Source of the DNA: Candidatus Dormiibacterota bacterium
GTDB lineage: Bacteria > Chloroflexota > Dormibacteria > Aeolococcales > Aeolococcaceae
Assembly: GCA_036833315.1 (NCBI GenBank)
Contig: DAITPY010000008.1
Span: 1 to 50,324 of the forward strand
Length of the DNA: 50,324 bases
Direction of reading: 5' to 3'
Numbering within the stretch: the stretch's first letter is position 1; each line of letters opens with the position of its first letter. The notes beneath the pieces were generated by a model that did not search any database, had not been told where the DNA came from, and saw nothing but the letters and a program-made list of their open reading frames with translations. Both the position numbers and the translations under genes were made by a program. Positions 1 through 50,324 of this stretch are shown one piece after another.

Positions 1-614
1 TTGGTGACCATGTACGCGGAGATGTAGCCCTTGTCGAACTGCATGCCCTCGACGAGCTCGAGCTCGGTCTCCAGGCCCTTCGACTCCTCGACAGTGATGA
101 CGCCGTCCTTGCCGACCTTCTCCATCGCGTCGGCGACGGTCTCGCCGATGGTGGGGTCAGCCGCGGAGATCGACGCGACCTGAGCGATCTTCTCGCGCTC
201 GGAGATCGGGATCGACTGCTCCTTGATGGCCTTGACGATCGCCTCAACGCCGAGCTCGATGCCCTTCTTGAGCTGGATCGGGTTGGCGCCGGCGGCCACG
301 TTCTGCAGGCCGGCTGCGATCAGGGCCTGGGCCAGAACGGTGGCGGTGGTGGTCCCGTCACCAGCGATGTCGTTGGTCTTGCTCGCCACTTCCTTGACCA
401 GCTGGGCGCCCATGTTCTCGAAGGGCTCCTCGAGCTCGATCTCCTTGGCGATCGTGACTCCGTCGTTGGTGATGGTCGGCGAGCCGAACTTCTTGTCCAG
501 CACGACGTTCCGGCCCTTGGGGCCGATGGTGATCTTGACCGCGTCGGCGACCCGATCAACCCCTCGTTTGAGATGGGCTCGAGCCTCGACGTCGAATAGC
601 AACTGCTTGGCCAT
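1..614 (-). CDS. groEL: Chaperonin GroEL, 5' part (truncated by window edge)
   Basis: Manual translation from ATG 614: [20 protein letters not shown]...[22 protein letters not shown]...[13 protein letters not shown]...[19 protein letters not shown] upstream. Not in the ORF track because the stop lies outside the window. Confidence 0.98.
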
Positions 615-659
615 GGTTCCTCCTGGTATGTCCTCTAGCCGCGGGGTCCAGGGGACAGT

Positions 660-709
660 TTAGCACTCGGGCATGAGGACTGCTAGCGGGCCGCGGGGCC
701 GAGTGCTAA
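660..709. promoter_or_regulatory. Tandem overlapping CIRCE elements (HrcA operator) with groEL -10 TAAACT (662-657)
   Basis: TTAGCACTC(660-668)-N9-GACTGCTAG(678-686) and CTAGCGGGC(683-691)-N9-GAGTGCTAA(701-709). Outer arms match the consensus TTAGCACTC-N9-GAGTGCTAA exactly. Confidence 0.9.
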
Positions 710-716
710 GGATTGG

Positions 717-1394
717 TCATCGGCCGAGCACGACCCAGAGCGGTCCCTCCTCGGCCTTGCGGATCCAATCCCGTGCCCACTCGGGTAAAGCCTCCCATGA
801 CCCGGACTGCTCGACCTCGCGGCGCAGCGCCTCGAGCTCATCGCTGGTCGAGCCGATCTCGGCGAAGTTGCTCCGCAGTGCGCGTTCGACCCGGAACTTC
901 AGCCCGGGCCCGGTCTCGACGTGCGTGGTGCGCCGCTTCTCGTGACGTCCGCCATCCGGTGCGAAGGGCGACGCTTTCGGCGAGCGCCCCGATGGGCCTG
1001 CGAGCGCGCGGACCGCCTGGACGTCTGTGATCACCGACACGCTCGTGGGCGGCGATCCGTATGCCCCCGAGTGCAGCCTCAGATACAGGTCCGCCGAGTA
1101 CGGCGCACTCTGCGCGAGGTCGTCGCAGATGTAGTTGCGCTCGGGACCGCCATGCGTGAACCCGAGGCCAGCGAGTAACGCGCGCGCTTCCGCGCTGAGC
1201 GGTCGACGTGCATCGAAGACATCCCATTCGCGTGAGCCGACTTCGCCGTAGAGGACACGCTGGTTGAGCTTGAGCTGGATGAACTCGTCCGCCGCGTCGC
1301 CATTCTCGAGGATGACGAACTGCGACTCGATCGCGAAGTCGAGGAAGCACTGGAGGATGTGGGTCACCGAACGCCTGAGATCGTCGATCAGCAT
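717..1394 (-). CDS. Hypothetical protein; N-terminal part weakly resembles a YbjN/T3SS-chaperone-like (TY-Chap) fold
   Basis: 225-aa ORF whose start overlaps the upstream stop by 1 nt. Pattern FVILE..FIQL..LYGEV..LAGLGF..NY. The fold call is by eye only. Confidence 0.55.
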   Translation of the reverse strand: MLIDDLRRSVTHILQCFLDFAIESQFVILENGDAADEFIQLKLNQRVLYGEVGSREWDVFDARRPLSAEARALLAGLGFTHGGPERNYICDDLAQSAPYSADLYLRLHSGAYGSPPTSVSVITDVQAVRALAGPSGRSPKASPFAPDGGRHEKRRTTHVETGPGLKFRVERALRSNFAEIGSTSDELEALRREVEQSGSWEALPEWARDWIRKAEEGPLWVVLGR

Positions 1395-2668
1395 CAGGCC
1401 ACCTCGCGAGGCGCCGCTGCGATCTCCGCCACGTTTCCTTCGATGGCCACGACACGGTCGATGACACCCTGACGCAGTGCCTCGAGCCCATTGCGCACAT
1501 CGCCCGTGGTGGTCGATATGGAGGTGAGCTTCGCCTTCATCCCCTGGATGGTGTTGAGCTGAGCGCGGATACCTTCGAGATCACGCCGCACGGCGGCTGC
1601 GTCGACGACGTTGACCCGATCGCGCACTGCGGCGAGCGCCAGCACCCGAGCCACGCGCACCGCGGCGGTGAGCGCGGTGTCATCGGGGTCGTCCGGCTCG
1701 AACTCGCAGATGATGTGCTCCCCGTGGAGCGTGAACGGCGCGCACCCCGCCGGCGCATTCCCCGCGCGGTACACGGCGACAGCTACCACGGCGCCGCGAT
1801 TGCGCCGCGTCTCATCGAGGTCGCGGCAGAGCTTGGCAAGTCCGACGCGGCCACTCTTGGCCTCGACCGCGACACGAACTGGGAGCCCCCGAGTCCAGGA
1901 CGGATCGAGAGTGATCAGGAAGTCGCCCTTGCGGCCGCGCACACTGTTACCGACGGCTGTGCCGGTGGGCTCGACAAGGTCGCCCGTGCCGCGCAACAGC
2001 ACATCGAGCCGAGCCTCGACTTCGTCCTCGAAGTCCTGTCCCTTGGCGGTGCCCTTGTCGCGCTCATCGGCGCGAGCGTCACGGGCGGCCTCGAGCCGCA
2101 CCAGACGATCGCTGACATCCTTCAGCAGGACCTGCACCTCGGTGCGAAACCCGTGCAGAGGACTGTCCGCGCGACGCGGGTCGAGCATCCTGCTGACGAT
2201 CGCGCCATCACCGTCGAAGTAACCGCCGAGGAGGGTGCGCATGCGTCCGATCGCGCTGTCGCGGCGCTCCTCGTCGAAGAGATCGTCGACCAGACGGCGC
2301 AGGGTGCCGTGGTCGCCCAGAAAACGCTCGAGCGTCAAGGGCAATGTGCCGTTTTTGGCCGCAAACGTCTCTCGAAGTGCGACGTCGAGCGCCGCGGCCG
2401 CCCGGTCGTGCGACTCGTCGGTGCGATGCATGAGCCGCTCGAACTCCCGGGCGACGAAATCGACGTTGAGCGTCACACCCGCATTGCGCAATGCGATGAG
2501 GCCAACCTTCAGCCCGCGCTCGACCACGGCCGGGCGGTCGACCTCCGGATGCTCGCACACGTAGGCAGCCAGTTCGGCGTCGTGCAGAGAGAGACCCGTG
2601 ACGGCGATGTTGTCACCCTCGATGCGAACGTCGCAGCCGAGGGAGATGGGTTCTACCTTCCTGAGCAT
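1394..2668 (-). CDS. Coiled-coil protein with PD-(D/E)XK nuclease domain (RmuC/DUF2130-like)
   Basis: KGQDFE...RKGDFLI...VAVEAK motif set, flanked by long helical regions; 424 aa. Confidence 0.7.
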   Translation of the reverse strand: MLRKVEPISLGCDVRIEGDNIAVTGLSLHDAELAAYVCEHPEVDRPAVVERGLKVGLIALRNAGVTLNVDFVAREFERLMHRTDESHDRAAAALDVALRETFAAKNGTLPLTLERFLGDHGTLRRLVDDLFDEERRDSAIGRMRTLLGGYFDGDGAIVSRMLDPRRADSPLHGFRTEVQVLLKDVSDRLVRLEAARDARADERDKGTAKGQDFEDEVEARLDVLLRGTGDLVEPTGTAVGNSVRGRKGDFLITLDPSWTRGLPVRVAVEAKSGRVGLAKLCRDLDETRRNRGAVVAVAVYRAGNAPAGCAPFTLHGEHIICEFEPDDPDDTALTAAVRVARVLALAAVRDRVNVVDAAAVRRDLEGIRAQLNTIQGMKAKLTSISTTTGDVRNGLEALRQGVIDRVVAIEGNVAEIAAAPREVA

Positions 2669-2765
2669 GGCCTTTCCTCACTTTCGCTACCCCGCCACGG
2701 ATCTCCGGGTCTGAGTGTCGCGTTCCCTCGCGACAGATGCCTGTCGCGGACTCACCAGTGAGGTT

Positions 2766-3157
2766 TCAGGCTGCCCGAACCACCTCGACCGCGTAACGTC
2801 CGAAGACAGGGTCAGCAGTCAAGATCGCGAGCGACTCGATCTGGGCTTGCGCGATCAAGAGGCGGTCGAATGGATCTCGATGATGGGTTGGGAGCGTGCC
2901 CACGCGAAGCGCATGAGCGTGCTCAACGGGCAGGCCAGTGACCCCACTTGAGCGCATCTGATCAGGAACCAGCGCCTCGGGTGGGGCGGGCAGGTCCAAT
3001 CGCCCGATAGCGAGCTTGATGACGATCTCCCACGAGCTGACCGCTGAAAGGAACAGCTGGTTGCGGCGATCCTCGACGAGCTCCCGGGCGGTCTTGCCGA
3101 GCCGCTGGGGGCGGCGATCATCCACAACCAGGCGTTGGTGTCCAGCAGCACTCTCAC
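2766..3157 (-). pseudogene. vapC: VapC PIN-domain toxin, frameshifted
   Basis: MRVLLDTNAWLWMIAAP is in one frame and QRLGKTARELVED...SAVSSWEIVIK...HRDPFDRLLIAQA in another. The break is at the G5 run 3107-3111; one extra base restores a 130-aa ORF. Confidence 0.85.
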
Positions 3158-3357
3158 CGGTAGAACGTGTCGACCAGGTCGTCCGGCAATGGCGCATCGA
3201 AGTCGTCCGCCACTCGGATCTCCGGGCAAGTGCCCAGCGGGCGTTTGCCCAGCTGATCGACCGGAACGAGTTTGGCGGCCGGTTGTCCGCCCCGAACGAT
3301 GAGGATCTCCGTTCCGGCATGCAGCAGGACATTTGGCGTAGTCGTGTTGGATTTCAC
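3154..3357 (-). CDS. vapB: Phd/YefM (VapB) antitoxin, N-terminally degenerate
   Basis: GTEILIVRGGQPAAKLVP...DDFDAPLP; GTGA overlap with the vapC start; lacks the usual EAKxxLS helix. Start GTG 3357 is tentative. Confidence 0.65.
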   Translation of the reverse strand: MKSNTTTPNVLLHAGTEILIVRGGQPAAKLVPVDQLGKRPLGTCPEIRVADDFDAPLPDDLVDTFYR

Positions 3358-3383
3358 TGCGGTAGATCTCGTACAATCGTGTC

Positions 3384-3716
3384 GTGACACAATCGTATGG
3401 GCTGCGCTCAACTGCCGCCTCAATCCTCGCCCTCGCGCGGCTGAAGGCCGGCCTTACTCAGCAACAACTCGGCGAGAGAGCCGGGGTCCCGGCGACGATG
3501 ATCTCGGCGTACGAGCGCGATCTGCGGCAGCCAACCCTTCCGACCCTGGAACGCCTGCTCGCGGCCGCAGGCCTCGAGCTTCGTCTTCATCTCGAGCGTC
3601 GCGACCCCCATGACGAGGTGCTCGCGAATCTTGAAGCCCGCCGATCGCCGGAAGAACGGAGACGACGCGACCAACAGATTGCGCTCTGGCGCAATGCAAC
3701 CTCGGTGAAACGCTGA
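3384..3716 (+). CDS. XRE-family HTH protein (probable antitoxin/regulator)
   Basis: LARLKAGLTQQQLGERAGVPATMISAYE HTH motif; TACAAT 6 nt before the GTG. Confidence 0.88.
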   Translation: MTQSYGLRSTAASILALARLKAGLTQQQLGERAGVPATMISAYERDLRQPTLPTLERLLAAAGLELRLHLERRDPHDEVLANLEARRSPEERRRRDQQIALWRNATSVKR

Positions 3717-3727
3717 GCCCGCGTCCA

Positions 3728-4255
3728 GTGGAACCAGTTTCGGAACCCCCGCTCAACGCCACGAGGATCGTCTCGATCCTCAACAAGCACGGTGTCCATT
3801 ACGTCGTTATCGGGGCCTTCGCGGCGATCGCACAGCGCGCACCGATACCGCCGACCAGAGACATCGACTTCACACCAGACGCGAGTCGCTCGAATCTCGA
3901 CAACCTTTCTGCGGCGCTGAAAGAGCTCAAGGCCCGCATCCGTACGGACGCCGTTGCAGGCGGGCTCGCCTTCGACCATGACGGAGCGTCACTGGCAGAC
4001 GCAATCGTCTGGAATCTCATCTGCCCCGATGGCGAATTCGACCTCTCGTTTGCGCCAGCGGCGTTTCCCGGCGGCTATGGCGACCTCGAGCCGCATGCTC
4101 ACCGCATGTCGATCGAGGGCGTCGAGATGCTTGTCGCAGACCTTGCGGATATCATCCGATCGAAGGAGGCGGCTGGTCGCCCGAAGGACCTACGAGCCCT
4201 GCCGGTGTTGTATCGGCACCTCGAGCAAGTGCAGACGGATGGCGATCGAATCTGA
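3728..4255 (+). CDS. Pol-beta superfamily nucleotidyltransferase (DUF6036/AbiEii-like), probable toxin
   Basis: VVIGAFAA...TRDIDF catalytic motif and C-terminal IRSKEAAGRPKD; lies 11 bp after the XRE gene. Confidence 0.8.
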   Translation: MEPVSEPPLNATRIVSILNKHGVHYVVIGAFAAIAQRAPIPPTRDIDFTPDASRSNLDNLSAALKELKARIRTDAVAGGLAFDHDGASLADAIVWNLICPDGEFDLSFAPAAFPGGYGDLEPHAHRMSIEGVEMLVADLADIIRSKEAAGRPKDLRALPVLYRHLEQVQTDGDRI

Positions 4256-4262
4256 CGACGCG

Positions 4263-4652
4263 TCAGGCCTGAATCTTCGTCCGCAAGCGCTCCACCGCCT
4301 CCGCGAGATCCCACACGGTTTCGAGCGCACCATTGAGCTCGCTCGCCGTCGGTGGCAGCTCGTATATCCGGTGATGGCACGCATTGGACAGGGTCTGCCA
4401 GGTCAGAGTCGCGCGTCCGCCCAGGTCGCGGTCGTTGAGCATCTCTCCAACACAGAGCAGTTGGCAGCGCGTCGATGTCCTCTCCAGCCCGGGCGCGGTC
4501 ACATCCCACAGCCGGGCCATCGCCAGCTCCAGTCCTTGTCGGGCGAGCAAGGCCGCAGCCCGCGGCCACAGGCCGGCGGTCGTGGCGTCGTCATTTCGTA
4601 CCAGATCGCGCGCCGCTGACACCAAGGCATGCGCGTCCACGGTTGCGTTCAT
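4263..4652 (-). CDS. Small helical protein with HEPN-like motifs
   Basis: 129 aa; ARQGLE (R-x3-E) and TLSNACHH (N-x3-H); begins 7 bp after the ATPase stop. Confidence 0.6.
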   Translation of the reverse strand: MNATVDAHALVSAARDLVRNDDATTAGLWPRAAALLARQGLELAMARLWDVTAPGLERTSTRCQLLCVGEMLNDRDLGGRATLTWQTLSNACHHRIYELPPTASELNGALETVWDLAEAVERLRTKIQA

Positions 4653-4659
4653 GCGGTGC

Positions 4660-7098
4660 TCAACGGTCAGGGAGCATGGTCTTGGTCAGACGCTCGACGC
4701 TGCGGATGAATCCGACAACGTCGCCGATCACTCTCCCGCTGTGGGTACCGCGGTTGCACTCCTTGACGGCGTCGACCGCCCAGGGATACTGCCTCTGGAG
4801 GAACGCGGTGACATCGCCGCTGCGCTCCGCATCATCGAGGAGCGCGAGCGCCAGCCACATGTTCAAGGTCGTCGGCGTGGCCAGCGTCGCCTGCACCTCC
4901 GCATACGCGTTGCCCTGATGGAGCAGGCGGCGTGTGGCCGCAAGCGAGGACGCAGCTTCGAGCGCGAGCCTGCAGAAACCGGGGATCACGCGCATCGCCT
5001 CAACGGGAACGTCCCGGCTCTTCGCAACCGCGAACGCATCGTCGATGTAACGCTGCACCGGATCCTGGATGCGGCGCAGCTCCACCACGGATTGCTCGCG
5101 CCGCACCACCTCGATCACCGTGGCGGCGATGTCGAGCGCGCGCATCGCGTCCGCAAGCCGTGTGTCATGCGTGAGCACGATGACCTGGCGTTCCCTGGCC
5201 GCCCGCGCAAGCACCGTGGCGAGGCCGGCCACCTTGGCCGGATCCATGGCCTGCACCGGGTCGTCAATGACCACGAAGCGAAACGGCGATTCGGGCATCG
5301 AGGCACGTGGAAGGAACAGCGACAGCGCAAGGCAGTTCAGCTCCCCCTGGCTCATGACGCCGAGCGCCGAACCGTTCTCGCCGTCCACCTTGACGTCGAG
5401 CGAAAGGCGGCGCTGCGCCGCGGCGCCGAGCAGGCGCAGCTCACCGAGCGATACGTTGCTGTCCTGACGCAACTCGGTCCAGTTCTCCTGCACCGCGCCC
5501 GCGATCGGCCGGAAGCGTTCGTCGCGAAGCTCGTCGTGGGCATCCCTGAGCCAGCGCTCCGCCTCCTTGAGCCGGGCCACCTCGCGCTCGGCCTCCTGCG
5601 CCCTGCGCCCGAGCGGCAGCCAGAGCACGATCGCGTCTGCGGCTGGTCGCCAGGCGCGCTCCAGGCGCTCGAGCTCCGCCGCCGCCGCTCTGCGAAGATC
5701 GGCCACTGCGGCGATGAGCTGCGGCCCGTGGGTGTCGAGATGACTGGCCAGCACGATAGGGTCATCATCGGCAGCAACTGCCGACCACCGCTCCCAGAGC
5801 TCGACCACCGGCGCGACGTCCACACCCGCACCGGCACCGTCGCGCAACGCCACCGGCGGCGCGGTCACGAGCTGGCGCGACTGGCGCATGGCGTTGCCGA
5901 GCATATCGCCGGCTTTGCGGACCGCTTCGGCATCGGCACGCAGCGCGGTCACCTGGTCGCGCGCCTGCACTCGCCACTGATATGTCAGCACGCCCTCGGT
6001 CCCGCACACCGGGCAGCGCTCTCCCTCCGCGTGCGCGTGCACATCCAATGCCTGCTGGAGGAGCGACGCCAGCTCGTGTGCGCGGCCGGCGTCGGTGCCT
6101 CGCAATTTCTCAGCTGCGCTTGCGGCGTCACGCAGCTCGGTGGTCGTCGCGTTGAGCTTCACACGGTCCAGCACCGGCAGCCCGGCGAGATCGCGCAATT
6201 TGCGAAGCACGCTGCGCTCGTCGCCGGCGGCGGTGCCGTCCACGGTGCTCGCGACCGTCTCGAGGTCCCAGGTCTTCGCCGCCAGCGCGGCCCGAACCAC
6301 TTCGGCTCGCCCATCGGTGGTGCGCTCGAGCAGCGCGCGCAGAGCCGGCAACGCATCCCGCGCCGCCTTCACGGCGTGCTCGCGCTCCAGCCGCGCGTCG
6401 CGGAGCCTCACCTGCGCGGCGGCCAGATCACCGAGCCCGAGGATGCCCGCAAGTGCGTCGTAGAGCTTTGACTGCTCACGGTCGAGCGCGTGCTCGAGCT
6501 CGTTGTGCGAGAGCAACGGCGGATATCCCGCGAGCTGCTGCCCCCACCCCAGCGCGTTCGGCGGAGCGGGTTTCCCATCCACGGTCAGCGTCGAGCCGTC
6601 CACACCGTCGCCGTCCTTCCAGACCCGAGCAACATCGAGCGGCTGTCTGCGCCCGTCGACGGCGAACCTCGCGGCCACACGGGTGTGCCGGTGATGGAGG
6701 TTCTGCCATCCGTCGCGCCACACCTTGACCCGTTGCTCCCAGCGCTGATTGGTGCCCAGCAAGACCATCTCGAGCGCTTCCGAGAACGACGACTTGCCTG
6801 AACCGTTGCGACCGACCACGAGCGTCAGACCGGGTCCGGGATCGATCCTCAGGGTGGCCGGCGGACCTATGCCCCGAAAACCCTCGACCTCGACGGCGGT
6901 GAGGTACACCGCCGCCGGTACGGGCGCATCCGCGCCGCCCACACCGACCGTTGCAGCCCGACCGGGCTCGCCGCGGAGCACCGCTTCGACCGAATCCGCG
7001 CCCTGGAACGCGGCGAGCACGAGATCTCCGGCTCCGCCGGCGGGCGGGTTCCCCTCGATCCGGCCGACAACCAGCCCGAGCAGCGCGGTGTCAGGCAT
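4660..7098 (-). CDS. Rad50/SbcC/RloC-like ABC ATPase with zinc hook and C-terminal HEPN-like domain
   Basis: Walker A GRNGSGKS, CPVC hook (6004-6015), signature MSQGE, Walker B/D-loop VVIDDPVQAMD, H-loop LTHD; tail contains CRLALE and KECNRGTH. Confidence 0.88.
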   Translation of the reverse strand: MPDTALLGLVVGRIEGNPPAGGAGDLVLAAFQGADSVEAVLRGEPGRAATVGVGGADAPVPAAVYLTAVEVEGFRGIGPPATLRIDPGPGLTLVVGRNGSGKSSFSEALEMVLLGTNQRWEQRVKVWRDGWQNLHHRHTRVAARFAVDGRRQPLDVARVWKDGDGVDGSTLTVDGKPAPPNALGWGQQLAGYPPLLSHNELEHALDREQSKLYDALAGILGLGDLAAAQVRLRDARLEREHAVKAARDALPALRALLERTTDGRAEVVRAALAAKTWDLETVASTVDGTAAGDERSVLRKLRDLAGLPVLDRVKLNATTTELRDAASAAEKLRGTDAGRAHELASLLQQALDVHAHAEGERCPVCGTEGVLTYQWRVQARDQVTALRADAEAVRKAGDMLGNAMRQSRQLVTAPPVALRDGAGAGVDVAPVVELWERWSAVAADDDPIVLASHLDTHGPQLIAAVADLRRAAAAELERLERAWRPAADAIVLWLPLGRRAQEAEREVARLKEAERWLRDAHDELRDERFRPIAGAVQENWTELRQDSNVSLGELRLLGAAAQRRLSLDVKVDGENGSALGVMSQGELNCLALSLFLPRASMPESPFRFVVIDDPVQAMDPAKVAGLATVLARAARERQVIVLTHDTRLADAMRALDIAATVIEVVRREQSVVELRRIQDPVQRYIDDAFAVAKSRDVPVEAMRVIPGFCRLALEAASSLAATRRLLHQGNAYAEVQATLATPTTLNMWLALALLDDAERSGDVTAFLQRQYPWAVDAVKECNRGTHSGRVIGDVVGFIRSVERLTKTMLPDR

Positions 7099-7606
7099 CG
7101 GGTGCCGAGTTGGGAGCCCTTGGCGAGGTGACGCGCTTCAGGACGATCTCGTCGGGCGTCCTCCCGTGATCCACGAAGTAGGTGGCGCGGGTCCCGTCCT
7201 TCTCGAGGTGCACCAGTGACCCGACCTTGAACGTGTCGGCGGGCATGGTCAGCGGAGGAGTCCGCCGGCGCTGGAGCACCTGGGGCGGCGGCGGCGCAGC
7301 AGCTGGCGCCGGCGAGGGCGCGGTCGGGGCGGGCGCCGGTGCGGTCGTCGTCGCCTGGTGCTGGCGGACGTGTTGGCGGTGGACGGTCACTCCGACCGCG
7401 ATCGCGGTCAGCACGAGCACCGGAACGCTTATGTACCAGTGGGTGATGCCGAGCACCAGCACGACACCCAAGACCACGTAGCCGGCGCATCCGATCCCTC
7501 CGGTGGCTCGCGCCGCCTGCCGAACCGCGTGGTGCGGTCGCCTGGCGTACGTCGAGACGCCGCCCCAGAATCCGCCCGGGAGCCGGTGACCGAGATAGAA
7601 GCGCAC
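7091..7606 (-). CDS. Hypothetical membrane protein (two hydrophobic segments, Pro/Ala linker, small C-terminal domain)
   Basis: GTG 7606 gives MRFYLGHRLPGGFWGG...YVVLGVVLVLGITHWYISVPVLVLTAIAVGV. The stop overlaps the ATPase start (ATGCCTGA). Confidence 0.65.
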   Translation of the reverse strand: MRFYLGHRLPGGFWGGVSTYARRPHHAVRQAARATGGIGCAGYVVLGVVLVLGITHWYISVPVLVLTAIAVGVTVHRQHVRQHQATTTAPAPAPTAPSPAPAAAPPPPQVLQRRRTPPLTMPADTFKVGSLVHLEKDGTRATYFVDHGRTPDEIVLKRVTSPRAPNSAPDA

Positions 7607-7669
7607 GCGCCATTCTCGCTCCCGCGCACCGGGCCGCTCCGGCGGCGGACCGGACCCCACAATGGCGAC

Positions 7670-8278
7670 GTGCCCGATCGATCTGACTCTGCTCCACTGC
7701 TGACCGATCGCTTCGCACGAGCCTTCAGCCTTGCGTGGGAGGTCCACGGCCGGCAGTTGCGCAAGAAGACCGGCATCCCCTACATGGCGCATGTGATGTC
7801 GGTGTGCGCCCTCGCTCTCGAGCACGGCGCCGATGAGGACGTCGCCATCGCCGCACTCCTGCACGACACCGTCGAGGACTCGGTCGACGGCGCGTCAACC
7901 CACCGGCGCATTGACGCCGAGTTCGGGGAACGGGTGGCCGGCATCGTCATGGCCTGCAGTGATGCGGTCGCCGTCCCCGGCGCTCCCAAGCCGCCTTGGC
8001 GCGAGCGAAAGGAAAACTACCTTCGTCACCTCGACACCGATGCCGGCGCCGATGTTCTCCTCGTGTCAGCCTGCGACAAGCTCCACAACGCGAGCTCGAT
8101 ACTCGCTGACCTCCGTGTCGAGGGTGACGATGTCTGGCAGCGATTCACGGTCACGGACCCCCATGAGCAACTCTGGTACTACACCAGCGTCGTCGAGATC
8201 CTCCAGCGGCGCCTCCCCGGTCCGTTGACCGACGAGCTCGCTCAGGTCGTCAAGGAGATGGAAGCCCGCGTGCCCTGA
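7670..8278 (+). CDS. HD-domain hydrolase, small alarmone hydrolase (Mesh1/SpoT-HD-like)
   Basis: RKKTGIPYMAH...ALLHDTVED...CDKLHN. Start reassigned to GTG 7670 (CACAAT-N6-GTG). Confidence 0.88.
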   Translation: MPDRSDSAPLLTDRFARAFSLAWEVHGRQLRKKTGIPYMAHVMSVCALALEHGADEDVAIAALLHDTVEDSVDGASTHRRIDAEFGERVAGIVMACSDAVAVPGAPKPPWRERKENYLRHLDTDAGADVLLVSACDKLHNASSILADLRVEGDDVWQRFTVTDPHEQLWYYTSVVEILQRRLPGPLTDELAQVVKEMEARVP

Positions 8279-8321
8279 CGCGACACTGCGGCCGCGGCAG
8301 CGGCGCATATGATGCGCGCCG

Positions 8322-9167
8322 ATGAGCGCATCGCTTCCTCTCGACAATCGCGTCGCGCTGGTCACGGGTTCGAGTCGTGGCATCGGTCGCGCGATGGCGC
8401 TGCGCCTTGCCCGAGAGGGAGCATCGGTGGTGATCACCGGCAAATCGGAGTCGGGCACGGAGAAGCTGCCGGGCAGCATCCACACGGTCGCCGCCGAGGT
8501 CGAGGCGGCCGGAGGCGTTGCACTCGCGGTGCGTGTCGACGTGCGTCATGAGGACGAGGTCGAGGCGATGGTCGACGCCACGGTGGCGCGATTCGGACGT
8601 CTCGACATCCTCATCAACAATGCCGGTGCGCTGTGGTGGCAGCCAATTCTGCAGACACCTCCCAAGCGCTACGACCTGATGTGGGAGATCAACGTCCGTG
8701 CCGCGTATCTCTGCGCCTATTACGCGCTCCCGCACATGGTGCGGCAGCGCTGGGGTCACATCATCAACTGCTCACCCCCGCTCAGCACCCAGCCGAGCCC
8801 AGGGCACGTCGCCTACATGACCACCAAGATGGGGATGACCAGGCTCGCCATCGGCATCGCGGCGGAGCACGCTCCCGACGGCATCGCGTGCAACTCGTTG
8901 TGGCCTGTGACCATCATCGAGAGCCTGGCAAGCATCAATTGGGGCCTCGGCGACCGGAGCCAGTGGCGGTCGCCGGAGATCCTCTGCGACGCGATGATGG
9001 AGATCGTCAGCACCGAGCCACCCACGCTGACCGGGCGGCAAATCCTCGATGAACCCTTCCTCCGCGAGCGGGGCTGGACCGACGAGCGCCTCGACGCCTA
9101 CTGGCTCGAGGGCAAGCCCCCGGAGCACCCCGTGTACATCGACGGGCGATCCGGCTCCTCGATGTAG
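8322..9167 (+). CDS. SDR-family oxidoreductase (HSDL2-like)
   Basis: TGSSRGIG, NNAG and YMTTK motifs. Confidence 0.92.
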   Translation: MSASLPLDNRVALVTGSSRGIGRAMALRLAREGASVVITGKSESGTEKLPGSIHTVAAEVEAAGGVALAVRVDVRHEDEVEAMVDATVARFGRLDILINNAGALWWQPILQTPPKRYDLMWEINVRAAYLCAYYALPHMVRQRWGHIINCSPPLSTQPSPGHVAYMTTKMGMTRLAIGIAAEHAPDGIACNSLWPVTIIESLASINWGLGDRSQWRSPEILCDAMMEIVSTEPPTLTGRQILDEPFLRERGWTDERLDAYWLEGKPPEHPVYIDGRSGSSM

Positions 9168-9205
9168 ATCCAGGCTCCGCGACGGTCCACCCGTATGATC
9201 GAAGC

Positions 9206-10330
9206 ATGAGCCCCACCACCCGAGCCGATCTCATCCGGCGGACCCTGACGGTCGGGGCGATCGGCGCCGGCGCGGTTCTGTCCGCCCGGGTCCTGCTCCG
9301 CCCCCATGTCGAGACCCCGCGCCGCCTGGTCGACTGGGACGAGGTGCGCCGCATCGCGGTCTCGCGCACCGGCGTCCCAACCCGCCGGGGCGCCCTCGAG
9401 ACGACGGCGCTCGAAGGCCGGTACAAGGAGATGGCGGCGCGCGTGGCGCCGCTGATGACCGAGATCACACAGGTCCCGCTCGCGTCGTATCCGCGCTTCG
9501 TCGCCCTCGACCGCGCCGGTTTCATCGACGCCAACCTCGGGATGATCCAGCGACTGCTCGCCCCCGTCGAGCGGCTTCGAGCGCGGGTGCCGGAGTCGAT
9601 GGCGACCGGGATCAGCCGGCGCATGCTCGATCGGTACGTCGGCGAGCTGTTCGGGTTGATGTCGCGCCGCGTGCTCGGTCAGTACGACCCGGTGCTGTCG
9701 ATGGTCGACGATCCCGAGGTCGCCACCCGGCAGGCCGCCCTCTACCTCGTCGAGCCGAACATCGCCGGCATCGAACGCGATCTCGATCTGACCGGCACCG
9801 ATCTCCGGCCCTGGCTCATCCTCCACGAGCTGACCCACGCATGGCAGTTCGAGCTGCATCCGTGGCTCGGCGCGCATCTCGAGGAGCTGATGCGCCGCCT
9901 GATGCTCGACTCGCTGTCCGCCGACGGCGACACCCTGCTGCCGTCGCGCGAGATGGTGCGCAAGCTCCCCGAGACCGTACGCCTGCAGGTCCAGACCGTC
10001 AGACACGTCCAGGCGGTGATGAGCGTCCTCGAGGGCTACAGCAACTTCCTCATGCACCGCGCCGGCCGGCGCAGCATTCGCGGAGCCGACCGGCTCGAGG
10101 CAGCGATGCAACAGCGGCGCCGTCAGCGCGGACCGATGGAGCGGCTCATCCTCACCATCACCGGCCTCGAGATCAAGATGCGCCAGTACGAGGTCGGCGA
10201 GCAGTTCGCGGTCGGGGTCGTCGATCGCGCCGGGCTGAGCACGCTCAACCGCGTCTGGGAGTCGGCGGAGATGATGCCGACGCTCGACGAGTTGCGCAAC
10301 CCGGACCTCTGGGTCCGTCGGGCCGGCTGA
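9206..10330 (+). CDS. Zinc-dependent metalloprotease-like protein (DUF2342/zincin family)
   Basis: LHELTHAWQF zincin motif; MSVLEGYSNF; KMRQYEVG..F. Confidence 0.85.
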   Translation: MSPTTRADLIRRTLTVGAIGAGAVLSARVLLRPHVETPRRLVDWDEVRRIAVSRTGVPTRRGALETTALEGRYKEMAARVAPLMTEITQVPLASYPRFVALDRAGFIDANLGMIQRLLAPVERLRARVPESMATGISRRMLDRYVGELFGLMSRRVLGQYDPVLSMVDDPEVATRQAALYLVEPNIAGIERDLDLTGTDLRPWLILHELTHAWQFELHPWLGAHLEELMRRLMLDSLSADGDTLLPSREMVRKLPETVRLQVQTVRHVQAVMSVLEGYSNFLMHRAGRRSIRGADRLEAAMQQRRRQRGPMERLILTITGLEIKMRQYEVGEQFAVGVVDRAGLSTLNRVWESAEMMPTLDELRNPDLWVRRAG

Positions 10331-10334
10331 AGCA

Positions 10335-10778
10335 GTGCCGATTTCGTCGCCTCCCAGCGTCGCCGACCGGCTCGCGGCCCAGGGACATCGCCTGACACTG
10401 CAACGGATGATCGTGGCCGGCGCCCTCGCCCGAGCCCCCCACACCGTGAGTGCCCAGGAGTTGTACGAGTCGCTGCGCGCCGAGCACCCGCTGCTCGGGC
10501 GCGCCACCGTGTTCCGGACTCTCGACTTCCTCGTCGAAGCCGGCCTGGCCCAGCGCTTCGAGGCTGAGGGCCACGTCCACGTGTACACGTCGTGCGCGGA
10601 CAACCATCACCATCACCTCGTCTGCCGCATCTGTGGATCAACCACGGAGATCGACGACACGGCCGTCAACCAGCTCATCGACGCGGTCCGCGGCGGGTAC
10701 GGATTTGCGCTCGACCACGCCGCCCTGGACTTCTACGGCACCTGCGCGGCATGCGCGGCCTCGCTCGCCGCCACCTGA
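10335..10778 (+). CDS. Fur-family transcriptional regulator (Zur/Fur-like)
   Basis: ATVFRTLDFL, HHHHLVCRIC, YGTCAAC. Confidence 0.93.
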   Translation: MPISSPPSVADRLAAQGHRLTLQRMIVAGALARAPHTVSAQELYESLRAEHPLLGRATVFRTLDFLVEAGLAQRFEAEGHVHVYTSCADNHHHHLVCRICGSTTEIDDTAVNQLIDAVRGGYGFALDHAALDFYGTCAACAASLAAT

Positions 10779-11902
10779 GCGCACCCGCCGTCGCCGTCTG
10801 CGCGCCCAACGCCTTCAAGGGGACCCTCGGCGCCCGGGCAGCCGCGACGGCACTCGGACTCGGAGCCTGCGACGCCGGCGCCCGCGCAATCGCGGTGCCG
10901 GTGGCCGACGGTGGCGACGGCACGCTCGACGTGCTGCTCGCTGGGAGCCCCGGATCCCGCGTGACCCGGCACCGCGTGACCGGCCCCAACGGAACTCCAG
11001 TCGGGGCGCGGCTGGGACGGCTCGCCGGCGGCGAAGCGGTGGTCGAGCTTGCCGAGGCATCCGGGCTCCGGCTCGTGCGGCCCGCGGAGCTCGACCCCGT
11101 GCGCGCCACGTCCCGCGGCACCGGCGAGCTCCTCCGGCTGGCGCTCGACGCTGGGCACACGCGCATCGTGGTCGGCGTCGGCGGGAGCGCCTGCACGGAC
11201 GGCGGTGCCGGCCTGCTTCAGGCACTCGGCGTCCACCTCACCGACTCGCGAGGGCGCGAGATCAGTCCTGGGGGCGCCGGTCTCGAGGATCTCGAGACGA
11301 TCGACCTTTCCGAAATCCACCCAGCTCTCGCGCGCTGCTCCATCGAGGTTGCGTGTGACGTCCGAAGCCCACTGCTTGGCGCGCAGGGGCCCGCGCGCAT
11401 GTTCGCGGCACAGAAGGGCGCGGACCCGGCCGCGATCGAGCGCCTGGAGCGCGCGTTGGAGCATCTCGTGGCGGTCGTCTCCGCGGCCGGCTACGGGGAA
11501 GCGCCCAACCTCCCGGGAGCCGGCGCCGCCGGCGGGTGCGGCTTCGGCCTGGCCTTGATCGGCGCTCGCCTCATGCCCGGCGCCCAAGTCGTGTGCGACA
11601 TGGTCGGCCTCGACGCAGCACTCGCGGGCGCCAGCCTCGTCATGACCGGCGAAGGGCGGCTCGATCTCCAGACCAGGACGGGCAAGGCACCTTCCGAGGT
11701 GGCAGTACGCGCCCGGGCTCTCGGGGTCCGGTGCGTCGCCATCTGCGGCATCGTGCTCGATCCCCTGACCGAGCTCTTCGACGCCGCGATCTCACTGGAT
11801 GGGCTGGATCCAGGCGTGGACCCGAAGCGTCACACGCGAGCGCTGCTGCGCCGGGCTGCGGCCCGGGCCACTCGAGAGGCGCTCGGCGCTCGCGCTCAGT
11901 AG
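10775..11902 (+). CDS. glxK: Glycerate kinase (GlxK/GarK family), probable CTG start
   Basis: APNAFKG, ADGGDGT, GGSACTDGG, GAGAAGG, GEGRLDLQT..GK motifs. CTG 10775 overlaps the Fur TGA. Confidence 0.9.
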   Translation: MSAPAVAVCAPNAFKGTLGARAAATALGLGACDAGARAIAVPVADGGDGTLDVLLAGSPGSRVTRHRVTGPNGTPVGARLGRLAGGEAVVELAEASGLRLVRPAELDPVRATSRGTGELLRLALDAGHTRIVVGVGGSACTDGGAGLLQALGVHLTDSRGREISPGGAGLEDLETIDLSEIHPALARCSIEVACDVRSPLLGAQGPARMFAAQKGADPAAIERLERALEHLVAVVSAAGYGEAPNLPGAGAAGGCGFGLALIGARLMPGAQVVCDMVGLDAALAGASLVMTGEGRLDLQTRTGKAPSEVAVRARALGVRCVAICGIVLDPLTELFDAAISLDGLDPGVDPKRHTRALLRRAAARATREALGARAQ

Positions 11903-12855
11903 ACCGGCGTCAACCAGGCCGCGTACTTCGGATCGCGGCCGGTGACCACCTTCGAGTACGTGTCCTGGACGCGCATCGTCAGCGGTCCGGGCTCGCCGTC
12001 GCCGATGCGACGCCGGTCGATTTCGATGACCGGGGCTACCTGGGCGCCGGTGCCGACCAGGAACACCTCGTCAGAGATATAGAGCTCGGAGCGATCCACG
12101 GTTCGCTCCAGCACGTCGAGCCCGAGCTCCTCTCGCACCAGGTGCATGACCAGCGAGCGCGTGATCCCTTCGAGGATGTTGTCCGACGGGGGCGGTGTGA
12201 TCACCTCGCCGCGGCGCACGATGAAGATGTTCTCGGCGCTGCCCTCGCAGACGTGACCATCGCCGGACAGCATGATCGCCTCATCGAATCCGCCCTGCAG
12301 GGCCTCGCTTTTCGCCAGCGCCGAGTTCACGTAGAGGCCGGTGCACTTGGTACGGACGGGGGCCATCGAGTCGTCGATTCGCCGCCACGACGAGACCATG
12401 CAGCGGATCCCTCCATTGCCGACGTACAAGCCCATCGGGGCGGTGACGATCGCAAAGCTGTCCTCGACATCGTGCAGTTTCACGCCGATGATCTCGGCCG
12501 ACTTGAACGACAGCGGGCGGACGTAGACGTCCTCCCGGTACTCGTTGCGCCGGAGCAGATCGAGGGTGGTCTCGGTGAGCTCCTCGATCGTCCAGGGAAT
12601 CACCATCTGCAGGGATCGAGTGTTCTGCAGCATGCGCTCGTAGTGCTGGGGCACGCAGAGCGCAAAGAGCTGCTCGCGATCCGCATTCCAGTAGCCGCGG
12701 ATGCCTTCGAACACGCCGGTGCCGTAATTGAGCCCGTGCGTGAGCAGGCCGACCTTGGCATCGGCGTAGCGAACGATTTCGCCGTTGAAGAATACCCAGG
12801 ACTTCTCGCGCAGTGACGTGGCCTCGGCCATGGGAACGGGAGCGGTTTGAGTCAT
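11896..12855 (-). CDS. ilvE: Branched-chain amino acid aminotransferase
   Basis: LNYGTGVFEGIR, TKCTGLYVNS, EGSAENIF, ILEGITR, GTGAQV. Start ATG 12855 (TACGCT-N7). Confidence 0.95.
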   Translation of the reverse strand: MTQTAPVPMAEATSLREKSWVFFNGEIVRYADAKVGLLTHGLNYGTGVFEGIRGYWNADREQLFALCVPQHYERMLQNTRSLQMVIPWTIEELTETTLDLLRRNEYREDVYVRPLSFKSAEIIGVKLHDVEDSFAIVTAPMGLYVGNGGIRCMVSSWRRIDDSMAPVRTKCTGLYVNSALAKSEALQGGFDEAIMLSGDGHVCEGSAENIFIVRRGEVITPPPSDNILEGITRSLVMHLVREELGLDVLERTVDRSELYISDEVFLVGTGAQVAPVIEIDRRRIGDGEPGPLTMRVQDTYSKVVTGRDPKYAAWLTPVY

Positions 12856-13014
12856 CAGCCACAGCGTACAACCACCGGCGGCCGAGGCCGGCGATATCCG
12901 CTCATGCGCGGGACCCTTTGGTATGCTCGCGAGGTCCGGAAACACCTGGTGAATGACGATCGTGGTCAAGCGGGGGATCGCGTCCAGGAACATCGCCAGG
13001 GTATTGGAGGTGTC

Positions 13015-14574
13015 ATGACCGACGTCATCAAGGCCCACGGGAGCACCCTGCCCGCGGCTCGCAGCATCCGCTGGGACCCGTCGCCCGCGGAGCTGCGCGA
13101 GTTGACGTCGCGCATGCCGAACGCACGGCACACCGAGTTTGACAACTACAACGTGCAGACCAGGGTCGTCTCCCGCAGCAAGGCGAGCACGTACGTGGTC
13201 ACCGACAGACCCGAGGAGCACTCCGACCAGACCATGAGCCGCGCCGACGGCGCGAAGATCGCCGAGCGCCAGGACGCGTACATCCGTGACCAGGAGATGC
13301 TGGTCATCGACGGATTCATCGGCAACGACCCTGATCGGCGCGTCGCCGCCCGTCTGTACATCGAAGCCGCCAACGCCAACATCGCCGGCATGCAGCGCTG
13401 GCTGTACTTCGATCCCGAGAACCCCGGCCCTGATTTCGAGCCTGTCCTGACAGTCATCTACACCCCCAATCTCGACGCCCCCGGGTACCCGAACGATCGT
13501 GTCATCGCCGTCGACCTCGAGGCCGGGGTGACACGCGTCCTGAACAGCGACTACTTCGGTGAGTCCAAGAAGGGCGGCCTCCGCATGTGGAACAAGCTCA
13601 CCTACGACCAGGGCGGCCTCTCCCTGCACGCCGGGTGCAAGGTGGTGCCCACCGCGCGTGGCGAGCAGGCGCTGCTGATCATCGGCTTGTCGGGAACCGG
13701 CAAGACCACGACGACCTTCACCCGCCAGAACGACAGCAAGCCGGTGCAGGACGACTTCGTCGCGCTGTACCCGGGCGGCCGCATCGTCGCTACCGAGAAC
13801 GGCTGCTTCGCGAAGACCTTCGCCCTGGATCCGAAAGACGAGCCGTCCATTCACGGCGCCGTGTGCAAGCCCGAGGCATACCTGGAGAACGTCTCGCAGG
13901 ATGACCAGGGTGTCGTGGATTTCTTCGACACCGGCTACACACCCAACGGTCGCGCGGTGTTTCGCATGGATGCGCTCGGATGGCACAAGGACGCGCGCGA
14001 GATCAACTCTGTCGATCACTTCCTGATCCTCAATCGCAACGACAATCTCATTCCCGGCGTCGCTCGCCTGAACCGGGAGCAGGCGGCGCTGTACTTCATG
14101 CTTGGGGAGACGCGGGGAACGTCGGCGGGCGGCAAGGAGGAAGCGGGTAAGTTTCTGCGCGTTCCCGGCACCAATCCGTTCTTCCCGCTGCGCCACGAGC
14201 AACAGGGGAATCGCTTCCTGGAGCTCATGGACAGTAGCGACTTTCAGGTCTATCTGCTCAACACGGGCCGGGTCGGTGGGACGGACGACGACGATCGCGG
14301 CAAGAAGGTGTCCATCTCCTACTCGAGCGCGATCGTGAAAGCCATCTCCGAGGGCACCATCGCGTGGGAGACGGACCCGGACTTCGGATATGAGGTCGCG
14401 GTATCGCTGCCCGGCCTCGACGACCCGGAGATTCTCCAACCCCGCAAGCTGTACGAGCGGCAGGGACGGATGGACGAGTACCGGGCTCTGGTCGACCGGT
14501 TGAAGTCCGAGCGGCGCGCCTACCTGGCCACATTCCCCGGCCTTCGCGCCGAGATTGTCAGCGCGATCGCCTAG
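13015..14574 (+). CDS. pckA: Phosphoenolpyruvate carboxykinase (ATP)
   Basis: YFGESKK, LHAGC, GLSGTGKTT, QDD, ENGCFAKT, NTG motifs; SD GGAGG before ATG 13015. Confidence 0.93.
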   Translation: MTDVIKAHGSTLPAARSIRWDPSPAELRELTSRMPNARHTEFDNYNVQTRVVSRSKASTYVVTDRPEEHSDQTMSRADGAKIAERQDAYIRDQEMLVIDGFIGNDPDRRVAARLYIEAANANIAGMQRWLYFDPENPGPDFEPVLTVIYTPNLDAPGYPNDRVIAVDLEAGVTRVLNSDYFGESKKGGLRMWNKLTYDQGGLSLHAGCKVVPTARGEQALLIIGLSGTGKTTTTFTRQNDSKPVQDDFVALYPGGRIVATENGCFAKTFALDPKDEPSIHGAVCKPEAYLENVSQDDQGVVDFFDTGYTPNGRAVFRMDALGWHKDAREINSVDHFLILNRNDNLIPGVARLNREQAALYFMLGETRGTSAGGKEEAGKFLRVPGTNPFFPLRHEQQGNRFLELMDSSDFQVYLLNTGRVGGTDDDDRGKKVSISYSSAIVKAISEGTIAWETDPDFGYEVAVSLPGLDDPEILQPRKLYERQGRMDEYRALVDRLKSERRAYLATFPGLRAEIVSAIA

Positions 14575-14586
14575 TCGACGGGTTAT

Positions 14587-15195
14587 GTGATCGACGCCGG
14601 CGACGTCGTCACGACGCGTGACCTGGTGCTGGCGTTCCTCACGCCGCTCGCGAAGCGTGACTGGGCGGCGCCGATCCCGGACCTGGAATGGGACTGCGAG
14701 ACGACCCTGCGCCACATGATCAGAGCGCAGTCCATCTATGCGGCGCATCTTGCGACCCGCGCGAAGCAACGCCTGCCTCTGTCACGCGAGGTTGACCCCG
14801 GGCTCGGCATCGATGCGCTCCTCGAGAACCTGCGCTCGCAAGTCTCGATACTTGCGGCGGTCATCCGCGACGCGCCGCCAGAGGCGCGTGCCTGGCACAA
14901 CTCGGGTATGACCGACCCCTCCGGCTACTGCGCGATGTCCTGCGACGAATTGCTCGTCCATACCTGGGATATCGGGCGCGGGTTCGGGACGTCGTTCGAT
15001 CTGCCCGTTGCGGTGTGCGCGCGGGTGGTGTCGCGGCTCTTTCCGATGTGGATGCCGATCGAAGCTGACCCTCGCGAAGCACTCCTCTGGTGCAACGGGC
15101 GGATCGCATTGTCCGATCGTCCACGGCAGGGCGAAGACTGGGGATGGTGGTCGCGACCGCTCGAGGAGTGGGACGGGACCGACCCGGACGCGTAG
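14587..15195 (+). CDS. DinB-superfamily / MDMPI N-terminal-domain protein
   Basis: W...TLRH and ELLVHTWDI metal-binding pattern. Confidence 0.75.
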   Translation: MIDAGDVVTTRDLVLAFLTPLAKRDWAAPIPDLEWDCETTLRHMIRAQSIYAAHLATRAKQRLPLSREVDPGLGIDALLENLRSQVSILAAVIRDAPPEARAWHNSGMTDPSGYCAMSCDELLVHTWDIGRGFGTSFDLPVAVCARVVSRLFPMWMPIEADPREALLWCNGRIALSDRPRQGEDWGWWSRPLEEWDGTDPDA

Positions 15196-15273
15196 CCGGC
15201 CTTGCGATTGAGCTCTGCGTTCGCGACGCTGACCGAGGCCGAGGCGGCTCACGGCCACACATCGCGCTGGCGT

Positions 15274-15918
15274 TCAGCTAGCGTCGTGGCAGAAGTGGAT
15301 CTTCGCCGGCGAGCGCGACCGCAGACCTTCGAGCGTCTGGTGCCAAATCTCGACATCCTCGGCTTGCCCTGGCGGTAGCTTCGATGTGGCCGTGGCTTGA
15401 TCCCAGACCGCACGCGTATAGGCCGCGTCGCCGATGAACAACTCGGTCCCAGACTCGGTCGTCGCGATCACCGACTGATGTCCTGACGTGTGACCCGGTG
15501 TCCTCACCAGATGCAGGTCGTCGGCGAGTCTGACGTCGCCTCCAACCAGATCGAACTGCATACCTGAGGCCTCGATCCATCCGGTGATCTCGTCGCGCTC
15601 GCGGAAAATCCGCTCGTACTCCGTCCGCTGGACGAGGAGCGGCGCATGTTGGAAGGCGACGTTCTGTCCGCAATGATCGAAATGCAGGTGCGTGTTGATC
15701 ACCATGCGCACGTCGATCGGCGCGAGGCCGTGCACCGCGAGCGCATCGGCGACGGTGCGATTGACGACGCGGTATTCGCGCAGCACCGCGTCCGGTCCGC
15801 CGCACCCGGTGTCGACCAGCAGCACGCCGAGTTCCTCGTGCAAGATCACGAAGCCGTGCACCGGCCACCGGCTGCCCTCGATGTAGAGGTGTCCGAGGTC
15901 GAGGCGCTTGATCTGCAT
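15274..15918 (-). CDS. Metallo-beta-lactamase-fold hydrolase (N-acyl-homoserine lactonase-like)
   Basis: LVDTG, THLHFDHCG, TPGHTSGH, GDA motifs; start ATG 15918. Confidence 0.88.
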   Translation of the reverse strand: MQIKRLDLGHLYIEGSRWPVHGFVILHEELGVLLVDTGCGGPDAVLREYRVVNRTVADALAVHGLAPIDVRMVINTHLHFDHCGQNVAFQHAPLLVQRTEYERIFRERDEITGWIEASGMQFDLVGGDVRLADDLHLVRTPGHTSGHQSVIATTESGTELFIGDAAYTRAVWDQATATSKLPPGQAEDVEIWHQTLEGLRSRSPAKIHFCHDAS

Positions 15919-15938
15919 GCTTGTGCCGGTCCGGTCGC

Positions 15939-16721
15939 TCAGACCGGGAGGCGACCCCACAACAGAATGCGCTTGAAGGGATAGAAGTACGGCCGCTGAT
16001 CGCCCAGCGCCGCGTGCAAGCGCCGGCGGTAGCGCGCCACGAACTCCGCGTACAGCGCTTCCGAGAGACGGGACTCGTAATCCGTCAGTAACGTCCCGCG
16101 CACCCACTCCACCACCGATTCGGCAGACTCGAGCACATGCCCGTAGACCTGCATGCGCACTGACTGAGTTTCGAACCCCAGCTCGTGGAGCAGCGTCGCG
16201 TATGCCTCTGGCGCCAGAACCGCAAAGATGCGCACGTAGCCGCCCATGGCGCTCGCGAAAGGCTCTTCCCTCGCAACCTCCGCGGCGAGTGTATGGGACA
16301 CGTGGTCGAAATTGGCGGGCACCTGTAGCGCGATCTCGCCGCCGGGCGCGAGCATGTTGCTCAGCCGCTTGAAGAGCCGCGGATGATCCGGCAGCCACTG
16401 CAGCGCGGCGTTGGAGAAGACGACATCGACCGGCATGTCGGGTTCCCACTCGTTGATGTCGCCGCGCACGAAGCGGACACCCTCGACCTCGAGGCTACGG
16501 GCGCGCTCGAGCATCGCGCGCGACGAATCGACTCCCAACGTCTCCACGGCGCCGAGCTCACGATGCAACGCCGCAGTGAGCAGGCCGGTGCCGCAGCCGA
16601 GGTCGACGACCCGACCCGCGGGACGGCGCGTGATGAGCGCAACCAGGTCGTGGAACGGCTGCTCGCGCTCGGCGCGAAAGCGTTCGTACTGAGTGGGACT
16701 CCACGTATCGCGCGCCGTCAT
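15939..16721 (-). CDS. tam: Trans-aconitate 2-methyltransferase-like SAM methyltransferase
   Basis: WSPTQYERF..ER..PF.DL, VDLGCGTG, FSNAALQW, GTLL; start ATG 16721. Confidence 0.88.
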   Translation of the reverse strand: MTARDTWSPTQYERFRAEREQPFHDLVALITRRPAGRVVDLGCGTGLLTAALHRELGAVETLGVDSSRAMLERARSLEVEGVRFVRGDINEWEPDMPVDVVFSNAALQWLPDHPRLFKRLSNMLAPGGEIALQVPANFDHVSHTLAAEVAREEPFASAMGGYVRIFAVLAPEAYATLLHELGFETQSVRMQVYGHVLESAESVVEWVRGTLLTDYESRLSEALYAEFVARYRRRLHAALGDQRPYFYPFKRILLWGRLPV

Positions 16722-16814
16722 GAGTCCACGACCGGCACCCCGTGCGCAGGCGCGACGAATTCGGGCAAGCGGTCCGGCGGCGTGATCATCGGCGGACAGG
16801 ATAGCGTTGCCCTG

Positions 16815-18080
16815 GTGCGACCCACGCCGCCGCGCCGCCCGATGGCGAGCCGCATGTTCCGCACCATGGCCATCGACGCCCGCTCGCTCCGCGAGTCGAT
16901 CCCCTTCCGCCGCCTCTGGGTCGGTCAACTGATATCGCTTGTGGGGCGGCAGATCACCCTGGTAGCGGTGCCGTACCAGGTGTACTCGCTCACCAGGTCG
17001 GCGTTAGACGTCGGTCTGCTCGGCATCGTCCAGGCGGTGCCGCTGATCTGCGGCTCCCTCGGCGGCGGCGCGATCGCCGACCGATTCGATCGACGGCGGG
17101 TACTCCTCGTGACCCAGCTCTGTCTCGCGTCGTGCTCGGGATTGCTCGCGGTCGGAGCGTTCATGCGCAATCCGCCGCTGCTCGCGATCTACGCGGTGGT
17201 TGCGATCGCGGCCCTGGTCGGCGCGATCGACTCGCCGACCCGCACGGCGATCATCCCAAACCTCGTCGGTATCGACCGCCTCGCGGGCGCCCTCTCGCTC
17301 AACATCGTCCTGCTTCAGACGGCCCTGGTGGCCGGCCCGGCGATCGGCGGCTTGGTTATCGCGCACCTCGGGCTCGCCCAGGCGTACTCGGTCGACGTGA
17401 TCACGTTCAGCGCGGCACTCGTCGCGGTGGCGCTGCTCCCGCCACAGGGCCATTCGTCGACAGAGCGCGAGCGGCCTGTTGCCGCGATCCTTCGCGGCCT
17501 GCACTTCGCGCTGCACAAGCCGGTGATCCTTGGCGGCTTCGCAATGGATCTCGCGGCGATGATCTTCGGCTTGCCCCGGGCGGTGTTCCCAGTGCTCGCC
17601 GCGACCACGTTTCATACCGGGGCGCAGGGGCTTGGTCTGCTCTATGCGGCGCCCGCATTCGGCGCGGTGGTGGCCGCGCTGTCCAGTGGTCCGCTTGCAC
17701 GTTCGAAGCGGCTCGGCCGGATCATCGTCGTCTCGATCGCGGTCTGGGGCATGGTGATCGTGGCATTCGGTTTTGCGCGAGCATTCTGGGTTGCGCTCGT
17801 TCTGCTCGTCGTCGCTGGCGCGGCGGACAGCGTCAGCGCCTTGTGCCGCACCACGATCATGCAGCGCATCGCCCCCGACGAGTTGCGCGGACGCCTCAGC
17901 TCCCTGTATTTCATGGTCGTTGCGGGAGGGCCCTATCTCGGCGACGTGGAGACGGGTGTCGTGGCCAATGCCTTCGGCGCAGAGGTCGCGATCGTGACCG
18001 GCGGAGCCTTCTGCCTCCTGGGACTCGGCGCCGCCGCCGTGGCATTTCCCTCGGTGTGGCGGTATCGACCGGTCGAATAG
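16815..18080 (+). CDS. MFS transporter (EntS/H+ antiporter-like)
   Basis: About 12 hydrophobic segments, [14 protein letters not shown] motif A, PDELRGR; start GTG 16815 is tentative. Confidence 0.9.
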
Positions 18081-18154
18081 GGTTCGCGAGCTGCACAGCG
18101 CTGCTAGGAGCGAGGTACTCGCGGGGCGGCCGCGCGTGTATCGTCCGAGGCCCA

Positions 18155-19396
18155 ATGCCCCATTCGGACCTGACCGAGATCGGTTCCCTGCCGCGCCTCG
18201 GTGATGTCCCCGAGTTGATGCACGCGCAGCTCATCCGCCCGGAGCGCTACGGCGATCCGCAGACCGCATTCGCCATCGAGACCGTGGCGACGCCGCGTCC
18301 GGGGCCCGGTGAGGTCCTGGTCTACGTCATGGCCGCAGGCGTCAACTACAACAACGTCTGGGCGGCGCTGGGCCGACCCGTCGACGTCATCGCGGCACGC
18401 CAGAAGACCGGCGAATCCGAGCCGTTCCACATCGGCGGCAGTGACGCCTCAGGCATTGTCTGGGCGGTCGGTGATGGGGTTGACAGCGTGAGCGTCGGCG
18501 ATCACGTCGTGGCGCACTGCGGCGTCTGGGACACCGCCGACCCGTGGATCACCGCGGGCGGCGATCCGATCGTCGCGCCGAGTGCCCGGATCTGGGGCTA
18601 CGAGACCAATTGGGGCAGCTTTGCGCAGTACACGTTGGTGCAGGCGCATCAACTGCTCCCCAAGCCGCCGCGGCTGAGCTGGGCTGCTGCCGCCGCGTGC
18701 ATGCTGGTCGGCGCCACCGCATATCGGATGCTCTGCTCGTGGTCACCGCACGCAGTCCGCGAAAACGATGTCGTCCTGGTGTGGGGGGGCTCGGGAGGGC
18801 TCGGCTCGCAGGCGATCCAGATCGCGAAGGCGAAAGGAGCGATCCCGGTTGCAGTCACCTCGGGTCCAGAGCGAGGCGAGTACTGCGTGCAACTCGGCGC
18901 ACGCGGCTACATCGACCGGCGTCAGTTCTCGCACTGGGGTGTCATCCCAGACTGGCGGGATGACGCCGCCTTCGCCACCTGGACCGCAGGTGCGCGGGCG
19001 TTCGGCGCGGCCCTGTGGGAAGTGCTCGGCGAGCGACGCAACCCGCGCATCGTGTTCGAGCATCCCGGTGAGGACACGATCCCGACGTCGATCTTCGTCT
19101 GTGAGAACGGCGGCATGGTGGTCATCTGCGCGGGGACGACCGGCTACCACGCGGCTGTGGATCTGCGCTATCTATGGATGCGGCAGAAGCGCCTCCAGGG
19201 CTCGCACTTCGCCAACGACCAGGAATGCGCGGCCTATAACGCGATGGTCACCGCCGGCGAGGTCGATCCCTGCCTCTCCCGGACGTTCGCCTTCGACGAG
19301 GTTGGCCTTGCGCACCAGCTGATGCGCGAGAACAAGCATCCGATGGGCAACATGGCGGTCCTGGTCGGCGCGCACGACGCAACCGCGAACGGCTGA
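18155..19396 (+). CDS. ccr: Crotonyl-CoA carboxylase/reductase
   Basis: [50 protein letters not shown]. Confidence 0.93.
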
Positions 19397-19416
19397 CCCG
19401 GCCGCGACTGCGGTTG

Positions 19417-21582
19417 CTACCCCGTGAGTGCCGGAACTCGCGAAACGTTGACCAACGAGCCCTGCACGGTGGTCCCGTGGCCGGGCGACGAGGTGACCTG
19501 CAGCGTTCCGCCAAGCGCATCGAGGCGGTCTTCCATGTTGCTCAACCCCGCACCTCGCTTAACGTTCGCGGCGTCGAAGCCCTGACCATCGTCGCTGACC
19601 TCGAAGTCGACGATCCCGTCCGCCTCACGCACGCGGATCAGCACCTGTGAGGCATGCGCGTATTTCTGGATGTTCTGCAGCGCCTCGAGCACACAGAAGT
19701 ACACCGCAGCCTCAACGTCCTGCGGGTAGCGACCGACTGCGTCCGCCTCGACCGTCACCGGGACTGTCGTCTTGCGCGCCTGCGACTCGAGCGCCACTCG
19801 CAGCCCCTTGTCGGCGAGCAGTGGCGGATAGATGCCGCGGGCGAGATCACGCAGTGTCTCGAGCGCCTCGTCAGCGTCAGACTTCAATTCGTCGAGGGTC
19901 TGCCTGGCCCTCGCCGGGTCGCGGCGCACCAGCATCTCGGCAAGCCCGAGCTTCACCTTGAGCGCCACCAGGTGCTGCTGGGCGCCGTCGTGGAGGTTTC
20001 GCTCCAGGCGCCGGCGCTCCTGGTCCTGAGCCGTCACCAGTCGCTGCCGCGATGCGCGCAATTCCTCGAGGCGCGCCTGGAGGTCGCTGGTCAAGCCGAC
20101 GTTCCTGAGCACCAGACCCGCCTGCCCGGCCAGGTGAGTGAGCAGATTTTCCTCCACCGGCGTGAGCGCCTCGCCGTTGCGTTTGGTCACACCCAGCGCG
20201 CCGAGCAGCTCACCCTGATGACGCACCTCCACCATGCGGCTCGCTCCATCCACAGGAGGCAGCACCCCGTCGCTCGCCGGCACCGGCTGGGCGCGAACCG
20301 CATCGTCAGGCCACACTGCGGCCTCGCGCCAGATGGTGCCGCTGCGCAACCAGATGTCGGCGCGCTGCGCGCCGGTTCCGTCGGCAAGCACCCGCGCCAT
20401 ACGCGGCATGACGTCGTCCACCGCGTACGACTCCGCGACGCGCTCGGAGAACTGCGACAGCACCTCGTATGGCGTGGCGCGCTTCCCGTAGACGAGCCGG
20501 TTCGCCACCCGCTGCACGCGCTCGCGCACGGGTTGGAAACCGACCGCGACGATGGCCGTCGCGACGATCGAGAGTCCGAGGTTCGGCTTACCACCGCCGC
20601 CGATGAGCGCACCGATGCCCACGGCGATACCGACGTACACCGCGGTGATGAACACCGCAAGGGAGCCGTAGACGAGCGTGCGGCTGATAACGATGTCGAT
20701 GTCGTAGAGCCGGTATTTCAGGATCGCGACGCCTGCGGCGACCGGGAGAGCGATGCCGAAGCCGAGGACGATCGCGGCATCGAAGAGCCAGCCAGGCAGG
20801 AGTGTCCCGGAGAGGAGGGTGACGGGCAGCAGCAGCACCGCCGTGACCAGCACCGCGTAGGCAATCCACTTCAATTGCTGCCGTTCGTCACCCTGCGAGC
20901 GGCGCATTCGCAAAAATGGCGCCATCGCTGCGACGATGAGCACTACCACGCCGAGCATCCAGACGACGACGCCCCACGGACTCGTATTGATGTTCGGATT
21001 CACCACGTCGAAAGCCGCAACACCCAGCGGGTTGGGCGGCAGGGGATAGTTCGACCCGCTCGAGGCTCCCGATAGCGGCCCAGGTGCGAGCGCTGAGCCG
21101 ACGCTCAGCCAGACAGCCAGCGCAACCCCGATCACGGCGACCGGCCGCCATCGCCGCGATGGGAGGTGGCCATCGGGGAGCACGAGCAGCGTGATCGCGA
21201 CGATGCCCGAGGGAAACAGGAGTGGCGTCGACGAACTGGCCGCCCACAGCACCCACACCGAACCTGGGAGGTAACCCGGGTGCGTGAGCAGCGCGAACCT
21301 GACGTACTGGTCTCCGACCCCCTGCAGCCCCGAGAAGATCGCGGTGGCCAGGAAGAGCCAGCCGATCGGATTGTGCGGCCGCCGCGCCGCGATCAGCCCG
21401 CCAACCGCCGCGAATCCAAGCGGCAGGACGATGGCGATGGGATCCGCGGCGTCGATGTCCGGGAGATGGCTTCGATTCGCGACCGCCAAGCCGATTGTCG
21501 CCGCGGAGGTCGCCACCGACAATGCCGCCAGGCCGGCGGCGAGCACGGTCGTGCCGGCTCGCGGCGACTCGTCTTCCGGCAT
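19417..21582 (-). CDS. Multi-TM GAF sensor histidine kinase (HisKA_3/NarX-type)
   Basis: N-terminal TM bundle, GAF region, RRRLERNLHDGAQQ H-box, EALQNIQKYA, DDGQGF, GAGL, GHGT. Confidence 0.93.
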   Translation of the reverse strand: MPEDESPRAGTTVLAAGLAALSVATSAATIGLAVANRSHLPDIDAADPIAIVLPLGFAAVGGLIAARRPHNPIGWLFLATAIFSGLQGVGDQYVRFALLTHPGYLPGSVWVLWAASSSTPLLFPSGIVAITLLVLPDGHLPSRRWRPVAVIGVALAVWLSVGSALAPGPLSGASSGSNYPLPPNPLGVAAFDVVNPNINTSPWGVVVWMLGVVVLIVAAMAPFLRMRRSQGDERQQLKWIAYAVLVTAVLLLPVTLLSGTLLPGWLFDAAIVLGFGIALPVAAGVAILKYRLYDIDIVISRTLVYGSLAVFITAVYVGIAVGIGALIGGGGKPNLGLSIVATAIVAVGFQPVRERVQRVANRLVYGKRATPYEVLSQFSERVAESYAVDDVMPRMARVLADGTGAQRADIWLRSGTIWREAAVWPDDAVRAQPVPASDGVLPPVDGASRMVEVRHQGELLGALGVTKRNGEALTPVEENLLTHLAGQAGLVLRNVGLTSDLQARLEELRASRQRLVTAQDQERRRLERNLHDGAQQHLVALKVKLGLAEMLVRRDPARARQTLDELKSDADEALETLRDLARGIYPPLLADKGLRVALESQARKTTVPVTVEADAVGRYPQDVEAAVYFCVLEALQNIQKYAHASQVLIRVREADGIVDFEVSDDGQGFDAANVKRGAGLSNMEDRLDALGGTLQVTSSPGHGTTVQGSLVNVSRVPALTG

Positions 21583-21618
21583 GCGTCAACTCTAGGAACG
21601 ACAGACGGCGTTGCACAT

Positions 21619-21657
21619 GGCGCTAGCACCACCGTCGCGCAGTGGCTGACACCACCG
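21619..21657. promoter_or_regulatory. Candidate response-regulator operator: two imperfect 12-bp palindromes 23 bp apart
   Basis: GGCG-CTAG-CACC (21619) and GTGG-CTGA-CACC (21642), forming the direct repeat GCT(AG/GA)CACCACCG. A similar pair occurs at 22382/22405. Confidence 0.45.
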
Positions 21658-21687
21658 GAGGCCCACTGCCGCTGTCAGCCGGCCAGC

Positions 21688-22353
21688 CTAACCCTGCGCT
21701 GCGAGGTAGACGAGGGCAGCCTTGACCCGCCGGTGCACATCAGGCTCCTCGGAGAGATCGAGCTTGGAGAAGATCGCGTTGATGTGCTTCTCCACGGCTC
21801 GTTCGGTAAGGAAGAGAGCGGCGGCGATGCCCGAGTTGTTGCGGCCCATCGCCACCTGCTGGAGCACGTCGCGCTCGCGCGGCGTCAGCTGTGCGATCGG
21901 CGAGTCGCGCGCGGCGCTCCGAGCCGCGACGAGCACCTCAACCACACGCGGATCGATCACCGACCCGCCGCGAGCGACCTCGCGGACGGCCCCGACCAGC
22001 TGATCGATGTCCGAGACGCGCTCCTTGAGCAGGTAGGCGCGTCCGCTCGCGCCCTTCTCCAGCAACGCGAGCGCGTACTCCGGCTCGGCGTACTGGCTGA
22101 GGACGACGACACCGATGTCAGGACGTTCGGCGCGCAGGCGCTCGGCGGCACGCAGTCCCTCGTCGGTGCCTGTCGGTGGCATTCGGATGTCGGTGATCAC
22201 CACCGCAGGGTTGTGCTCCTCGATCGCGCGTTCGAGCTCGGGGAGGTCGGCACAGGTCGCCAGCAACTCGATCTCATCGGAGGTCTCGAGCAGCTGGCGG
22301 ATCCCCTCGCGGAGCAGGTAGTTGTCCTCGGCAAGGACCACGCGGAACGGCAC
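21688..22353 (-). CDS. NarL/LuxR-family response regulator
   Basis: VLAEDN, TDIRMPP, YLLK, LTPRERDVL...IFSKL; start GTG 22353 (TATTCT-N6). Confidence 0.95.
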   Translation of the reverse strand: MPFRVVLAEDNYLLREGIRQLLETSDEIELLATCADLPELERAIEEHNPAVVITDIRMPPTGTDEGLRAAERLRAERPDIGVVVLSQYAEPEYALALLEKGASGRAYLLKERVSDIDQLVGAVREVARGGSVIDPRVVEVLVAARSAARDSPIAQLTPRERDVLQQVAMGRNNSGIAAALFLTERAVEKHINAIFSKLDLSEEPDVHRRVKAALVYLAAQG

Positions 22354-22458
22354 GCGTTGAGAATAGGCGAGCGAACCGGCGGGTGCCTGCCCCACCGCCG
22401 ATGTGGGGCGAGCACACTTGTCGGCTCGGCGAGACCGGGTTACCGTGGAGCCGTTGCA

Positions 22459-22842
22459 ATGAGTGTTCGAGTGCTGATCGTGGACGATCAAGCCCCTTTC
22501 CGCGACGTCGCCAGGACCGTCGTCGAGCTGACCGACGGCTTCGAGGTGGTCGGGGAGGTCGAGACCGGCGAGGCGTCGGTCGCGTCCGCCCGTGAGCTTC
22601 GCCCCGACCTCGTGCTCATGGACGTGAACCTGCCCGGCATCAGCGGCCTCGAAGCAACCAAGGAGATCCTCGCCGAGGTCGCCGAAGCCAGGCCGGTTGT
22701 CGTGCTGGTGTTGTCGACGTACGAGGCCGACGAGTACGCGCCGCGCGCGGCCGAGGCCGGCGCCGCAGGGTTCATCTCCAAGTCCGATTTCAGCCCCGAC
22801 CGGCTCGCCGAGGCATGGGCCGCGGCGACCGCCACCGCGTAG
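22459..22842 (+). CDS. Stand-alone receiver-domain response regulator
   Basis: LIVDDQ, LMDVNLPGISG, LST, FISK; no output domain; SD GGAG. Confidence 0.92.
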   Translation: MSVRVLIVDDQAPFRDVARTVVELTDGFEVVGEVETGEASVASARELRPDLVLMDVNLPGISGLEATKEILAEVAEARPVVVLVLSTYEADEYAPRAAEAGAAGFISKSDFSPDRLAEAWAAATATA

Positions 22843-22851
22843 GCGACGACG

Positions 22852-24192
22852 TCAGACTGCTGTCACAGTTGCGCTGGCTCGCGTCGCCGCGCCGACCCGG
22901 TAGGCGCCGACCGGAGCCTGGCGCCCCTTGACCAGCGCGGGCTCGATCCGCTCCGCATCCGGCCGCTCGACCAATGCGTCGTAGGTCGGCTCGCTCAGCA
23001 CCGTCTGCCCGCCCTCGCCCCACTGCTGCAGACGCTGCGCAAGGTTGACCGCGTCACCGACGACGGAGTACTCGAGCCGCTCCTCGGAGCCGAGCAGTGC
23101 CGCGGCGACGTCACCTGTCGAGAGGCCGATACCGAGGTAAAAGGGCGGGAGTCCGCGCGCGGCCCAGCGTTCGTTCACCGCGTTCTGGGCGGCGTGCATC
23201 GCCAGCGCCGACGCGAGCGCGCGTTGCGCATGGTCGGGCTGGGGGAACGGCGCACCGAACACCGCCATCACCGCGTCACCGACGAACTGCATCACCGTCC
23301 CACCCTCGGCGAGCAGCGCGTGGTTCATCGCCGCGCGGTGCTCATTGAGCTGACCGGCGAGCACCGACGGATCCGCCGCCTCGGCGATCGTGGAGTACGC
23401 CCGGATGTCGGACATGAGCACGGTGACGGTCAGCCGTTCGGTCTTTCCCGGCTCCACGCCGTGTTCGCGCATCTGCTGGGCGATGCCGCCCGGCAACATG
23501 CGGCTCAGGCTCTCACCCTGTTCCTCGCGATCGATGATCACCTTGTGGAGGAGTCGCAGGCGCTCGAGCGCACCCTGCGTTCCCGCACTTGCCTGCTGCG
23601 CGAGCTTGAGAAAGAGCTGCTCGACGTCGTCGGCGACCGATGTCGGCGTGGAATGCAACGCCGCCGCTATGGCCTTGATCGGCTTCCCCTCGGCGACCAT
23701 CCGCAGCAGCCGCTCCTCGATCACGGTGAGCCCACCTGCATCACTGACCGGCTTGGTGAGCGCTTCCACGATGCGGGGGTCGAGCATCGAGCCGCCGGTG
23801 CTGACTTCGCGAACCGCCCGCGCCAACTGATCACCGTCGCCGACGCGGTCCTTCAGGAGATACGCGTATCCCGCCGCGCCCTCGCTGAGCAGGGCGATGG
23901 CGTACTCGGGCTCGTCGAACTGCGAGAGGATGACCACGCCGGTTCCCGGATGCAGCTTGCGCACGATTCGCGCGGCTCGAATTCCCTCGTCGGTGAAGTT
24001 GGGTGGCATGCGAATATCGGTGACCACCACCTGGGGAACGTGCTCGGCGGCGCCGGCGAGGAGCTCGTCAAAGTCGCCTGCAACGCCGACCACCTCGACG
24101 TCGCCGGAGATGGCGAGCAGAGCGCGAACGCCTTCGCGGACAATCAGGTTGTCGTCGGCAAGCACGACGCGGATCACCGGCTCAGTGGGCAC
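22852..24192 (-). CDS. Receiver - degenerate LuxR HTH - class III nucleotide cyclase fusion
   Basis: REC (LADDN, TDIRMPP); cyclase motifs LMSDIRAYST, MQFVGDAVM, YSVVGDAVNLAQRL. Confidence 0.92.
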   Translation of the reverse strand: MPTEPVIRVVLADDNLIVREGVRALLAISGDVEVVGVAGDFDELLAGAAEHVPQVVVTDIRMPPNFTDEGIRAARIVRKLHPGTGVVILSQFDEPEYAIALLSEGAAGYAYLLKDRVGDGDQLARAVREVSTGGSMLDPRIVEALTKPVSDAGGLTVIEERLLRMVAEGKPIKAIAAALHSTPTSVADDVEQLFLKLAQQASAGTQGALERLRLLHKVIIDREEQGESLSRMLPGGIAQQMREHGVEPGKTERLTVTVLMSDIRAYSTIAEAADPSVLAGQLNEHRAAMNHALLAEGGTVMQFVGDAVMAVFGAPFPQPDHAQRALASALAMHAAQNAVNERWAARGLPPFYLGIGLSTGDVAAALLGSEERLEYSVVGDAVNLAQRLQQWGEGGQTVLSEPTYDALVERPDAERIEPALVKGRQAPVGAYRVGAATRASATVTAV

Positions 24193-24338
24193 GCGCCTAC
24201 TCTAGTCAACGAGGCGGAGAACGAAATGAGGCTGCCACCACGATCCGCGGGGGTGATCCTCACTCTGACTTGTGGTCCGGGCACCCTCGACCCGCCCCCG
24301 CCCGGGAACGATCATCTCGGTCGCACGGAGGAAATGAC

Positions 24339-25340
24339 ATGCGCATCCAGTCGTCGGTGACATCGATCTCCTGGATCCCGTCGGAGGCGATCCAAGGGCT
24401 GATCAAAATGCCGTTCGAAATGGGCATGGCCCACTACGACGATCCCCCGCCCGACCACATCGACTCACTCGAAGCCCTTCGAGCGGCAGACCGCTTCCGC
24501 TTCGCCAATCACCTCAGCGCCTGGATCGAGGTGGATGGCGGACGCATCACCGGTGCCGGACAGGATGGTCATGGCCATATCGGCTCGACGACGTTCCGCC
24601 TCGGCAGCCGTGGGATGACCTTTGTCGGGGTTCCGTTGCCAGACCGGCAACCGGCGCCCGTGAGCGGCGACGGCTGGGTGCGCTTCACACAGACCGCCGG
24701 CGGGCGCACCGGCGCGCCCATGCCTCGCAAGGTGAACCGGCCGCCCTTCGTCCAGCTTGCAGCGCCGATCGCATGGACGACGCTGACGCTCACGATCTTC
24801 GCTGATGGTTCGTCGTCGCAGGACCTCGACGGGGCGAGTCAGTTTCCCCGCCACTGGATCTACGACGGCGAACAGAACCTGTGCCTGAAGTCGGGTCTGG
24901 TCGACTTCAAGCGCTGGTCTCAAAATGCGTTCGGCGCCAAAACTCCGTGGGGCGATGAGGATTCCCCCGCTCTGGTCACCGAGGTCGAGACCGCGCTGGA
25001 GCGCGACCTTTCCCTGCGGATCATGCGCGGAGGCGCCAAGCCGCGGATCGAGACCGTCAAGCAAGGTGTCGCACTCGTCGAACAGGGCGCAGAGGGCACT
25101 GACATGTACGTGCTCCTCGACGGCGTGCTCTCGGTCGAGGTCGACGGTGCGGCGGTTGCGCAGGTCGGTCCCGGCGCCGTGCTCGGCGAGCGTGCGCTCA
25201 TCGAGGGCGGCCGGCGAACAGCAACACTTCGTGCGCTGACCACCTGCAAGGTCGCCGCTGCCTCAGGCGCTGACCTGGCTCCGGACCTGCTCAGTGAGCT
25301 GGCTGCGGGGCATCGCCGCGAAGGGGATCGGGCCGTCTGA
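24339..25340 (+). CDS. Protein with an uncharacterised N-terminal domain and a C-terminal cNMP-binding domain
   Basis: EQGAEGTDMYVLLDGVLSV...GPGAVLGERALIEGGRRTATLRA; SD GGAGG before ATG 24339. Confidence 0.88.
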   Translation: MRIQSSVTSISWIPSEAIQGLIKMPFEMGMAHYDDPPPDHIDSLEALRAADRFRFANHLSAWIEVDGGRITGAGQDGHGHIGSTTFRLGSRGMTFVGVPLPDRQPAPVSGDGWVRFTQTAGGRTGAPMPRKVNRPPFVQLAAPIAWTTLTLTIFADGSSSQDLDGASQFPRHWIYDGEQNLCLKSGLVDFKRWSQNAFGAKTPWGDEDSPALVTEVETALERDLSLRIMRGGAKPRIETVKQGVALVEQGAEGTDMYVLLDGVLSVEVDGAAVAQVGPGAVLGERALIEGGRRTATLRALTTCKVAAASGADLAPDLLSELAAGHRREGDRAV

Positions 25341-26139
25341 TCGCGGCGATCACCCGATCCATGACGACCTCCGGCGAAAAGGTCGCCACCTCAACGCGGC
25401 GTCCGGCGAGCAGCCAGTCGAGCTCGTCGGGTTTGAGCAATGAGCTGAGATCTCGAGGGAGGCGGGCCGGTGCGCCCTCGAGGACCTGCTGCAACGGGCC
25501 GTCGACCTCCGAGGGTCGCAGGCCGGCGTCGTCCGCCGCGATTCCCGAGTCACGGAGGTCGAGCACCAGGGCACAACCTCGCGGCGACGCGTCGTGGAGC
25601 GCGATCGCCTTGCCGGACGTGATCGCCACCTCGCCGTCCGGCGCGGCGACGACGGTTGTTCCGCTGAGCTCGGCCCGGTCGAGATTGGCGGCAACCATGC
25701 TCGCGGTGTCTCGGGTGTCGCAGATGACCGTGGCGGTGTGCGCGGCAGCGTCCGGCTGAGCTGGAAGCGGGGCGCTCGGATCGATGAGCCCGGGCAGGTC
25801 GAGATCGCCGAAGCGACCGCGAAATTCGTCGAACGAGAGCGCGAGCAGACGTCCGGTGAGTGCGGGGCGGCGCAGACGCCCGAATACCCCGGCGAGCGCA
25901 AGGGCAGCGCCCAGCGAGACCAACAGCACGAACGCGACCTTGATGCCGATGAGGATGAGCCCGATGAGCACGAGCAGCACGCCGAAGCCGATCTCGCCGT
26001 TCGCCGCGGCGTTCGACGGAGGGATTTCCGCGCGGGCGCAGGTCGCGTAGTACAGCTGGCGTTGCGTATAGCGCCATCCGTCGGCTGCGAGCCGGGTGGC
26101 GGAGTCCTCCACGAGTGACTGAGTGACGGGCAGCGCCAT
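25291..26139 (-). CDS. Hypothetical membrane protein with Topo VI-A/Spo11-like motifs
   Basis: YTQRQLYY, TM hairpin, HDASPRG, RVEVATFSP; start ATG 26139. Confidence 0.6.
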   Translation of the reverse strand: MALPVTQSLVEDSATRLAADGWRYTQRQLYYATCARAEIPPSNAAANGEIGFGVLLVLIGLILIGIKVAFVLLVSLGAALALAGVFGRLRRPALTGRLLALSFDEFRGRFGDLDLPGLIDPSAPLPAQPDAAAHTATVICDTRDTASMVAANLDRAELSGTTVVAAPDGEVAITSGKAIALHDASPRGCALVLDLRDSGIAADDAGLRPSEVDGPLQQVLEGAPARLPRDLSSLLKPDELDWLLAGRRVEVATFSPEVVMDRVIAAIRRPDPLRGDAPQPAH

Positions 26140-26200
26140 CGCATGGAGTGTTGCATGTCGGCGAGTTCGTGCCCGGGAGACGCCGAGATATGCTGCGGCC

Positions 26201-27910
26201 ATGATCACCGGTCGGGAGGCGTCGCCGTCCGAAGCGGTGGAGGGAGCCGAACCGGATTTCGCGCAAGCGCTGCTCGAGTGGGAAGCTCGCCGCCTCGACC
26301 CGGCCCGCCGGAGCGGCGAACGAAAGGAGCAGTTCGAGACCGGCAGCGGCATTCCTGTCGGTCCCCTCTACACTTCCGCCGACCTGAGGGGCCACGACGC
26401 GCTCCGCGACGAAGGCTTCCCCGGCGAACCACCCTTCACCCGCGGCATCCAGCCGACGATGTACCGCGGCCGGCTCTGGAGCATCCGTCAGTACGCGGGC
26501 TTCGGCACCGCGGCCGACGCCAACGCGCGCTTCCGCTATCTGCTCGCCCAGGGGCAGCCCGGTCTCTCGGTCGCGTTCGATCTGCCCACCCAGATGGGCC
26601 TCGACAGCGACGATCCTCGCAGCGCCGGCGAGGTCGGTCAGGTCGGCGTCGCCATCGACTCCGTGCGCGACATGGAGGACCTCTTCGAAGGGATCCCGCT
26701 GAGCGCGGTGAGCACCTCGATGACCATCAACGCCCCTGCTCCCGTGCTCGTTGCCATGTACGTGGTCGCGGGGGAACGTCAGGGCCTCGACGCCGCATCG
26801 ATCATGGGGACCGTCCAGAACGATGTCCTCAAGGAGTACATCGCGCGAGGCACGTTCATCTATCCGCCGCAGCCATCGCTGCGGCTCGCCGCGGATCTGA
26901 TCGCGTGGTGCACGGTCAACGCACCGAAGTTCAACCCGATCTCGCTGTCGGGGTATCACATTCGCGAAGCCGGGAGCACCGCGGCGCAGGAGATGGCCTT
27001 CGCGATCGCCAACGCGTGCGCGTACGTGCAGGCGGCGGTCGACCACGGTGTCGATGTCGACGACTTCGCCCCCAAGCTCTCGTGGATCTTCAACACCCAC
27101 ATCGACTTCTTCGAGGAGATCGCCAAGTATCGTGCGCTGCGTCGGATGTGGGCGAGGATCATGGCGGATCGCTTCGCCGCGCGCGATCCGCGCTCGCTGA
27201 TGCTGCGCACGCACTCGCAGACCGGCGGCTCGACGCTCACCGCGCAGCAGCCCGAGAACAACATCGTCCGTGCAGCTGTCGAGGCGCTCGCGGCGGTCCT
27301 CGGTGGGGTGCAGTCGCTCGCACTCTCCTGCTACGACGAGGCGCTCTCCATACCGACGGAGAAAGCGCAACGCATCGCCGTGCGCACCCAGCAGATCCTC
27401 GCCGAGGAGACCGGCGTCACCAATACAGTCGACCCGATGGCGGGTTCGTACCACGTCGAGTGGCTCACCGATGAGCTCGAGCGTCGAGCCCAGGCATTGC
27501 TCGACGAGGTCGACGCGCGCGGCGGGGCAGTGGCATGCATCGAGTCCGGCTGGATGCAGGAGCTCATCCAGGACGAGGCGTATCGCACCGAGCAGGCGAT
27601 CGCCGCCGGCGACAAGGTGATCGTCGGTGTGAACCGCCACACCGAGACCGAGGAGGTGGGCGCGCCGCTCCTCTTCAGGCCTGATCTTCGGGTGATCGCC
27701 GAGCAGGAGCAGCGGCTCGCCGCACACCGGGCGCACCGCGATGCCGCATCCGTCGATGCCGCGCTGGGCGCCGTACGGAACGCCGCGACGTCGGACCAGT
27801 CGCTGATGCCGCGCATCGTCGACGCGGTGCGCGCCGAGGCGACGCTCGGCGAGATCTGCGGCGCGTTGCGGACCGTGTTCGGCGAGTATCACCCGCCGGC
27901 CACGATCTGA
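26201..27910 (+). CDS. Methylmalonyl-CoA mutase, substrate-binding (N-terminal) subunit of a split enzyme
   Basis: RQYAGFG (Tyr), QNDVLKEYIARGT (Arg), SGYHIREAG; no B12-binding DxHxxG domain; start ATG 26201 (TATGCT-N6). Confidence 0.92.
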   Translation: MITGREASPSEAVEGAEPDFAQALLEWEARRLDPARRSGERKEQFETGSGIPVGPLYTSADLRGHDALRDEGFPGEPPFTRGIQPTMYRGRLWSIRQYAGFGTAADANARFRYLLAQGQPGLSVAFDLPTQMGLDSDDPRSAGEVGQVGVAIDSVRDMEDLFEGIPLSAVSTSMTINAPAPVLVAMYVVAGERQGLDAASIMGTVQNDVLKEYIARGTFIYPPQPSLRLAADLIAWCTVNAPKFNPISLSGYHIREAGSTAAQEMAFAIANACAYVQAAVDHGVDVDDFAPKLSWIFNTHIDFFEEIAKYRALRRMWARIMADRFAARDPRSLMLRTHSQTGGSTLTAQQPENNIVRAAVEALAAVLGGVQSLALSCYDEALSIPTEKAQRIAVRTQQILAEETGVTNTVDPMAGSYHVEWLTDELERRAQALLDEVDARGGAVACIESGWMQELIQDEAYRTEQAIAAGDKVIVGVNRHTETEEVGAPLLFRPDLRVIAEQEQRLAAHRAHRDAASVDAALGAVRNAATSDQSLMPRIVDAVRAEATLGEICGALRTVFGEYHPPATI

Positions 27911-27916
27911 CAGCGA

Positions 27917-28396
27917 GTGTTGTCTGCGGTCAGACGTTGGATCAGCGCGAATCCACGAACGGTGTTCCTGGTGGTCGCGGGATTGGTGATCCTCGGGATC
28001 TTTCTCTCGGTCATCTCGCCGCTCTTCGCGACCTCGGGACCGACGATGGCCATCATCGGCGGCAGCCTTCCCACCACCGCCACCGCGCACCGGCAGCTCG
28101 AGATCGACCTCGCGATCGACAACGTCGGTGACCCCATCATCGGTAGGCTCTGCGTCGGAGCGCTCGTCCAGGGCCCGCTGACTCCGAAGGACGCGATCTT
28201 TCAGAACATCGACAAGGAGCCCTTCGTGGACGGCAGGGCATGCGGCGGCTCGTTGAGCAGCCAGGAGTCGATCAGCGTGCAGCTCTTCTTTGCGGCCGGG
28301 GCCGCCGGCACCGCGCAGCTGGTGCTCTCGCCCATGAACGGGACCGCGACGATCGGGGCCGCACTCACAGGGTCGGTGTCAGTAGCCGGCCCCTGA
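27917..28396 (+). CDS. Hypothetical membrane-anchored protein
   Basis: N-terminal hydrophobic helix followed by a beta-rich domain with two Cys; starts 6 bp after the mutase stop. Confidence 0.6.
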   Translation: MLSAVRRWISANPRTVFLVVAGLVILGIFLSVISPLFATSGPTMAIIGGSLPTTATAHRQLEIDLAIDNVGDPIIGRLCVGALVQGPLTPKDAIFQNIDKEPFVDGRACGGSLSSQESISVQLFFAAGAAGTAQLVLSPMNGTATIGAALTGSVSVAGP

Positions 28397-28477
28397 CCTC
28401 GGAGGAGTTGGATACAACCCTGTCACGCCGGTCATTTTGGTGGGATTGCGCCGTTTACGCTGTGGCTCGAGAGGGTT

Positions 28478-30796
28478 ATGCATACCGAGAGCGCCGCTCG
28501 GCGCTGGTTGCCGCTATTCGCGACGGTCGTTCTGCTCGGCATCACCGGGTGGCAGCTGGTCGATTCTCGCTTGCCGATCAGCCTGATAGTCGTCGAGATC
28601 GAGGTCGTCGGCGTCGCCGCGGTGATGCTCGAGATCACGATCCGGTTGCGCCATGTGGCACGGGTCGGCCCGTCGATTGCGGCCCTGATCCAGGGACTCA
28701 CCAGTGTCGCGCTGTGCACGCTGATCCTCGGGCTCTCTGCCCCGAGCCTCACGCACCCGATTCCGCTCATCGTCCTCGGCTTCGTCGCGGTCCTGCTGAC
28801 GGTGGATCCGTCGGCGCGCCCGGCTGCGCTCTGGACCATCCTGCTGGCGTCCTGCGCGGGGGTCGCCGGGGTCTGGTGGCGGGGCGGGTGGTACAGCCCG
28901 GACGGGATCAAGGAATTGATCCAGATCGATGCGCTCGTGATCGGGGTGGTGGTGCTCGCATATTCGAACTGGTCGCTCACCGACCGTCACTATCAGGCGC
29001 AGACGAGACGGCTTCGGGCCGTTGCCGACGTCGCCCGCCGGCTCGGGCTCACCACCGATTCCAGGGGCGTCGCCGCCGCCGTGCTCGGCGGCTGCCACGA
29101 GGCGTATCCAGACGCGACCTGGGGACGGATCATGCTGTTCGACACCGATTCGGGGGCGCTCGCGACCCTGCCGCTGATCCTCGGACCGGGTGGCGTGACC
29201 GCTGCGGCGGGTCCGCTCGTGACCATGGCGGCAGGGGAGGGTGTCATCGGCGGGGTGTACTCGACCGGCGAGGCATGCCTGCTGCGTACCCCACGAGAGA
29301 TCAAACAGGCGCACGCGAATCTTCCAGCGTCAGGGCTCGACGCGCTGGCGACCCTCGGTGGTGGGCGCCGCTCGCGAAGCTTCGTCGCGGCGCCGCTTCG
29401 CGCCGCCGGGGGGCGGGTGGTCGGCGTGCTCGTGCTCGTGTCGCACGCCCGCCGCGGAGCGTGGGACGTCGACGACCTGACAGTCGTCCAGGCCATCGCC
29501 GACGAGGCGGCGGTCGCGGTTGCGCGCGCCGGGCTCTTCGAGGAGAAGGCGATTCATGCCACCACCGATCCGCTCACCAAGGTCGGCAACCGCCGCGCCT
29601 TCGAGGAACGGCTCGGCGAGATGAGCGGGGCGACGGCCGTCGTCGCCATCGATGTCGACCATTTGAAGCCGATCAATGACGAATTCGGTCATGAGGCGGG
29701 GGACACGTTGCTGGTCGAGGTGGCGCGGACGCTGCGAGCGCAGCTGCGCGGCGGCGACCAGCTGCTTCGCATCGGCGGTGACGAGTTCGTGTCAATCATG
29801 GACTTAACAACCGAGGAGGAGGCGGTTGCGATCGCCGAGCGGATGCGGCTGTCGCTGCATGGGGTCGCATTGCCGCATGGGCGGGCACGCATCAGCGCGG
29901 GTGTCGCCGCAGGCGGCGGCGGGGTGCACGCGTTGTGGCTCGCCGCGGACGAGGCGTTGTCGAGGGCGAAGCATGGGGGTCGCGATCGCGTGGTGGTCGC
30001 GGGAGATCGCTCCCTGCCAAGCCTGATCCACGGGGGTGGTGACGCCAGCGCGATGCTCGACGCAATCCTCAGCAAGCGGCGGGTGATCCGCGCGACGTTC
30101 CAGCCGATCCTGCGTCTCAGCGATCACAAGGTCCTCGGCCACGAGGCGCTGGCGCGGGTGCCGGGCCTGCGAGATCCGCTCGACGGCGTGGAGGACGTCT
30201 TTGCCCTCGCACATCGGCGCGGGGTCACCAAGGAGGTCGACTGGATCTGCCGGCGGATCGCCATCGACGCGGCATCGGCGCTGCCCCCGTCCGATCCCCT
30301 ATTCCTCAATGTCTCAGCGGCGATGCTGCTGGATCCCCTGCATCCGGTGGACCACATGCTCCTGCTCGCGCGCTGGGCACAGCGGGATCCGGAGACGATG
30401 GTGCTGGAGATCACCGAGCGCGAGTCGATCGCCGACAAGCAGCGGCTGCGCTTCGTCCTGGCGAGCTATCGCGAGCACGGCTTCCAGTTCGCGCTCGACG
30501 ACATCGGCGAAGGACACTCCACGCTCGAGTTGCTTGCCGCCGCGGTCCCCGAGTTCGTCAAGGTTGCCAAGAGCATCACCCAGGACTGCGGCGAGCGCGG
30601 GCCCCGTGCGGTCATCGAGGCGACCGTCGCCTACGCTCGGAGCTCCGGCTCGTGCGTCATCGCCGAGGGCATCGAGGACGAGGCGACGGCAGATCAGCTG
30701 CAAGCGCTCGGCGTCACCGCCGGCCAAGGGTACTGGCTCGGCCGTCCCCAGGAGCCGCGGCTCGACGTCGAGGCGCGCGGCGAGGCGACAGCCTGA
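28478..30796 (+). CDS. Membrane GAF-GGDEF-EAL diguanylate cyclase/phosphodiesterase
   Basis: About 6 TM segments, GAF, DPLTKVGNRR, RIGGDEF, HEALAR, EITE, DDIGEGHS, EGIE, QGY. Confidence 0.94.
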   Translation: MHTESAARRWLPLFATVVLLGITGWQLVDSRLPISLIVVEIEVVGVAAVMLEITIRLRHVARVGPSIAALIQGLTSVALCTLILGLSAPSLTHPIPLIVLGFVAVLLTVDPSARPAALWTILLASCAGVAGVWWRGGWYSPDGIKELIQIDALVIGVVVLAYSNWSLTDRHYQAQTRRLRAVADVARRLGLTTDSRGVAAAVLGGCHEAYPDATWGRIMLFDTDSGALATLPLILGPGGVTAAAGPLVTMAAGEGVIGGVYSTGEACLLRTPREIKQAHANLPASGLDALATLGGGRRSRSFVAAPLRAAGGRVVGVLVLVSHARRGAWDVDDLTVVQAIADEAAVAVARAGLFEEKAIHATTDPLTKVGNRRAFEERLGEMSGATAVVAIDVDHLKPINDEFGHEAGDTLLVEVARTLRAQLRGGDQLLRIGGDEFVSIMDLTTEEEAVAIAERMRLSLHGVALPHGRARISAGVAAGGGGVHALWLAADEALSRAKHGGRDRVVVAGDRSLPSLIHGGGDASAMLDAILSKRRVIRATFQPILRLSDHKVLGHEALARVPGLRDPLDGVEDVFALAHRRGVTKEVDWICRRIAIDAASALPPSDPLFLNVSAAMLLDPLHPVDHMLLLARWAQRDPETMVLEITERESIADKQRLRFVLASYREHGFQFALDDIGEGHSTLELLAAAVPEFVKVAKSITQDCGERGPRAVIEATVAYARSSGSCVIAEGIEDEATADQLQALGVTAGQGYWLGRPQEPRLDVEARGEATA

Positions 30797-30803
30797 CCCG
30801 GTC

Positions 30804-32114
30804 TCAGCCAGGCGTGGTGGCGCCGGCAAGCACCCAGGTGGATCCCCCCGGCGCGTCGCGCACCTCCACCCCGGCCTCGACGAGCACGTCGCGCAGCCGG
30901 TCGGCGACCCCGTACTCGCCCGCGGCTCTCATCTGGACTCGCAACTCGAGAATGCCGTCGACCACCGGGGCGATCAGGTCGCGCGGATCGGCGGCGCCGT
31001 TGCGAGCGAGGTCGCCGAGGCGCACCACGTAGCGCCGGAGGGTCTCGCGCGCCCGGTCCTGCTCGTCCGAGTCGAGCGTGTCCGAGGACCAGTCGTGCAT
31101 CTGGGTGTCGATGGCGAGCACCGCGCTCACGGCCGCATCGACATCGCGTGCGGCGAGTGCGCTGTCCGCGGCGGCGGACTGGTCGCCGACCTCCTGCAGG
31201 AAGGGCGACACCCCCGCCGGAGGTGGCGCGAGCTCTGTTGCGAGACTGGCGCTCTCGCCGGCGGCCGTCGCCGCACTGCGCCCGTCGCTGGCTGCAACGC
31301 CGTCCCCGGCGAGATCGCTCACCGGCAGCGTCGTTCCGTGCTCGAACCGCTGGGATCGTCCCCGCCGCCGCAGGGTGAGACCCCCGCGCCCGCGGATCGA
31401 GACGGTCGCAGCGTCGAGATCGAAGATCGCCGCAGTGTGCTCGTCGACGCCGAGGATGTCGACTCCGTCGGGCAGCAGCTCCTCGAGGATGCGCAGGCGG
31501 CGCTCACCCATGTAGCAGTAGCGGGTGTCGTGGGTGCCGCCCTCGGCGTTGTTGTAATGGGGCACGACCGCCGCGCGCAGCCCGGTGGCGCTGAGCAGGT
31601 CGAGCCCCTCGAGCCATCGCGGTTCCTCGCCGACCTTGTAGACCTCGTACACCGGGAGGGCGTACATGCCAATGCCAACCGCGGCCGCGCTGGCGAGGGT
31701 CACGCATCCGCCGTCACGCAGCTTCGCGGCGAGCAGGTCCGGGACGGCGGTGCCGAGCCATTGCCGCAGCGCGTAGCTCGGACTTCCCGGGCCGGCGAAC
31801 ACATAGCGCGCCTCGGCGACTCGCGCGAGCATCGTCTCGTACTCGAGCGCCGTCGCTGCCTCGCGGTTCCGGAACGACGCAACGCTGATCGGAAAGCCGA
31901 CCCGGTCGCGAAAGAACGCGACGGTGCGCTCGCTGATGTCTTCGGCGTTCTCCTGGAACCCGAAGGGCGTATCGAGGAGCACGGCGGGCACCGGTCGTGG
32001 CCCCAGTCTGGTGAGCAGGTCGGCGTGGACCGACACCATCGTCGGTGTCGTCTCCCCCGAGCCCATCACGCAGAGCAGGCGGGGCAGTTGCGCGGCGCCG
32101 GCGATTGCCTCCAT
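30804..32114 (-). CDS. Peptidase S51/cyanophycinase-like hydrolase fused to a CysRS-type C-terminal anticodon-binding domain
   Basis: GSGE, ASAAA (Ser), VPHYNN (His), GVDEHTA; C-terminus LRVQMRAAGEYGVADRLRDVLVEAGVEVRDAPGGSTW. Confidence 0.75.
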   Translation of the reverse strand: MEAIAGAAQLPRLLCVMGSGETTPTMVSVHADLLTRLGPRPVPAVLLDTPFGFQENAEDISERTVAFFRDRVGFPISVASFRNREAATALEYETMLARVAEARYVFAGPGSPSYALRQWLGTAVPDLLAAKLRDGGCVTLASAAAVGIGMYALPVYEVYKVGEEPRWLEGLDLLSATGLRAAVVPHYNNAEGGTHDTRYCYMGERRLRILEELLPDGVDILGVDEHTAAIFDLDAATVSIRGRGGLTLRRRGRSQRFEHGTTLPVSDLAGDGVAASDGRSAATAAGESASLATELAPPPAGVSPFLQEVGDQSAAADSALAARDVDAAVSAVLAIDTQMHDWSSDTLDSDEQDRARETLRRYVVRLGDLARNGAADPRDLIAPVVDGILELRVQMRAAGEYGVADRLRDVLVEAGVEVRDAPGGSTWVLAGATTPG

Positions 32115-32160
32115 GTCTCGATCCTACGGTGTCCCGGCTCGTGACAGGATCACTGCGAAG

Positions 32161-33261
<1,101 letters not shown>

Positions 33262-33283
33262 CCCGAGGGCTCAGCGCAAGAGC

Positions 33284-33637
33284 TCAGCGGAACAGCAGGA
33301 CCGCGGCGCCCGCGCCGATGACCAGCGGAGCGCCCACGCACGCCGCGAGCAGCGACACCGAGTCCGGCTCACGAGGCCACCACGACGGGGGAAGTGCTCG
33401 GTTGATCGGGACTCGCGCGCCGCGAAGCCGGGCGTTGCCGCCGAAGAGCGTGAATCCCGCGACGCACGCCAGCGCGACCAGCAGGGCCGTCTCGGCGAGG
33501 AGCCCGGCGGCGCCGTTGGCGCCGATGCTGTGCAGCCAGGCCGTGAGCACGAACGTGACCAGGCCCAGTCCGACGCCGCAGGTGGCGGCCAGCAGCGTGG
33601 TCGGGAACGAGGTCCGCGGGAGGCTCGGGGGTCGCAT
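33284..33637 (-). CDS. Hypothetical membrane protein (about 3 TM)
   Basis: Three hydrophobic segments; start ATG 33637 is tentative. Confidence 0.55.
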   Translation of the reverse strand: MRPPSLPRTSFPTTLLAATCGVGLGLVTFVLTAWLHSIGANGAAGLLAETALLVALACVAGFTLFGGNARLRGARVPINRALPPSWWPREPDSVSLLAACVGAPLVIGAGAAVLLFR

Positions 33638-33719
33638 GGCTTTCGAGAGGCAGCGTAGCACTCGAGCGCGGCCGGTACCAGTTGACACGCTCGGGACTCC
33701 GCTGTGACGAAACCGTTAC

Positions 33720-33777
33720 GGCGACCGGCCAAGCCTTGACGGCAGCGATCGTGTGTGCCTACGCTGCGTCGGTCGCC
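33720..33777 (+). other. Candidate structured 5' leader (nested hairpin) of the LysM-transglycosylase gene
   Basis: GGCGACCG(33720-27) pairs with CGGTCGCC(33770-77), enclosing GCAGCG(33742-47)/CGCTGC(33762-67); TTGACA at 33682. Confidence 0.35.
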
Positions 33778-33830
33778 AGCGGGCGCCCGGTTCCCCTTCT
33801 CTCCCAACGTCTCACCACACGAGGAACTCG

Positions 33831-34631
33831 ATGCCGACCAAGTCCCGTCTTGCCGCCGCTGCGCTCGGCGCCACGGCTGTCGCGACCATTCCCGCCGCGG
33901 TCTTCGCGAGCTCCTACATCGTTCGGCCGGGCGACACCGCGTCCGATATCGCGGTGCGTCACGGCACCACCGTCGCCGCCCTGCTCGACGCCAACCGGAT
34001 GGCCGCGCCCGAACTCATCAGGGTCGGTCAGATGCTCCAGATCCCGGATGCGTCGATGACGCTACCGGCGTACACGCGCGGCGCCGCGGACTCGGAGACG
34101 CATCGTGTGGGCCGCGGCGAGGGCGTCTTCGAGATAGCCCGGCGCTTCGGCGTCGACCCGACCGCGCTGGCGAGAACCAACGGGATCGGCGTCAATGCGC
34201 CCATCGCCGAGGGCGACGAGCTGGTCGTGCCCGGCCGCTTGTCGCGCATGAACGCGCTGGTCAGCTACGTCGCGAGCGATGTCGGTGTCGACGCCCGGCT
34301 GCTGCGCTCGGTGGCCTGGGCGGAGTCGCAGTGGTACCAGGAGCGGGTCTCGCCGACCGGCGCGGTGGGCATCATGCAGATCGAGCCGTTCACCGGTGAG
34401 TGGGTCTCGCGGCACATCGCTGGCACCCAGCTCGACATCTGGCGCGCGCAGGACAACGTGACGGCCGGGGCGATGCTCCTCCGCCATCTCATGACCAAGC
34501 ACGAGGCGGATGTCGCGGCCTCGCTCGCCGGCTATTACCAGGGCGATGCGAGCGTGGCGACGCACGGTGTGTATGACGACACCCGTCGGTATCAGCACGA
34601 GGTCCAGGCGCTGATCGTTCAGGACGTCTGA
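33831..34631 (+). CDS. Secreted LysM-LysM-lytic transglycosylase (SLT)
   Basis: Signal peptide, YIVRPGDT and HRVGRGEG LysM repeats, AWAES catalytic Glu, GIMQI, AGYYQG. Confidence 0.92.
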   Translation: MPTKSRLAAAALGATAVATIPAAVFASSYIVRPGDTASDIAVRHGTTVAALLDANRMAAPELIRVGQMLQIPDASMTLPAYTRGAADSETHRVGRGEGVFEIARRFGVDPTALARTNGIGVNAPIAEGDELVVPGRLSRMNALVSYVASDVGVDARLLRSVAWAESQWYQERVSPTGAVGIMQIEPFTGEWVSRHIAGTQLDIWRAQDNVTAGAMLLRHLMTKHEADVAASLAGYYQGDASVATHGVYDDTRRYQHEVQALIVQDV

Positions 34632-35554
34632 GGCGTCGGAGCGGGCCAGCCCGCGACCCGAACGACCACGCCGTCGCCATCGACGAGCCGCGCGGGCATC
34701 CCTGCCGACTCGAGCCACGCCGGGGCCGCCGCGCCCCTGACGATCGCGCCCGTGGCAGCGATATTGGCGTCCACGCAGCTTCCGGCGACCACGCTCACGG
34801 TCCGCCATGGGCCCGCGGCGGGGAGGCCGGTGGCGGGATCGATGATGTGATGCAGCTCCACCCCGCCGCGGCGCCAGCGCCGTACCGTCGTGCTCGAGGT
34901 GGCGACGCCGCCTGAGCGGATGGCGATGGTCTCGCCGTGGGGCGTGATCTCAGCGCGGCTGTCCTCGGCGATCTGCACGTGCCACCCCTCCTCCGGCGGC
35001 GCGCCCGCGACCGCCACGTCGCCGCCGAGACTGACCAGAACGCCGCTGCCGCCGATGACCTTCTCTGCGGCGCCGGCGGCGAGGTCGGCGGCCAGTGCTT
35101 TCGCCGTGGCGCCGAGGTCGACCTCGACGCCGTCGGGGATCTCGACGCGTCGCGAGGCCGGGTAGAACCGGATCTGGCGCCATCCCGGCACCGGGTGCAC
35201 GATCAGCGGGATCGGCGCGCCGTCCGGCGCGAGCGAGCCGAAGTCGACGGTGTACCCGGCGCTTCGCACCGCCGCGCCGACGGTCGGGTCGACCGCACCG
35301 TCGGTGAGCTCGGCGGCGCGGAGCGCGGTGGCGAGCGCCTGCGCGAGCACCGGCGAGACGATCGCCTCGCGGGGACCGGTGCCCGCGAGCAGGCGGCTGA
35401 GCTCGCTGTCTTGGCGGAACCGGCTGCAGGTGCGGTCTATCGATTCGACCACTTCCTCGACCGAGGCGATCGCTGCGTCCAGGCGCGCCGGATCGGTGAC
35501 GACCACGTGCATGGACGTCCCGAAGGCGGTGCCTCGATGCGCGGTCAGGGTCAT
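34619..35554 (-). CDS. apbE: FAD:protein FMN transferase (ApbE family)
   Basis: CSRFRQDSELS, VDPTVG, DLGATAKA, SLGGD, VATS, HHIIDPATG, ANIAAT. Confidence 0.93.
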   Translation of the reverse strand: MTLTAHRGTAFGTSMHVVVTDPARLDAAIASVEEVVESIDRTCSRFRQDSELSRLLAGTGPREAIVSPVLAQALATALRAAELTDGAVDPTVGAAVRSAGYTVDFGSLAPDGAPIPLIVHPVPGWRQIRFYPASRRVEIPDGVEVDLGATAKALAADLAAGAAEKVIGGSGVLVSLGGDVAVAGAPPEEGWHVQIAEDSRAEITPHGETIAIRSGGVATSSTTVRRWRRGGVELHHIIDPATGLPAAGPWRTVSVVAGSCVDANIAATGAIVRGAAAPAWLESAGMPARLVDGDGVVVRVAGWPAPTPQTS

Positions 35555-35844
35555 GATCCGCCAGTCACGGTACTGGCTGACGACGAGCTCCCGGTGCTCG
35601 CCGACCCGGTGGACAGCGATGACGAGCTGCTCGATGTCGGCGACGGAGTCGCGGTGCCCGACGACGATGTTGTCGTCGAGGAGGTCGACGTCGTGGGAGT
35701 CCCGGCTTGGGTGTGCGCAGCCGCCACCGCGAGCACCGCGACCGCAACCGTGCCGAACACGCCCGCCGTGGCGGTGAGCCTGCCGCGCAGCCGGAGCGCG
35801 CTGTCGCGCTCGGCCGGCGTGATGCGGCGCTTGGGAGCGGCCAT
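35551..35844 (-). CDS. Small membrane-anchored Ser/Thr-rich protein ending in TGGS (probable flavinylation substrate)
   Basis: 97 aa: hydrophobic anchor, S/T tract, C-terminal VTGGS; start and stop overlap both neighbours. Confidence 0.75.
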   Translation of the reverse strand: MAAPKRRITPAERDSALRLRGRLTATAGVFGTVAVAVLAVAAAHTQAGTPTTSTSSTTTSSSGTATPSPTSSSSSSLSTGSASTGSSSSASTVTGGS

Positions 35845-36629
35845 CAGCGTGGGCCCTGGGCGTGCGCGGCCGCCGCCCGTCGCGGGGCGCGGAATCCTGA
35901 CGACACTTCGCGCCGCATGCGCAGCACGCCGCGGAGGTCGGTCATCACCGTGCTGGGGATGTCGACCCGTGAGTCGCGATCTTCGATCCAGCGTACCGGT
36001 ACCTCGCGGATGCGCAGGCCCGCACGCTGGCCGAGCACCAGCAACTCCGTGTCGAAGAACCAACCCTCGTCGCGGACCATTGGCAAGAGCGTCCGCGCGA
36101 TGTCGCTGCGCATCGCTTTGTAACCGCACTGCGCGTCTCGAAATCGCGCGTGGAGCGCCGCTCGCAGGAGGAGGTTGTAGCCGCGCGAGATGCACTCACG
36201 CTGCAGGCTTCGGGTGACGTGCGCACCGCGGGCGAGGCGGCTGCCTATGGCGATGTCCGCCTGTCCGCTGACGACCGGCTCGAGCAGCGCAGGCAGCGCC
36301 GCGAGGTCGGTCGAAAGATCGACATCCATGTAGGCGACGATGGCGGCGTCACTTGCCAGCCACGCGGTGCGCAGCGCACGACCGCGACCCTTCTCCGCGA
36401 CATGGATGCAGCGCACGTTGTCGAGATCGCGCGCGAGGCGTGCGCCGATCAGTCGCGTCGAGTCGTCGCTGCCGTTGTCGACGATGGTGATGCGCGATGG
36501 GAATCGAATGCTCGAGGTGAGGTGGACGTGCAGCGCACGCACGCTCGCCTCGAGGTCGCGTTCTTCGTTGTATACCGGAATCGCGATATCCACCATGGGT
36601 GTCCTCGCGGCCGGCATGTGATCGTTCAT
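35844..36629 (-). CDS. GT2 glycosyltransferase (polyprenol/dolichyl-phosphate glycosyltransferase-like)
   Basis: IPVYNEE, VDNGSDD, KGRG, YMDVDLS, DAQCGYKA, WFFDTELL. Confidence 0.92.
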   Translation of the reverse strand: MNDHMPAARTPMVDIAIPVYNEERDLEASVRALHVHLTSSIRFPSRITIVDNGSDDSTRLIGARLARDLDNVRCIHVAEKGRGRALRTAWLASDAAIVAYMDVDLSTDLAALPALLEPVVSGQADIAIGSRLARGAHVTRSLQRECISRGYNLLLRAALHARFRDAQCGYKAMRSDIARTLLPMVRDEGWFFDTELLVLGQRAGLRIREVPVRWIEDRDSRVDIPSTVMTDLRGVLRMRREVSSGFRAPRRAAAAHAQGPR

Positions 36630-36663
36630 GTCGATCAGCCTGAGACACGCGTCTTGGCCCTCG

Positions 36664-36691
36664 CCGCGAGGATGCTGGGAGGCTGCTGAGA
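36664..36691 (-). promoter_or_regulatory. OmpR/MprA-type direct-repeat boxes upstream of the GT2 operon
   Basis: Minus strand: TCTCAG-N5-TCCCAG-N5-TCGCGG (11-bp period). Confidence 0.65.
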
Positions 36692-36711
36692 GTCAGGGCT
36701 TCCGAGCGGAG

Positions 36712-36756
36712 TCCCAGGATTCTCCCGCGTATTTCTCAGCCGGCGGTCCATAGACT
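36712..36756 (+). promoter_or_regulatory. OmpR/MprA-type direct-repeat boxes and -10 of the yceI-like gene
   Basis: TCCCAG(36712)-N5-TCCCGC(36723)-N5-TCTCAG(36734), then TAGACT at 36751. Confidence 0.7.
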
Positions 36757-36777
36757 CGAAAGAAACAAGGAGCTGAC

Positions 36778-37518
36778 ATGCCGGATTCGCGGCGCTTGTT
36801 TCCTCACCCCCGCAGCAGCAGGGGCTGGATCCTCACCACCCTCGCCGGCGTCGTCGCGGTCGGTGTGGCCGGCCTGCTGCTCGTGTATTTCGTCCTCTTC
36901 AGTCATTCGGCTCCCGCGCCGCTGGCGTTGACATCGCCGTCTGCCGCCGCGGCGACTCCCGCGTTGACCGTGACCGAGATCCCCGGCACGTGGACAGTCG
37001 CGTCCAACTCCGTTGCCGGCTATCGCGTGCGCGAACAGCTCGCCTTCGTCCAGGCGCCGAGCGATGCGGTCGGCCGGACCTCGCAGATCACCGGCAGCGT
37101 GACCATCACCGGGCCGGCGGCCGCGCTGTCAGTGACCGCGGCGACCTTCACGGTCAACGTGCAGTCACTGACCAGTGACCAGCAGATGCGCGACAACCGG
37201 CTCCAGACCATGGGCCTCGAGAGCTCGCGATACCCGAACGCCACCTTCGTGCTGTCGTCCCCGGTCCCGCTCCCGGCGAGTGCAGCGTCGGGCGCCGAGA
37301 TCCATGTCTCGCTGACCGGCGCGCTGACCATCCACGGGACTACCAAAACCGAGACGATTCCCGTGCAGGCGCGGATCTCCGGCTCACAGATCGAAGTGGT
37401 CGGCTCGATCACGTTTCCCTGGGGTGACTTCAATATGCAGACACCCAACGTGGCCGGCTTTGTCACGGTCGACGGCACCGCGACGATGGAGTTCGATCTG
37501 TTCCTCAAGCGCGGCTGA
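36778..37518 (+). CDS. Membrane-anchored YceI-family protein
   Basis: SVAGYRVREQL, SLTSDQQMRDNRL, YPNATF, LTIHGTTK; SD AAGGAG. Confidence 0.88.
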   Translation: MPDSRRLFPHPRSSRGWILTTLAGVVAVGVAGLLLVYFVLFSHSAPAPLALTSPSAAAATPALTVTEIPGTWTVASNSVAGYRVREQLAFVQAPSDAVGRTSQITGSVTITGPAAALSVTAATFTVNVQSLTSDQQMRDNRLQTMGLESSRYPNATFVLSSPVPLPASAASGAEIHVSLTGALTIHGTTKTETIPVQARISGSQIEVVGSITFPWGDFNMQTPNVAGFVTVDGTATMEFDLFLKRG

Positions 37519-37532
37519 CGGGCCGGCGCCGG

Positions 37533-37751
37533 TCAGCGACGGGCCGCGAGAGCCTGCAGGCGAAGCGCGAGCGTGGGGCAGTCCGAGACGGCCCGGCGCG
37601 CGTGGGGCAGTGCTGCAGCGGGGATCGCGCCGGATCGAACGATCGGGTAACCCCAGTCGTCGAGCTCGATCATCTCGGGCAGCAGGTCCGCGCACACACC
37701 GTGGCCGTCGCACTTGATTCGGTCGACCGCGATGGTGAGACGCCCGCTCAT
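37533..37751 (-). CDS. Single-cluster ferredoxin
   Basis: CDGHGVC...DCPTLAL; ATG 37751 overlaps the upstream TGA. Confidence 0.9.
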   Translation of the reverse strand: MSGRLTIAVDRIKCDGHGVCADLLPEMIELDDWGYPIVRSGAIPAAALPHARRAVSDCPTLALRLQALAARR

Positions 37752-38974
37752 GACGCGACCGCCATCGCACCTGCCGCGGTGCAGCGGCGCTCGTGATCGT
37801 GACGTCGAAACTCGTCCGCGAAGACGCGCAGCGCAGACCCCAGCAGACCGGCGGCTCCATCCGGATGCCTGCACGCCCCGCGGCCGGTGAGGAGTCCCGC
37901 CCAGCGCTGGATGTGTTCGAGGTCGCCGTCACTCGAGGTCAGTGCTGCGATGCGTCCAGTGGCTGCGGCGATCGCGCGCAGGCCAAAGGTGCATGGACCG
38001 CACTGGCGCGCGCTTTCGTGCGCGAGATACGCGAGGATCTTGGCAGTCTCGACGACGCCGCATCGCTCCGCTGGGAGCACCGCGACGACCCCGCAGCCGA
38101 GCGAGTACCCCTGCGCGCGCAGGCGATCGGCGTCGATGAGCAGACCCCAGGCCTGCGACGACTCGACCCAACCACCGAAATATCCGCCGAGCAGCACGGC
38201 ATCGCTCGCCGCAGTGAGCCCGCCGGCGGCGTTCACCGCATCGGCGACCGTCGTTCCCTGAGGAACCTCGACCAGCATGGTCTGCGGCACCGCACCGCCG
38301 ACTGTGACCAGCGTCGTCCCGCATGCGCCGCCGACTCCGAGCGAGCGGTACCAGCCATCGCCGAAACGCGCGATCAGTCCGGCGTGGGCCAGCGTCTCGA
38401 CGTTCTGGACCAGCGTCGGGCGACCGTCGATGCCGCGCTCGAACGGTCGGGGCGGGATCGACGTCGGCAGCGCGACGCCTGTGTTCACGAAGTGGACCGC
38501 CGCGGTCTCCTCGCCGGAGACGTAGCGCACCGGCGCGCTCACCACGCGGAGCAGGTCGCGCTCCTTCCGGGGGCGCTCGGCGGCCGCATGCTGCATCGCG
38601 CGAATGGCACCGGTGTGCTCGGCGCCGACGTAGAGCACGATCTCACGGGCGCCGACCGCACCGGCCGCAAGCAGGGCACCGTCGATGACGAGGTGGGGAC
38701 GCTGTTCCATGAGCACGCGGTCCTTCCGGCTCAGCGGCTCGCCCTCGCCGCCGTTGGCGAGCACGACAGGAGTAGCGGACCGCTGCGACGCGACCGCGCG
38801 CCACTTGGTCGCAACCGGGAACCCGGCTCCGCCCTTGCCGCGCAGCTCGCACCGCTCGATGACGTCGATGAGCGCCCGCGTCCCGACCGGTACCGGTCCG
38901 AGGCGCTGCAGGTGCGCCGCGTACCCCTCCATCCCGTCAGCGGCCGGCGGCCCCGCGAGCACGGCGAGGCTCAC
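37748..38974 (-). CDS. NuoF-like FMN/[4Fe-4S] oxidoreductase
   Basis: LRGKGGAGFP, NGGEGEP..KD, YVSGEETA, NVETL, ESARQCGPC, GACRHPD. Confidence 0.92.
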   Translation of the reverse strand: MSLAVLAGPPAADGMEGYAAHLQRLGPVPVGTRALIDVIERCELRGKGGAGFPVATKWRAVASQRSATPVVLANGGEGEPLSRKDRVLMEQRPHLVIDGALLAAGAVGAREIVLYVGAEHTGAIRAMQHAAAERPRKERDLLRVVSAPVRYVSGEETAAVHFVNTGVALPTSIPPRPFERGIDGRPTLVQNVETLAHAGLIARFGDGWYRSLGVGGACGTTLVTVGGAVPQTMLVEVPQGTTVADAVNAAGGLTAASDAVLLGGYFGGWVESSQAWGLLIDADRLRAQGYSLGCGVVAVLPAERCGVVETAKILAYLAHESARQCGPCTFGLRAIAAATGRIAALTSSDGDLEHIQRWAGLLTGRGACRHPDGAAGLLGSALRVFADEFRRHDHERRCTAAGAMAVAS

Positions 38975-39558
38975 CGTCCGGCACCGAACGAGGCGCGCTC
39001 GGCGGCCTCGCGGCGCTCACCTGCAAGCGGGTCGGGCGGCGCCGCGAACGCACGCCAGGCGAGCGCGCACAACACCGCGGCGACGCACGCGATGTCGATG
39101 GCGAGCATCCACACCGCGGTGCTGTCGGTGCCGGTGCCGATGCCGTGCAGCACCGCAACCGGCCAGCATGCGTAGGCGAGCCAGTGGATCGCGCGCCAGG
39201 TGCGCGCACCGATGTGGTGACGGAGCAGGCTGGTCGCCACGATCGCGAGCAGCAGCTCGAAAGCGATTGTCCCGAGACCGAGCCAGAGCGTGCGGTAGTA
39301 CGAGCCGAACGGCACCACCGCGGCCACGATGCCGAGGTGCGTGAAGGGATCGACCACCGCGGTGACGATGTGCAGCAGCAGGAAGACGAGCGTCATCAGC
39401 GCGAGGTCCCGGTGCACGGCCGCGCTGAGGAACCGCGGCCAGCCGCGGCTTTCGACGCGGAGCCGGGCGAGCAATCCGAGCACGACGACCGCGCTGAGCA
39501 GGATGAGGCTGACGGCGCCCGCGCCGCGAGTCGTGTACCAGAGCAGTTGATCGGACAT
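38971..39558 (-). CDS. Ferric-reductase/MsrQ-like heme b membrane protein
   Basis: Multi-TM with four His in helices (VHRDL, LLHIV, AIHWLAY, VLHGIG). Confidence 0.88.
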   Translation of the reverse strand: MSDQLLWYTTRGAGAVSLILLSAVVVLGLLARLRVESRGWPRFLSAAVHRDLALMTLVFLLLHIVTAVVDPFTHLGIVAAVVPFGSYYRTLWLGLGTIAFELLLAIVATSLLRHHIGARTWRAIHWLAYACWPVAVLHGIGTGTDSTAVWMLAIDIACVAAVLCALAWRAFAAPPDPLAGERREAAERASFGAGR

Positions 39559-40985
39559 CAGGTCACGCTCGCCGGGAGCTCGATCCGGAAGGTCGCGCCG
39601 CCGCCTGGAGTGTCGTCGACGCTGATCCGGCCGCCATGGGCCGTCACCACCGCCGACGCGATGCTCAAGCCGAGCCCGCTGCCTCCCTGGTCGCGGCTGC
39701 GCAGCGGATCGGCGCGATGAAAGCGCTCGAAGATGCGTTCGCGCTGTGCCCCTGGGACGCCGGGCCCATGATCGATGACGTCGATCTCCGCGTGTCCGTC
39801 GAGCGCCTGCAGGCTGACCTCGACCGGACTCCCCGCAGGCGTGTGCACAAGCGCGTTACGGACGAGATTGGCGAGTGCCTGACGCAGGCGCAGGTCATCA
39901 CCGGTGACCACCATCGGCGCGGTGATCCTGGCGAGCACGGTTCGATCCGGATCTGCGGCGCGAGCGTCGCTCACCGCGTCGTTGATCATCGAGGTGAGGT
40001 CGACGGGCCCTTTGTCGAGCGGCCGGCGCTGGTCCAGCCGTGCGAGCAGGAGCAGGTCGTCGACGAGCAGTCCCATGCGCCGGGTCTCGTCCTCGATGCG
40101 CCGCACCGCCAGCAGCACGTCCTCGCGCGACATGTCGGGAGTGCGCTGCAGCAACTCCGCATACCCGCGCATCGACGTGAGCGGTGTGCGCAGCTCGTGC
40201 GATGCATCGGAGACGAAATGACGGAGCCGCTGTTCGACCACCTCACGCTCCGCGAAGGCGCGTTCGATCTGGCCGAGCATCGCGTTGAGTGCGAGCCCGA
40301 GCCTGCCCACCTCGGTGCGCTCGTTCGACGGTTCCACGCGGCTGCCGAGGCCACTCGCGGCAATCGTCCGTGCGGTGGCGCCCATGCGCTCGAGGGGCCG
40401 CATGCCCCGGCGGACCAGCAGCCATGTCGCTACCAGCACGAGGATCGTGATGCCGCTGCTGATCGCGATCTCAAACAGCAGCAAGGTGCTCAGGGTGTGG
40501 TCGATGCCGTCGACACCGTCGAGCGGGACGGCCACCACCGACTGCGCGCCTTGGACCGGCGAGTTCTGGAGCGGCGTGACGTACACGCGGTACGACTCCC
40601 ACGTCCCGGTCCCCGGCACCGTCAGCGCCTGCCCGGAATCCTTTGCGATCCCGGTGGGGAACAGCGGATGCGACGACGAGGTGGTGACCGTCCCGCCGTA
40701 CAGATAGCCTCCCACCGCGACTGCCCCGTTGGAATAGACGATCTCGCCGTAGGTCCCCGCCGGGAACGCGAACTCCTGACCGAAGCCACCGCCCGGCCCC
40801 CCGGGACCCTGGTCTCCCGAGTGTTCGAGCACATTGACGACGCCCTGTTGAATATCAACGAGCTGCAGGTCGACGTTCCGCAGCAACGAGGTTTGCACGG
40901 CCGCATAGGTGCCGACATCTGCGGCGGCGAGGCCGATGATGAACAGCGGGGCGAGGGTGAGCAGCAGACGGAGCCGGAGCGACAT
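39558..40985 (-). CDS. HAMP sensor histidine kinase (OmpR-family partner)
   Basis: Two TM segments, HAMP, DASHELRTPL, NLVRNA, DHGPG, GGSGLGL. Confidence 0.95.
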   Translation of the reverse strand: MSLRLRLLLTLAPLFIIGLAAADVGTYAAVQTSLLRNVDLQLVDIQQGVVNVLEHSGDQGPGGPGGGFGQEFAFPAGTYGEIVYSNGAVAVGGYLYGGTVTTSSSHPLFPTGIAKDSGQALTVPGTGTWESYRVYVTPLQNSPVQGAQSVVAVPLDGVDGIDHTLSTLLLFEIAISSGITILVLVATWLLVRRGMRPLERMGATARTIAASGLGSRVEPSNERTEVGRLGLALNAMLGQIERAFAEREVVEQRLRHFVSDASHELRTPLTSMRGYAELLQRTPDMSREDVLLAVRRIEDETRRMGLLVDDLLLLARLDQRRPLDKGPVDLTSMINDAVSDARAADPDRTVLARITAPMVVTGDDLRLRQALANLVRNALVHTPAGSPVEVSLQALDGHAEIDVIDHGPGVPGAQRERIFERFHRADPLRSRDQGGSGLGLSIASAVVTAHGGRISVDDTPGGGATFRIELPASVT

Positions 40986-41017
40986 CTACGCTCCGAGGCA
41001 CCTGATCGGCGCGCCGG

Positions 41018-41743
41018 TCACGCCTGCGCCGTGCTGGTGCGCGGCACGCGCATCACGTAGCCGACACCGCGGACGGTGTGGATCAGCGATGGCTCGACCT
41101 GATCGACCTTGCGCCGCAGGTAGCTGATGTACGTCTCGAGCACGCTCGCATCGCCGCCGAAGTCGTAGTCCCAGACGTGGTCGAGGATCTGCGTGCGCGA
41201 GAGCACACGACCACTGTTCATCATCAGGTAGCGCAACAGACGGAACTCTGTTCTGGTCAGGTCGACGGGGGTGCCGGCGCGGAAGACCTCGTGGGTCTCG
41301 TCGTCGAGCTCCAGGTCGTGGAGCACCAGCTTGCCGCTGGCGGCGCCGCCGTCCGGATTGTGGCGCCGCAGCACCACACGTATACGAGCGACCAGCTCCT
41401 CGATGCTGAAGGGCTTGGTGACGTAGTCGTCGCCGCCGATGGTCAGCCCGTGGACCTTCTCCTCGGTGGCATCGCGGGCGGTGAGAAAGATCACCGGCAC
41501 CTTGACGCCGTCGCTGATCAGGCGCTGCACGACCGTGAAGCCGTCGTCGTCGGGCAGGCCGACGTCGAGGATCATCAGGTCGGGACGGAAGTCCATGACC
41601 GCGTGGCGGGCGAGCTTCGCGGTGGCGGCAGTCTGCACCGAGAATCCCTCGTACTTCAGCGCCATCGCCACGAGGTCCGTGATCGCGCGCTCGTCATCGA
41701 CGACCAGGATCCGGTTGGGTTCCGCGGTGTTGAGGTTGGGCAC
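41018..41743 (-). CDS. OmpR/PhoB-family response regulator
   Basis: LVVDDE, ILDVGLP, FLTA, YVTKPF, winged helix with TVRGVGY. Confidence 0.95.
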   Translation of the reverse strand: MPNLNTAEPNRILVVDDERAITDLVAMALKYEGFSVQTAATAKLARHAVMDFRPDLMILDVGLPDDDGFTVVQRLISDGVKVPVIFLTARDATEEKVHGLTIGGDDYVTKPFSIEELVARIRVVLRRHNPDGGAASGKLVLHDLELDDETHEVFRAGTPVDLTRTEFRLLRYLMMNSGRVLSRTQILDHVWDYDFGGDASVLETYISYLRRKVDQVEPSLIHTVRGVGYVMRVPRTSTAQA

Positions 41744-41765
41744 CGACCCATCTTCGCGCGGAATT

Positions 41766-41793
41766 CTGGGAAAACGCTCAGAGCTTCTTTGGA
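41766..41793 (-). promoter_or_regulatory. Probable autoregulatory direct-repeat boxes upstream of the response regulator
   Basis: Minus strand: TCCAAA-N5-TCTGAG-N5-TCCCAG (11-bp period). Confidence 0.55.
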
Positions 41794-41806
41794 GCTTCCT
41801 CTGGCG

Positions 41807-42634
41807 TCAGGACGGAGCAGCCGTGCGCTGGCCCTGCCCGACCCCGAGCGGGAGCGACAGGCAGCGCACGCCGCCGCCCGCCTTGAGAAACTCGCCCATG
41901 GGCAGGGGCAGGATCGTGAAGCCGGCGGAGCGCAGGGGGGCGGCCAGCTGCGCGATGGTGAGCGAGGAGACCACCTGGCCGTCGACCGGCATCGCGTTGC
42001 ACGCGAAGCCTGCCGCCACCTCCACCGACACCTCGATCAGGTTCGGGACGAGCTGGCGGATCAGCCGAGCCGACTCCTCCGAAAAGGCGTCGGGAGCGGC
42101 GAGCACGGTGGTGGCGTCGAGCGGACAGAAGCAGGTGTCCAGGTGGTAGAAGCGCGAATCGACGAGTTCCAGGGACACCACCTCGACCTCGAGAATGCGT
42201 GCCACCGGGCGGTGCGATTCGCGATCGGTCCGGAATCCGGAGCCGCAGAACAGGCGATCGCCGACGAAGAGCGCATCGCCGGCGCCCTCGAACGACAGGG
42301 ATCGGGGCAGCTCATGGACCTCGAACCCCAGGCGCTCCAGCTCCCGCCGCCAGTGGGGCTCCTCGCCGGCGCGCTCCGCGTGGTGGAAATTGCTGAGCAC
42401 GGCTCTGCCGTCCCAGAGCACCGCCGCGTTGGCCGTGAAGACCATGTCCGGCAAACCGGCGACGGGCTCGGCGAGTTCGATCGCAAGCCCGAGATCGAGA
42501 TAGGTGCGATGCAGCGCGTCCCATTGCGCCTGCGCGAGCGCGTGGTCGACCTGCACCGCCACGTGCATCCAGGGATTGATCTCGTACTCGATCCCGTAAT
42601 GGTCCGGCCGGCACATGAGCACCGCACCGGTCAT
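41807..42634 (-). CDS. Amidinotransferase / dimethylarginine dimethylaminohydrolase-family protein
   Basis: YEINPWM, PDMVFTAN, FEGAGD, FYHLDT, GGGVRCL. Confidence 0.9.
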   Translation of the reverse strand: MTGAVLMCRPDHYGIEYEINPWMHVAVQVDHALAQAQWDALHRTYLDLGLAIELAEPVAGLPDMVFTANAAVLWDGRAVLSNFHHAERAGEEPHWRRELERLGFEVHELPRSLSFEGAGDALFVGDRLFCGSGFRTDRESHRPVARILEVEVVSLELVDSRFYHLDTCFCPLDATTVLAAPDAFSEESARLIRQLVPNLIEVSVEVAAGFACNAMPVDGQVVSSLTIAQLAAPLRSAGFTILPLPMGEFLKAGGGVRCLSLPLGVGQGQRTAAPS

Positions 42635-43740
42635 GCGCGCGGCCGAGGCAGGAGCGTGGAATCACCCAGAGGGAGGGGCACGAGCAGGGTCGGGGCGAAT
42701 CCGGCGTGGCGCCCCGCCGCGGGTGGCGGGACGGCAGGCCGGCGCAGGCACCAGCGCGGATCCACGTCGTCGCGCACCGCGGCCAGCGCCGGATGCAGCA
42801 GCGTGCCGCGCGCGGCACGTCCCTGATGCCGGACCGTGGCGGTGAGCGCCGGTCTCAGCCAGGTCGCATCGACCGGCTGCACACCCTCGAGCATCGCCGC
42901 GCCAACCCGGAGGGCGAATGCGCGCTGCCCCAGCCAGCGGCTGACCATCAGTTCCTGCGGACCCTCGACCTGTCCCGCGAAGACGAGACGCCCGGCGACG
43001 TGCTCCCCGAGGATCAGCCGCGCCGTCCCGCGGCGTCCCTGCTCGATCCCGGCGATCACGCAAGTGGTCTGATCCGTGAGCTGGATGCGCAGCCGGTCCG
43101 GCGATGCGACCCCGGGTCGGTAGGGGGCCGATCCCCGCCGCGCGATCAGCGCCGGCAGGTCGCGAGCGGTGGCCGCAGCAGCCAGTGCGCAACCTCGACC
43201 GCGGACGTGATCGGGTACCTGGAGCACGTCCCCTTTGCCGGCGAACTCGCGCAGCGCATCGAGGCGCCTGTCCAGGGTCCATCCGGTGGTTGGACGGCCA
43301 TCCAGGTGGAGGACGTCGAAGGCAAGGTACACCGCGGGGAGATCCGCGGCGAGCGCCGGACCGGCGGCGAGACGCCGTCCGAGAGCGGCGAGATCCGGGC
43401 GTCCCTGGGCGTCGAGGACCGCGATGACGCCGTCGAGCACAGCCGCGCGGCGTGGCGGTATCGCCAGCGTTTCGGAGACGTCCGGGAAGCGGCGAGCAAG
43501 ATCGCGGAGGGTCTCTCCCTGGAGGCGGACCGGGCCACCAGGATCGAGGTAGAGCAGCGAGCGGGCTCCGTCCCAGTCGATGCTGAACAGCCAGTCGAGG
43601 TCGTCGAACGGCTCGGCGCAGGGCACCGACGCCTCCAGCGGTATGTGTCCCGGCAGCAACGGCGGCGTCGGCGTCCGGAAGAGCAGCGGCTCGGCGAGCG
43701 CCGTCGCGGCGGCGCGAGACGCTCCCGCCCTGGTCGACAC
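42631..43740 (-). CDS. ATP-dependent DNA ligase homolog lacking catalytic residues (pseudo-ligase)
   Basis: Collinear with the LigD ligase+OB domains, but motif I reads FSIDWDG (no Lys) and motifs III, IV and V are degenerate. Confidence 0.8.
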   Translation of the reverse strand: MSTRAGASRAAATALAEPLLFRTPTPPLLPGHIPLEASVPCAEPFDDLDWLFSIDWDGARSLLYLDPGGPVRLQGETLRDLARRFPDVSETLAIPPRRAAVLDGVIAVLDAQGRPDLAALGRRLAAGPALAADLPAVYLAFDVLHLDGRPTTGWTLDRRLDALREFAGKGDVLQVPDHVRGRGCALAAAATARDLPALIARRGSAPYRPGVASPDRLRIQLTDQTTCVIAGIEQGRRGTARLILGEHVAGRLVFAGQVEGPQELMVSRWLGQRAFALRVGAAMLEGVQPVDATWLRPALTATVRHQGRAARGTLLHPALAAVRDDVDPRWCLRRPAVPPPAAGRHAGFAPTLLVPLPLGDSTLLPRPRA

Positions 43741-43757
43741 CCCTGTTCCGCGAAGCC

Positions 43758-44618
43758 TCAGGAGGCCCGGCGGCGGCGGGCCGGTTCCACCGATTCGGCC
43801 TCGTCGGAGGCGGCTTCCTCGGCGTCGGCGCTCTCGGAGCGGCGCGACTTCGCCGCTTCGACCGAGGCTTTGAGCGCGGCCATGAGGTCGGTGACCTTGC
43901 CCTGCTCCGGAGCCTCCGGCCGTTCCAGAGGTTGGTTGTTCAATTTCGCTTCGACGACCTGGATCAGGGCTTCGCGATAGGCGTCGTGATAGCGGGCGGG
44001 GTCGAAGTGCGCGCTGAGGTTTTCGATGAGCATCACCGCCATGTCGAGCTCGCCCTTCTTGAGGTCGGCGTCCTCGGCAGGGATGCTCAGCTCCCCCGCG
44101 GAGCGGATCTCGTCTGGCCAGTGGAGGGTGTTGAGCAGCAGGCCCGTCTCATGGAGCGCAAGCCGGCAGAGGTGTTCGCGGTCGCGGAGCGCGATCTTGC
44201 CGATGGCGACCATGCCGGTCTTCTCGAGGGCCTGGCGCAGGAGGGCGTAGGGCTTCGCGCCGACCGCCTCAGGCTCCAGGTAGTACGCGCTCTTGAGGTA
44301 GACGCCGGCTTCGATCTCCGAGTCCGGGCAGAACTCCACGATCTCGATCGTGTGCGTGGTGGTCAGGGGGAGATGGTCGAGGTCGGAGTCGCTGACGACG
44401 ACGTACTCGTCCTTGCCGACCTCGTAACCGCGAAGCGCGTCGCTCCAGCCGATCTCGCGATCCTCCTCCGGACACCAGCGCTTGTTGCGCACCGGCGTCT
44501 GGTCGTTCGGACACAGCAACCGGAACGAGACGCTCTTCGATTCGGTCGCCAGGTACAGCCGCACGGGAATTGCCACCATGCCGAAGCTGATGGCCCCGCG
44601 CCACATCGATCGAGGCAT
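43758..44618 (-). CDS. ku: Ku NHEJ DNA-end-binding protein
   Basis: MPRSMWRGAISFGMVAIPV, YYLEP, KPYALL, TLHWPDEIR, YHDAYRE, DLMAALKAS. Confidence 0.96.
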   Translation of the reverse strand: MPRSMWRGAISFGMVAIPVRLYLATESKSVSFRLLCPNDQTPVRNKRWCPEEDREIGWSDALRGYEVGKDEYVVVSDSDLDHLPLTTTHTIEIVEFCPDSEIEAGVYLKSAYYLEPEAVGAKPYALLRQALEKTGMVAIGKIALRDREHLCRLALHETGLLLNTLHWPDEIRSAGELSIPAEDADLKKGELDMAVMLIENLSAHFDPARYHDAYREALIQVVEAKLNNQPLERPEAPEQGKVTDLMAALKASVEAAKSRRSESADAEEAASDEAESVEPARRRRAS

Positions 44619-44663
44619 GGCGGATCGAGTATAGAGGCGCGGGATCGCCTTGGACGATCCAGG

Positions 44664-45185
44664 TCAGGCGGCGGCGAGCAGCCGGTCGTACGCGATCTTC
44701 AGCTCCGGGTAGCGCAGGAAGATGATGTGCGCGTACTCCTGGGTCAGTGGCACCGGCTTGCGCCGCAGTTGGAGTCCCACCTCCTCCGGACGGTGGTTCG
44801 CCTTGCGCCAGTTGCACTTCCGGCAGGCGATCACCACGTTGTCCCAGCGGTCGGGTGCGCCACCACGCGACACCGGGATGACATGGTCCACGGTGAGCTC
44901 GGCGGCGCTGCCGAGACGGCCGCAGTACTGGCACGTGTGGTCGTCGCGCAGGAGCAGGTTGCGACGATTGGGACGGAGCAGCCGCCGCGGCACATGGATG
45001 GTGCGGAGCAGGCGGACGATGACCACGCCGTCAGGCAGGCGACGCCCGGCGAGTGCCTCGGCTGCTGACCGCTCGGCAGCCTCGTCAACGAACGCCACCC
45101 GCTCCTTGGTCAGGAGTACCACCAACCGCCGGTGACTGATCACGTTGAGCGGCTGCATCGAGGCGTTGAGCAGCAGCACTGCCAT
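44664..45185 (-). CDS. HNH endonuclease (McrA-like)
   Basis: LLLNAS, RDDHTCQYCG, TVDHVIP, CRKCN..K; TAGAAT-N6-ATG. Confidence 0.92.
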   Translation of the reverse strand: MAVLLLNASMQPLNVISHRRLVVLLTKERVAFVDEAAERSAAEALAGRRLPDGVVIVRLLRTIHVPRRLLRPNRRNLLLRDDHTCQYCGRLGSAAELTVDHVIPVSRGGAPDRWDNVVIACRKCNWRKANHRPEEVGLQLRRKPVPLTQEYAHIIFLRYPELKIAYDRLLAAA

Positions 45186-45229
45186 TGCCGAATTCTATTG
45201 GGAAATGGGCGTTTAGCGTTGCCCGCCGG

Positions 45230-45844
45230 TCACGTGTAGGGGGCGGACTTGATCGGGCCGACCTTGAAGGCGCCGGCGCACACACCGCTCAGCGCCGTCG
45301 CAGTCACGTCGGTCTGGAACCCGGAGGTTGGAAGGGTGACCTGCCAGTACTTCGGCGATACGGCCGACGGCGCGGGACAAACGTCGGTCCACCAGACGAG
45401 GAAGTAGCCATGTCCCGTCGCGCCGACCGCGCCGAGCGGCTCCGTGCCCGGGGCGAGGTCGACCGGTCCAGGAGAAGCCAGGGAGTTGTCATTGGTCCAG
45501 GTGTCCGGCAGCTTCGCTCCGCTCGACGACAGCATCTGCAGATGCGCGTAGCCGTTCTCAGTGCAGTCACTCGTCGAGGTATTGCGAATCTCGAAGGTCG
45601 CGTAGATGGTGCCGGCGGCACCCTGCTGATTGTTGATGGTGATATCGAACTGCCCGGGCTTGCACGGCAGCGCAGGGGTCGCGGTTGGCGTCGGTGTGGG
45701 TATCGGCGCGACAGTCGGCGTCGCCGTGGCCACGGAGGTCGCCGACGGGGTCGCGGTCGGCGTCGTATTCGACGAATCGGAACCGCAGGCCGACAGAGCG
45801 CTCCCCCCCACGACAGCTGCGAGCGCAACGAGCCACCGGTGCAT
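45230..45844 (-). CDS. Lipoprotein with a DUF4232-like domain
   Basis: Lipobox LSAC, Thr/Pro linker, C..G..GAAG...N.S..DC...GY pattern; start ATG 45844. Confidence 0.75.
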   Translation of the reverse strand: MHRWLVALAAVVGGSALSACGSDSSNTTPTATPSATSVATATPTVAPIPTPTPTATPALPCKPGQFDITINNQQGAAGTIYATFEIRNTSTSDCTENGYAHLQMLSSSGAKLPDTWTNDNSLASPGPVDLAPGTEPLGAVGATGHGYFLVWWTDVCPAPSAVSPKYWQVTLPTSGFQTDVTATALSGVCAGAFKVGPIKSAPYT

Positions 45845-45884
45845 AGCGCTGGAGCGTACCCGCTGCGGGCGGATCATGCGCACC

Positions 45885-48704
45885 TCACGCGTGTCCCGGC
45901 AGGTCCTGGTCGGCGTGCAGCACCGGCGCGAAGAGGTCGCCTTTTTCCGCGACCCGCGCGGCGATCGAGGCGATCGTCCAGCGATCGGGACGCAGCTCCG
46001 GATCGTCGAGCTCCTCCCATGCGATGGGCGTGGACACCGGAGCTCCTGGCGCCGGGCGCAGCGAATAGGGCGCTGCGAGCGTCTTGTTGATGATGTTCTG
46101 CGTGTAGTCGATGCGGATGCGCCCGGTTCGTTTGGCGACCGCCCACTCCCAGCTCACCCGTCCGGGAGCAGCCTGGTCGATCGCGCGGCCGACCTCCTCG
46201 ACCCAGTTGCGCACCGCCGTGTAGTCCGGTCCACGCCGGACCGGGACGTAGATCTGCAGGCCGGTCTGTCCACTCGTCTTGACGACGCCGTGCATCGCGT
46301 AGTGGTCGAGCGCTGCTTTGACGAGCTTGGCGATGTCGATGACGTCACCAAACGTCGCCGGCTCGAAGGGATCGAGGTCGAAGACGGCCCAATCCGGCTG
46401 GTTGGGCTCGTCGATTCGCGAATGCCACGGGTGCAGATCGATCACGCCCGCGTTGGCCACCCACGCGAGGGTCGCGATCTCGTTGACGACGATGTACGTC
46501 TTGGTCTTCTCGCCGTGGTACGTCCACGAGTCGATCCAGGCCGGTGCGTGCGCCGGTTTGTCCTTGCGCCAGAACGATTTGCCATCGATACCATCGGGGA
46601 ACACCTGCATCGAGAGCGGGCGGTCGCGAAGGTACGGCAGCATGTGACCGGCCATGCGCACGTAGTACTCGATCATGTCGCGCTTAGTAAGTCCATCTGC
46701 CGGCCACAGCACCTTGTCCAAATTGGTGAGTGGTAGGCGGCGGCCTGCGATCTCCCAGTGCGCGTTGCCGTGCAGCGTGCGGAGGATTTCCAGCGCATTG
46801 ATGATGCCCGGGTCCTGTCTCCTTGGGGGCCCCTCCCCGCCTTCGCGCTTGGTCTCCTTAGGTTTGTCGTCTTTGCTGGAGGGCGACGCATCCTCGTCGC
46901 CAAGCACTCCGGCGGCGCTGCCCCCCAAGGAGCCACCCGGACTCTTCTTTGCTGAAGTCGCTCCTTCTTGGACCATATCCCGCTTGTGAGGGCGCGATCG
47001 CCGACTGCGCGATGCGCCAACTACGGCCGATGCCGTCGCCGGCGATTCGCGGAACGTGTCTTCGATGCGTTGGTCGAGTCGCAGGGTTCTGAATGCGGGG
47101 TGGCGAAGCATGCCTTCGCTGGTCCACTCGGAGAAGCGGACCTCGCACACGAGCTCCGGCTTCACCCAGGTCGCGGGTTCCGATGTTTTCGGGACGGGGT
47201 CGATTGGGCTCGTGTCGACGACGAGCGGACGGAGCCGTTCCTTGAGGTCGCGCAGGGTTTTGTCGTCGAAACCGGTCCCGACCTGGCCGCAGTGGACCAG
47301 GCGGCCGTCGTCGAAGAGGGCGAGGATGAGGGCGCCGAGCTGATTGGCGCGCCGCCCGCGACCCGCCGTGTAGCCGACGATCACGCACGACTGGCTGCGC
47401 CAGGATTTGATCTTCACCCAGTCCGGGGTGCGCAGTCCAGGGCGGTACGGCGAGTCGGCGCGCTTGCCCACGATGCCCTCGATGCCTGACTTGCGCGCCT
47501 CCTCGAACAGCGCGACGCCGTCGCGTTCCACGTGCTCGGCAAAGAGGACGTGCGGCGAGTCGACAATGGTTTCGCGGAGTGTCTTCTTGCGAATGCGCAG
47601 CTCGGTGGCGAGCAGGTCACGGCCCTCGAGTTGCAGGAGGTCGAACGCCACGAAGGTCACCGGGTGCTCGGCGGCGACGCGACGAACGTCGACGTCACGG
47701 TGCACGTTGATGCGCTGCTGCAGACGCTCGAAGGACGGACGGCCGTCGACGTCGAGCACGACCAGCTCACCGTCGACGACGGCCTGTCGCGCGCGGATGC
47801 CCGTGCGAATCGCCTGCGCCTCCGGATAGCGCGGCGTCTCGTCGCCACCCCGCCTGCCGGTGATGCGAACGGCGTCCCCCGCGACGCTGACCATGGCGCG
47901 GATGCCGTCGTATTTCAACTCGAAGATCCATCCCTCCTGGGAGAAGGGCTTGTCGACCGGCGTGGCCAGCATCGGAGCCGGCGCCGGCGCGGGCTCGTCG
48001 CTCCCCGCCGCCGGACGGGGTGGCGGAGGTTCTCCGCGAGCGCGGGCGCGCCGCATCTCACGAGGATCACCACCGGCCTCGGCCGCGATCTCTGCCAGGC
48101 TTCTGCCGGTCTTGACGGAAACATCGAGGTCGATCGCCTCGAATCCCTCCACCACCGAGGCGTCGCGCTTCTTGAGCATCAGCCAGTTCTTGGTGCCGTC
48201 GCTGCTCCCCCCGTACTGGCGGCCGCGGTCTCCGATGTGGATGAGCGCGAACTCACCCGTGAGCTTGGAGCCGTACAACCGGAACTTGAGGTCGCCGGCC
48301 TTCAGGGAACGCTCGTAGTCCGCCGCGGTCTCCTTGATCCACTCGAAGGTGCCGATATCCCAGAGCATCACCGTCCCGGCGCCGTATCCGGAGGGGATGA
48401 CGCCCTCGAATTCGCCGTAGTCGATGGGATGGTCCTCGGTCTGGACGGCGAGCCGCTTCCTGGCTGGATCCAGTGTCGGGCCTCTCGGAATCGCCCACGA
48501 GAGCAGCACACCATCGTGTTCGAGCCGGAAATCGAAGTGCATGCGCGTGGCTCGATGTTTCTGCACGCAGAACCGTTGGCCGTGGGGGAGGAGATCCCAG
48601 GCCGAACGCTCCTCGTCCGAGCGCCCGACGGGGTCCCCGCTGGGCTCGGGCGTCTGTTTGAAATCGCGCTTTCGGCGGTATTCTTCGAGAGTACCTTCAG
48701 CCAC
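45885..48704 (-). CDS. ligD: DNA ligase D, phosphoesterase-ligase-polymerase order
   Basis: PE: VQKHRATRMHFDFRLE. LIG: FELKYDG, EGIVGK, WVKIK. POL: LTNLDKVLWP, VFDLDP, KTSGQTG. Confidence 0.96.
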   Translation of the reverse strand: MAEGTLEEYRRKRDFKQTPEPSGDPVGRSDEERSAWDLLPHGQRFCVQKHRATRMHFDFRLEHDGVLLSWAIPRGPTLDPARKRLAVQTEDHPIDYGEFEGVIPSGYGAGTVMLWDIGTFEWIKETAADYERSLKAGDLKFRLYGSKLTGEFALIHIGDRGRQYGGSSDGTKNWLMLKKRDASVVEGFEAIDLDVSVKTGRSLAEIAAEAGGDPREMRRARARGEPPPPRPAAGSDEPAPAPAPMLATPVDKPFSQEGWIFELKYDGIRAMVSVAGDAVRITGRRGGDETPRYPEAQAIRTGIRARQAVVDGELVVLDVDGRPSFERLQQRINVHRDVDVRRVAAEHPVTFVAFDLLQLEGRDLLATELRIRKKTLRETIVDSPHVLFAEHVERDGVALFEEARKSGIEGIVGKRADSPYRPGLRTPDWVKIKSWRSQSCVIVGYTAGRGRRANQLGALILALFDDGRLVHCGQVGTGFDDKTLRDLKERLRPLVVDTSPIDPVPKTSEPATWVKPELVCEVRFSEWTSEGMLRHPAFRTLRLDQRIEDTFRESPATASAVVGASRSRRSRPHKRDMVQEGATSAKKSPGGSLGGSAAGVLGDEDASPSSKDDKPKETKREGGEGPPRRQDPGIINALEILRTLHGNAHWEIAGRRLPLTNLDKVLWPADGLTKRDMIEYYVRMAGHMLPYLRDRPLSMQVFPDGIDGKSFWRKDKPAHAPAWIDSWTYHGEKTKTYIVVNEIATLAWVANAGVIDLHPWHSRIDEPNQPDWAVFDLDPFEPATFGDVIDIAKLVKAALDHYAMHGVVKTSGQTGLQIYVPVRRGPDYTAVRNWVEEVGRAIDQAAPGRVSWEWAVAKRTGRIRIDYTQNIINKTLAAPYSLRPAPGAPVSTPIAWEELDDPELRPDRWTIASIAARVAEKGDLFAPVLHADQDLPGHA

Positions 48705-48927
48705 GTTCGTGACCTGTTGGACGAGATGCCATCGGCCTGGCGCGGACAGTGTCCTTCACATCGCTGATGCTAGTGCAGCGCACCCCGCCAAAAGAGCGAA
48801 ACCGGCCATCGGGCTGGTAGAATAGAGGCATCTGGAACGGCCGATTTGAGCGGTCACCGCTGGACAATCGAGCGGTTTCACCAATCGCCCCATCTCCAAC
48901 ACTCACGTCACCACCGGAGCACCACCG

Positions 48928-50324
48928 ATAACCGACACTGCACGCCCCGAACGCCCCGACGAGGTGGCGGTCGAGCCCACTCCGAGCCCCGCTGACGGCG
49001 GCTCGGGTCCGCATCCCACCGGCTTCGGTCGGGCTGCCAGGGATACGTATTCGGCCGACCAGATCCAGATTCTCGAGGGTCTCGAACCTGTCCGCCGCCG
49101 GCCCGGGATGTACATCGGGTCGACTGATCTCCGAGGCCTGCATCACCTCGTTGTCGAGCTGGTCGACAACAGCATCGACGAGGCGCTTGCGGGTTGGTGC
49201 GACACCGTCAAGGTCGTGCTGCACGCGGACAAATCGGTGTCGGTGCTGGACAACGGCCGCGGCATCCCGGTGGGGATGCATCCCACCGCCAAACGATCCG
49301 CGCTCGAGGTCGTGCTCACCACGCTGCACGCCGGTGGAAAGTTCGGCGGCGGCGGCTACAAGGTTTCCGGCGGCCTGCACGGAGTCGGACTCTCGGTTGT
49401 CAACGCGCTGAGTGAGCGCCTCGAGGTCGAGGTCTACCGCGACGGCGAGGTCCACCACCAGGAGTACACGCGTGGCGTTCCCGACGGCGCGGTCGCGGTC
49501 ATCGGGACGACCGAGCGTCGCGGCACCTATGTCCGGTTCTGGCCCGATCCCGAGATCTTCCCGGAGATCGACTTTTCGTGGGATACCGTGCGCGACTCGC
49601 TGCGCAGCTATGCGTTCCTCAACAAAGGCATCACCATCCAGCTCGCCGACGAGCGCGACGCCATGGCGTACACCTTCCATTTCGAGGGCGGGATCCAGTC
49701 GTTCGTCCGGTACCTCAACGCCAATCGCAATGTCATCAACGTCAAGCCGATGTACATCGAGCGCGAGATCGACGGCAACGTTGTGGAGATAGCGCTCCAG
49801 TACCAGAACACCGTGTTCACCGAGCACGTCCTGGCCTTTGCCAACAACGTGCACACCGAGGAGGGTGGGGCGCACGTCACCGGGTTCCGCACCGCGCTGA
49901 CCGCGACCCTGAACAAGTACGCGCGCAAGGCGGCGATCCTCAAGGAGCAGGATCCCAACCTGACCGGCGACGACGTTCGGGACGGGCTGACGGCGGTGAT
50001 CAGCGTCAAGCTCCGCGAGCCGCAGTTCGAAGGCCAGACCAAGACCAAGCTCGGCAACAGCGAGGTGGCCGGTCAGGTTTCGACGGTCCTGAGCGACGCG
50101 CTCATGCAGTACCTCGAGGAGAACCCCGGCGACGGGCGCAAGATCATCGATCAGTCGCTCACCGCGGCACGCGCGCGTCAGGCGGCTGCCAAGGCGCGCG
50201 ACCTCGTCCAGCGGAAGTCCCTGCTCGAGTCGGCCACGCTGCCCGGAAAGTTGGTGGACTGCAGCGAGCGCGACCCGGCGCACTGCGAGATCTTCATCGT
50301 CGAGGGACTGTCGGCAGGCGGCAC
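48928..50324 (+). CDS. gyrB: DNA gyrase subunit B (or ParE-type paralog), 3'-truncated
   Basis: YSADQIQILEGLEPVRRRPGMYIG, ELVDNSIDE, DNGRGIP, LHAGGKF, GLHGVG, PQFEGQTK. Frame is open from 48850; start is ATA 48928 or GTG 48964; extended -10 TGGTAGAAT at 48815-48823. Confidence 0.93.
   Translation, partial: MTDTARPERPDEVAVEPTPSPADGGSGPHPTGFGRAARDTYSADQIQILEGLEPVRRRPGMYIGSTDLRGLHHLVVELVDNSIDEALAGWCDTVKVVLHADKSVSVLDNGRGIPVGMHPTAKRSALEVVLTTLHAGGKFGGGGYKVSGGLHGVGLSVVNALSERLEVEVYRDGEVHHQEYTRGVPDGAVAVIGTTERRGTYVRFWPDPEIFPEIDFSWDTVRDSLRSYAFLNKGITIQLADERDAMAYTFHFEGGIQSFVRYLNANRNVINVKPMYIEREIDGNVVEIALQYQNTVFTEHVLAFANNVHTEEGGAHVTGFRTALTATLNKYARKAAILKEQDPNLTGDDVRDGLTAVISVKLREPQFEGQTKTKLGNSEVAGQVSTVLSDALMQYLEENPGDGRKIIDQSLTAARARQAAAKARDLVQRKSLLESATLPGKLVDCSERDPAHCEIFIVEGLSAGG

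Follow-up and report, generated by a model that had tools for sequence, protein, structure and literature searches.

Which cyclic nucleotide is made by a class III cyclase that carries glutamine in place of the adenine-selecting lysine, and which protein reads it? To our knowledge, non-canonical base-selecting residues are common in bacterial class III cyclases, and almost none of these enzymes has an assigned product or receptor. We analyzed one such cyclase together with the divergent gene beside it, whose product, here called the partner, carries a cyclic-nucleotide-binding (cNMP-binding) domain. Both genes lie in the window, the whole 50,324-nucleotide stretch of DNA from a Dormibacterota-like soil bacterium that was analyzed. 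The data give good support to a dedicated cyclase-receptor module under two-component control.

The features of the locus are summarized in Table 1. A preliminary description of this DNA had placed the start of the partner at TTG 24270; orthologs and a GGAGGA ribosome-binding site moved it to ATG 24339. In an alignment of 17 loci, the sequence blocks between the divergent genes were kept among the Dormibacterota loci. Searches of this intergenic region (24193-24338) returned neither an Rfam family nor a sigma-70 consensus promoter. The long N-terminal region of the kinase was read from the sequence as multi-pass membrane, a predicted topology.

A stand-alone receiver (REC) gene between the cyclase gene and the regulator-kinase operon had been overlooked in the preliminary description. 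By tblastn, loci of Dormibacterota and Acidimicrobiales had conserved copies of this gene beside the regulator. Because it is transcribed from the opposite strand and splits the cyclase gene from the operon, co-regulation of the cyclase with the operon is only putative.

Table 1. Positions of genes, domains and intergenic blocks in the window, with the basis of each assignment.
Feature	Position	Strand	Basis
REC / degenerate LuxR-type helix-turn-helix (HTH) / class III (IIIb-like) nucleotide cyclase, 446 aa	22852..24192	-	ORF and translation, Pfam, NarL-family profiles to ~residue 199
Receiver domain of cyclase, residues 7-122, phospho-acceptor D59 (24016-24018) plus D13, D14, S90, K114	23827..24174	-	Alignment
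Degenerate LuxR/GerE-type HTH of cyclase, residues 154-200, acidic 'recognition' helix SVADDVEQLF	23593..23733	-	Alignment to regulator GerE
Helical connector of cyclase, ending in motif EEQGESLSRMLPGGIAQQM	23455..23586	-	Ortholog invariance
Catalytic domain of cyclase, residues 250-433: D262, D306, Q302 (23287-23289), S376 (23065-23067), N383, R387	22894..23445	-	Structure-sequence alignments
Divergent intergenic region, 146 bp, conserved blocks ACTCTAGTCA; GAAATGGGGCTGCCACCACG; TGTGGTCCGGGCACCCTCGAC	24193..24338	.	17-locus alignment
Partner protein, 333 aa: orphan all-beta N-terminal domain, linker helix, cNMP-binding domain	24339..25340	+	Start from orthologs and ribosome-binding site
Partner N-terminal domain of no assigned family, residues 1-209, ~15 beta strands	24339..24965	+	Predicted model
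Partner cyclic-nucleotide-binding domain, cassette GERALIEGGRRTAT at 25185-25226, C-terminal HRRE	25035..25313	+	Pfam cNMP_binding, profile matches, Foldseek, conservation
Stand-alone CheY-like receiver protein, 127 aa, convergent with cyclase gene	22459..22842	+	GC3 0.88, tblastn conservation
NarL-type response regulator (REC + GerE HTH), likely start GTG 22353	21688..22353	-	Pfam Response_reg and GerE
Histidine kinase, 721 aa: hydrophobic N-terminal region, weak GAF-like region, HisKA_3 + HATPase_c	19417..21582	-	Pfam; NCBIfam MctS/UhpB/LiaS-like matches

Catalytic domain and base-selecting residues

Residues 255-425 of the cyclase matched Pfam Guanylate_cyc (PF00211) with a score of 78.8 bits (cut-off 21.9). 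The catalytic motifs were SDIR (D262), MQFVGD (Q302, D306), YSVVGD (S376), and VNLAQRL (N383, R387). The best solved relatives were Cya2 from Synechocystis (2w01), CyaB from P. aeruginosa (3r5g), and CyaC from Spirulina (1wc0), with E values from 1e-31 to 2e-21. D262, D306, N383, and R387 aligned to their counterparts in all three structures and were invariant in the orthologs, as expected from the preliminary reading of intact metal aspartates and transition-state Asn and Arg. At the residue level, the catalytic machinery of the cyclase is complete. The three relatives share these catalytic residues and at the second base position have a residue other than Asp, such as Thr, but their regulatory domains differ from those of the cyclase.

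They also differ at the position of Gln302. Specifically, this residue, encoded by CAG, aligned under the Glu of the guanylyl cyclase Cya2 ('idEfmgd') and under the Lys of CyaB, CyaC, and 6fht, a Cya2 engineered to an adenylyl cyclase. S376 aligned with the Gly of Cya2 and the Thr of CyaB and CyaC. Alignment to solved cyclases thus upheld the assignment, made earlier from the letters of the sequence, of Gln to the Lys position and Ser to the second.

Gln occupied the base-selecting position in 56 of 56 scorable orthologs of the locus set collected from the partner (partner-first) and in every full-length ortholog of the set collected from the cyclase (cyclase-first). Its presence in all scorable orthologs, which were 61-96% identical and had Ser (Dormibacterota) or Thr at the second position, rules out chance or a sequencing artefact. 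Relative to the nearest Lys-Thr relatives, the pocket showed changes from Lys to Gln at 302, Phe to Met at 260, Asp to Met at 301, and Gly to Ala at 365. In the Pycsar cyclase EaPycC, two positions are reported to determine the base: a Phe located two residues ahead of the first metal Asp, and the residue located four ahead of the second (PMC11224242). The latter, Arg142, is the equivalent of Gln302.

The pocket departs from both canonical pairs. Adenylyl cyclases combine Lys with Asp or Thr; the Ser/Thr found here is compatible with the second position, but the first is Gln in every ortholog. Guanylyl cyclases combine Glu with Cys, Gly, Ser, or Ala; here Ser is acceptable and Gln again is not. 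Motif reading and alignments of the cyclase revealed no guanylyl-cyclase signature of Glu, Cys/Gly, and Arg.

The closest functional comparison is Rv0386 from Mycobacterium tuberculosis, in which Castro et al. (2005) reportedly found a Gln-Asn pair and mainly adenylyl cyclase activity with a guanylyl side activity. We know of no dedicated cNMP receptor beside Rv0386. The two proteins are alike in having Gln for the adenine-selecting Lys, a LuxR-type HTH in the same polypeptide, and a high-GC Gram-positive-type lineage. Compared by described features rather than by sequence, they differ in the second residue (Asn in Rv0386, Ser/Thr here) and in domain order (cyclase-ATPase-TPR-HTH without a receiver in Rv0386, REC-HTH-cyclase here), which places the cyclase outside the Rv0386 type as defined by Gln plus Asn and a cyclase-ATPase-HTH order. 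Rv0386 is the source of the idea of an 'amide switch' for dual use of ATP and GTP, and one report describes it as a Gln-type cyclase with dual activity (10.1101/2024.03.06.583649).

Since the base pocket has changed from that of the nearest Lys-Thr relatives, the cyclase would be expected to form a 3',5'-cyclic purine nucleotide and to have a selectivity that is relaxed or shifted. The product might be cAMP plus substantial cGMP, or mainly cGMP, with the Gln amide able to read either purine, as proposed for Rv0386. On the basis of these residues, a non-cAMP messenger from a Gln-type cyclase is plausible. A changed pocket is favored by the nearest clade of the same architecture, which is Lys-Thr and partnerless; the Ser/Thr at the second position, an ordinary residue of class IIIb adenylyl cyclases, weighs against a shifted product.

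The locus could instead encode an ordinary cAMP pathway, in which the same gated pair operates, Gln302 is tolerated for Lys, cAMP is formed with normal selectivity, and the partner is one more cAMP receptor. We consider this a serious but doubtful possibility. Rv0386, with its Gln-Asn pair, acts mainly as an adenylyl cyclase, the second residue is of the kind typical of class IIIb adenylyl cyclases (CyaB and CyaC, for example), the cyclase is without the Glu/Cys/Arg guanylyl signature, and the partner cassette (G-E...R-T) is compatible with cAMP. Against a merely tolerated substitution, Gln does not vary across two phyla and ~60% sequence divergence, whereas the nearest clade retains Lys; several other pocket residues changed alongside position 302, and the change coincides with the gain of a private receptor.

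Linkage of the cyclase and partner genes

The cyclase-partner pair was syntenic in Dormibacterota and Actinomycetota in both search directions. In the partner-first survey, a cyclase ortholog was present in 60 of 80 loci, and in 56 of these it was divergent and adjacent, with a spacing of 123-162 bp in most divergent loci. In the cyclase-first survey, the partner was present in 25 of the 27 assessable Gln-type loci. The dedicated cyclase-effector pair proposed earlier is borne out by these counts in two phyla, and the synteny survey suggested at that time, in which unlinked genes would have spoken against the pair, found the genes linked in other genomes.

The partner was absent from Lys-type loci (0/3 of the same architecture, 0/9 counting all Lys-type matches). 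The co-occurrence of Gln and partner gave Fisher p values of 0.002 (same architecture) and 6e-7 (all), uncorrected for shared ancestry; as the association may reflect a single ancestral event, these statistics overstate independence. The sister clade with this architecture has Lys-Thr and, although set among the same kinase and regulator genes, no partner gene. Kinase orthologs were present in most related loci, and methylmalonyl-CoA mutase and the kinase flank the module syntenically across Dormibacterota.

At 20 of the 80 partner loci (Solirubrobacterales, Gaiellaceae, and others) there was no adjacent REC-cyclase, so the messenger that the partner reads can also come from a source elsewhere in the genome. 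These loci are an argument for regarding the adjacency as historical, with the partner answering a general cNMP pool and no special functional link between the genes; in Solirubrobacterales, moreover, other cyclases occur 3-5 kb away with unrelated genes between. We judge this improbable, as the divergent order and spacing are kept in Dormibacterota and several actinobacterial orders, the partner accompanies nearly all assessable Gln-type cyclase-first loci, and it was never found with Lys-type relatives. The non-Lys cyclases (Ala/Ser-Thr) near the partner in Solirubrobacterales were themselves rejected as evidence, being 3-5 kb off with desaturase, reductase, and MerR genes between.

Of the 80 partner-first loci, 61 were Actinomycetota-like, and 45 of these 61, but none of the others, had an MBL-fold gene after the partner; the window contains no such gene. 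The best NCBIfam resemblance of the MBL-fold gene was to 'cyclic nucleotide-degrading phosphodiesterase' at 31-39 bits, far under the cut-off of 400, and RNase Z scored nearly as high. A single-sequence search of the PDB gave no match for the MBL neighbor, and a profile search gave RNase Z-type enzymes. The actinobacterial gene is possibly a cNMP phosphodiesterase; co-transcribed with the partner, it would probably degrade the messenger.

The partner as a candidate receptor

The partner matched cNMP_binding (PF00027) at 51.7 bits (cut-off 27.5) over residues 240-314 counted from 24336, or one lower counted from 24339. Together with the cassette GERALIEGGRRTAT, which has the Gly-Glu and Arg-Thr/Ser of a phosphate-binding cassette, this match supports the intact cNMP cassette reported for the divergent gene. 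Profile matches were obtained to the cNMP-binding domains of PKG, PKA, MloK1, HCN, and PycTIR, and Foldseek assigned a probability of 1.00 against many solved cNMP-binding domains. In the canonical domains compared, the base is read from the C-helix (CRP S128, XC_0249 E146, PycTIR N143) by a residue ~46 after the cassette Arg. The partner has 40 residues after R293, with a conserved HRRE at +32 to +35. As it ends before the canonical base-reading position, the identity of the ligand is not readable from sequence.

The Xanthomonas genes XC_0250 and XC_0249 are presumably neighbors. The structure 5h5o (XC_0249) was a good match to the partner cNMP domain (rmsd 2.3 Å). These two proteins are likewise a bacterial cyclase and cNMP receptor forming a dedicated non-cAMP (cGMP) pathway (PMC11224242). 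XC_0249 differs in its GGDEF output and in reading guanine through the C-helix Glu146, whereas the partner stops before that position and has HRRE.

The partner family comprised 335 representative clusters at E<=1e-30 (clusters at ~50% identity), with the full-length members listed being ~330 aa. Conserved motifs of the N-terminal part were SWIPSE, HYDxPPP, FRFAN, QTxGGRTGxPxPR, WTTL, FPRHWxYD, and TPWG. No Pfam family was detected in this part even at E<=10 across 25 members, and a PDB profile search gave no sequence match outside the cNMP domain. The domain is therefore as unrecognized by Pfam as first described, but the ~230 aa first assigned to it are divided between the domain itself (~210 aa) and a linker helix of ~20 aa. 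The full-length AlphaFold2 model (mean pLDDT 82) matched the PDB at the cNMP domain only, and the N-terminal domain was therefore modelled and searched separately (pLDDT 87.4, pTM 0.85). The Foldseek comparison proposed in the preliminary description yielded one significant PDB neighbor, BAS0735 of Bacillus anthracis (3c5p, a structural-genomics protein; E 3e-4, TM ~0.5), and no viral match in BFVD. BAS0735 is a weak match (13% identity, rmsd 9 Å), has no cNMP domain and no known function, and provides no functional lead; a literature search on BAS0735/3C5P found nothing relevant.

The pairing of a class III-like cyclase with a cNMP-binding reader of its product recalls Pycsar and Pucsar, in which non-cAMP messengers keep the signal private (PMC11224242; 10.64898/2026.08.12.744502). 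Those systems are operons for defence whose cyclases have no sensor and whose effectors carry TIR or transmembrane domains; here, the cyclase is receiver-gated and the candidate output is an orphan soluble beta domain. An anti-phage system of this kind, in which infection triggers a cyclic mononucleotide that acts through a cNMP-binding effector to kill or arrest the cell, is very unlikely. Its co-encoded two-gene layout is present, PADLOC matched the PycC model to the cyclase domain (4e-20) and Pycsar TIR-effector models to the cNMP-binding domain (1e-10), and cGMP-using Pucsar systems illustrate that such pairs can use purines (10.64898/2026.08.12.744502). However, the PADLOC matches were limited to the generic cyclase domain and to residues 235-314 of the partner, its cNMP-binding domain, which aligned to the corresponding part of the effector models. 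Moreover, the cyclase is fused to a receiver and grouped with a kinase and regulator, the genes are divergent rather than in an operon, and the syntenic methylmalonyl-CoA mutase and kinase flanks are not island-like. Finally, PADLOC, Pfam, PDB fold, and viral searches of the partner gave no TIR, transmembrane, or known killing domain. The Pycsar analogy drawn earlier is not supported as a defence system, in view of the receiver fusion, the conserved chromosomal context, the lack of such an effector, and the generic nature of the matches.

Receiver, helix-turn-helix remnant, and proposed pathway

Residues 9-109 of the cyclase matched Response_reg (PF00072) at 53.5 bits (cut-off 30.2), and the quintet D13/D14/D59/S90/K114 was invariant in a 17-sequence ortholog alignment. 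The REC-HTH part was 51% identical to the adjacent NarL-type regulator. The invariant quintet, this identity, and the HisKA_3 kinase in the cluster sustain the two-component gating proposed from the outset. Phosphotransfer from the kinase to the cyclase receiver would follow from the similarity to the regulator and the conserved linkage.

A degenerate LuxR-type HTH lies between the receiver and the cyclase domain and had previously been overlooked. The segment is homologous by alignment to the GerE domain of the neighboring regulator, and Pfam GerE (PF00196) was not detected in it at E<=0.01. Its recognition helix reads SVADDVEQLF, as opposed to AVEKHINAIF in the regulator, such that Asp and Glu replace Lys, His, and Asn. 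Thus, neither the profile nor the basic contact residues of a DNA-binding GerE domain were found. The acidic pattern was conserved across orthologs, and the HTH of the Lys-type sister clade is also degenerate. In the connector, E224, Q225, G226, S230, R231, L233, and P234 were invariant in the 17-sequence alignment, and the alignable part of solved mycobacterial cyclases begins at residues ~223-227. We take the motif EEQGESLSRMLPGGIAQQM to resemble the cyclase-transducer element found ahead of many class III catalytic domains.

That the protein is really a transcription factor with a non-catalytic cyclase domain for dimerization or sensing, as proposed for cyclase-ATPase-LuxR proteins, is highly improbable: it has a conserved HTH-like segment, Rv0386-type proteins join a cyclase to a LuxR HTH, and the activity reported for Rv0386 is low, but all six catalytic positions besides the base-selecting Lys are invariant, GerE is undetected with an acidic recognition helix where the regulator has Lys, His, and Asn, and the adjacent gene encodes a dedicated cNMP receptor.

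We consider the chances about even that the locus as a whole is a chromosomal, kinase-gated second-messenger module whose messenger, cAMP plus substantial cGMP or mainly cGMP, is read by the partner. In such a module, the HisKA_3 kinase would sense a signal and phosphorylate two paralogous receivers, that of the NarL-type regulator and D59 of the cyclase. From what is known of these families, phosphorylation would dimerize the NarL-type receiver, and the HTH remnant, taken to be DNA-binding-incompetent, and the helical connector would relay dimerization to assemble a head-to-tail cyclase homodimer forming two active sites. The partner would read the messenger through its cNMP-binding domain and thereby control the N-terminal beta domain as output, either an enzyme or a protein-interaction module.

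Control of a dimeric nucleotide cyclase by a receiver, so that phosphorylation leads to a second messenger, has precedent in cyanobacterial CyaC and Dictyostelium ACR (PMC3009899) and in REC-GGDEF enzymes (PMC8041772). In contrast to these, the present cyclase has as its input a whole NarL-type regulator (REC plus HTH remnant) duplicated from the neighboring gene, has a non-canonical base pocket, and is encoded beside a private receptor. We suggest, tentatively, that the private signal is not cAMP alone but cGMP, a deliberate mixture of cAMP and cGMP, or another cNMP, with the partner family as its specific receptor and the orphan beta domain as a new class of cyclic-nucleotide-controlled output.

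As the Lys-to-Gln switch coincides with the gain of a dedicated receptor, the Lys-type sister clade provides a natural control, and what non-canonical cyclases make and who listens becomes a clean question of three or four proteins. The pathway would give a first function to a conserved family (~335 clusters at 50% identity) without any characterized relative of its N-terminal fold, and would describe signalling in Dormibacterota, a soil phylum that is abundant but almost uncultured. If the proposal is true and the MBL hydrolase is the phosphodiesterase, the circuit would be complete, previously unrecognized, and widespread among Dormibacterota and Actinomycetota of the soil.

A cultured Nonomuraea (locus L067) bears the whole module and is a possible host for genetics.

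Organization and conservation of the gene pair

The cyclase and its cNMP-binding partner are encoded in a cluster of five genes within positions 19417-25340. The DNA of the window is GC-rich (64-72%); the metagenome-assembled genomes nearest to it carry the label Candidatus Dormibacteraeota. Orthologs and a GGAGGA site upstream moved the start of the partner from that in the preliminary description to the ATG at 24339. That description had also passed over the small receiver gene on the opposite strand, which splits the cyclase from the regulator-kinase operon. This gene is convergent with the cyclase gene, their stop codons lying 9 bases apart, and related loci keep it beside the NarL-type regulator. 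Its product could serve as a phosphate sink for the kinase of that operon or give this kinase a third branch.

Features of the window and of two comparison loci
Feature	Position	Strand	Remarks
Histidine kinase	19417-21582	-	721 aa; HisKA_3/HATPase; long hydrophobic N-terminus
NarL-type regulator	21688-22353	-	REC + GerE
Stand-alone CheY-like receiver	22459-22842	+	127 aa; GC3 0.88; within a long spurious ORF
Cyclase	22852-24192	-	446 aa
Codon of Gln302 in the cyclase	23287-23289		CAG
Divergent spacer	24193-24338		146 bp
cNMP-binding partner	24339-25340	+	333 aa; divergent from the cyclase gene
Conserved ORF	25291-26352	-	No Pfam family; central segment hydrophobic
GAF-GGDEF-EAL protein	28478-30796	+	772 aa
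MBL-fold gene, example from locus L072	6999-7847
REC-HTH-cyclase, locus L139	47-1453

Linkage of the two genes was evaluated from either side. In a partner-first scan using one genome per species, 199 relatives of the partner were confirmed and the best 80 of the 199 loci were analyzed. These were from Dormibacterota and from several actinobacterial orders: Acidimicrobiales, Solirubrobacterales, Gaiellaceae, a cultured Nonomuraea (sp. JJY05, locus L067) and a Mycobacteriales genome. Across these best 80, partner identity was 56-82%. A REC-HTH-cyclase ortholog was present at 60 of the 80, in the same divergent arrangement at 56 of the 60, most of these having 123-162 bp between the genes; the 20 loci from which it was absent were mostly Solirubrobacterales and Gaiellaceae. 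The cyclase-first scan queried metagenome contigs with a 17-sequence ortholog alignment, and a Gln-type cyclase was counted if it was full-length and had 1.3 kb or more of sequence upstream. The partner was found at 25 of 27 such loci. The linkage holds in both search directions and in two phyla, as the synteny survey proposed in the preliminary description called for.

Some Solirubrobacterales loci (L033, L039, L053, L056, L060, L061 and L069) contain a different cyclase, whose residue at the Lys position is Ala or Ser. These genes lie 3-5 kb from the partner with unrelated genes between, and their proximity is probably incidental.

The divergent spacer contains three blocks conserved among the Dormibacterota loci, ACTCTAGTCA, GAAATGGGGCTGCCACCACG and TGTGGTCCGGGCACCCTCGAC, which include an inverted pair, ACCACG...CGTGGT, approximately 45 bp apart. 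Searches of the spacer yielded neither an Rfam family nor a sigma-70 consensus. The blocks may be operator or promoter elements.

Domain structure and proposed gating of the cyclase

The sequence features attributed to the two proteins were all recovered, as Pfam matches, motifs, residue alignments and the cNMP cassette. For the cyclase, the Pfam matches were Guanylate_cyc (78.8 bits) and Response_reg (53.5 bits). The metal ligands are D262 (SDIR) and D306 (QFVGD), and the transition-state residues are N383 and R387 (VNLAQRL). Its closest structural relatives all belong to class IIIb.

What had been missed is the remnant of a LuxR-type HTH between the receiver and cyclase domains. Residues 7-200, spanning the receiver and HTH, share 51% identity with the adjacent NarL-type regulator; the protein is therefore a copy of an entire regulator with a cyclase domain joined to it. 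The HTH retains its hydrophobic pattern. It no longer matches Pfam GerE, and its recognition helix is SVADDVEQLF as compared to AVEKHINAIF in the regulator. Because GerE is undetected and the acidic recognition helix is conserved across the cyclase orthologs, we read the HTH as a probable structural relay rather than a DNA reader. Next comes a conserved helix with the terminal motif EEQGESLSRMLPGG, which we take to resemble the transducer element preceding many class III catalytic domains. A remoter REC-HTH-cyclase, at locus L139 (32%), still has a canonical LuxR HTH (LTEREREVL...TVEAHVKQIF), a hint that the earliest proteins of this architecture were genuine DNA-binding regulators with a cyclase attached.

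The receiver quintet D13, D14, D59, S90 and K114 is invariant in the 17-sequence ortholog alignment. Together with the identity to the adjacent regulator, this is comparative evidence for the proposed gating. A dedicated cyclase-partner pair under two-component control, as originally suggested, is well supported by comparison of sequences and loci. Pairs of a cyclase and a cNMP-binding protein are already known; new here is the Gln-type, receiver-gated variant with an unassigned output domain.

The Gln302 clade and nucleotide selectivity

HMMER alignments to solved cyclases upheld the placement of Gln302 at the adenine-specifying Lys position. Specifically, Gln302 falls under the Glu of Cya2 (2w01), a guanylyl cyclase, and the Lys of 6fht (the Glu-to-Lys adenylyl version of Cya2), CyaB (3r5g) and CyaC (1wc0). 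At the second base position, Ser376, within YSVVGD, falls under Gly (Cya2) or Thr (CyaB, CyaC). Gln was found at 302 in 56 of 56 scorable orthologs of the partner-first set and in all full-length orthologs of the cyclase-first set. At the second position, Dormibacterota have Ser and the other orthologs mostly Thr.

The cyclase-first scan also revealed a sister clade on metagenome contigs (L122-L128), 45-47% identical and of the same REC/degenerate-HTH/cyclase architecture, with the canonical Lys-Thr pair. The partner was present at none of its 3 assessable loci, and at 0 of 9 when all other Lys-type cyclase matches were counted. Fisher's test of partner presence in Gln-type versus Lys-type loci gave 0.002 (against 0/3) and 6e-7 (against 0/9), values that are descriptive only because the Gln, the pocket differences given below and the presence of the partner may all trace to one ancestral event. 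HisKA_3 kinases and a divergent NarL regulator are neighbours of the Lys-type genes; at L124, which has two such kinases, the signalling context is the same and another gene occupies the partner's place. Judged from these sequences, Gln302 is a clade character that arrived together with the partner. The Lys-type, partner-less clade provides a natural control for experiments.

Catalytic-domain residues fixed differently in the two clades (Gln clade/Lys clade) include Met260/Phe, Met301/Asp, Gln302/Lys, Val304/Gln and Ala365/Gly, Met260 being two residues ahead of the first metal Asp. EaPycC, a cytidylate cyclase, has F100, R142 and Q144 as its base-determining residues, beside the metal ligands D102 and D146 (PMC11224242). 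Counted from the metal Asp residues, these are positions 260, 302 and 304 of the present cyclase, and the pocket therefore changed at several positions at once.

As to the messenger, we consider the chances evenly balanced that purine selectivity is altered. A shifted or relaxed purine preference would fit the strict conservation of Gln302 and its co-variation with both further pocket residues and a private receptor; Gln is also isosteric with the Glu of guanylyl cyclases and can donate or accept hydrogen bonds. The Lys-type, partner-less state of the sister clade makes an unusual nucleotide, as first proposed, more attractive. That the product is plain cAMP seems rather doubtful, despite the Ser/Thr at the second base position and the precedent of Rv0386, a Gln-Asn enzyme reported by Castro et al. 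in 2005 to be mainly an adenylyl cyclase with a guanylyl side activity. A pyrimidine product would be less likely since Pycsar enzymes narrow the pocket by Arg/Tyr/Asp or Phe/Arg/Gln sets (PMC11224242; 10.64898/2026.08.12.744502), and this cyclase has neither. The comparison with Pycsar stands for the two-gene layout of a cyclase plus a cNMP-binding protein and goes no further: a defence role is not supported, as PADLOC matches were limited to the shared cyclase domain and, for effector models, the part that binds cNMP, the cyclase is under receiver control, the surrounding genes (kinase, methylmalonyl-CoA mutase and conserved ORF) are syntenic through Dormibacterota, and the partner contains no known effector domain.

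The partner and adjoining genes

The partner matched Pfam cNMP_binding (51.7 bits) with a complete cassette, GERALIEGGRRTAT. Its AlphaFold2 model, based on a 31-sequence alignment, had a mean pLDDT of 82; the N-terminal domain modelled alone had a pLDDT of 87.4 and a pTM of 0.85. In the prediction, an all-beta domain of approximately 15 strands (1-209) is followed by a long helix (210-231) and a standard cNMP-binding domain. The whole model matched only cNMP-binding domains in the PDB. Consistent with its description as unrecognised, the N-terminal domain had no Pfam family, no viral match and no PDB sequence relative; its one significant PDB neighbour was 3c5p (E 3e-4, TM ~0.5), the B. anthracis protein BAS0735 of no known function. 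Its conserved polar residues, including H32, D34, R54, Q118, R123, R171 and H172, would suit an enzyme or ligand site. The C-terminus stops approximately 6 residues short of the base-reading position of CRP, XC_0249 and PycTIR and bears a conserved HRRE instead.

The partner family comprises about 335 clusters at E<=1e-30, with full-length members of ~330 aa named 'hypothetical protein' or 'cyclic nucleotide-binding protein' in databases. In the gene models as called, rare variants carry a second cNMP-binding domain (P0123), a C-terminal Mpo1-like domain (P0126) or a C-terminal MBL domain (P0235).

An MBL-fold gene (HxHxDH motif, Lactamase_B_2) lies 3' of the partner, on the same strand and a few bases away, at 45 of the 80 loci of the partner-first set. 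These 45 are all among the 61 Actinomycetota-like loci, some without the REC-cyclase; neither the window nor any of the Dormibacterota-like loci L001-L019 contains the gene. The best NCBIfam resemblance of its product was 'cyclic nucleotide-degrading phosphodiesterase' (E 5e-10 to 1e-7), far below the model cut-off, and RNase Z models and structures scored similarly. The MBL protein is likely a third component of the module outside the window. Were it a phosphodiesterase, synthesis, sensing and removal of the messenger would be encoded side by side in the genomes that have it.

The two Gln-type loci with ample upstream flank but without the partner are L085 and L110; at L085, the cyclase and the MBL gene are immediate neighbours, which looks like the result of a deletion of the partner. 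In the window, the conserved ORF converges on the partner, with an overlap of ~50 bp at the partner's 3' end, and is syntenic in Dormibacterota loci at 60-74% identity. The GAF-GGDEF-EAL protein, a c-di-GMP signalling enzyme, is encoded 3 kb from the module.

Follow-up and report, generated by a model that had tools for sequence, protein, structure and literature searches.

A lysine-less ligase-fold protein encoded directly downstream of ku as a putative non-catalytic component of end joining in Candidatus Dormibacterota

The window analysed here, a stretch of 50,324 nt from a Candidatus Dormiibacterota bacterium (assembly GCA_036833315.1, contig DAITPY010000008.1), carries a cluster of non-homologous end-joining (NHEJ) and neighbouring genes on the minus strand. 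It opens with an active-type LigD of 939 aa (45885..48704), assigned by Pfam and NCBIfam, which has the phosphoesterase–ligase–polymerase arrangement and all ligase motifs intact. This is followed by a 217 aa DUF4232 protein (45230..45883), present in most clusters but not all, a 173 aa HNH endonuclease (44664..45185; PF01844) and the 286 aa Ku protein (43758..44618; TIGR02772 285 bits, PF02735 141 bits). The next gene, with a GTG start, encodes a 369 aa ligase-fold protein lacking the adenylation lysine (42631..43740), hereafter the pseudo-ligase, which is defined by its ORF, by matches to TIGR02779 and PF01068, and by AF2 modelling with Foldseek. The spacer between the TGA of ku and this GTG measures exactly 17 nt (43741..43757), as the first-pass annotation of this DNA had given it; the interval of 42631-44618 listed there takes in the pseudo-ligase ORF and ku together. 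A dimethylargininase/arginine-dihydrolase-like (DDAH-like) gene comes last (41807..42634), its ATG overlapping the stop codon of the pseudo-ligase (ATGA, 42631-42634). A scan of the window reveals no promoter-like or same-strand terminator-like sites between the genes of the cluster, with the count of terminator-like sites not exceeding that expected from shuffled sequence.

By sequence, the pseudo-ligase is homologous to the ligase domain of NHEJ enzymes at a level far above chance. BLASTP aligns it to the LigD of the window with 32% identity (E=9e-37), and as a query it finds TIGR02779 at E=1.3e-36 and PDB entry 6nhx at E=2.4e-17. Its scores nonetheless fall below the family cutoffs of TIGR02779 (126.4 bits, cutoff 227.75), TIGR02776 (101 vs 373) and PF04679 (20.2 vs 27.5), and the only cutoff passed, marginally, is that of PF01068 (28.3 vs 26.2 bits). 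The AF2 model (pLDDT 84.7, pTM 0.84) displays the two-domain NTase and OB fold of the LigD ligase, and its best Foldseek matches are the Mycobacterium tuberculosis (Mtb) LigD ligase structures 6nhx, 6nhz and 1vs0 (E ~1e-22 to 1e-24). Within this predicted fold, the NTase-like domain, with a remodelled nucleotide pocket, covers approximately residues 37–220 (43081..43632), and the OB domain approximately residues 224–326 (42763..43071), as delimited by a PF04679 match (residues 237–325), AF2 secondary structure and conservation. The OB domain of the model is ‘closed’ over the former nucleotide pocket, with best TM-scores to 6nhx/6nhz, 2cfm and 3gde, and this closed position is not the DNA-clamping conformation. 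As had been claimed, the frame is unbroken through the OB domain; it then continues into a conserved tail of 40 residues. An antisense ORF of 424 aa (42706..43980, plus strand), with 17% Arg, is typical high-GC noise, and was rejected as a gene because the ligase homology is carried by the minus-strand frame.

The motif comparisons of the first-pass annotation are all borne out by alignment. Residues 50–60 of the pseudo-ligase read WLFSIDWDGAR where the LigD of the window has WIFELKYDGIR, and Asp55 (codon gac, 43578..43576) aligns to Lys481 of Mtb LigD, the residue that becomes adenylated. Motifs III, IV and V read DGVIA, PALIAR and RLRIQ in place of DGELV, EGIVGK and WVKIK, respectively, and VRDDV replaces motif VI at the end of the OB domain. 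The remnant of motif I, FSIDWDGAR (residues 52–60; 43561..43587), keeps Asp57, Gly58 and Arg60. When compared with the ATP- and Mg-contacting side chains of the Mtb LigD ligase (list taken from PMC8656161), 9 of 10 are replaced (E479→S53, K481→D55, R501→E76, E530→V105, E613→P196, K618→R201, R629→A212, K635→R218 and K637→Q220), with the equivalent of R486 alone being kept. Two of these changes reverse the charge (K481→D and R501→E), and two of the four arginines of the motif-Ia region are also lost. The further proposal that losses focus on catalytic sites holds moderately: of 119 columns in which two true LigD ligases agree, the pseudo-ligase matches them in 51 of the 109 ordinary ones but in just 1 of the 10 that contact ATP/Mg (one-sided Fisher P=0.023). 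With these essential residues lost, the pseudo-ligase is expected to be unable to adenylate itself or to seal nicks.

The same losses extend across the family, which comprises 120 homologs of 49–94% identity and is conserved phylum-wide down to ~41% identity. None of the 110 homologs covering motif I has Lys at this position (105 Asp, 5 Glu), in keeping with the consistent loss that the first-pass annotation had made a point to check, and the 75 + 76 loci taken from genomes of species representatives show the same loss. Conservation extends to the substituting residues, with S in 103, D in 106 and E in 108 of the ~111-113 sequences covering those columns, and V in 116, R in 121, A in 110 and R in 113 of 121 sequences; the adenine-stacking aromatic residue of motif IIIa is Phe in just 37 of 120. 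A relocated nucleophile is excluded, as none of the family's columns holds a conserved Lys and 57 of the 121 sequences contain no Lys at all. Depletion of Lys was used solely to exclude such an alternative nucleophile: as a special signal it was discarded, since a single Lys in 369 aa is only mildly unusual (P ~0.01) in a window whose proteome is itself Lys-poor (1.75% K, with several proteins at 0.4–0.8%).

Despite these losses, the gene is maintained by purifying selection. For pairs with dS<0.6, the median dN/dS (omega) of the pseudo-ligase is ~0.14, which is below 1, as predicted for a retained gene, and in controls from the same loci it is ~0.10-0.14 (ligase domain of the active LigD) and 0.06-0.13 (Ku), all values coming from dS-stratified, matched pairs. 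An all-pairs omega of 0.44 was set aside as inflated, synonymous sites having reached saturation in this lineage, which is rich in GC3. The best-conserved gene of the cluster is that of the HNH endonuclease (94–97% identity across closer loci, omega 0.03-0.05). No truly disrupted copy of the pseudo-ligase, and no true internal stop, is present amongst 63 full-length sequences; rare split matches occur in long-read MAGs, where neighbouring genes are generally split too. More than 130 loci from representatives of distinct species carry the gene. Taken together, universal Lys loss, an omega well below 1 and intact copies lend good support to the original suggestion of a retained pseudoenzyme rather than random decay. 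Homology to an enzyme, loss of its essential residues and purifying selection across lineages are the marks of a pseudoenzyme, and on this sequence evidence the protein is classed as one.

With regard to genomic context, the pseudo-ligase is tied to ku and ligD as a component of NHEJ would be. Wherever a locus offers sufficient DNA, the gene immediately upstream is ku; viewed from the Ku side, the pseudo-ligase directly follows ku in each of the 76 informative loci of Candidatus Dormibacterota. In most close loci the tblastn gap between the two is 21–22 nt, stop codon included. LigD is present in the cluster wherever upstream DNA extends far enough, with its catalytic residues all kept in 40 of 40 orthologs, and Ku and the pseudo-ligase stay paired even where a pair of opposite-strand ABC-transporter genes splits off LigD–HNH. 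The DDAH-like gene follows in most loci, at a variable distance (0–2 kb), and is absent in several. A reading of the cluster as a defence system was rejected: in PADLOC the pseudo-ligase, Ku and the DDAH-like protein are all without a match, and the HNH endonuclease draws matches to generic HNH domains alone.

The first-pass annotation had termed the protein a DNA-ligase paralog. This stands as far as ligase-domain homology is concerned; descent as a recent copy of the resident LigD does not, as the two fall in separate clades. In a rough, unbootstrapped NJ tree, the pseudo-ligase appears to fall within a Ku-linked clade of stand-alone ligases from Dormibacterota and Chloroflexota, amongst which the Lys is replaced by D, R, A, M, L or I. 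Other Lys-less stand-alone ligases of this kind (K→R/A and K→M) are also encoded directly after Ku, and K→L/I forms in Dehalococcoidia are found beside a full LigD and near Ku. Residues of the distant group were read from a MAFFT alignment against Mtb LigD; since the diversity of a 16-sequence alignment of these proteins ruled it out as the seed of a locus scan, smaller subgroups were used. That Lys has been replaced repeatedly, and by different residues, suggests that evolution has taken this route more than once.

A further feature of the family is the C-terminal extension past the OB fold (42646..42753), where per-column information content is as high as in the core. It follows the pattern W330-C331-x-x-R334 ... 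P340 ... F348-x-P-T-L-L-x-P-L-P-L-G-D ... L-P365, and AF2 confidence declines along it to a pLDDT of ~60 at residues 341–360 and 40 at residues 361–369. Being both conserved and predicted to be disordered, the peptide F-x-P-T-L-L-x-P-L-P-L looks like a candidate docking motif, and other Lys-less groups possess a related tail (RPDVxPxxC ... LPxLP[LF]). Two cysteines, C41 and C331, are invariant in the family and have no Cys aligned to them in either of the LigD ligase domains used for comparison. Isoelectric points across the family vary from 5.5 to 11.8 (median 8.5), and so wide a range gives no sign of a uniformly basic surface for DNA binding.

Considering these observations together, we regard the pseudo-ligase as probably, if by no means certainly, a non-catalytic, ‘structural’ member of the NHEJ ligase family and a constitutive partner of Ku. 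Its function, as a scaffold or a regulator, is suggested by the strict linkage to Ku and by the conserved, disordered tail. Under this proposal, an active stand-alone ligase gene would have adjoined ku in an ancestor; once the three-domain LigD had taken over the sealing chemistry, adenylation could have been lost from the stand-alone protein, through replacement of the Lys nucleophile with Asp, charge reversal of two phosphate-binding basic residues and loss of the metal- and ribose-binding Glu residues, with the gene being retained for a second job. Ku and the pseudo-ligase would be produced from one transcript, the tail peptide may dock the protein to Ku (or LigD), and the ligase-fold body may then contact either the DNA break or the repair machinery, so assisting the active LigD by keeping ends in place or in order. 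The model thus presumes that the protein binds Ku, LigD or DNA and that it acts positively in joining.

Comparison with known systems places this proposal in context. With the LigD ligase domain and stand-alone NHEJ ligases (TIGR02779 NHEJ_ligase_lig; 1VS0, 6NHX and 6NHZ), the pseudo-ligase shares the NTase and OB fold, the ku-adjacent niche and the structural parts of motifs I, III and IIIa (D-G-x-R, D-G and D-x-L), but it differs in lacking the adenylation Lys, in its extra conserved tail and in its invariant C41 and C331. XLF, PAXX and APLF are accessory factors that bind Ku through C-terminal docking peptides (Ku-binding motifs), and the combination of a folded body with a short, conserved and disordered terminal peptide is reminiscent of these, as is the genetic tie of the pseudo-ligase to Ku; there is, however, no kinship of sequence or fold, and the peptide of the pseudo-ligase, a putative Ku-binder, is hydrophobic and Pro-rich. 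A functional analogy may be inactive DNA ligase IV (K273A), as catalytically dead Lig4 promotes repair and stimulates Lig3 (PMC9638927), and in eukaryotes such a ligase fold, unable to seal, supports synapsis and the repair complex whilst another ligase finishes the joining; here an intact LigD is always encoded alongside, for which the pseudo-ligase may play the corresponding structural part. Lig4 K273A was nevertheless made by engineering a point mutation into an active enzyme that carries BRCT domains for binding XRCC4, whereas the pseudo-ligase is naturally evolved, separately encoded and thoroughly remodelled in its pocket. The LigC proteins of mycobacteria and other actinobacteria (NF006078) are likewise stand-alone, ATP-dependent ligase-domain proteins beside LigD, and in mycobacteria LigC backs up a defective LigD ligase domain (PMC5124664); LigC is, however, an active backup or BER ligase, and the pseudo-ligase, which lacks the catalytic residues, reaches just 65 of the 296 bits that the cutoff requires. 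Finally, ‘prozymes’, such as that of trypanosomatid deoxyhypusine synthase (PMC3663545), are dead paralogs kept beside a live enzyme; for the pseudo-ligase, heteromerisation with LigD or activation of it would be putative.

The linkage and selection data would equally fit a negative regulator or end-protector that competes with LigD for Ku or for 5′-phosphate ends, and so restrains mutagenic joining or blocks resection for as long as conditions are unsuitable. A ligase fold that does not seal would be a natural competitive occupant of a ligase site, and the closed AF2 model does not suggest productive clamping of DNA. The near-fixed spacing of 17–22 nt after ku, however, suggests co-production, which better fits an obligate subunit than a switchable inhibitor, and a patchier distribution than 76 of 76 loci would be expected of an inhibitor; we therefore view this role as rather unlikely. 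That the active site has instead been repurposed, with a pocket of D55, D57, E76, D103, R60, R201 and R218 binding a new ligand or metal for a new reaction or for sensing at DNA ends (e.g. recognition or removal of 5′-adenylate, or metal-dependent end processing), would account for the conservation of the replacement residues, at the level usual for catalytic ones, and for the D-x-D pair that K→D creates in motif I. It seems improbable, as sister groups in the same genomic position carry R, A, M, L or I and have no E76, so that the acidic cluster is not required for the shared Ku-linked role; in addition, no Pfam, NCBIfam or PADLOC family beyond ligase is matched, and no nucleotidyltransferase-fold enzyme is known to use such a site. 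A role outside NHEJ, in which the pseudo-ligase works with the translationally coupled DDAH-like enzyme and the adjacency to ku is historical, draws on the ATGA overlap and on the presence of this gene next in most family loci, yet we consider it very improbable: the position of the DDAH-like gene varies where Ku adjacency is invariant, second-group loci have no match to it, and in Dehalococcoidia the Lys-less relatives neighbour LigD and Ku but no enzyme of this type. A functionless, slowly decaying relic, or a real gene in the antisense frame, for which one could cite the missing catalytic residues and the existence of the 424 aa ORF, is effectively refuted by the selection analysis together with the absence of disrupted copies and the phylum-wide conservation.

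Bacterial NHEJ is taught as a system of two proteins, Ku and LigD. In the openly accessible full-text literature we found no account of a ligase paralog without the Lys in the NHEJ loci of bacteria, and several sources label such proteins “bifunctional NHEJ protein LigD”, “non-homologous end-joining DNA ligase” or “DNA ligase”. This presents a problem of annotation, as NHEJ surveys based on domain presence (e.g. bioRxiv 10.1101/869602) would count pseudo-ligases as ligases. That a non-ligating ligase fold is fixed beside ku phylum-wide, under selection as strong as that on an active ligase, implies a non-catalytic function of this fold valuable enough to merit a gene of its own, and offers a natural, separable system for the structural role of a ligase, for which eukaryotes need engineered Lig4 mutants. 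A broader and more tentative possibility, short of an even chance in our estimation, is that Dormibacterota and part of Chloroflexota have a three-component NHEJ, in which a structural ligase, an obligate Ku partner docked by its tail, organises ends for LigD as a counterpart of non-catalytic Lig4 and of XRCC4/XLF-type scaffolds, having arisen repeatedly by inactivation of an ancestral Ku-adjacent ligase. For Dormibacterota itself, the findings suggest that end joining may use a non-catalytic, ‘structural’ ligase as its third component.

Minus-strand genes form a string from 41.8 to 48.7 kb of the window, comprising a LigD of phosphoesterase–ligase–polymerase arrangement (45885..48704, 939 aa), a DUF4232 protein (45230..45883), an HNH endonuclease (44664..45185, 173 aa), Ku (43758..44618), a 369 aa ORF with a GTG start (42631..43740) and a dimethylargininase/arginine-dihydrolase-like (DDAH-like) gene (41807..42634). 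The spacing of 17 bp between ku and the ORF, proposed in the first-pass annotation, is exact when counted from the ku stop codon to the GTG, and the stop codon of the ORF overlaps the ATG of the DDAH-like gene in an ATGA junction. A consensus scan returned no promoter-like and no same-strand terminator-like sites between the genes of the cluster. An antisense ORF (42706–43980, plus strand, 424 aa, 17 % Arg) lies opposite the 369 aa ORF and the end of ku; this is typical high-GC frame noise rather than a gene, and could mislead gene callers. The predicted proteome of the window is also very poor in lysine (~1.75 % Lys vs 9.6 % Arg, with several proteins below 1 % Lys), in line with a GC3 of ~0.8–0.9.

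Judged by alignment, the ORF is a bona fide NHEJ ligase domain homologue, matching the ligase domain of the resident LigD (32 % identity, E=9e-37), TIGR02779 (E=1.3e-36) and the Mycobacterium tuberculosis (Mtb) LigD structures 6NHX and 1VS0 (E-values of ~1e-17 to 1e-16), although its TIGR02779 score of 126 bits is far below the curated cutoff of 227.75. Modelled confidently with AlphaFold2 from 31 aligned family sequences (pLDDT 84.7, pTM 0.84), the protein displays the NTase and OB architecture in a closed conformation, and the structures closest to the model are those of the closed, ATP-bound Mtb LigD ligase.

Within this fold, the catalytic residues are largely lost. Motif I reads FSIDWDG, as opposed to FEGKWDG in Mtb LigD and FELKYDG in the resident LigD, placing Asp55 (gac, 43578..43576) at the position of the adenylation lysine, whilst motifs III, IV and V read DGVIA, PALIAR and RLRIQ; the first-pass annotation had reported each of these changes correctly. 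When the residues given in PMC8656161 as contacting ATP, AMP or Mg in Mtb LigD are mapped onto the family, the nucleophile K481 corresponds to Asp55, the adenine contacts E479 and K618 to Ser53 and Arg201, the ribose contact E530 to Val105, and R501 (gamma-phosphate/ribose) to Glu76. The catalytic Mg ligand E613 is replaced by Pro196 (P/A/S/V/T in the family), and the phosphate contacts R629, K635 (alpha/gamma) and K637 (alpha) by Ala212, Arg218 and Gln220 (A/P/Q in the family), respectively. Only the ribose contact R486 survives, as Arg60. Amongst columns common to two true ligases, 1 of 10 contact positions is kept vs 51 of 109 others (P=0.023), giving moderate support to the earlier proposal that losses concentrate on catalytic positions. 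The motif IIIa aromatic ('AFD' position), which in ligases stacks on adenine, is Phe in just 37 of 120 homologues. A relocated nucleophile is excluded, since no alignment column of the family shows a conserved lysine, and 57 of its 121 members lack lysine altogether. The substituted residues S53, D55, E76, V105, R201, A212 and R218 are themselves nearly invariant; at the level of sequence, the pocket is remodelled to a new fixed state, in which two charge reversals should repel the phosphates of ATP. Three (nearly) invariant cysteines are also present, C41 (in V-P-C just before the NTase core), C227 and C331 (in W-C just after the OB fold), none of which is matched by a Cys in either of the LigD ligase domains compared; a disulfide or metal site formed by them might link the two termini.

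A search against 5.8 billion proteins listed 120 homologues (49–94 % identity), deriving, where sources are named, from Candidatus Dormibacterota MAGs. All 110 that cover motif I carry Asp (105) or Glu (5) at the lysine position. Scanning one genome per GTDB species, with neighbouring genes mapped onto the loci, yielded 75 loci, and none of 63 full-length copies is truly disrupted; the single apparent 'stop' is where a shorter ortholog ends naturally. Four copies show apparent frameshifts, all in long-read MAGs, and three of these loci also contain a split neighbouring gene (LigD, Ku, HNH, DUF4232 or HK). As all-pair Nei–Gojobori dN/dS values are inflated by synonymous saturation, medians were taken from close pairs stratified by dS (<0.3 and 0.3–0.6, respectively), giving 0.138 and 0.136 for the pseudo-ligase, 0.105 and 0.136 for the LigD ligase domain, 0.062 and 0.132 for Ku, and 0.028 and 0.051 for HNH. 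The pseudo-ligase is thus constrained about as strongly as the adjacent active ligase domain and, with dN/dS well below 1 and consistent loss of lysine, the initial view of a retained pseudoenzyme as opposed to a decaying gene is supported on both counts.

The gene order LigD–(DUF4232)–HNH–Ku–pseudo-ligase–(DDAH-like) is kept across the family, down to ~41–46 % identity, with the tightest link being that of Ku to the pseudo-ligase. In five loci (L001, L010, L011, L024 and L039) an insertion of ~3.7 kb between HNH and Ku (in L001, the one examined, two opposite-strand ABC-transporter ATPase-domain genes) splits the cluster, yet Ku and the pseudo-ligase remain adjacent in all five. Viewed from the Ku side, a Lys-less ligase lies directly downstream in 76 of 76 informative loci (Ku 66–90 % identical). 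The resident LigD keeps its catalytic residues in 40 of 40 loci (Lys in motif I, Glu in motif III, Glu and Lys in motif IV, and the two Lys of motif V), so that an active sealing enzyme is always at hand. With regard to the neighbouring genes, HNH, located between ligD and ku, is the most conserved of the cluster (94–97 % identical where Ku is ~87 % and the pseudo-ligase ~70 %; omega 0.03–0.05) and is a member of a family that is found throughout Dormibacterota and has no annotation beyond McrA/HNH. The DDAH-like gene, which scores ~270 bits, just under NCBIfam cutoffs, follows the pseudo-ligase at variable distance in most loci. One long-read MAG locus (L043, about 2900–15400) harbours two inverted, head-to-head LigD–DUF4232–HNH–Ku–pseudo-ligase clusters with several genes split, reflecting either a genuine inverted duplication or an artefact of assembly.

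An exhaustive profile search over 1.84 billion cluster representatives places the Asp/Glu family at ~24 clusters (at 50 % identity), scoring ~278 bits or more, truncated or partially aligned entries aside, and occasionally carrying N or G at the site. Outside the family, the top score is 224 bits, below which true ligases form a continuum. The nearest outsiders include further Lys-less stand-alone ligase-domain proteins (loci L076–L094, L096, L099, L101 and L202–L204), which neighbour Ku, a full LigD or both in Dormibacterota, Chloroflexia and Dehalococcoidia. Those with K→R or K→A directly follow Ku in other Dormibacterota and Chloroflexota MAGs, with an active PE-Lig LigD coming next in four loci; neither HNH nor the DDAH-like gene has a match in loci of this group. 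Proteins with K→M follow Ku in Chloroflexia and Dehalococcoidia. Amongst Dehalococcoidia/Chloroflexota proteins ~50 % or more identical to the query, the position is L in 51, K in 43, I in 21 and M in 4, with most remaining ATP contacts intact. Three Lys-less members adjoin a LigD gene (full three-domain in two loci, fragments in the third) with Ku within ~4 kb, and the ~50 % identity between Lys-bearing and Lys-less members suggests repeated, recent losses. The ligase at the same Ku-adjacent position retains Lys in Bacillota, archaeal and Planctomycetota loci. Separately, Lys-less proteins with a FEP[S/N/A]WGG[R/H]R motif I (L110–L112, L117, L121, L122 and L124; Limnocylindrales and Chloroflexi MAGs) match only the NTase half of the query, with no Ku within the fetched flanks, and may be a further, different dead-ligase lineage. 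A rough neighbour-joining tree, without support values, places the window's protein within the stand-alone, Ku-linked ligase clade, and not with the resident LigD ligase domain. In the simplest history, the ancestor was an active ligase encoded next to ku, whose activity disappeared, apparently on more than one occasion, in lineages equipped with a complete LigD as well; the gene was nevertheless kept, with the present family as the most thoroughly remodelled endpoint.

The best-supported reading is that the pseudo-ligase is a non-catalytic NHEJ subunit co-produced with Ku. A positive, organising role is favoured by its universal coupling to ku and its persistence once an independent ligase was available, a pattern expected of a descendant of a ligase that already served a structural purpose. 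Analogous to this is the catalytically inactive Lig4 that promotes repair and stimulates Lig3 (PMC9638927), and a parallel is found in mycobacteria, in which, according to PMC5124664, LigC acts as a backup for a defective LigD ligase domain. A scaffold function is plausible, though hypothetical; with family pI values between 5.5 and 11.8, composition gives no evident sign of DNA binding, and the modelled conformation is the closed one. A protein that restrains joining or caps ends would fit the same genomic data as one that organises repair. It is less likely that the acidic pocket has gained a new catalytic function or binds a new ligand, as the corresponding residue is R, A, M, L or I in sister groups that occupy the same genomic role. 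For the non-catalytic subunit, a candidate docking peptide, for Ku, LigD or some other partner, is provided by a 40-residue extension beyond the OB fold (W330-C331-x-x-R334 ... P340 ... F348-x-P-T-L-L-x-P-L-P-L-G-D ... L-P365), which is as conserved per column as the core but predicted to be disordered (pLDDT ~60 falling to 40), as is typical of short linear interaction motifs. A related tail, RPDVxPxxC ... LPxLP[LF], occurs in several other Lys-less groups.

Whilst fold and ancestry are shared with the LigD ligase domain, the features that define a ligase are not: the nucleophile is absent, contacts to metal and phosphate have been replaced, and scores fall below the curated HMM cutoffs. The protein should therefore not be filed as an NHEJ ligase; it qualifies as a pseudoenzyme. 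Its relatives are labelled 'LigD' or 'NHEJ DNA ligase' in databases, and comparative NHEJ surveys, which classify by domain presence, would count it as a ligase. No description of Lys-less NHEJ ligase-type proteins was found in full-text searches, a LigD structural review or two comparative NHEJ studies. The protein is best seen as a new inactive form of the NHEJ ligase, one that evolved naturally and has a gene of its own. Although its host organisms are uncultured, it lets the 'structural ligase' question be studied in a natural setting and, for a major soil phylum, calls into question the two-component view of bacterial NHEJ.
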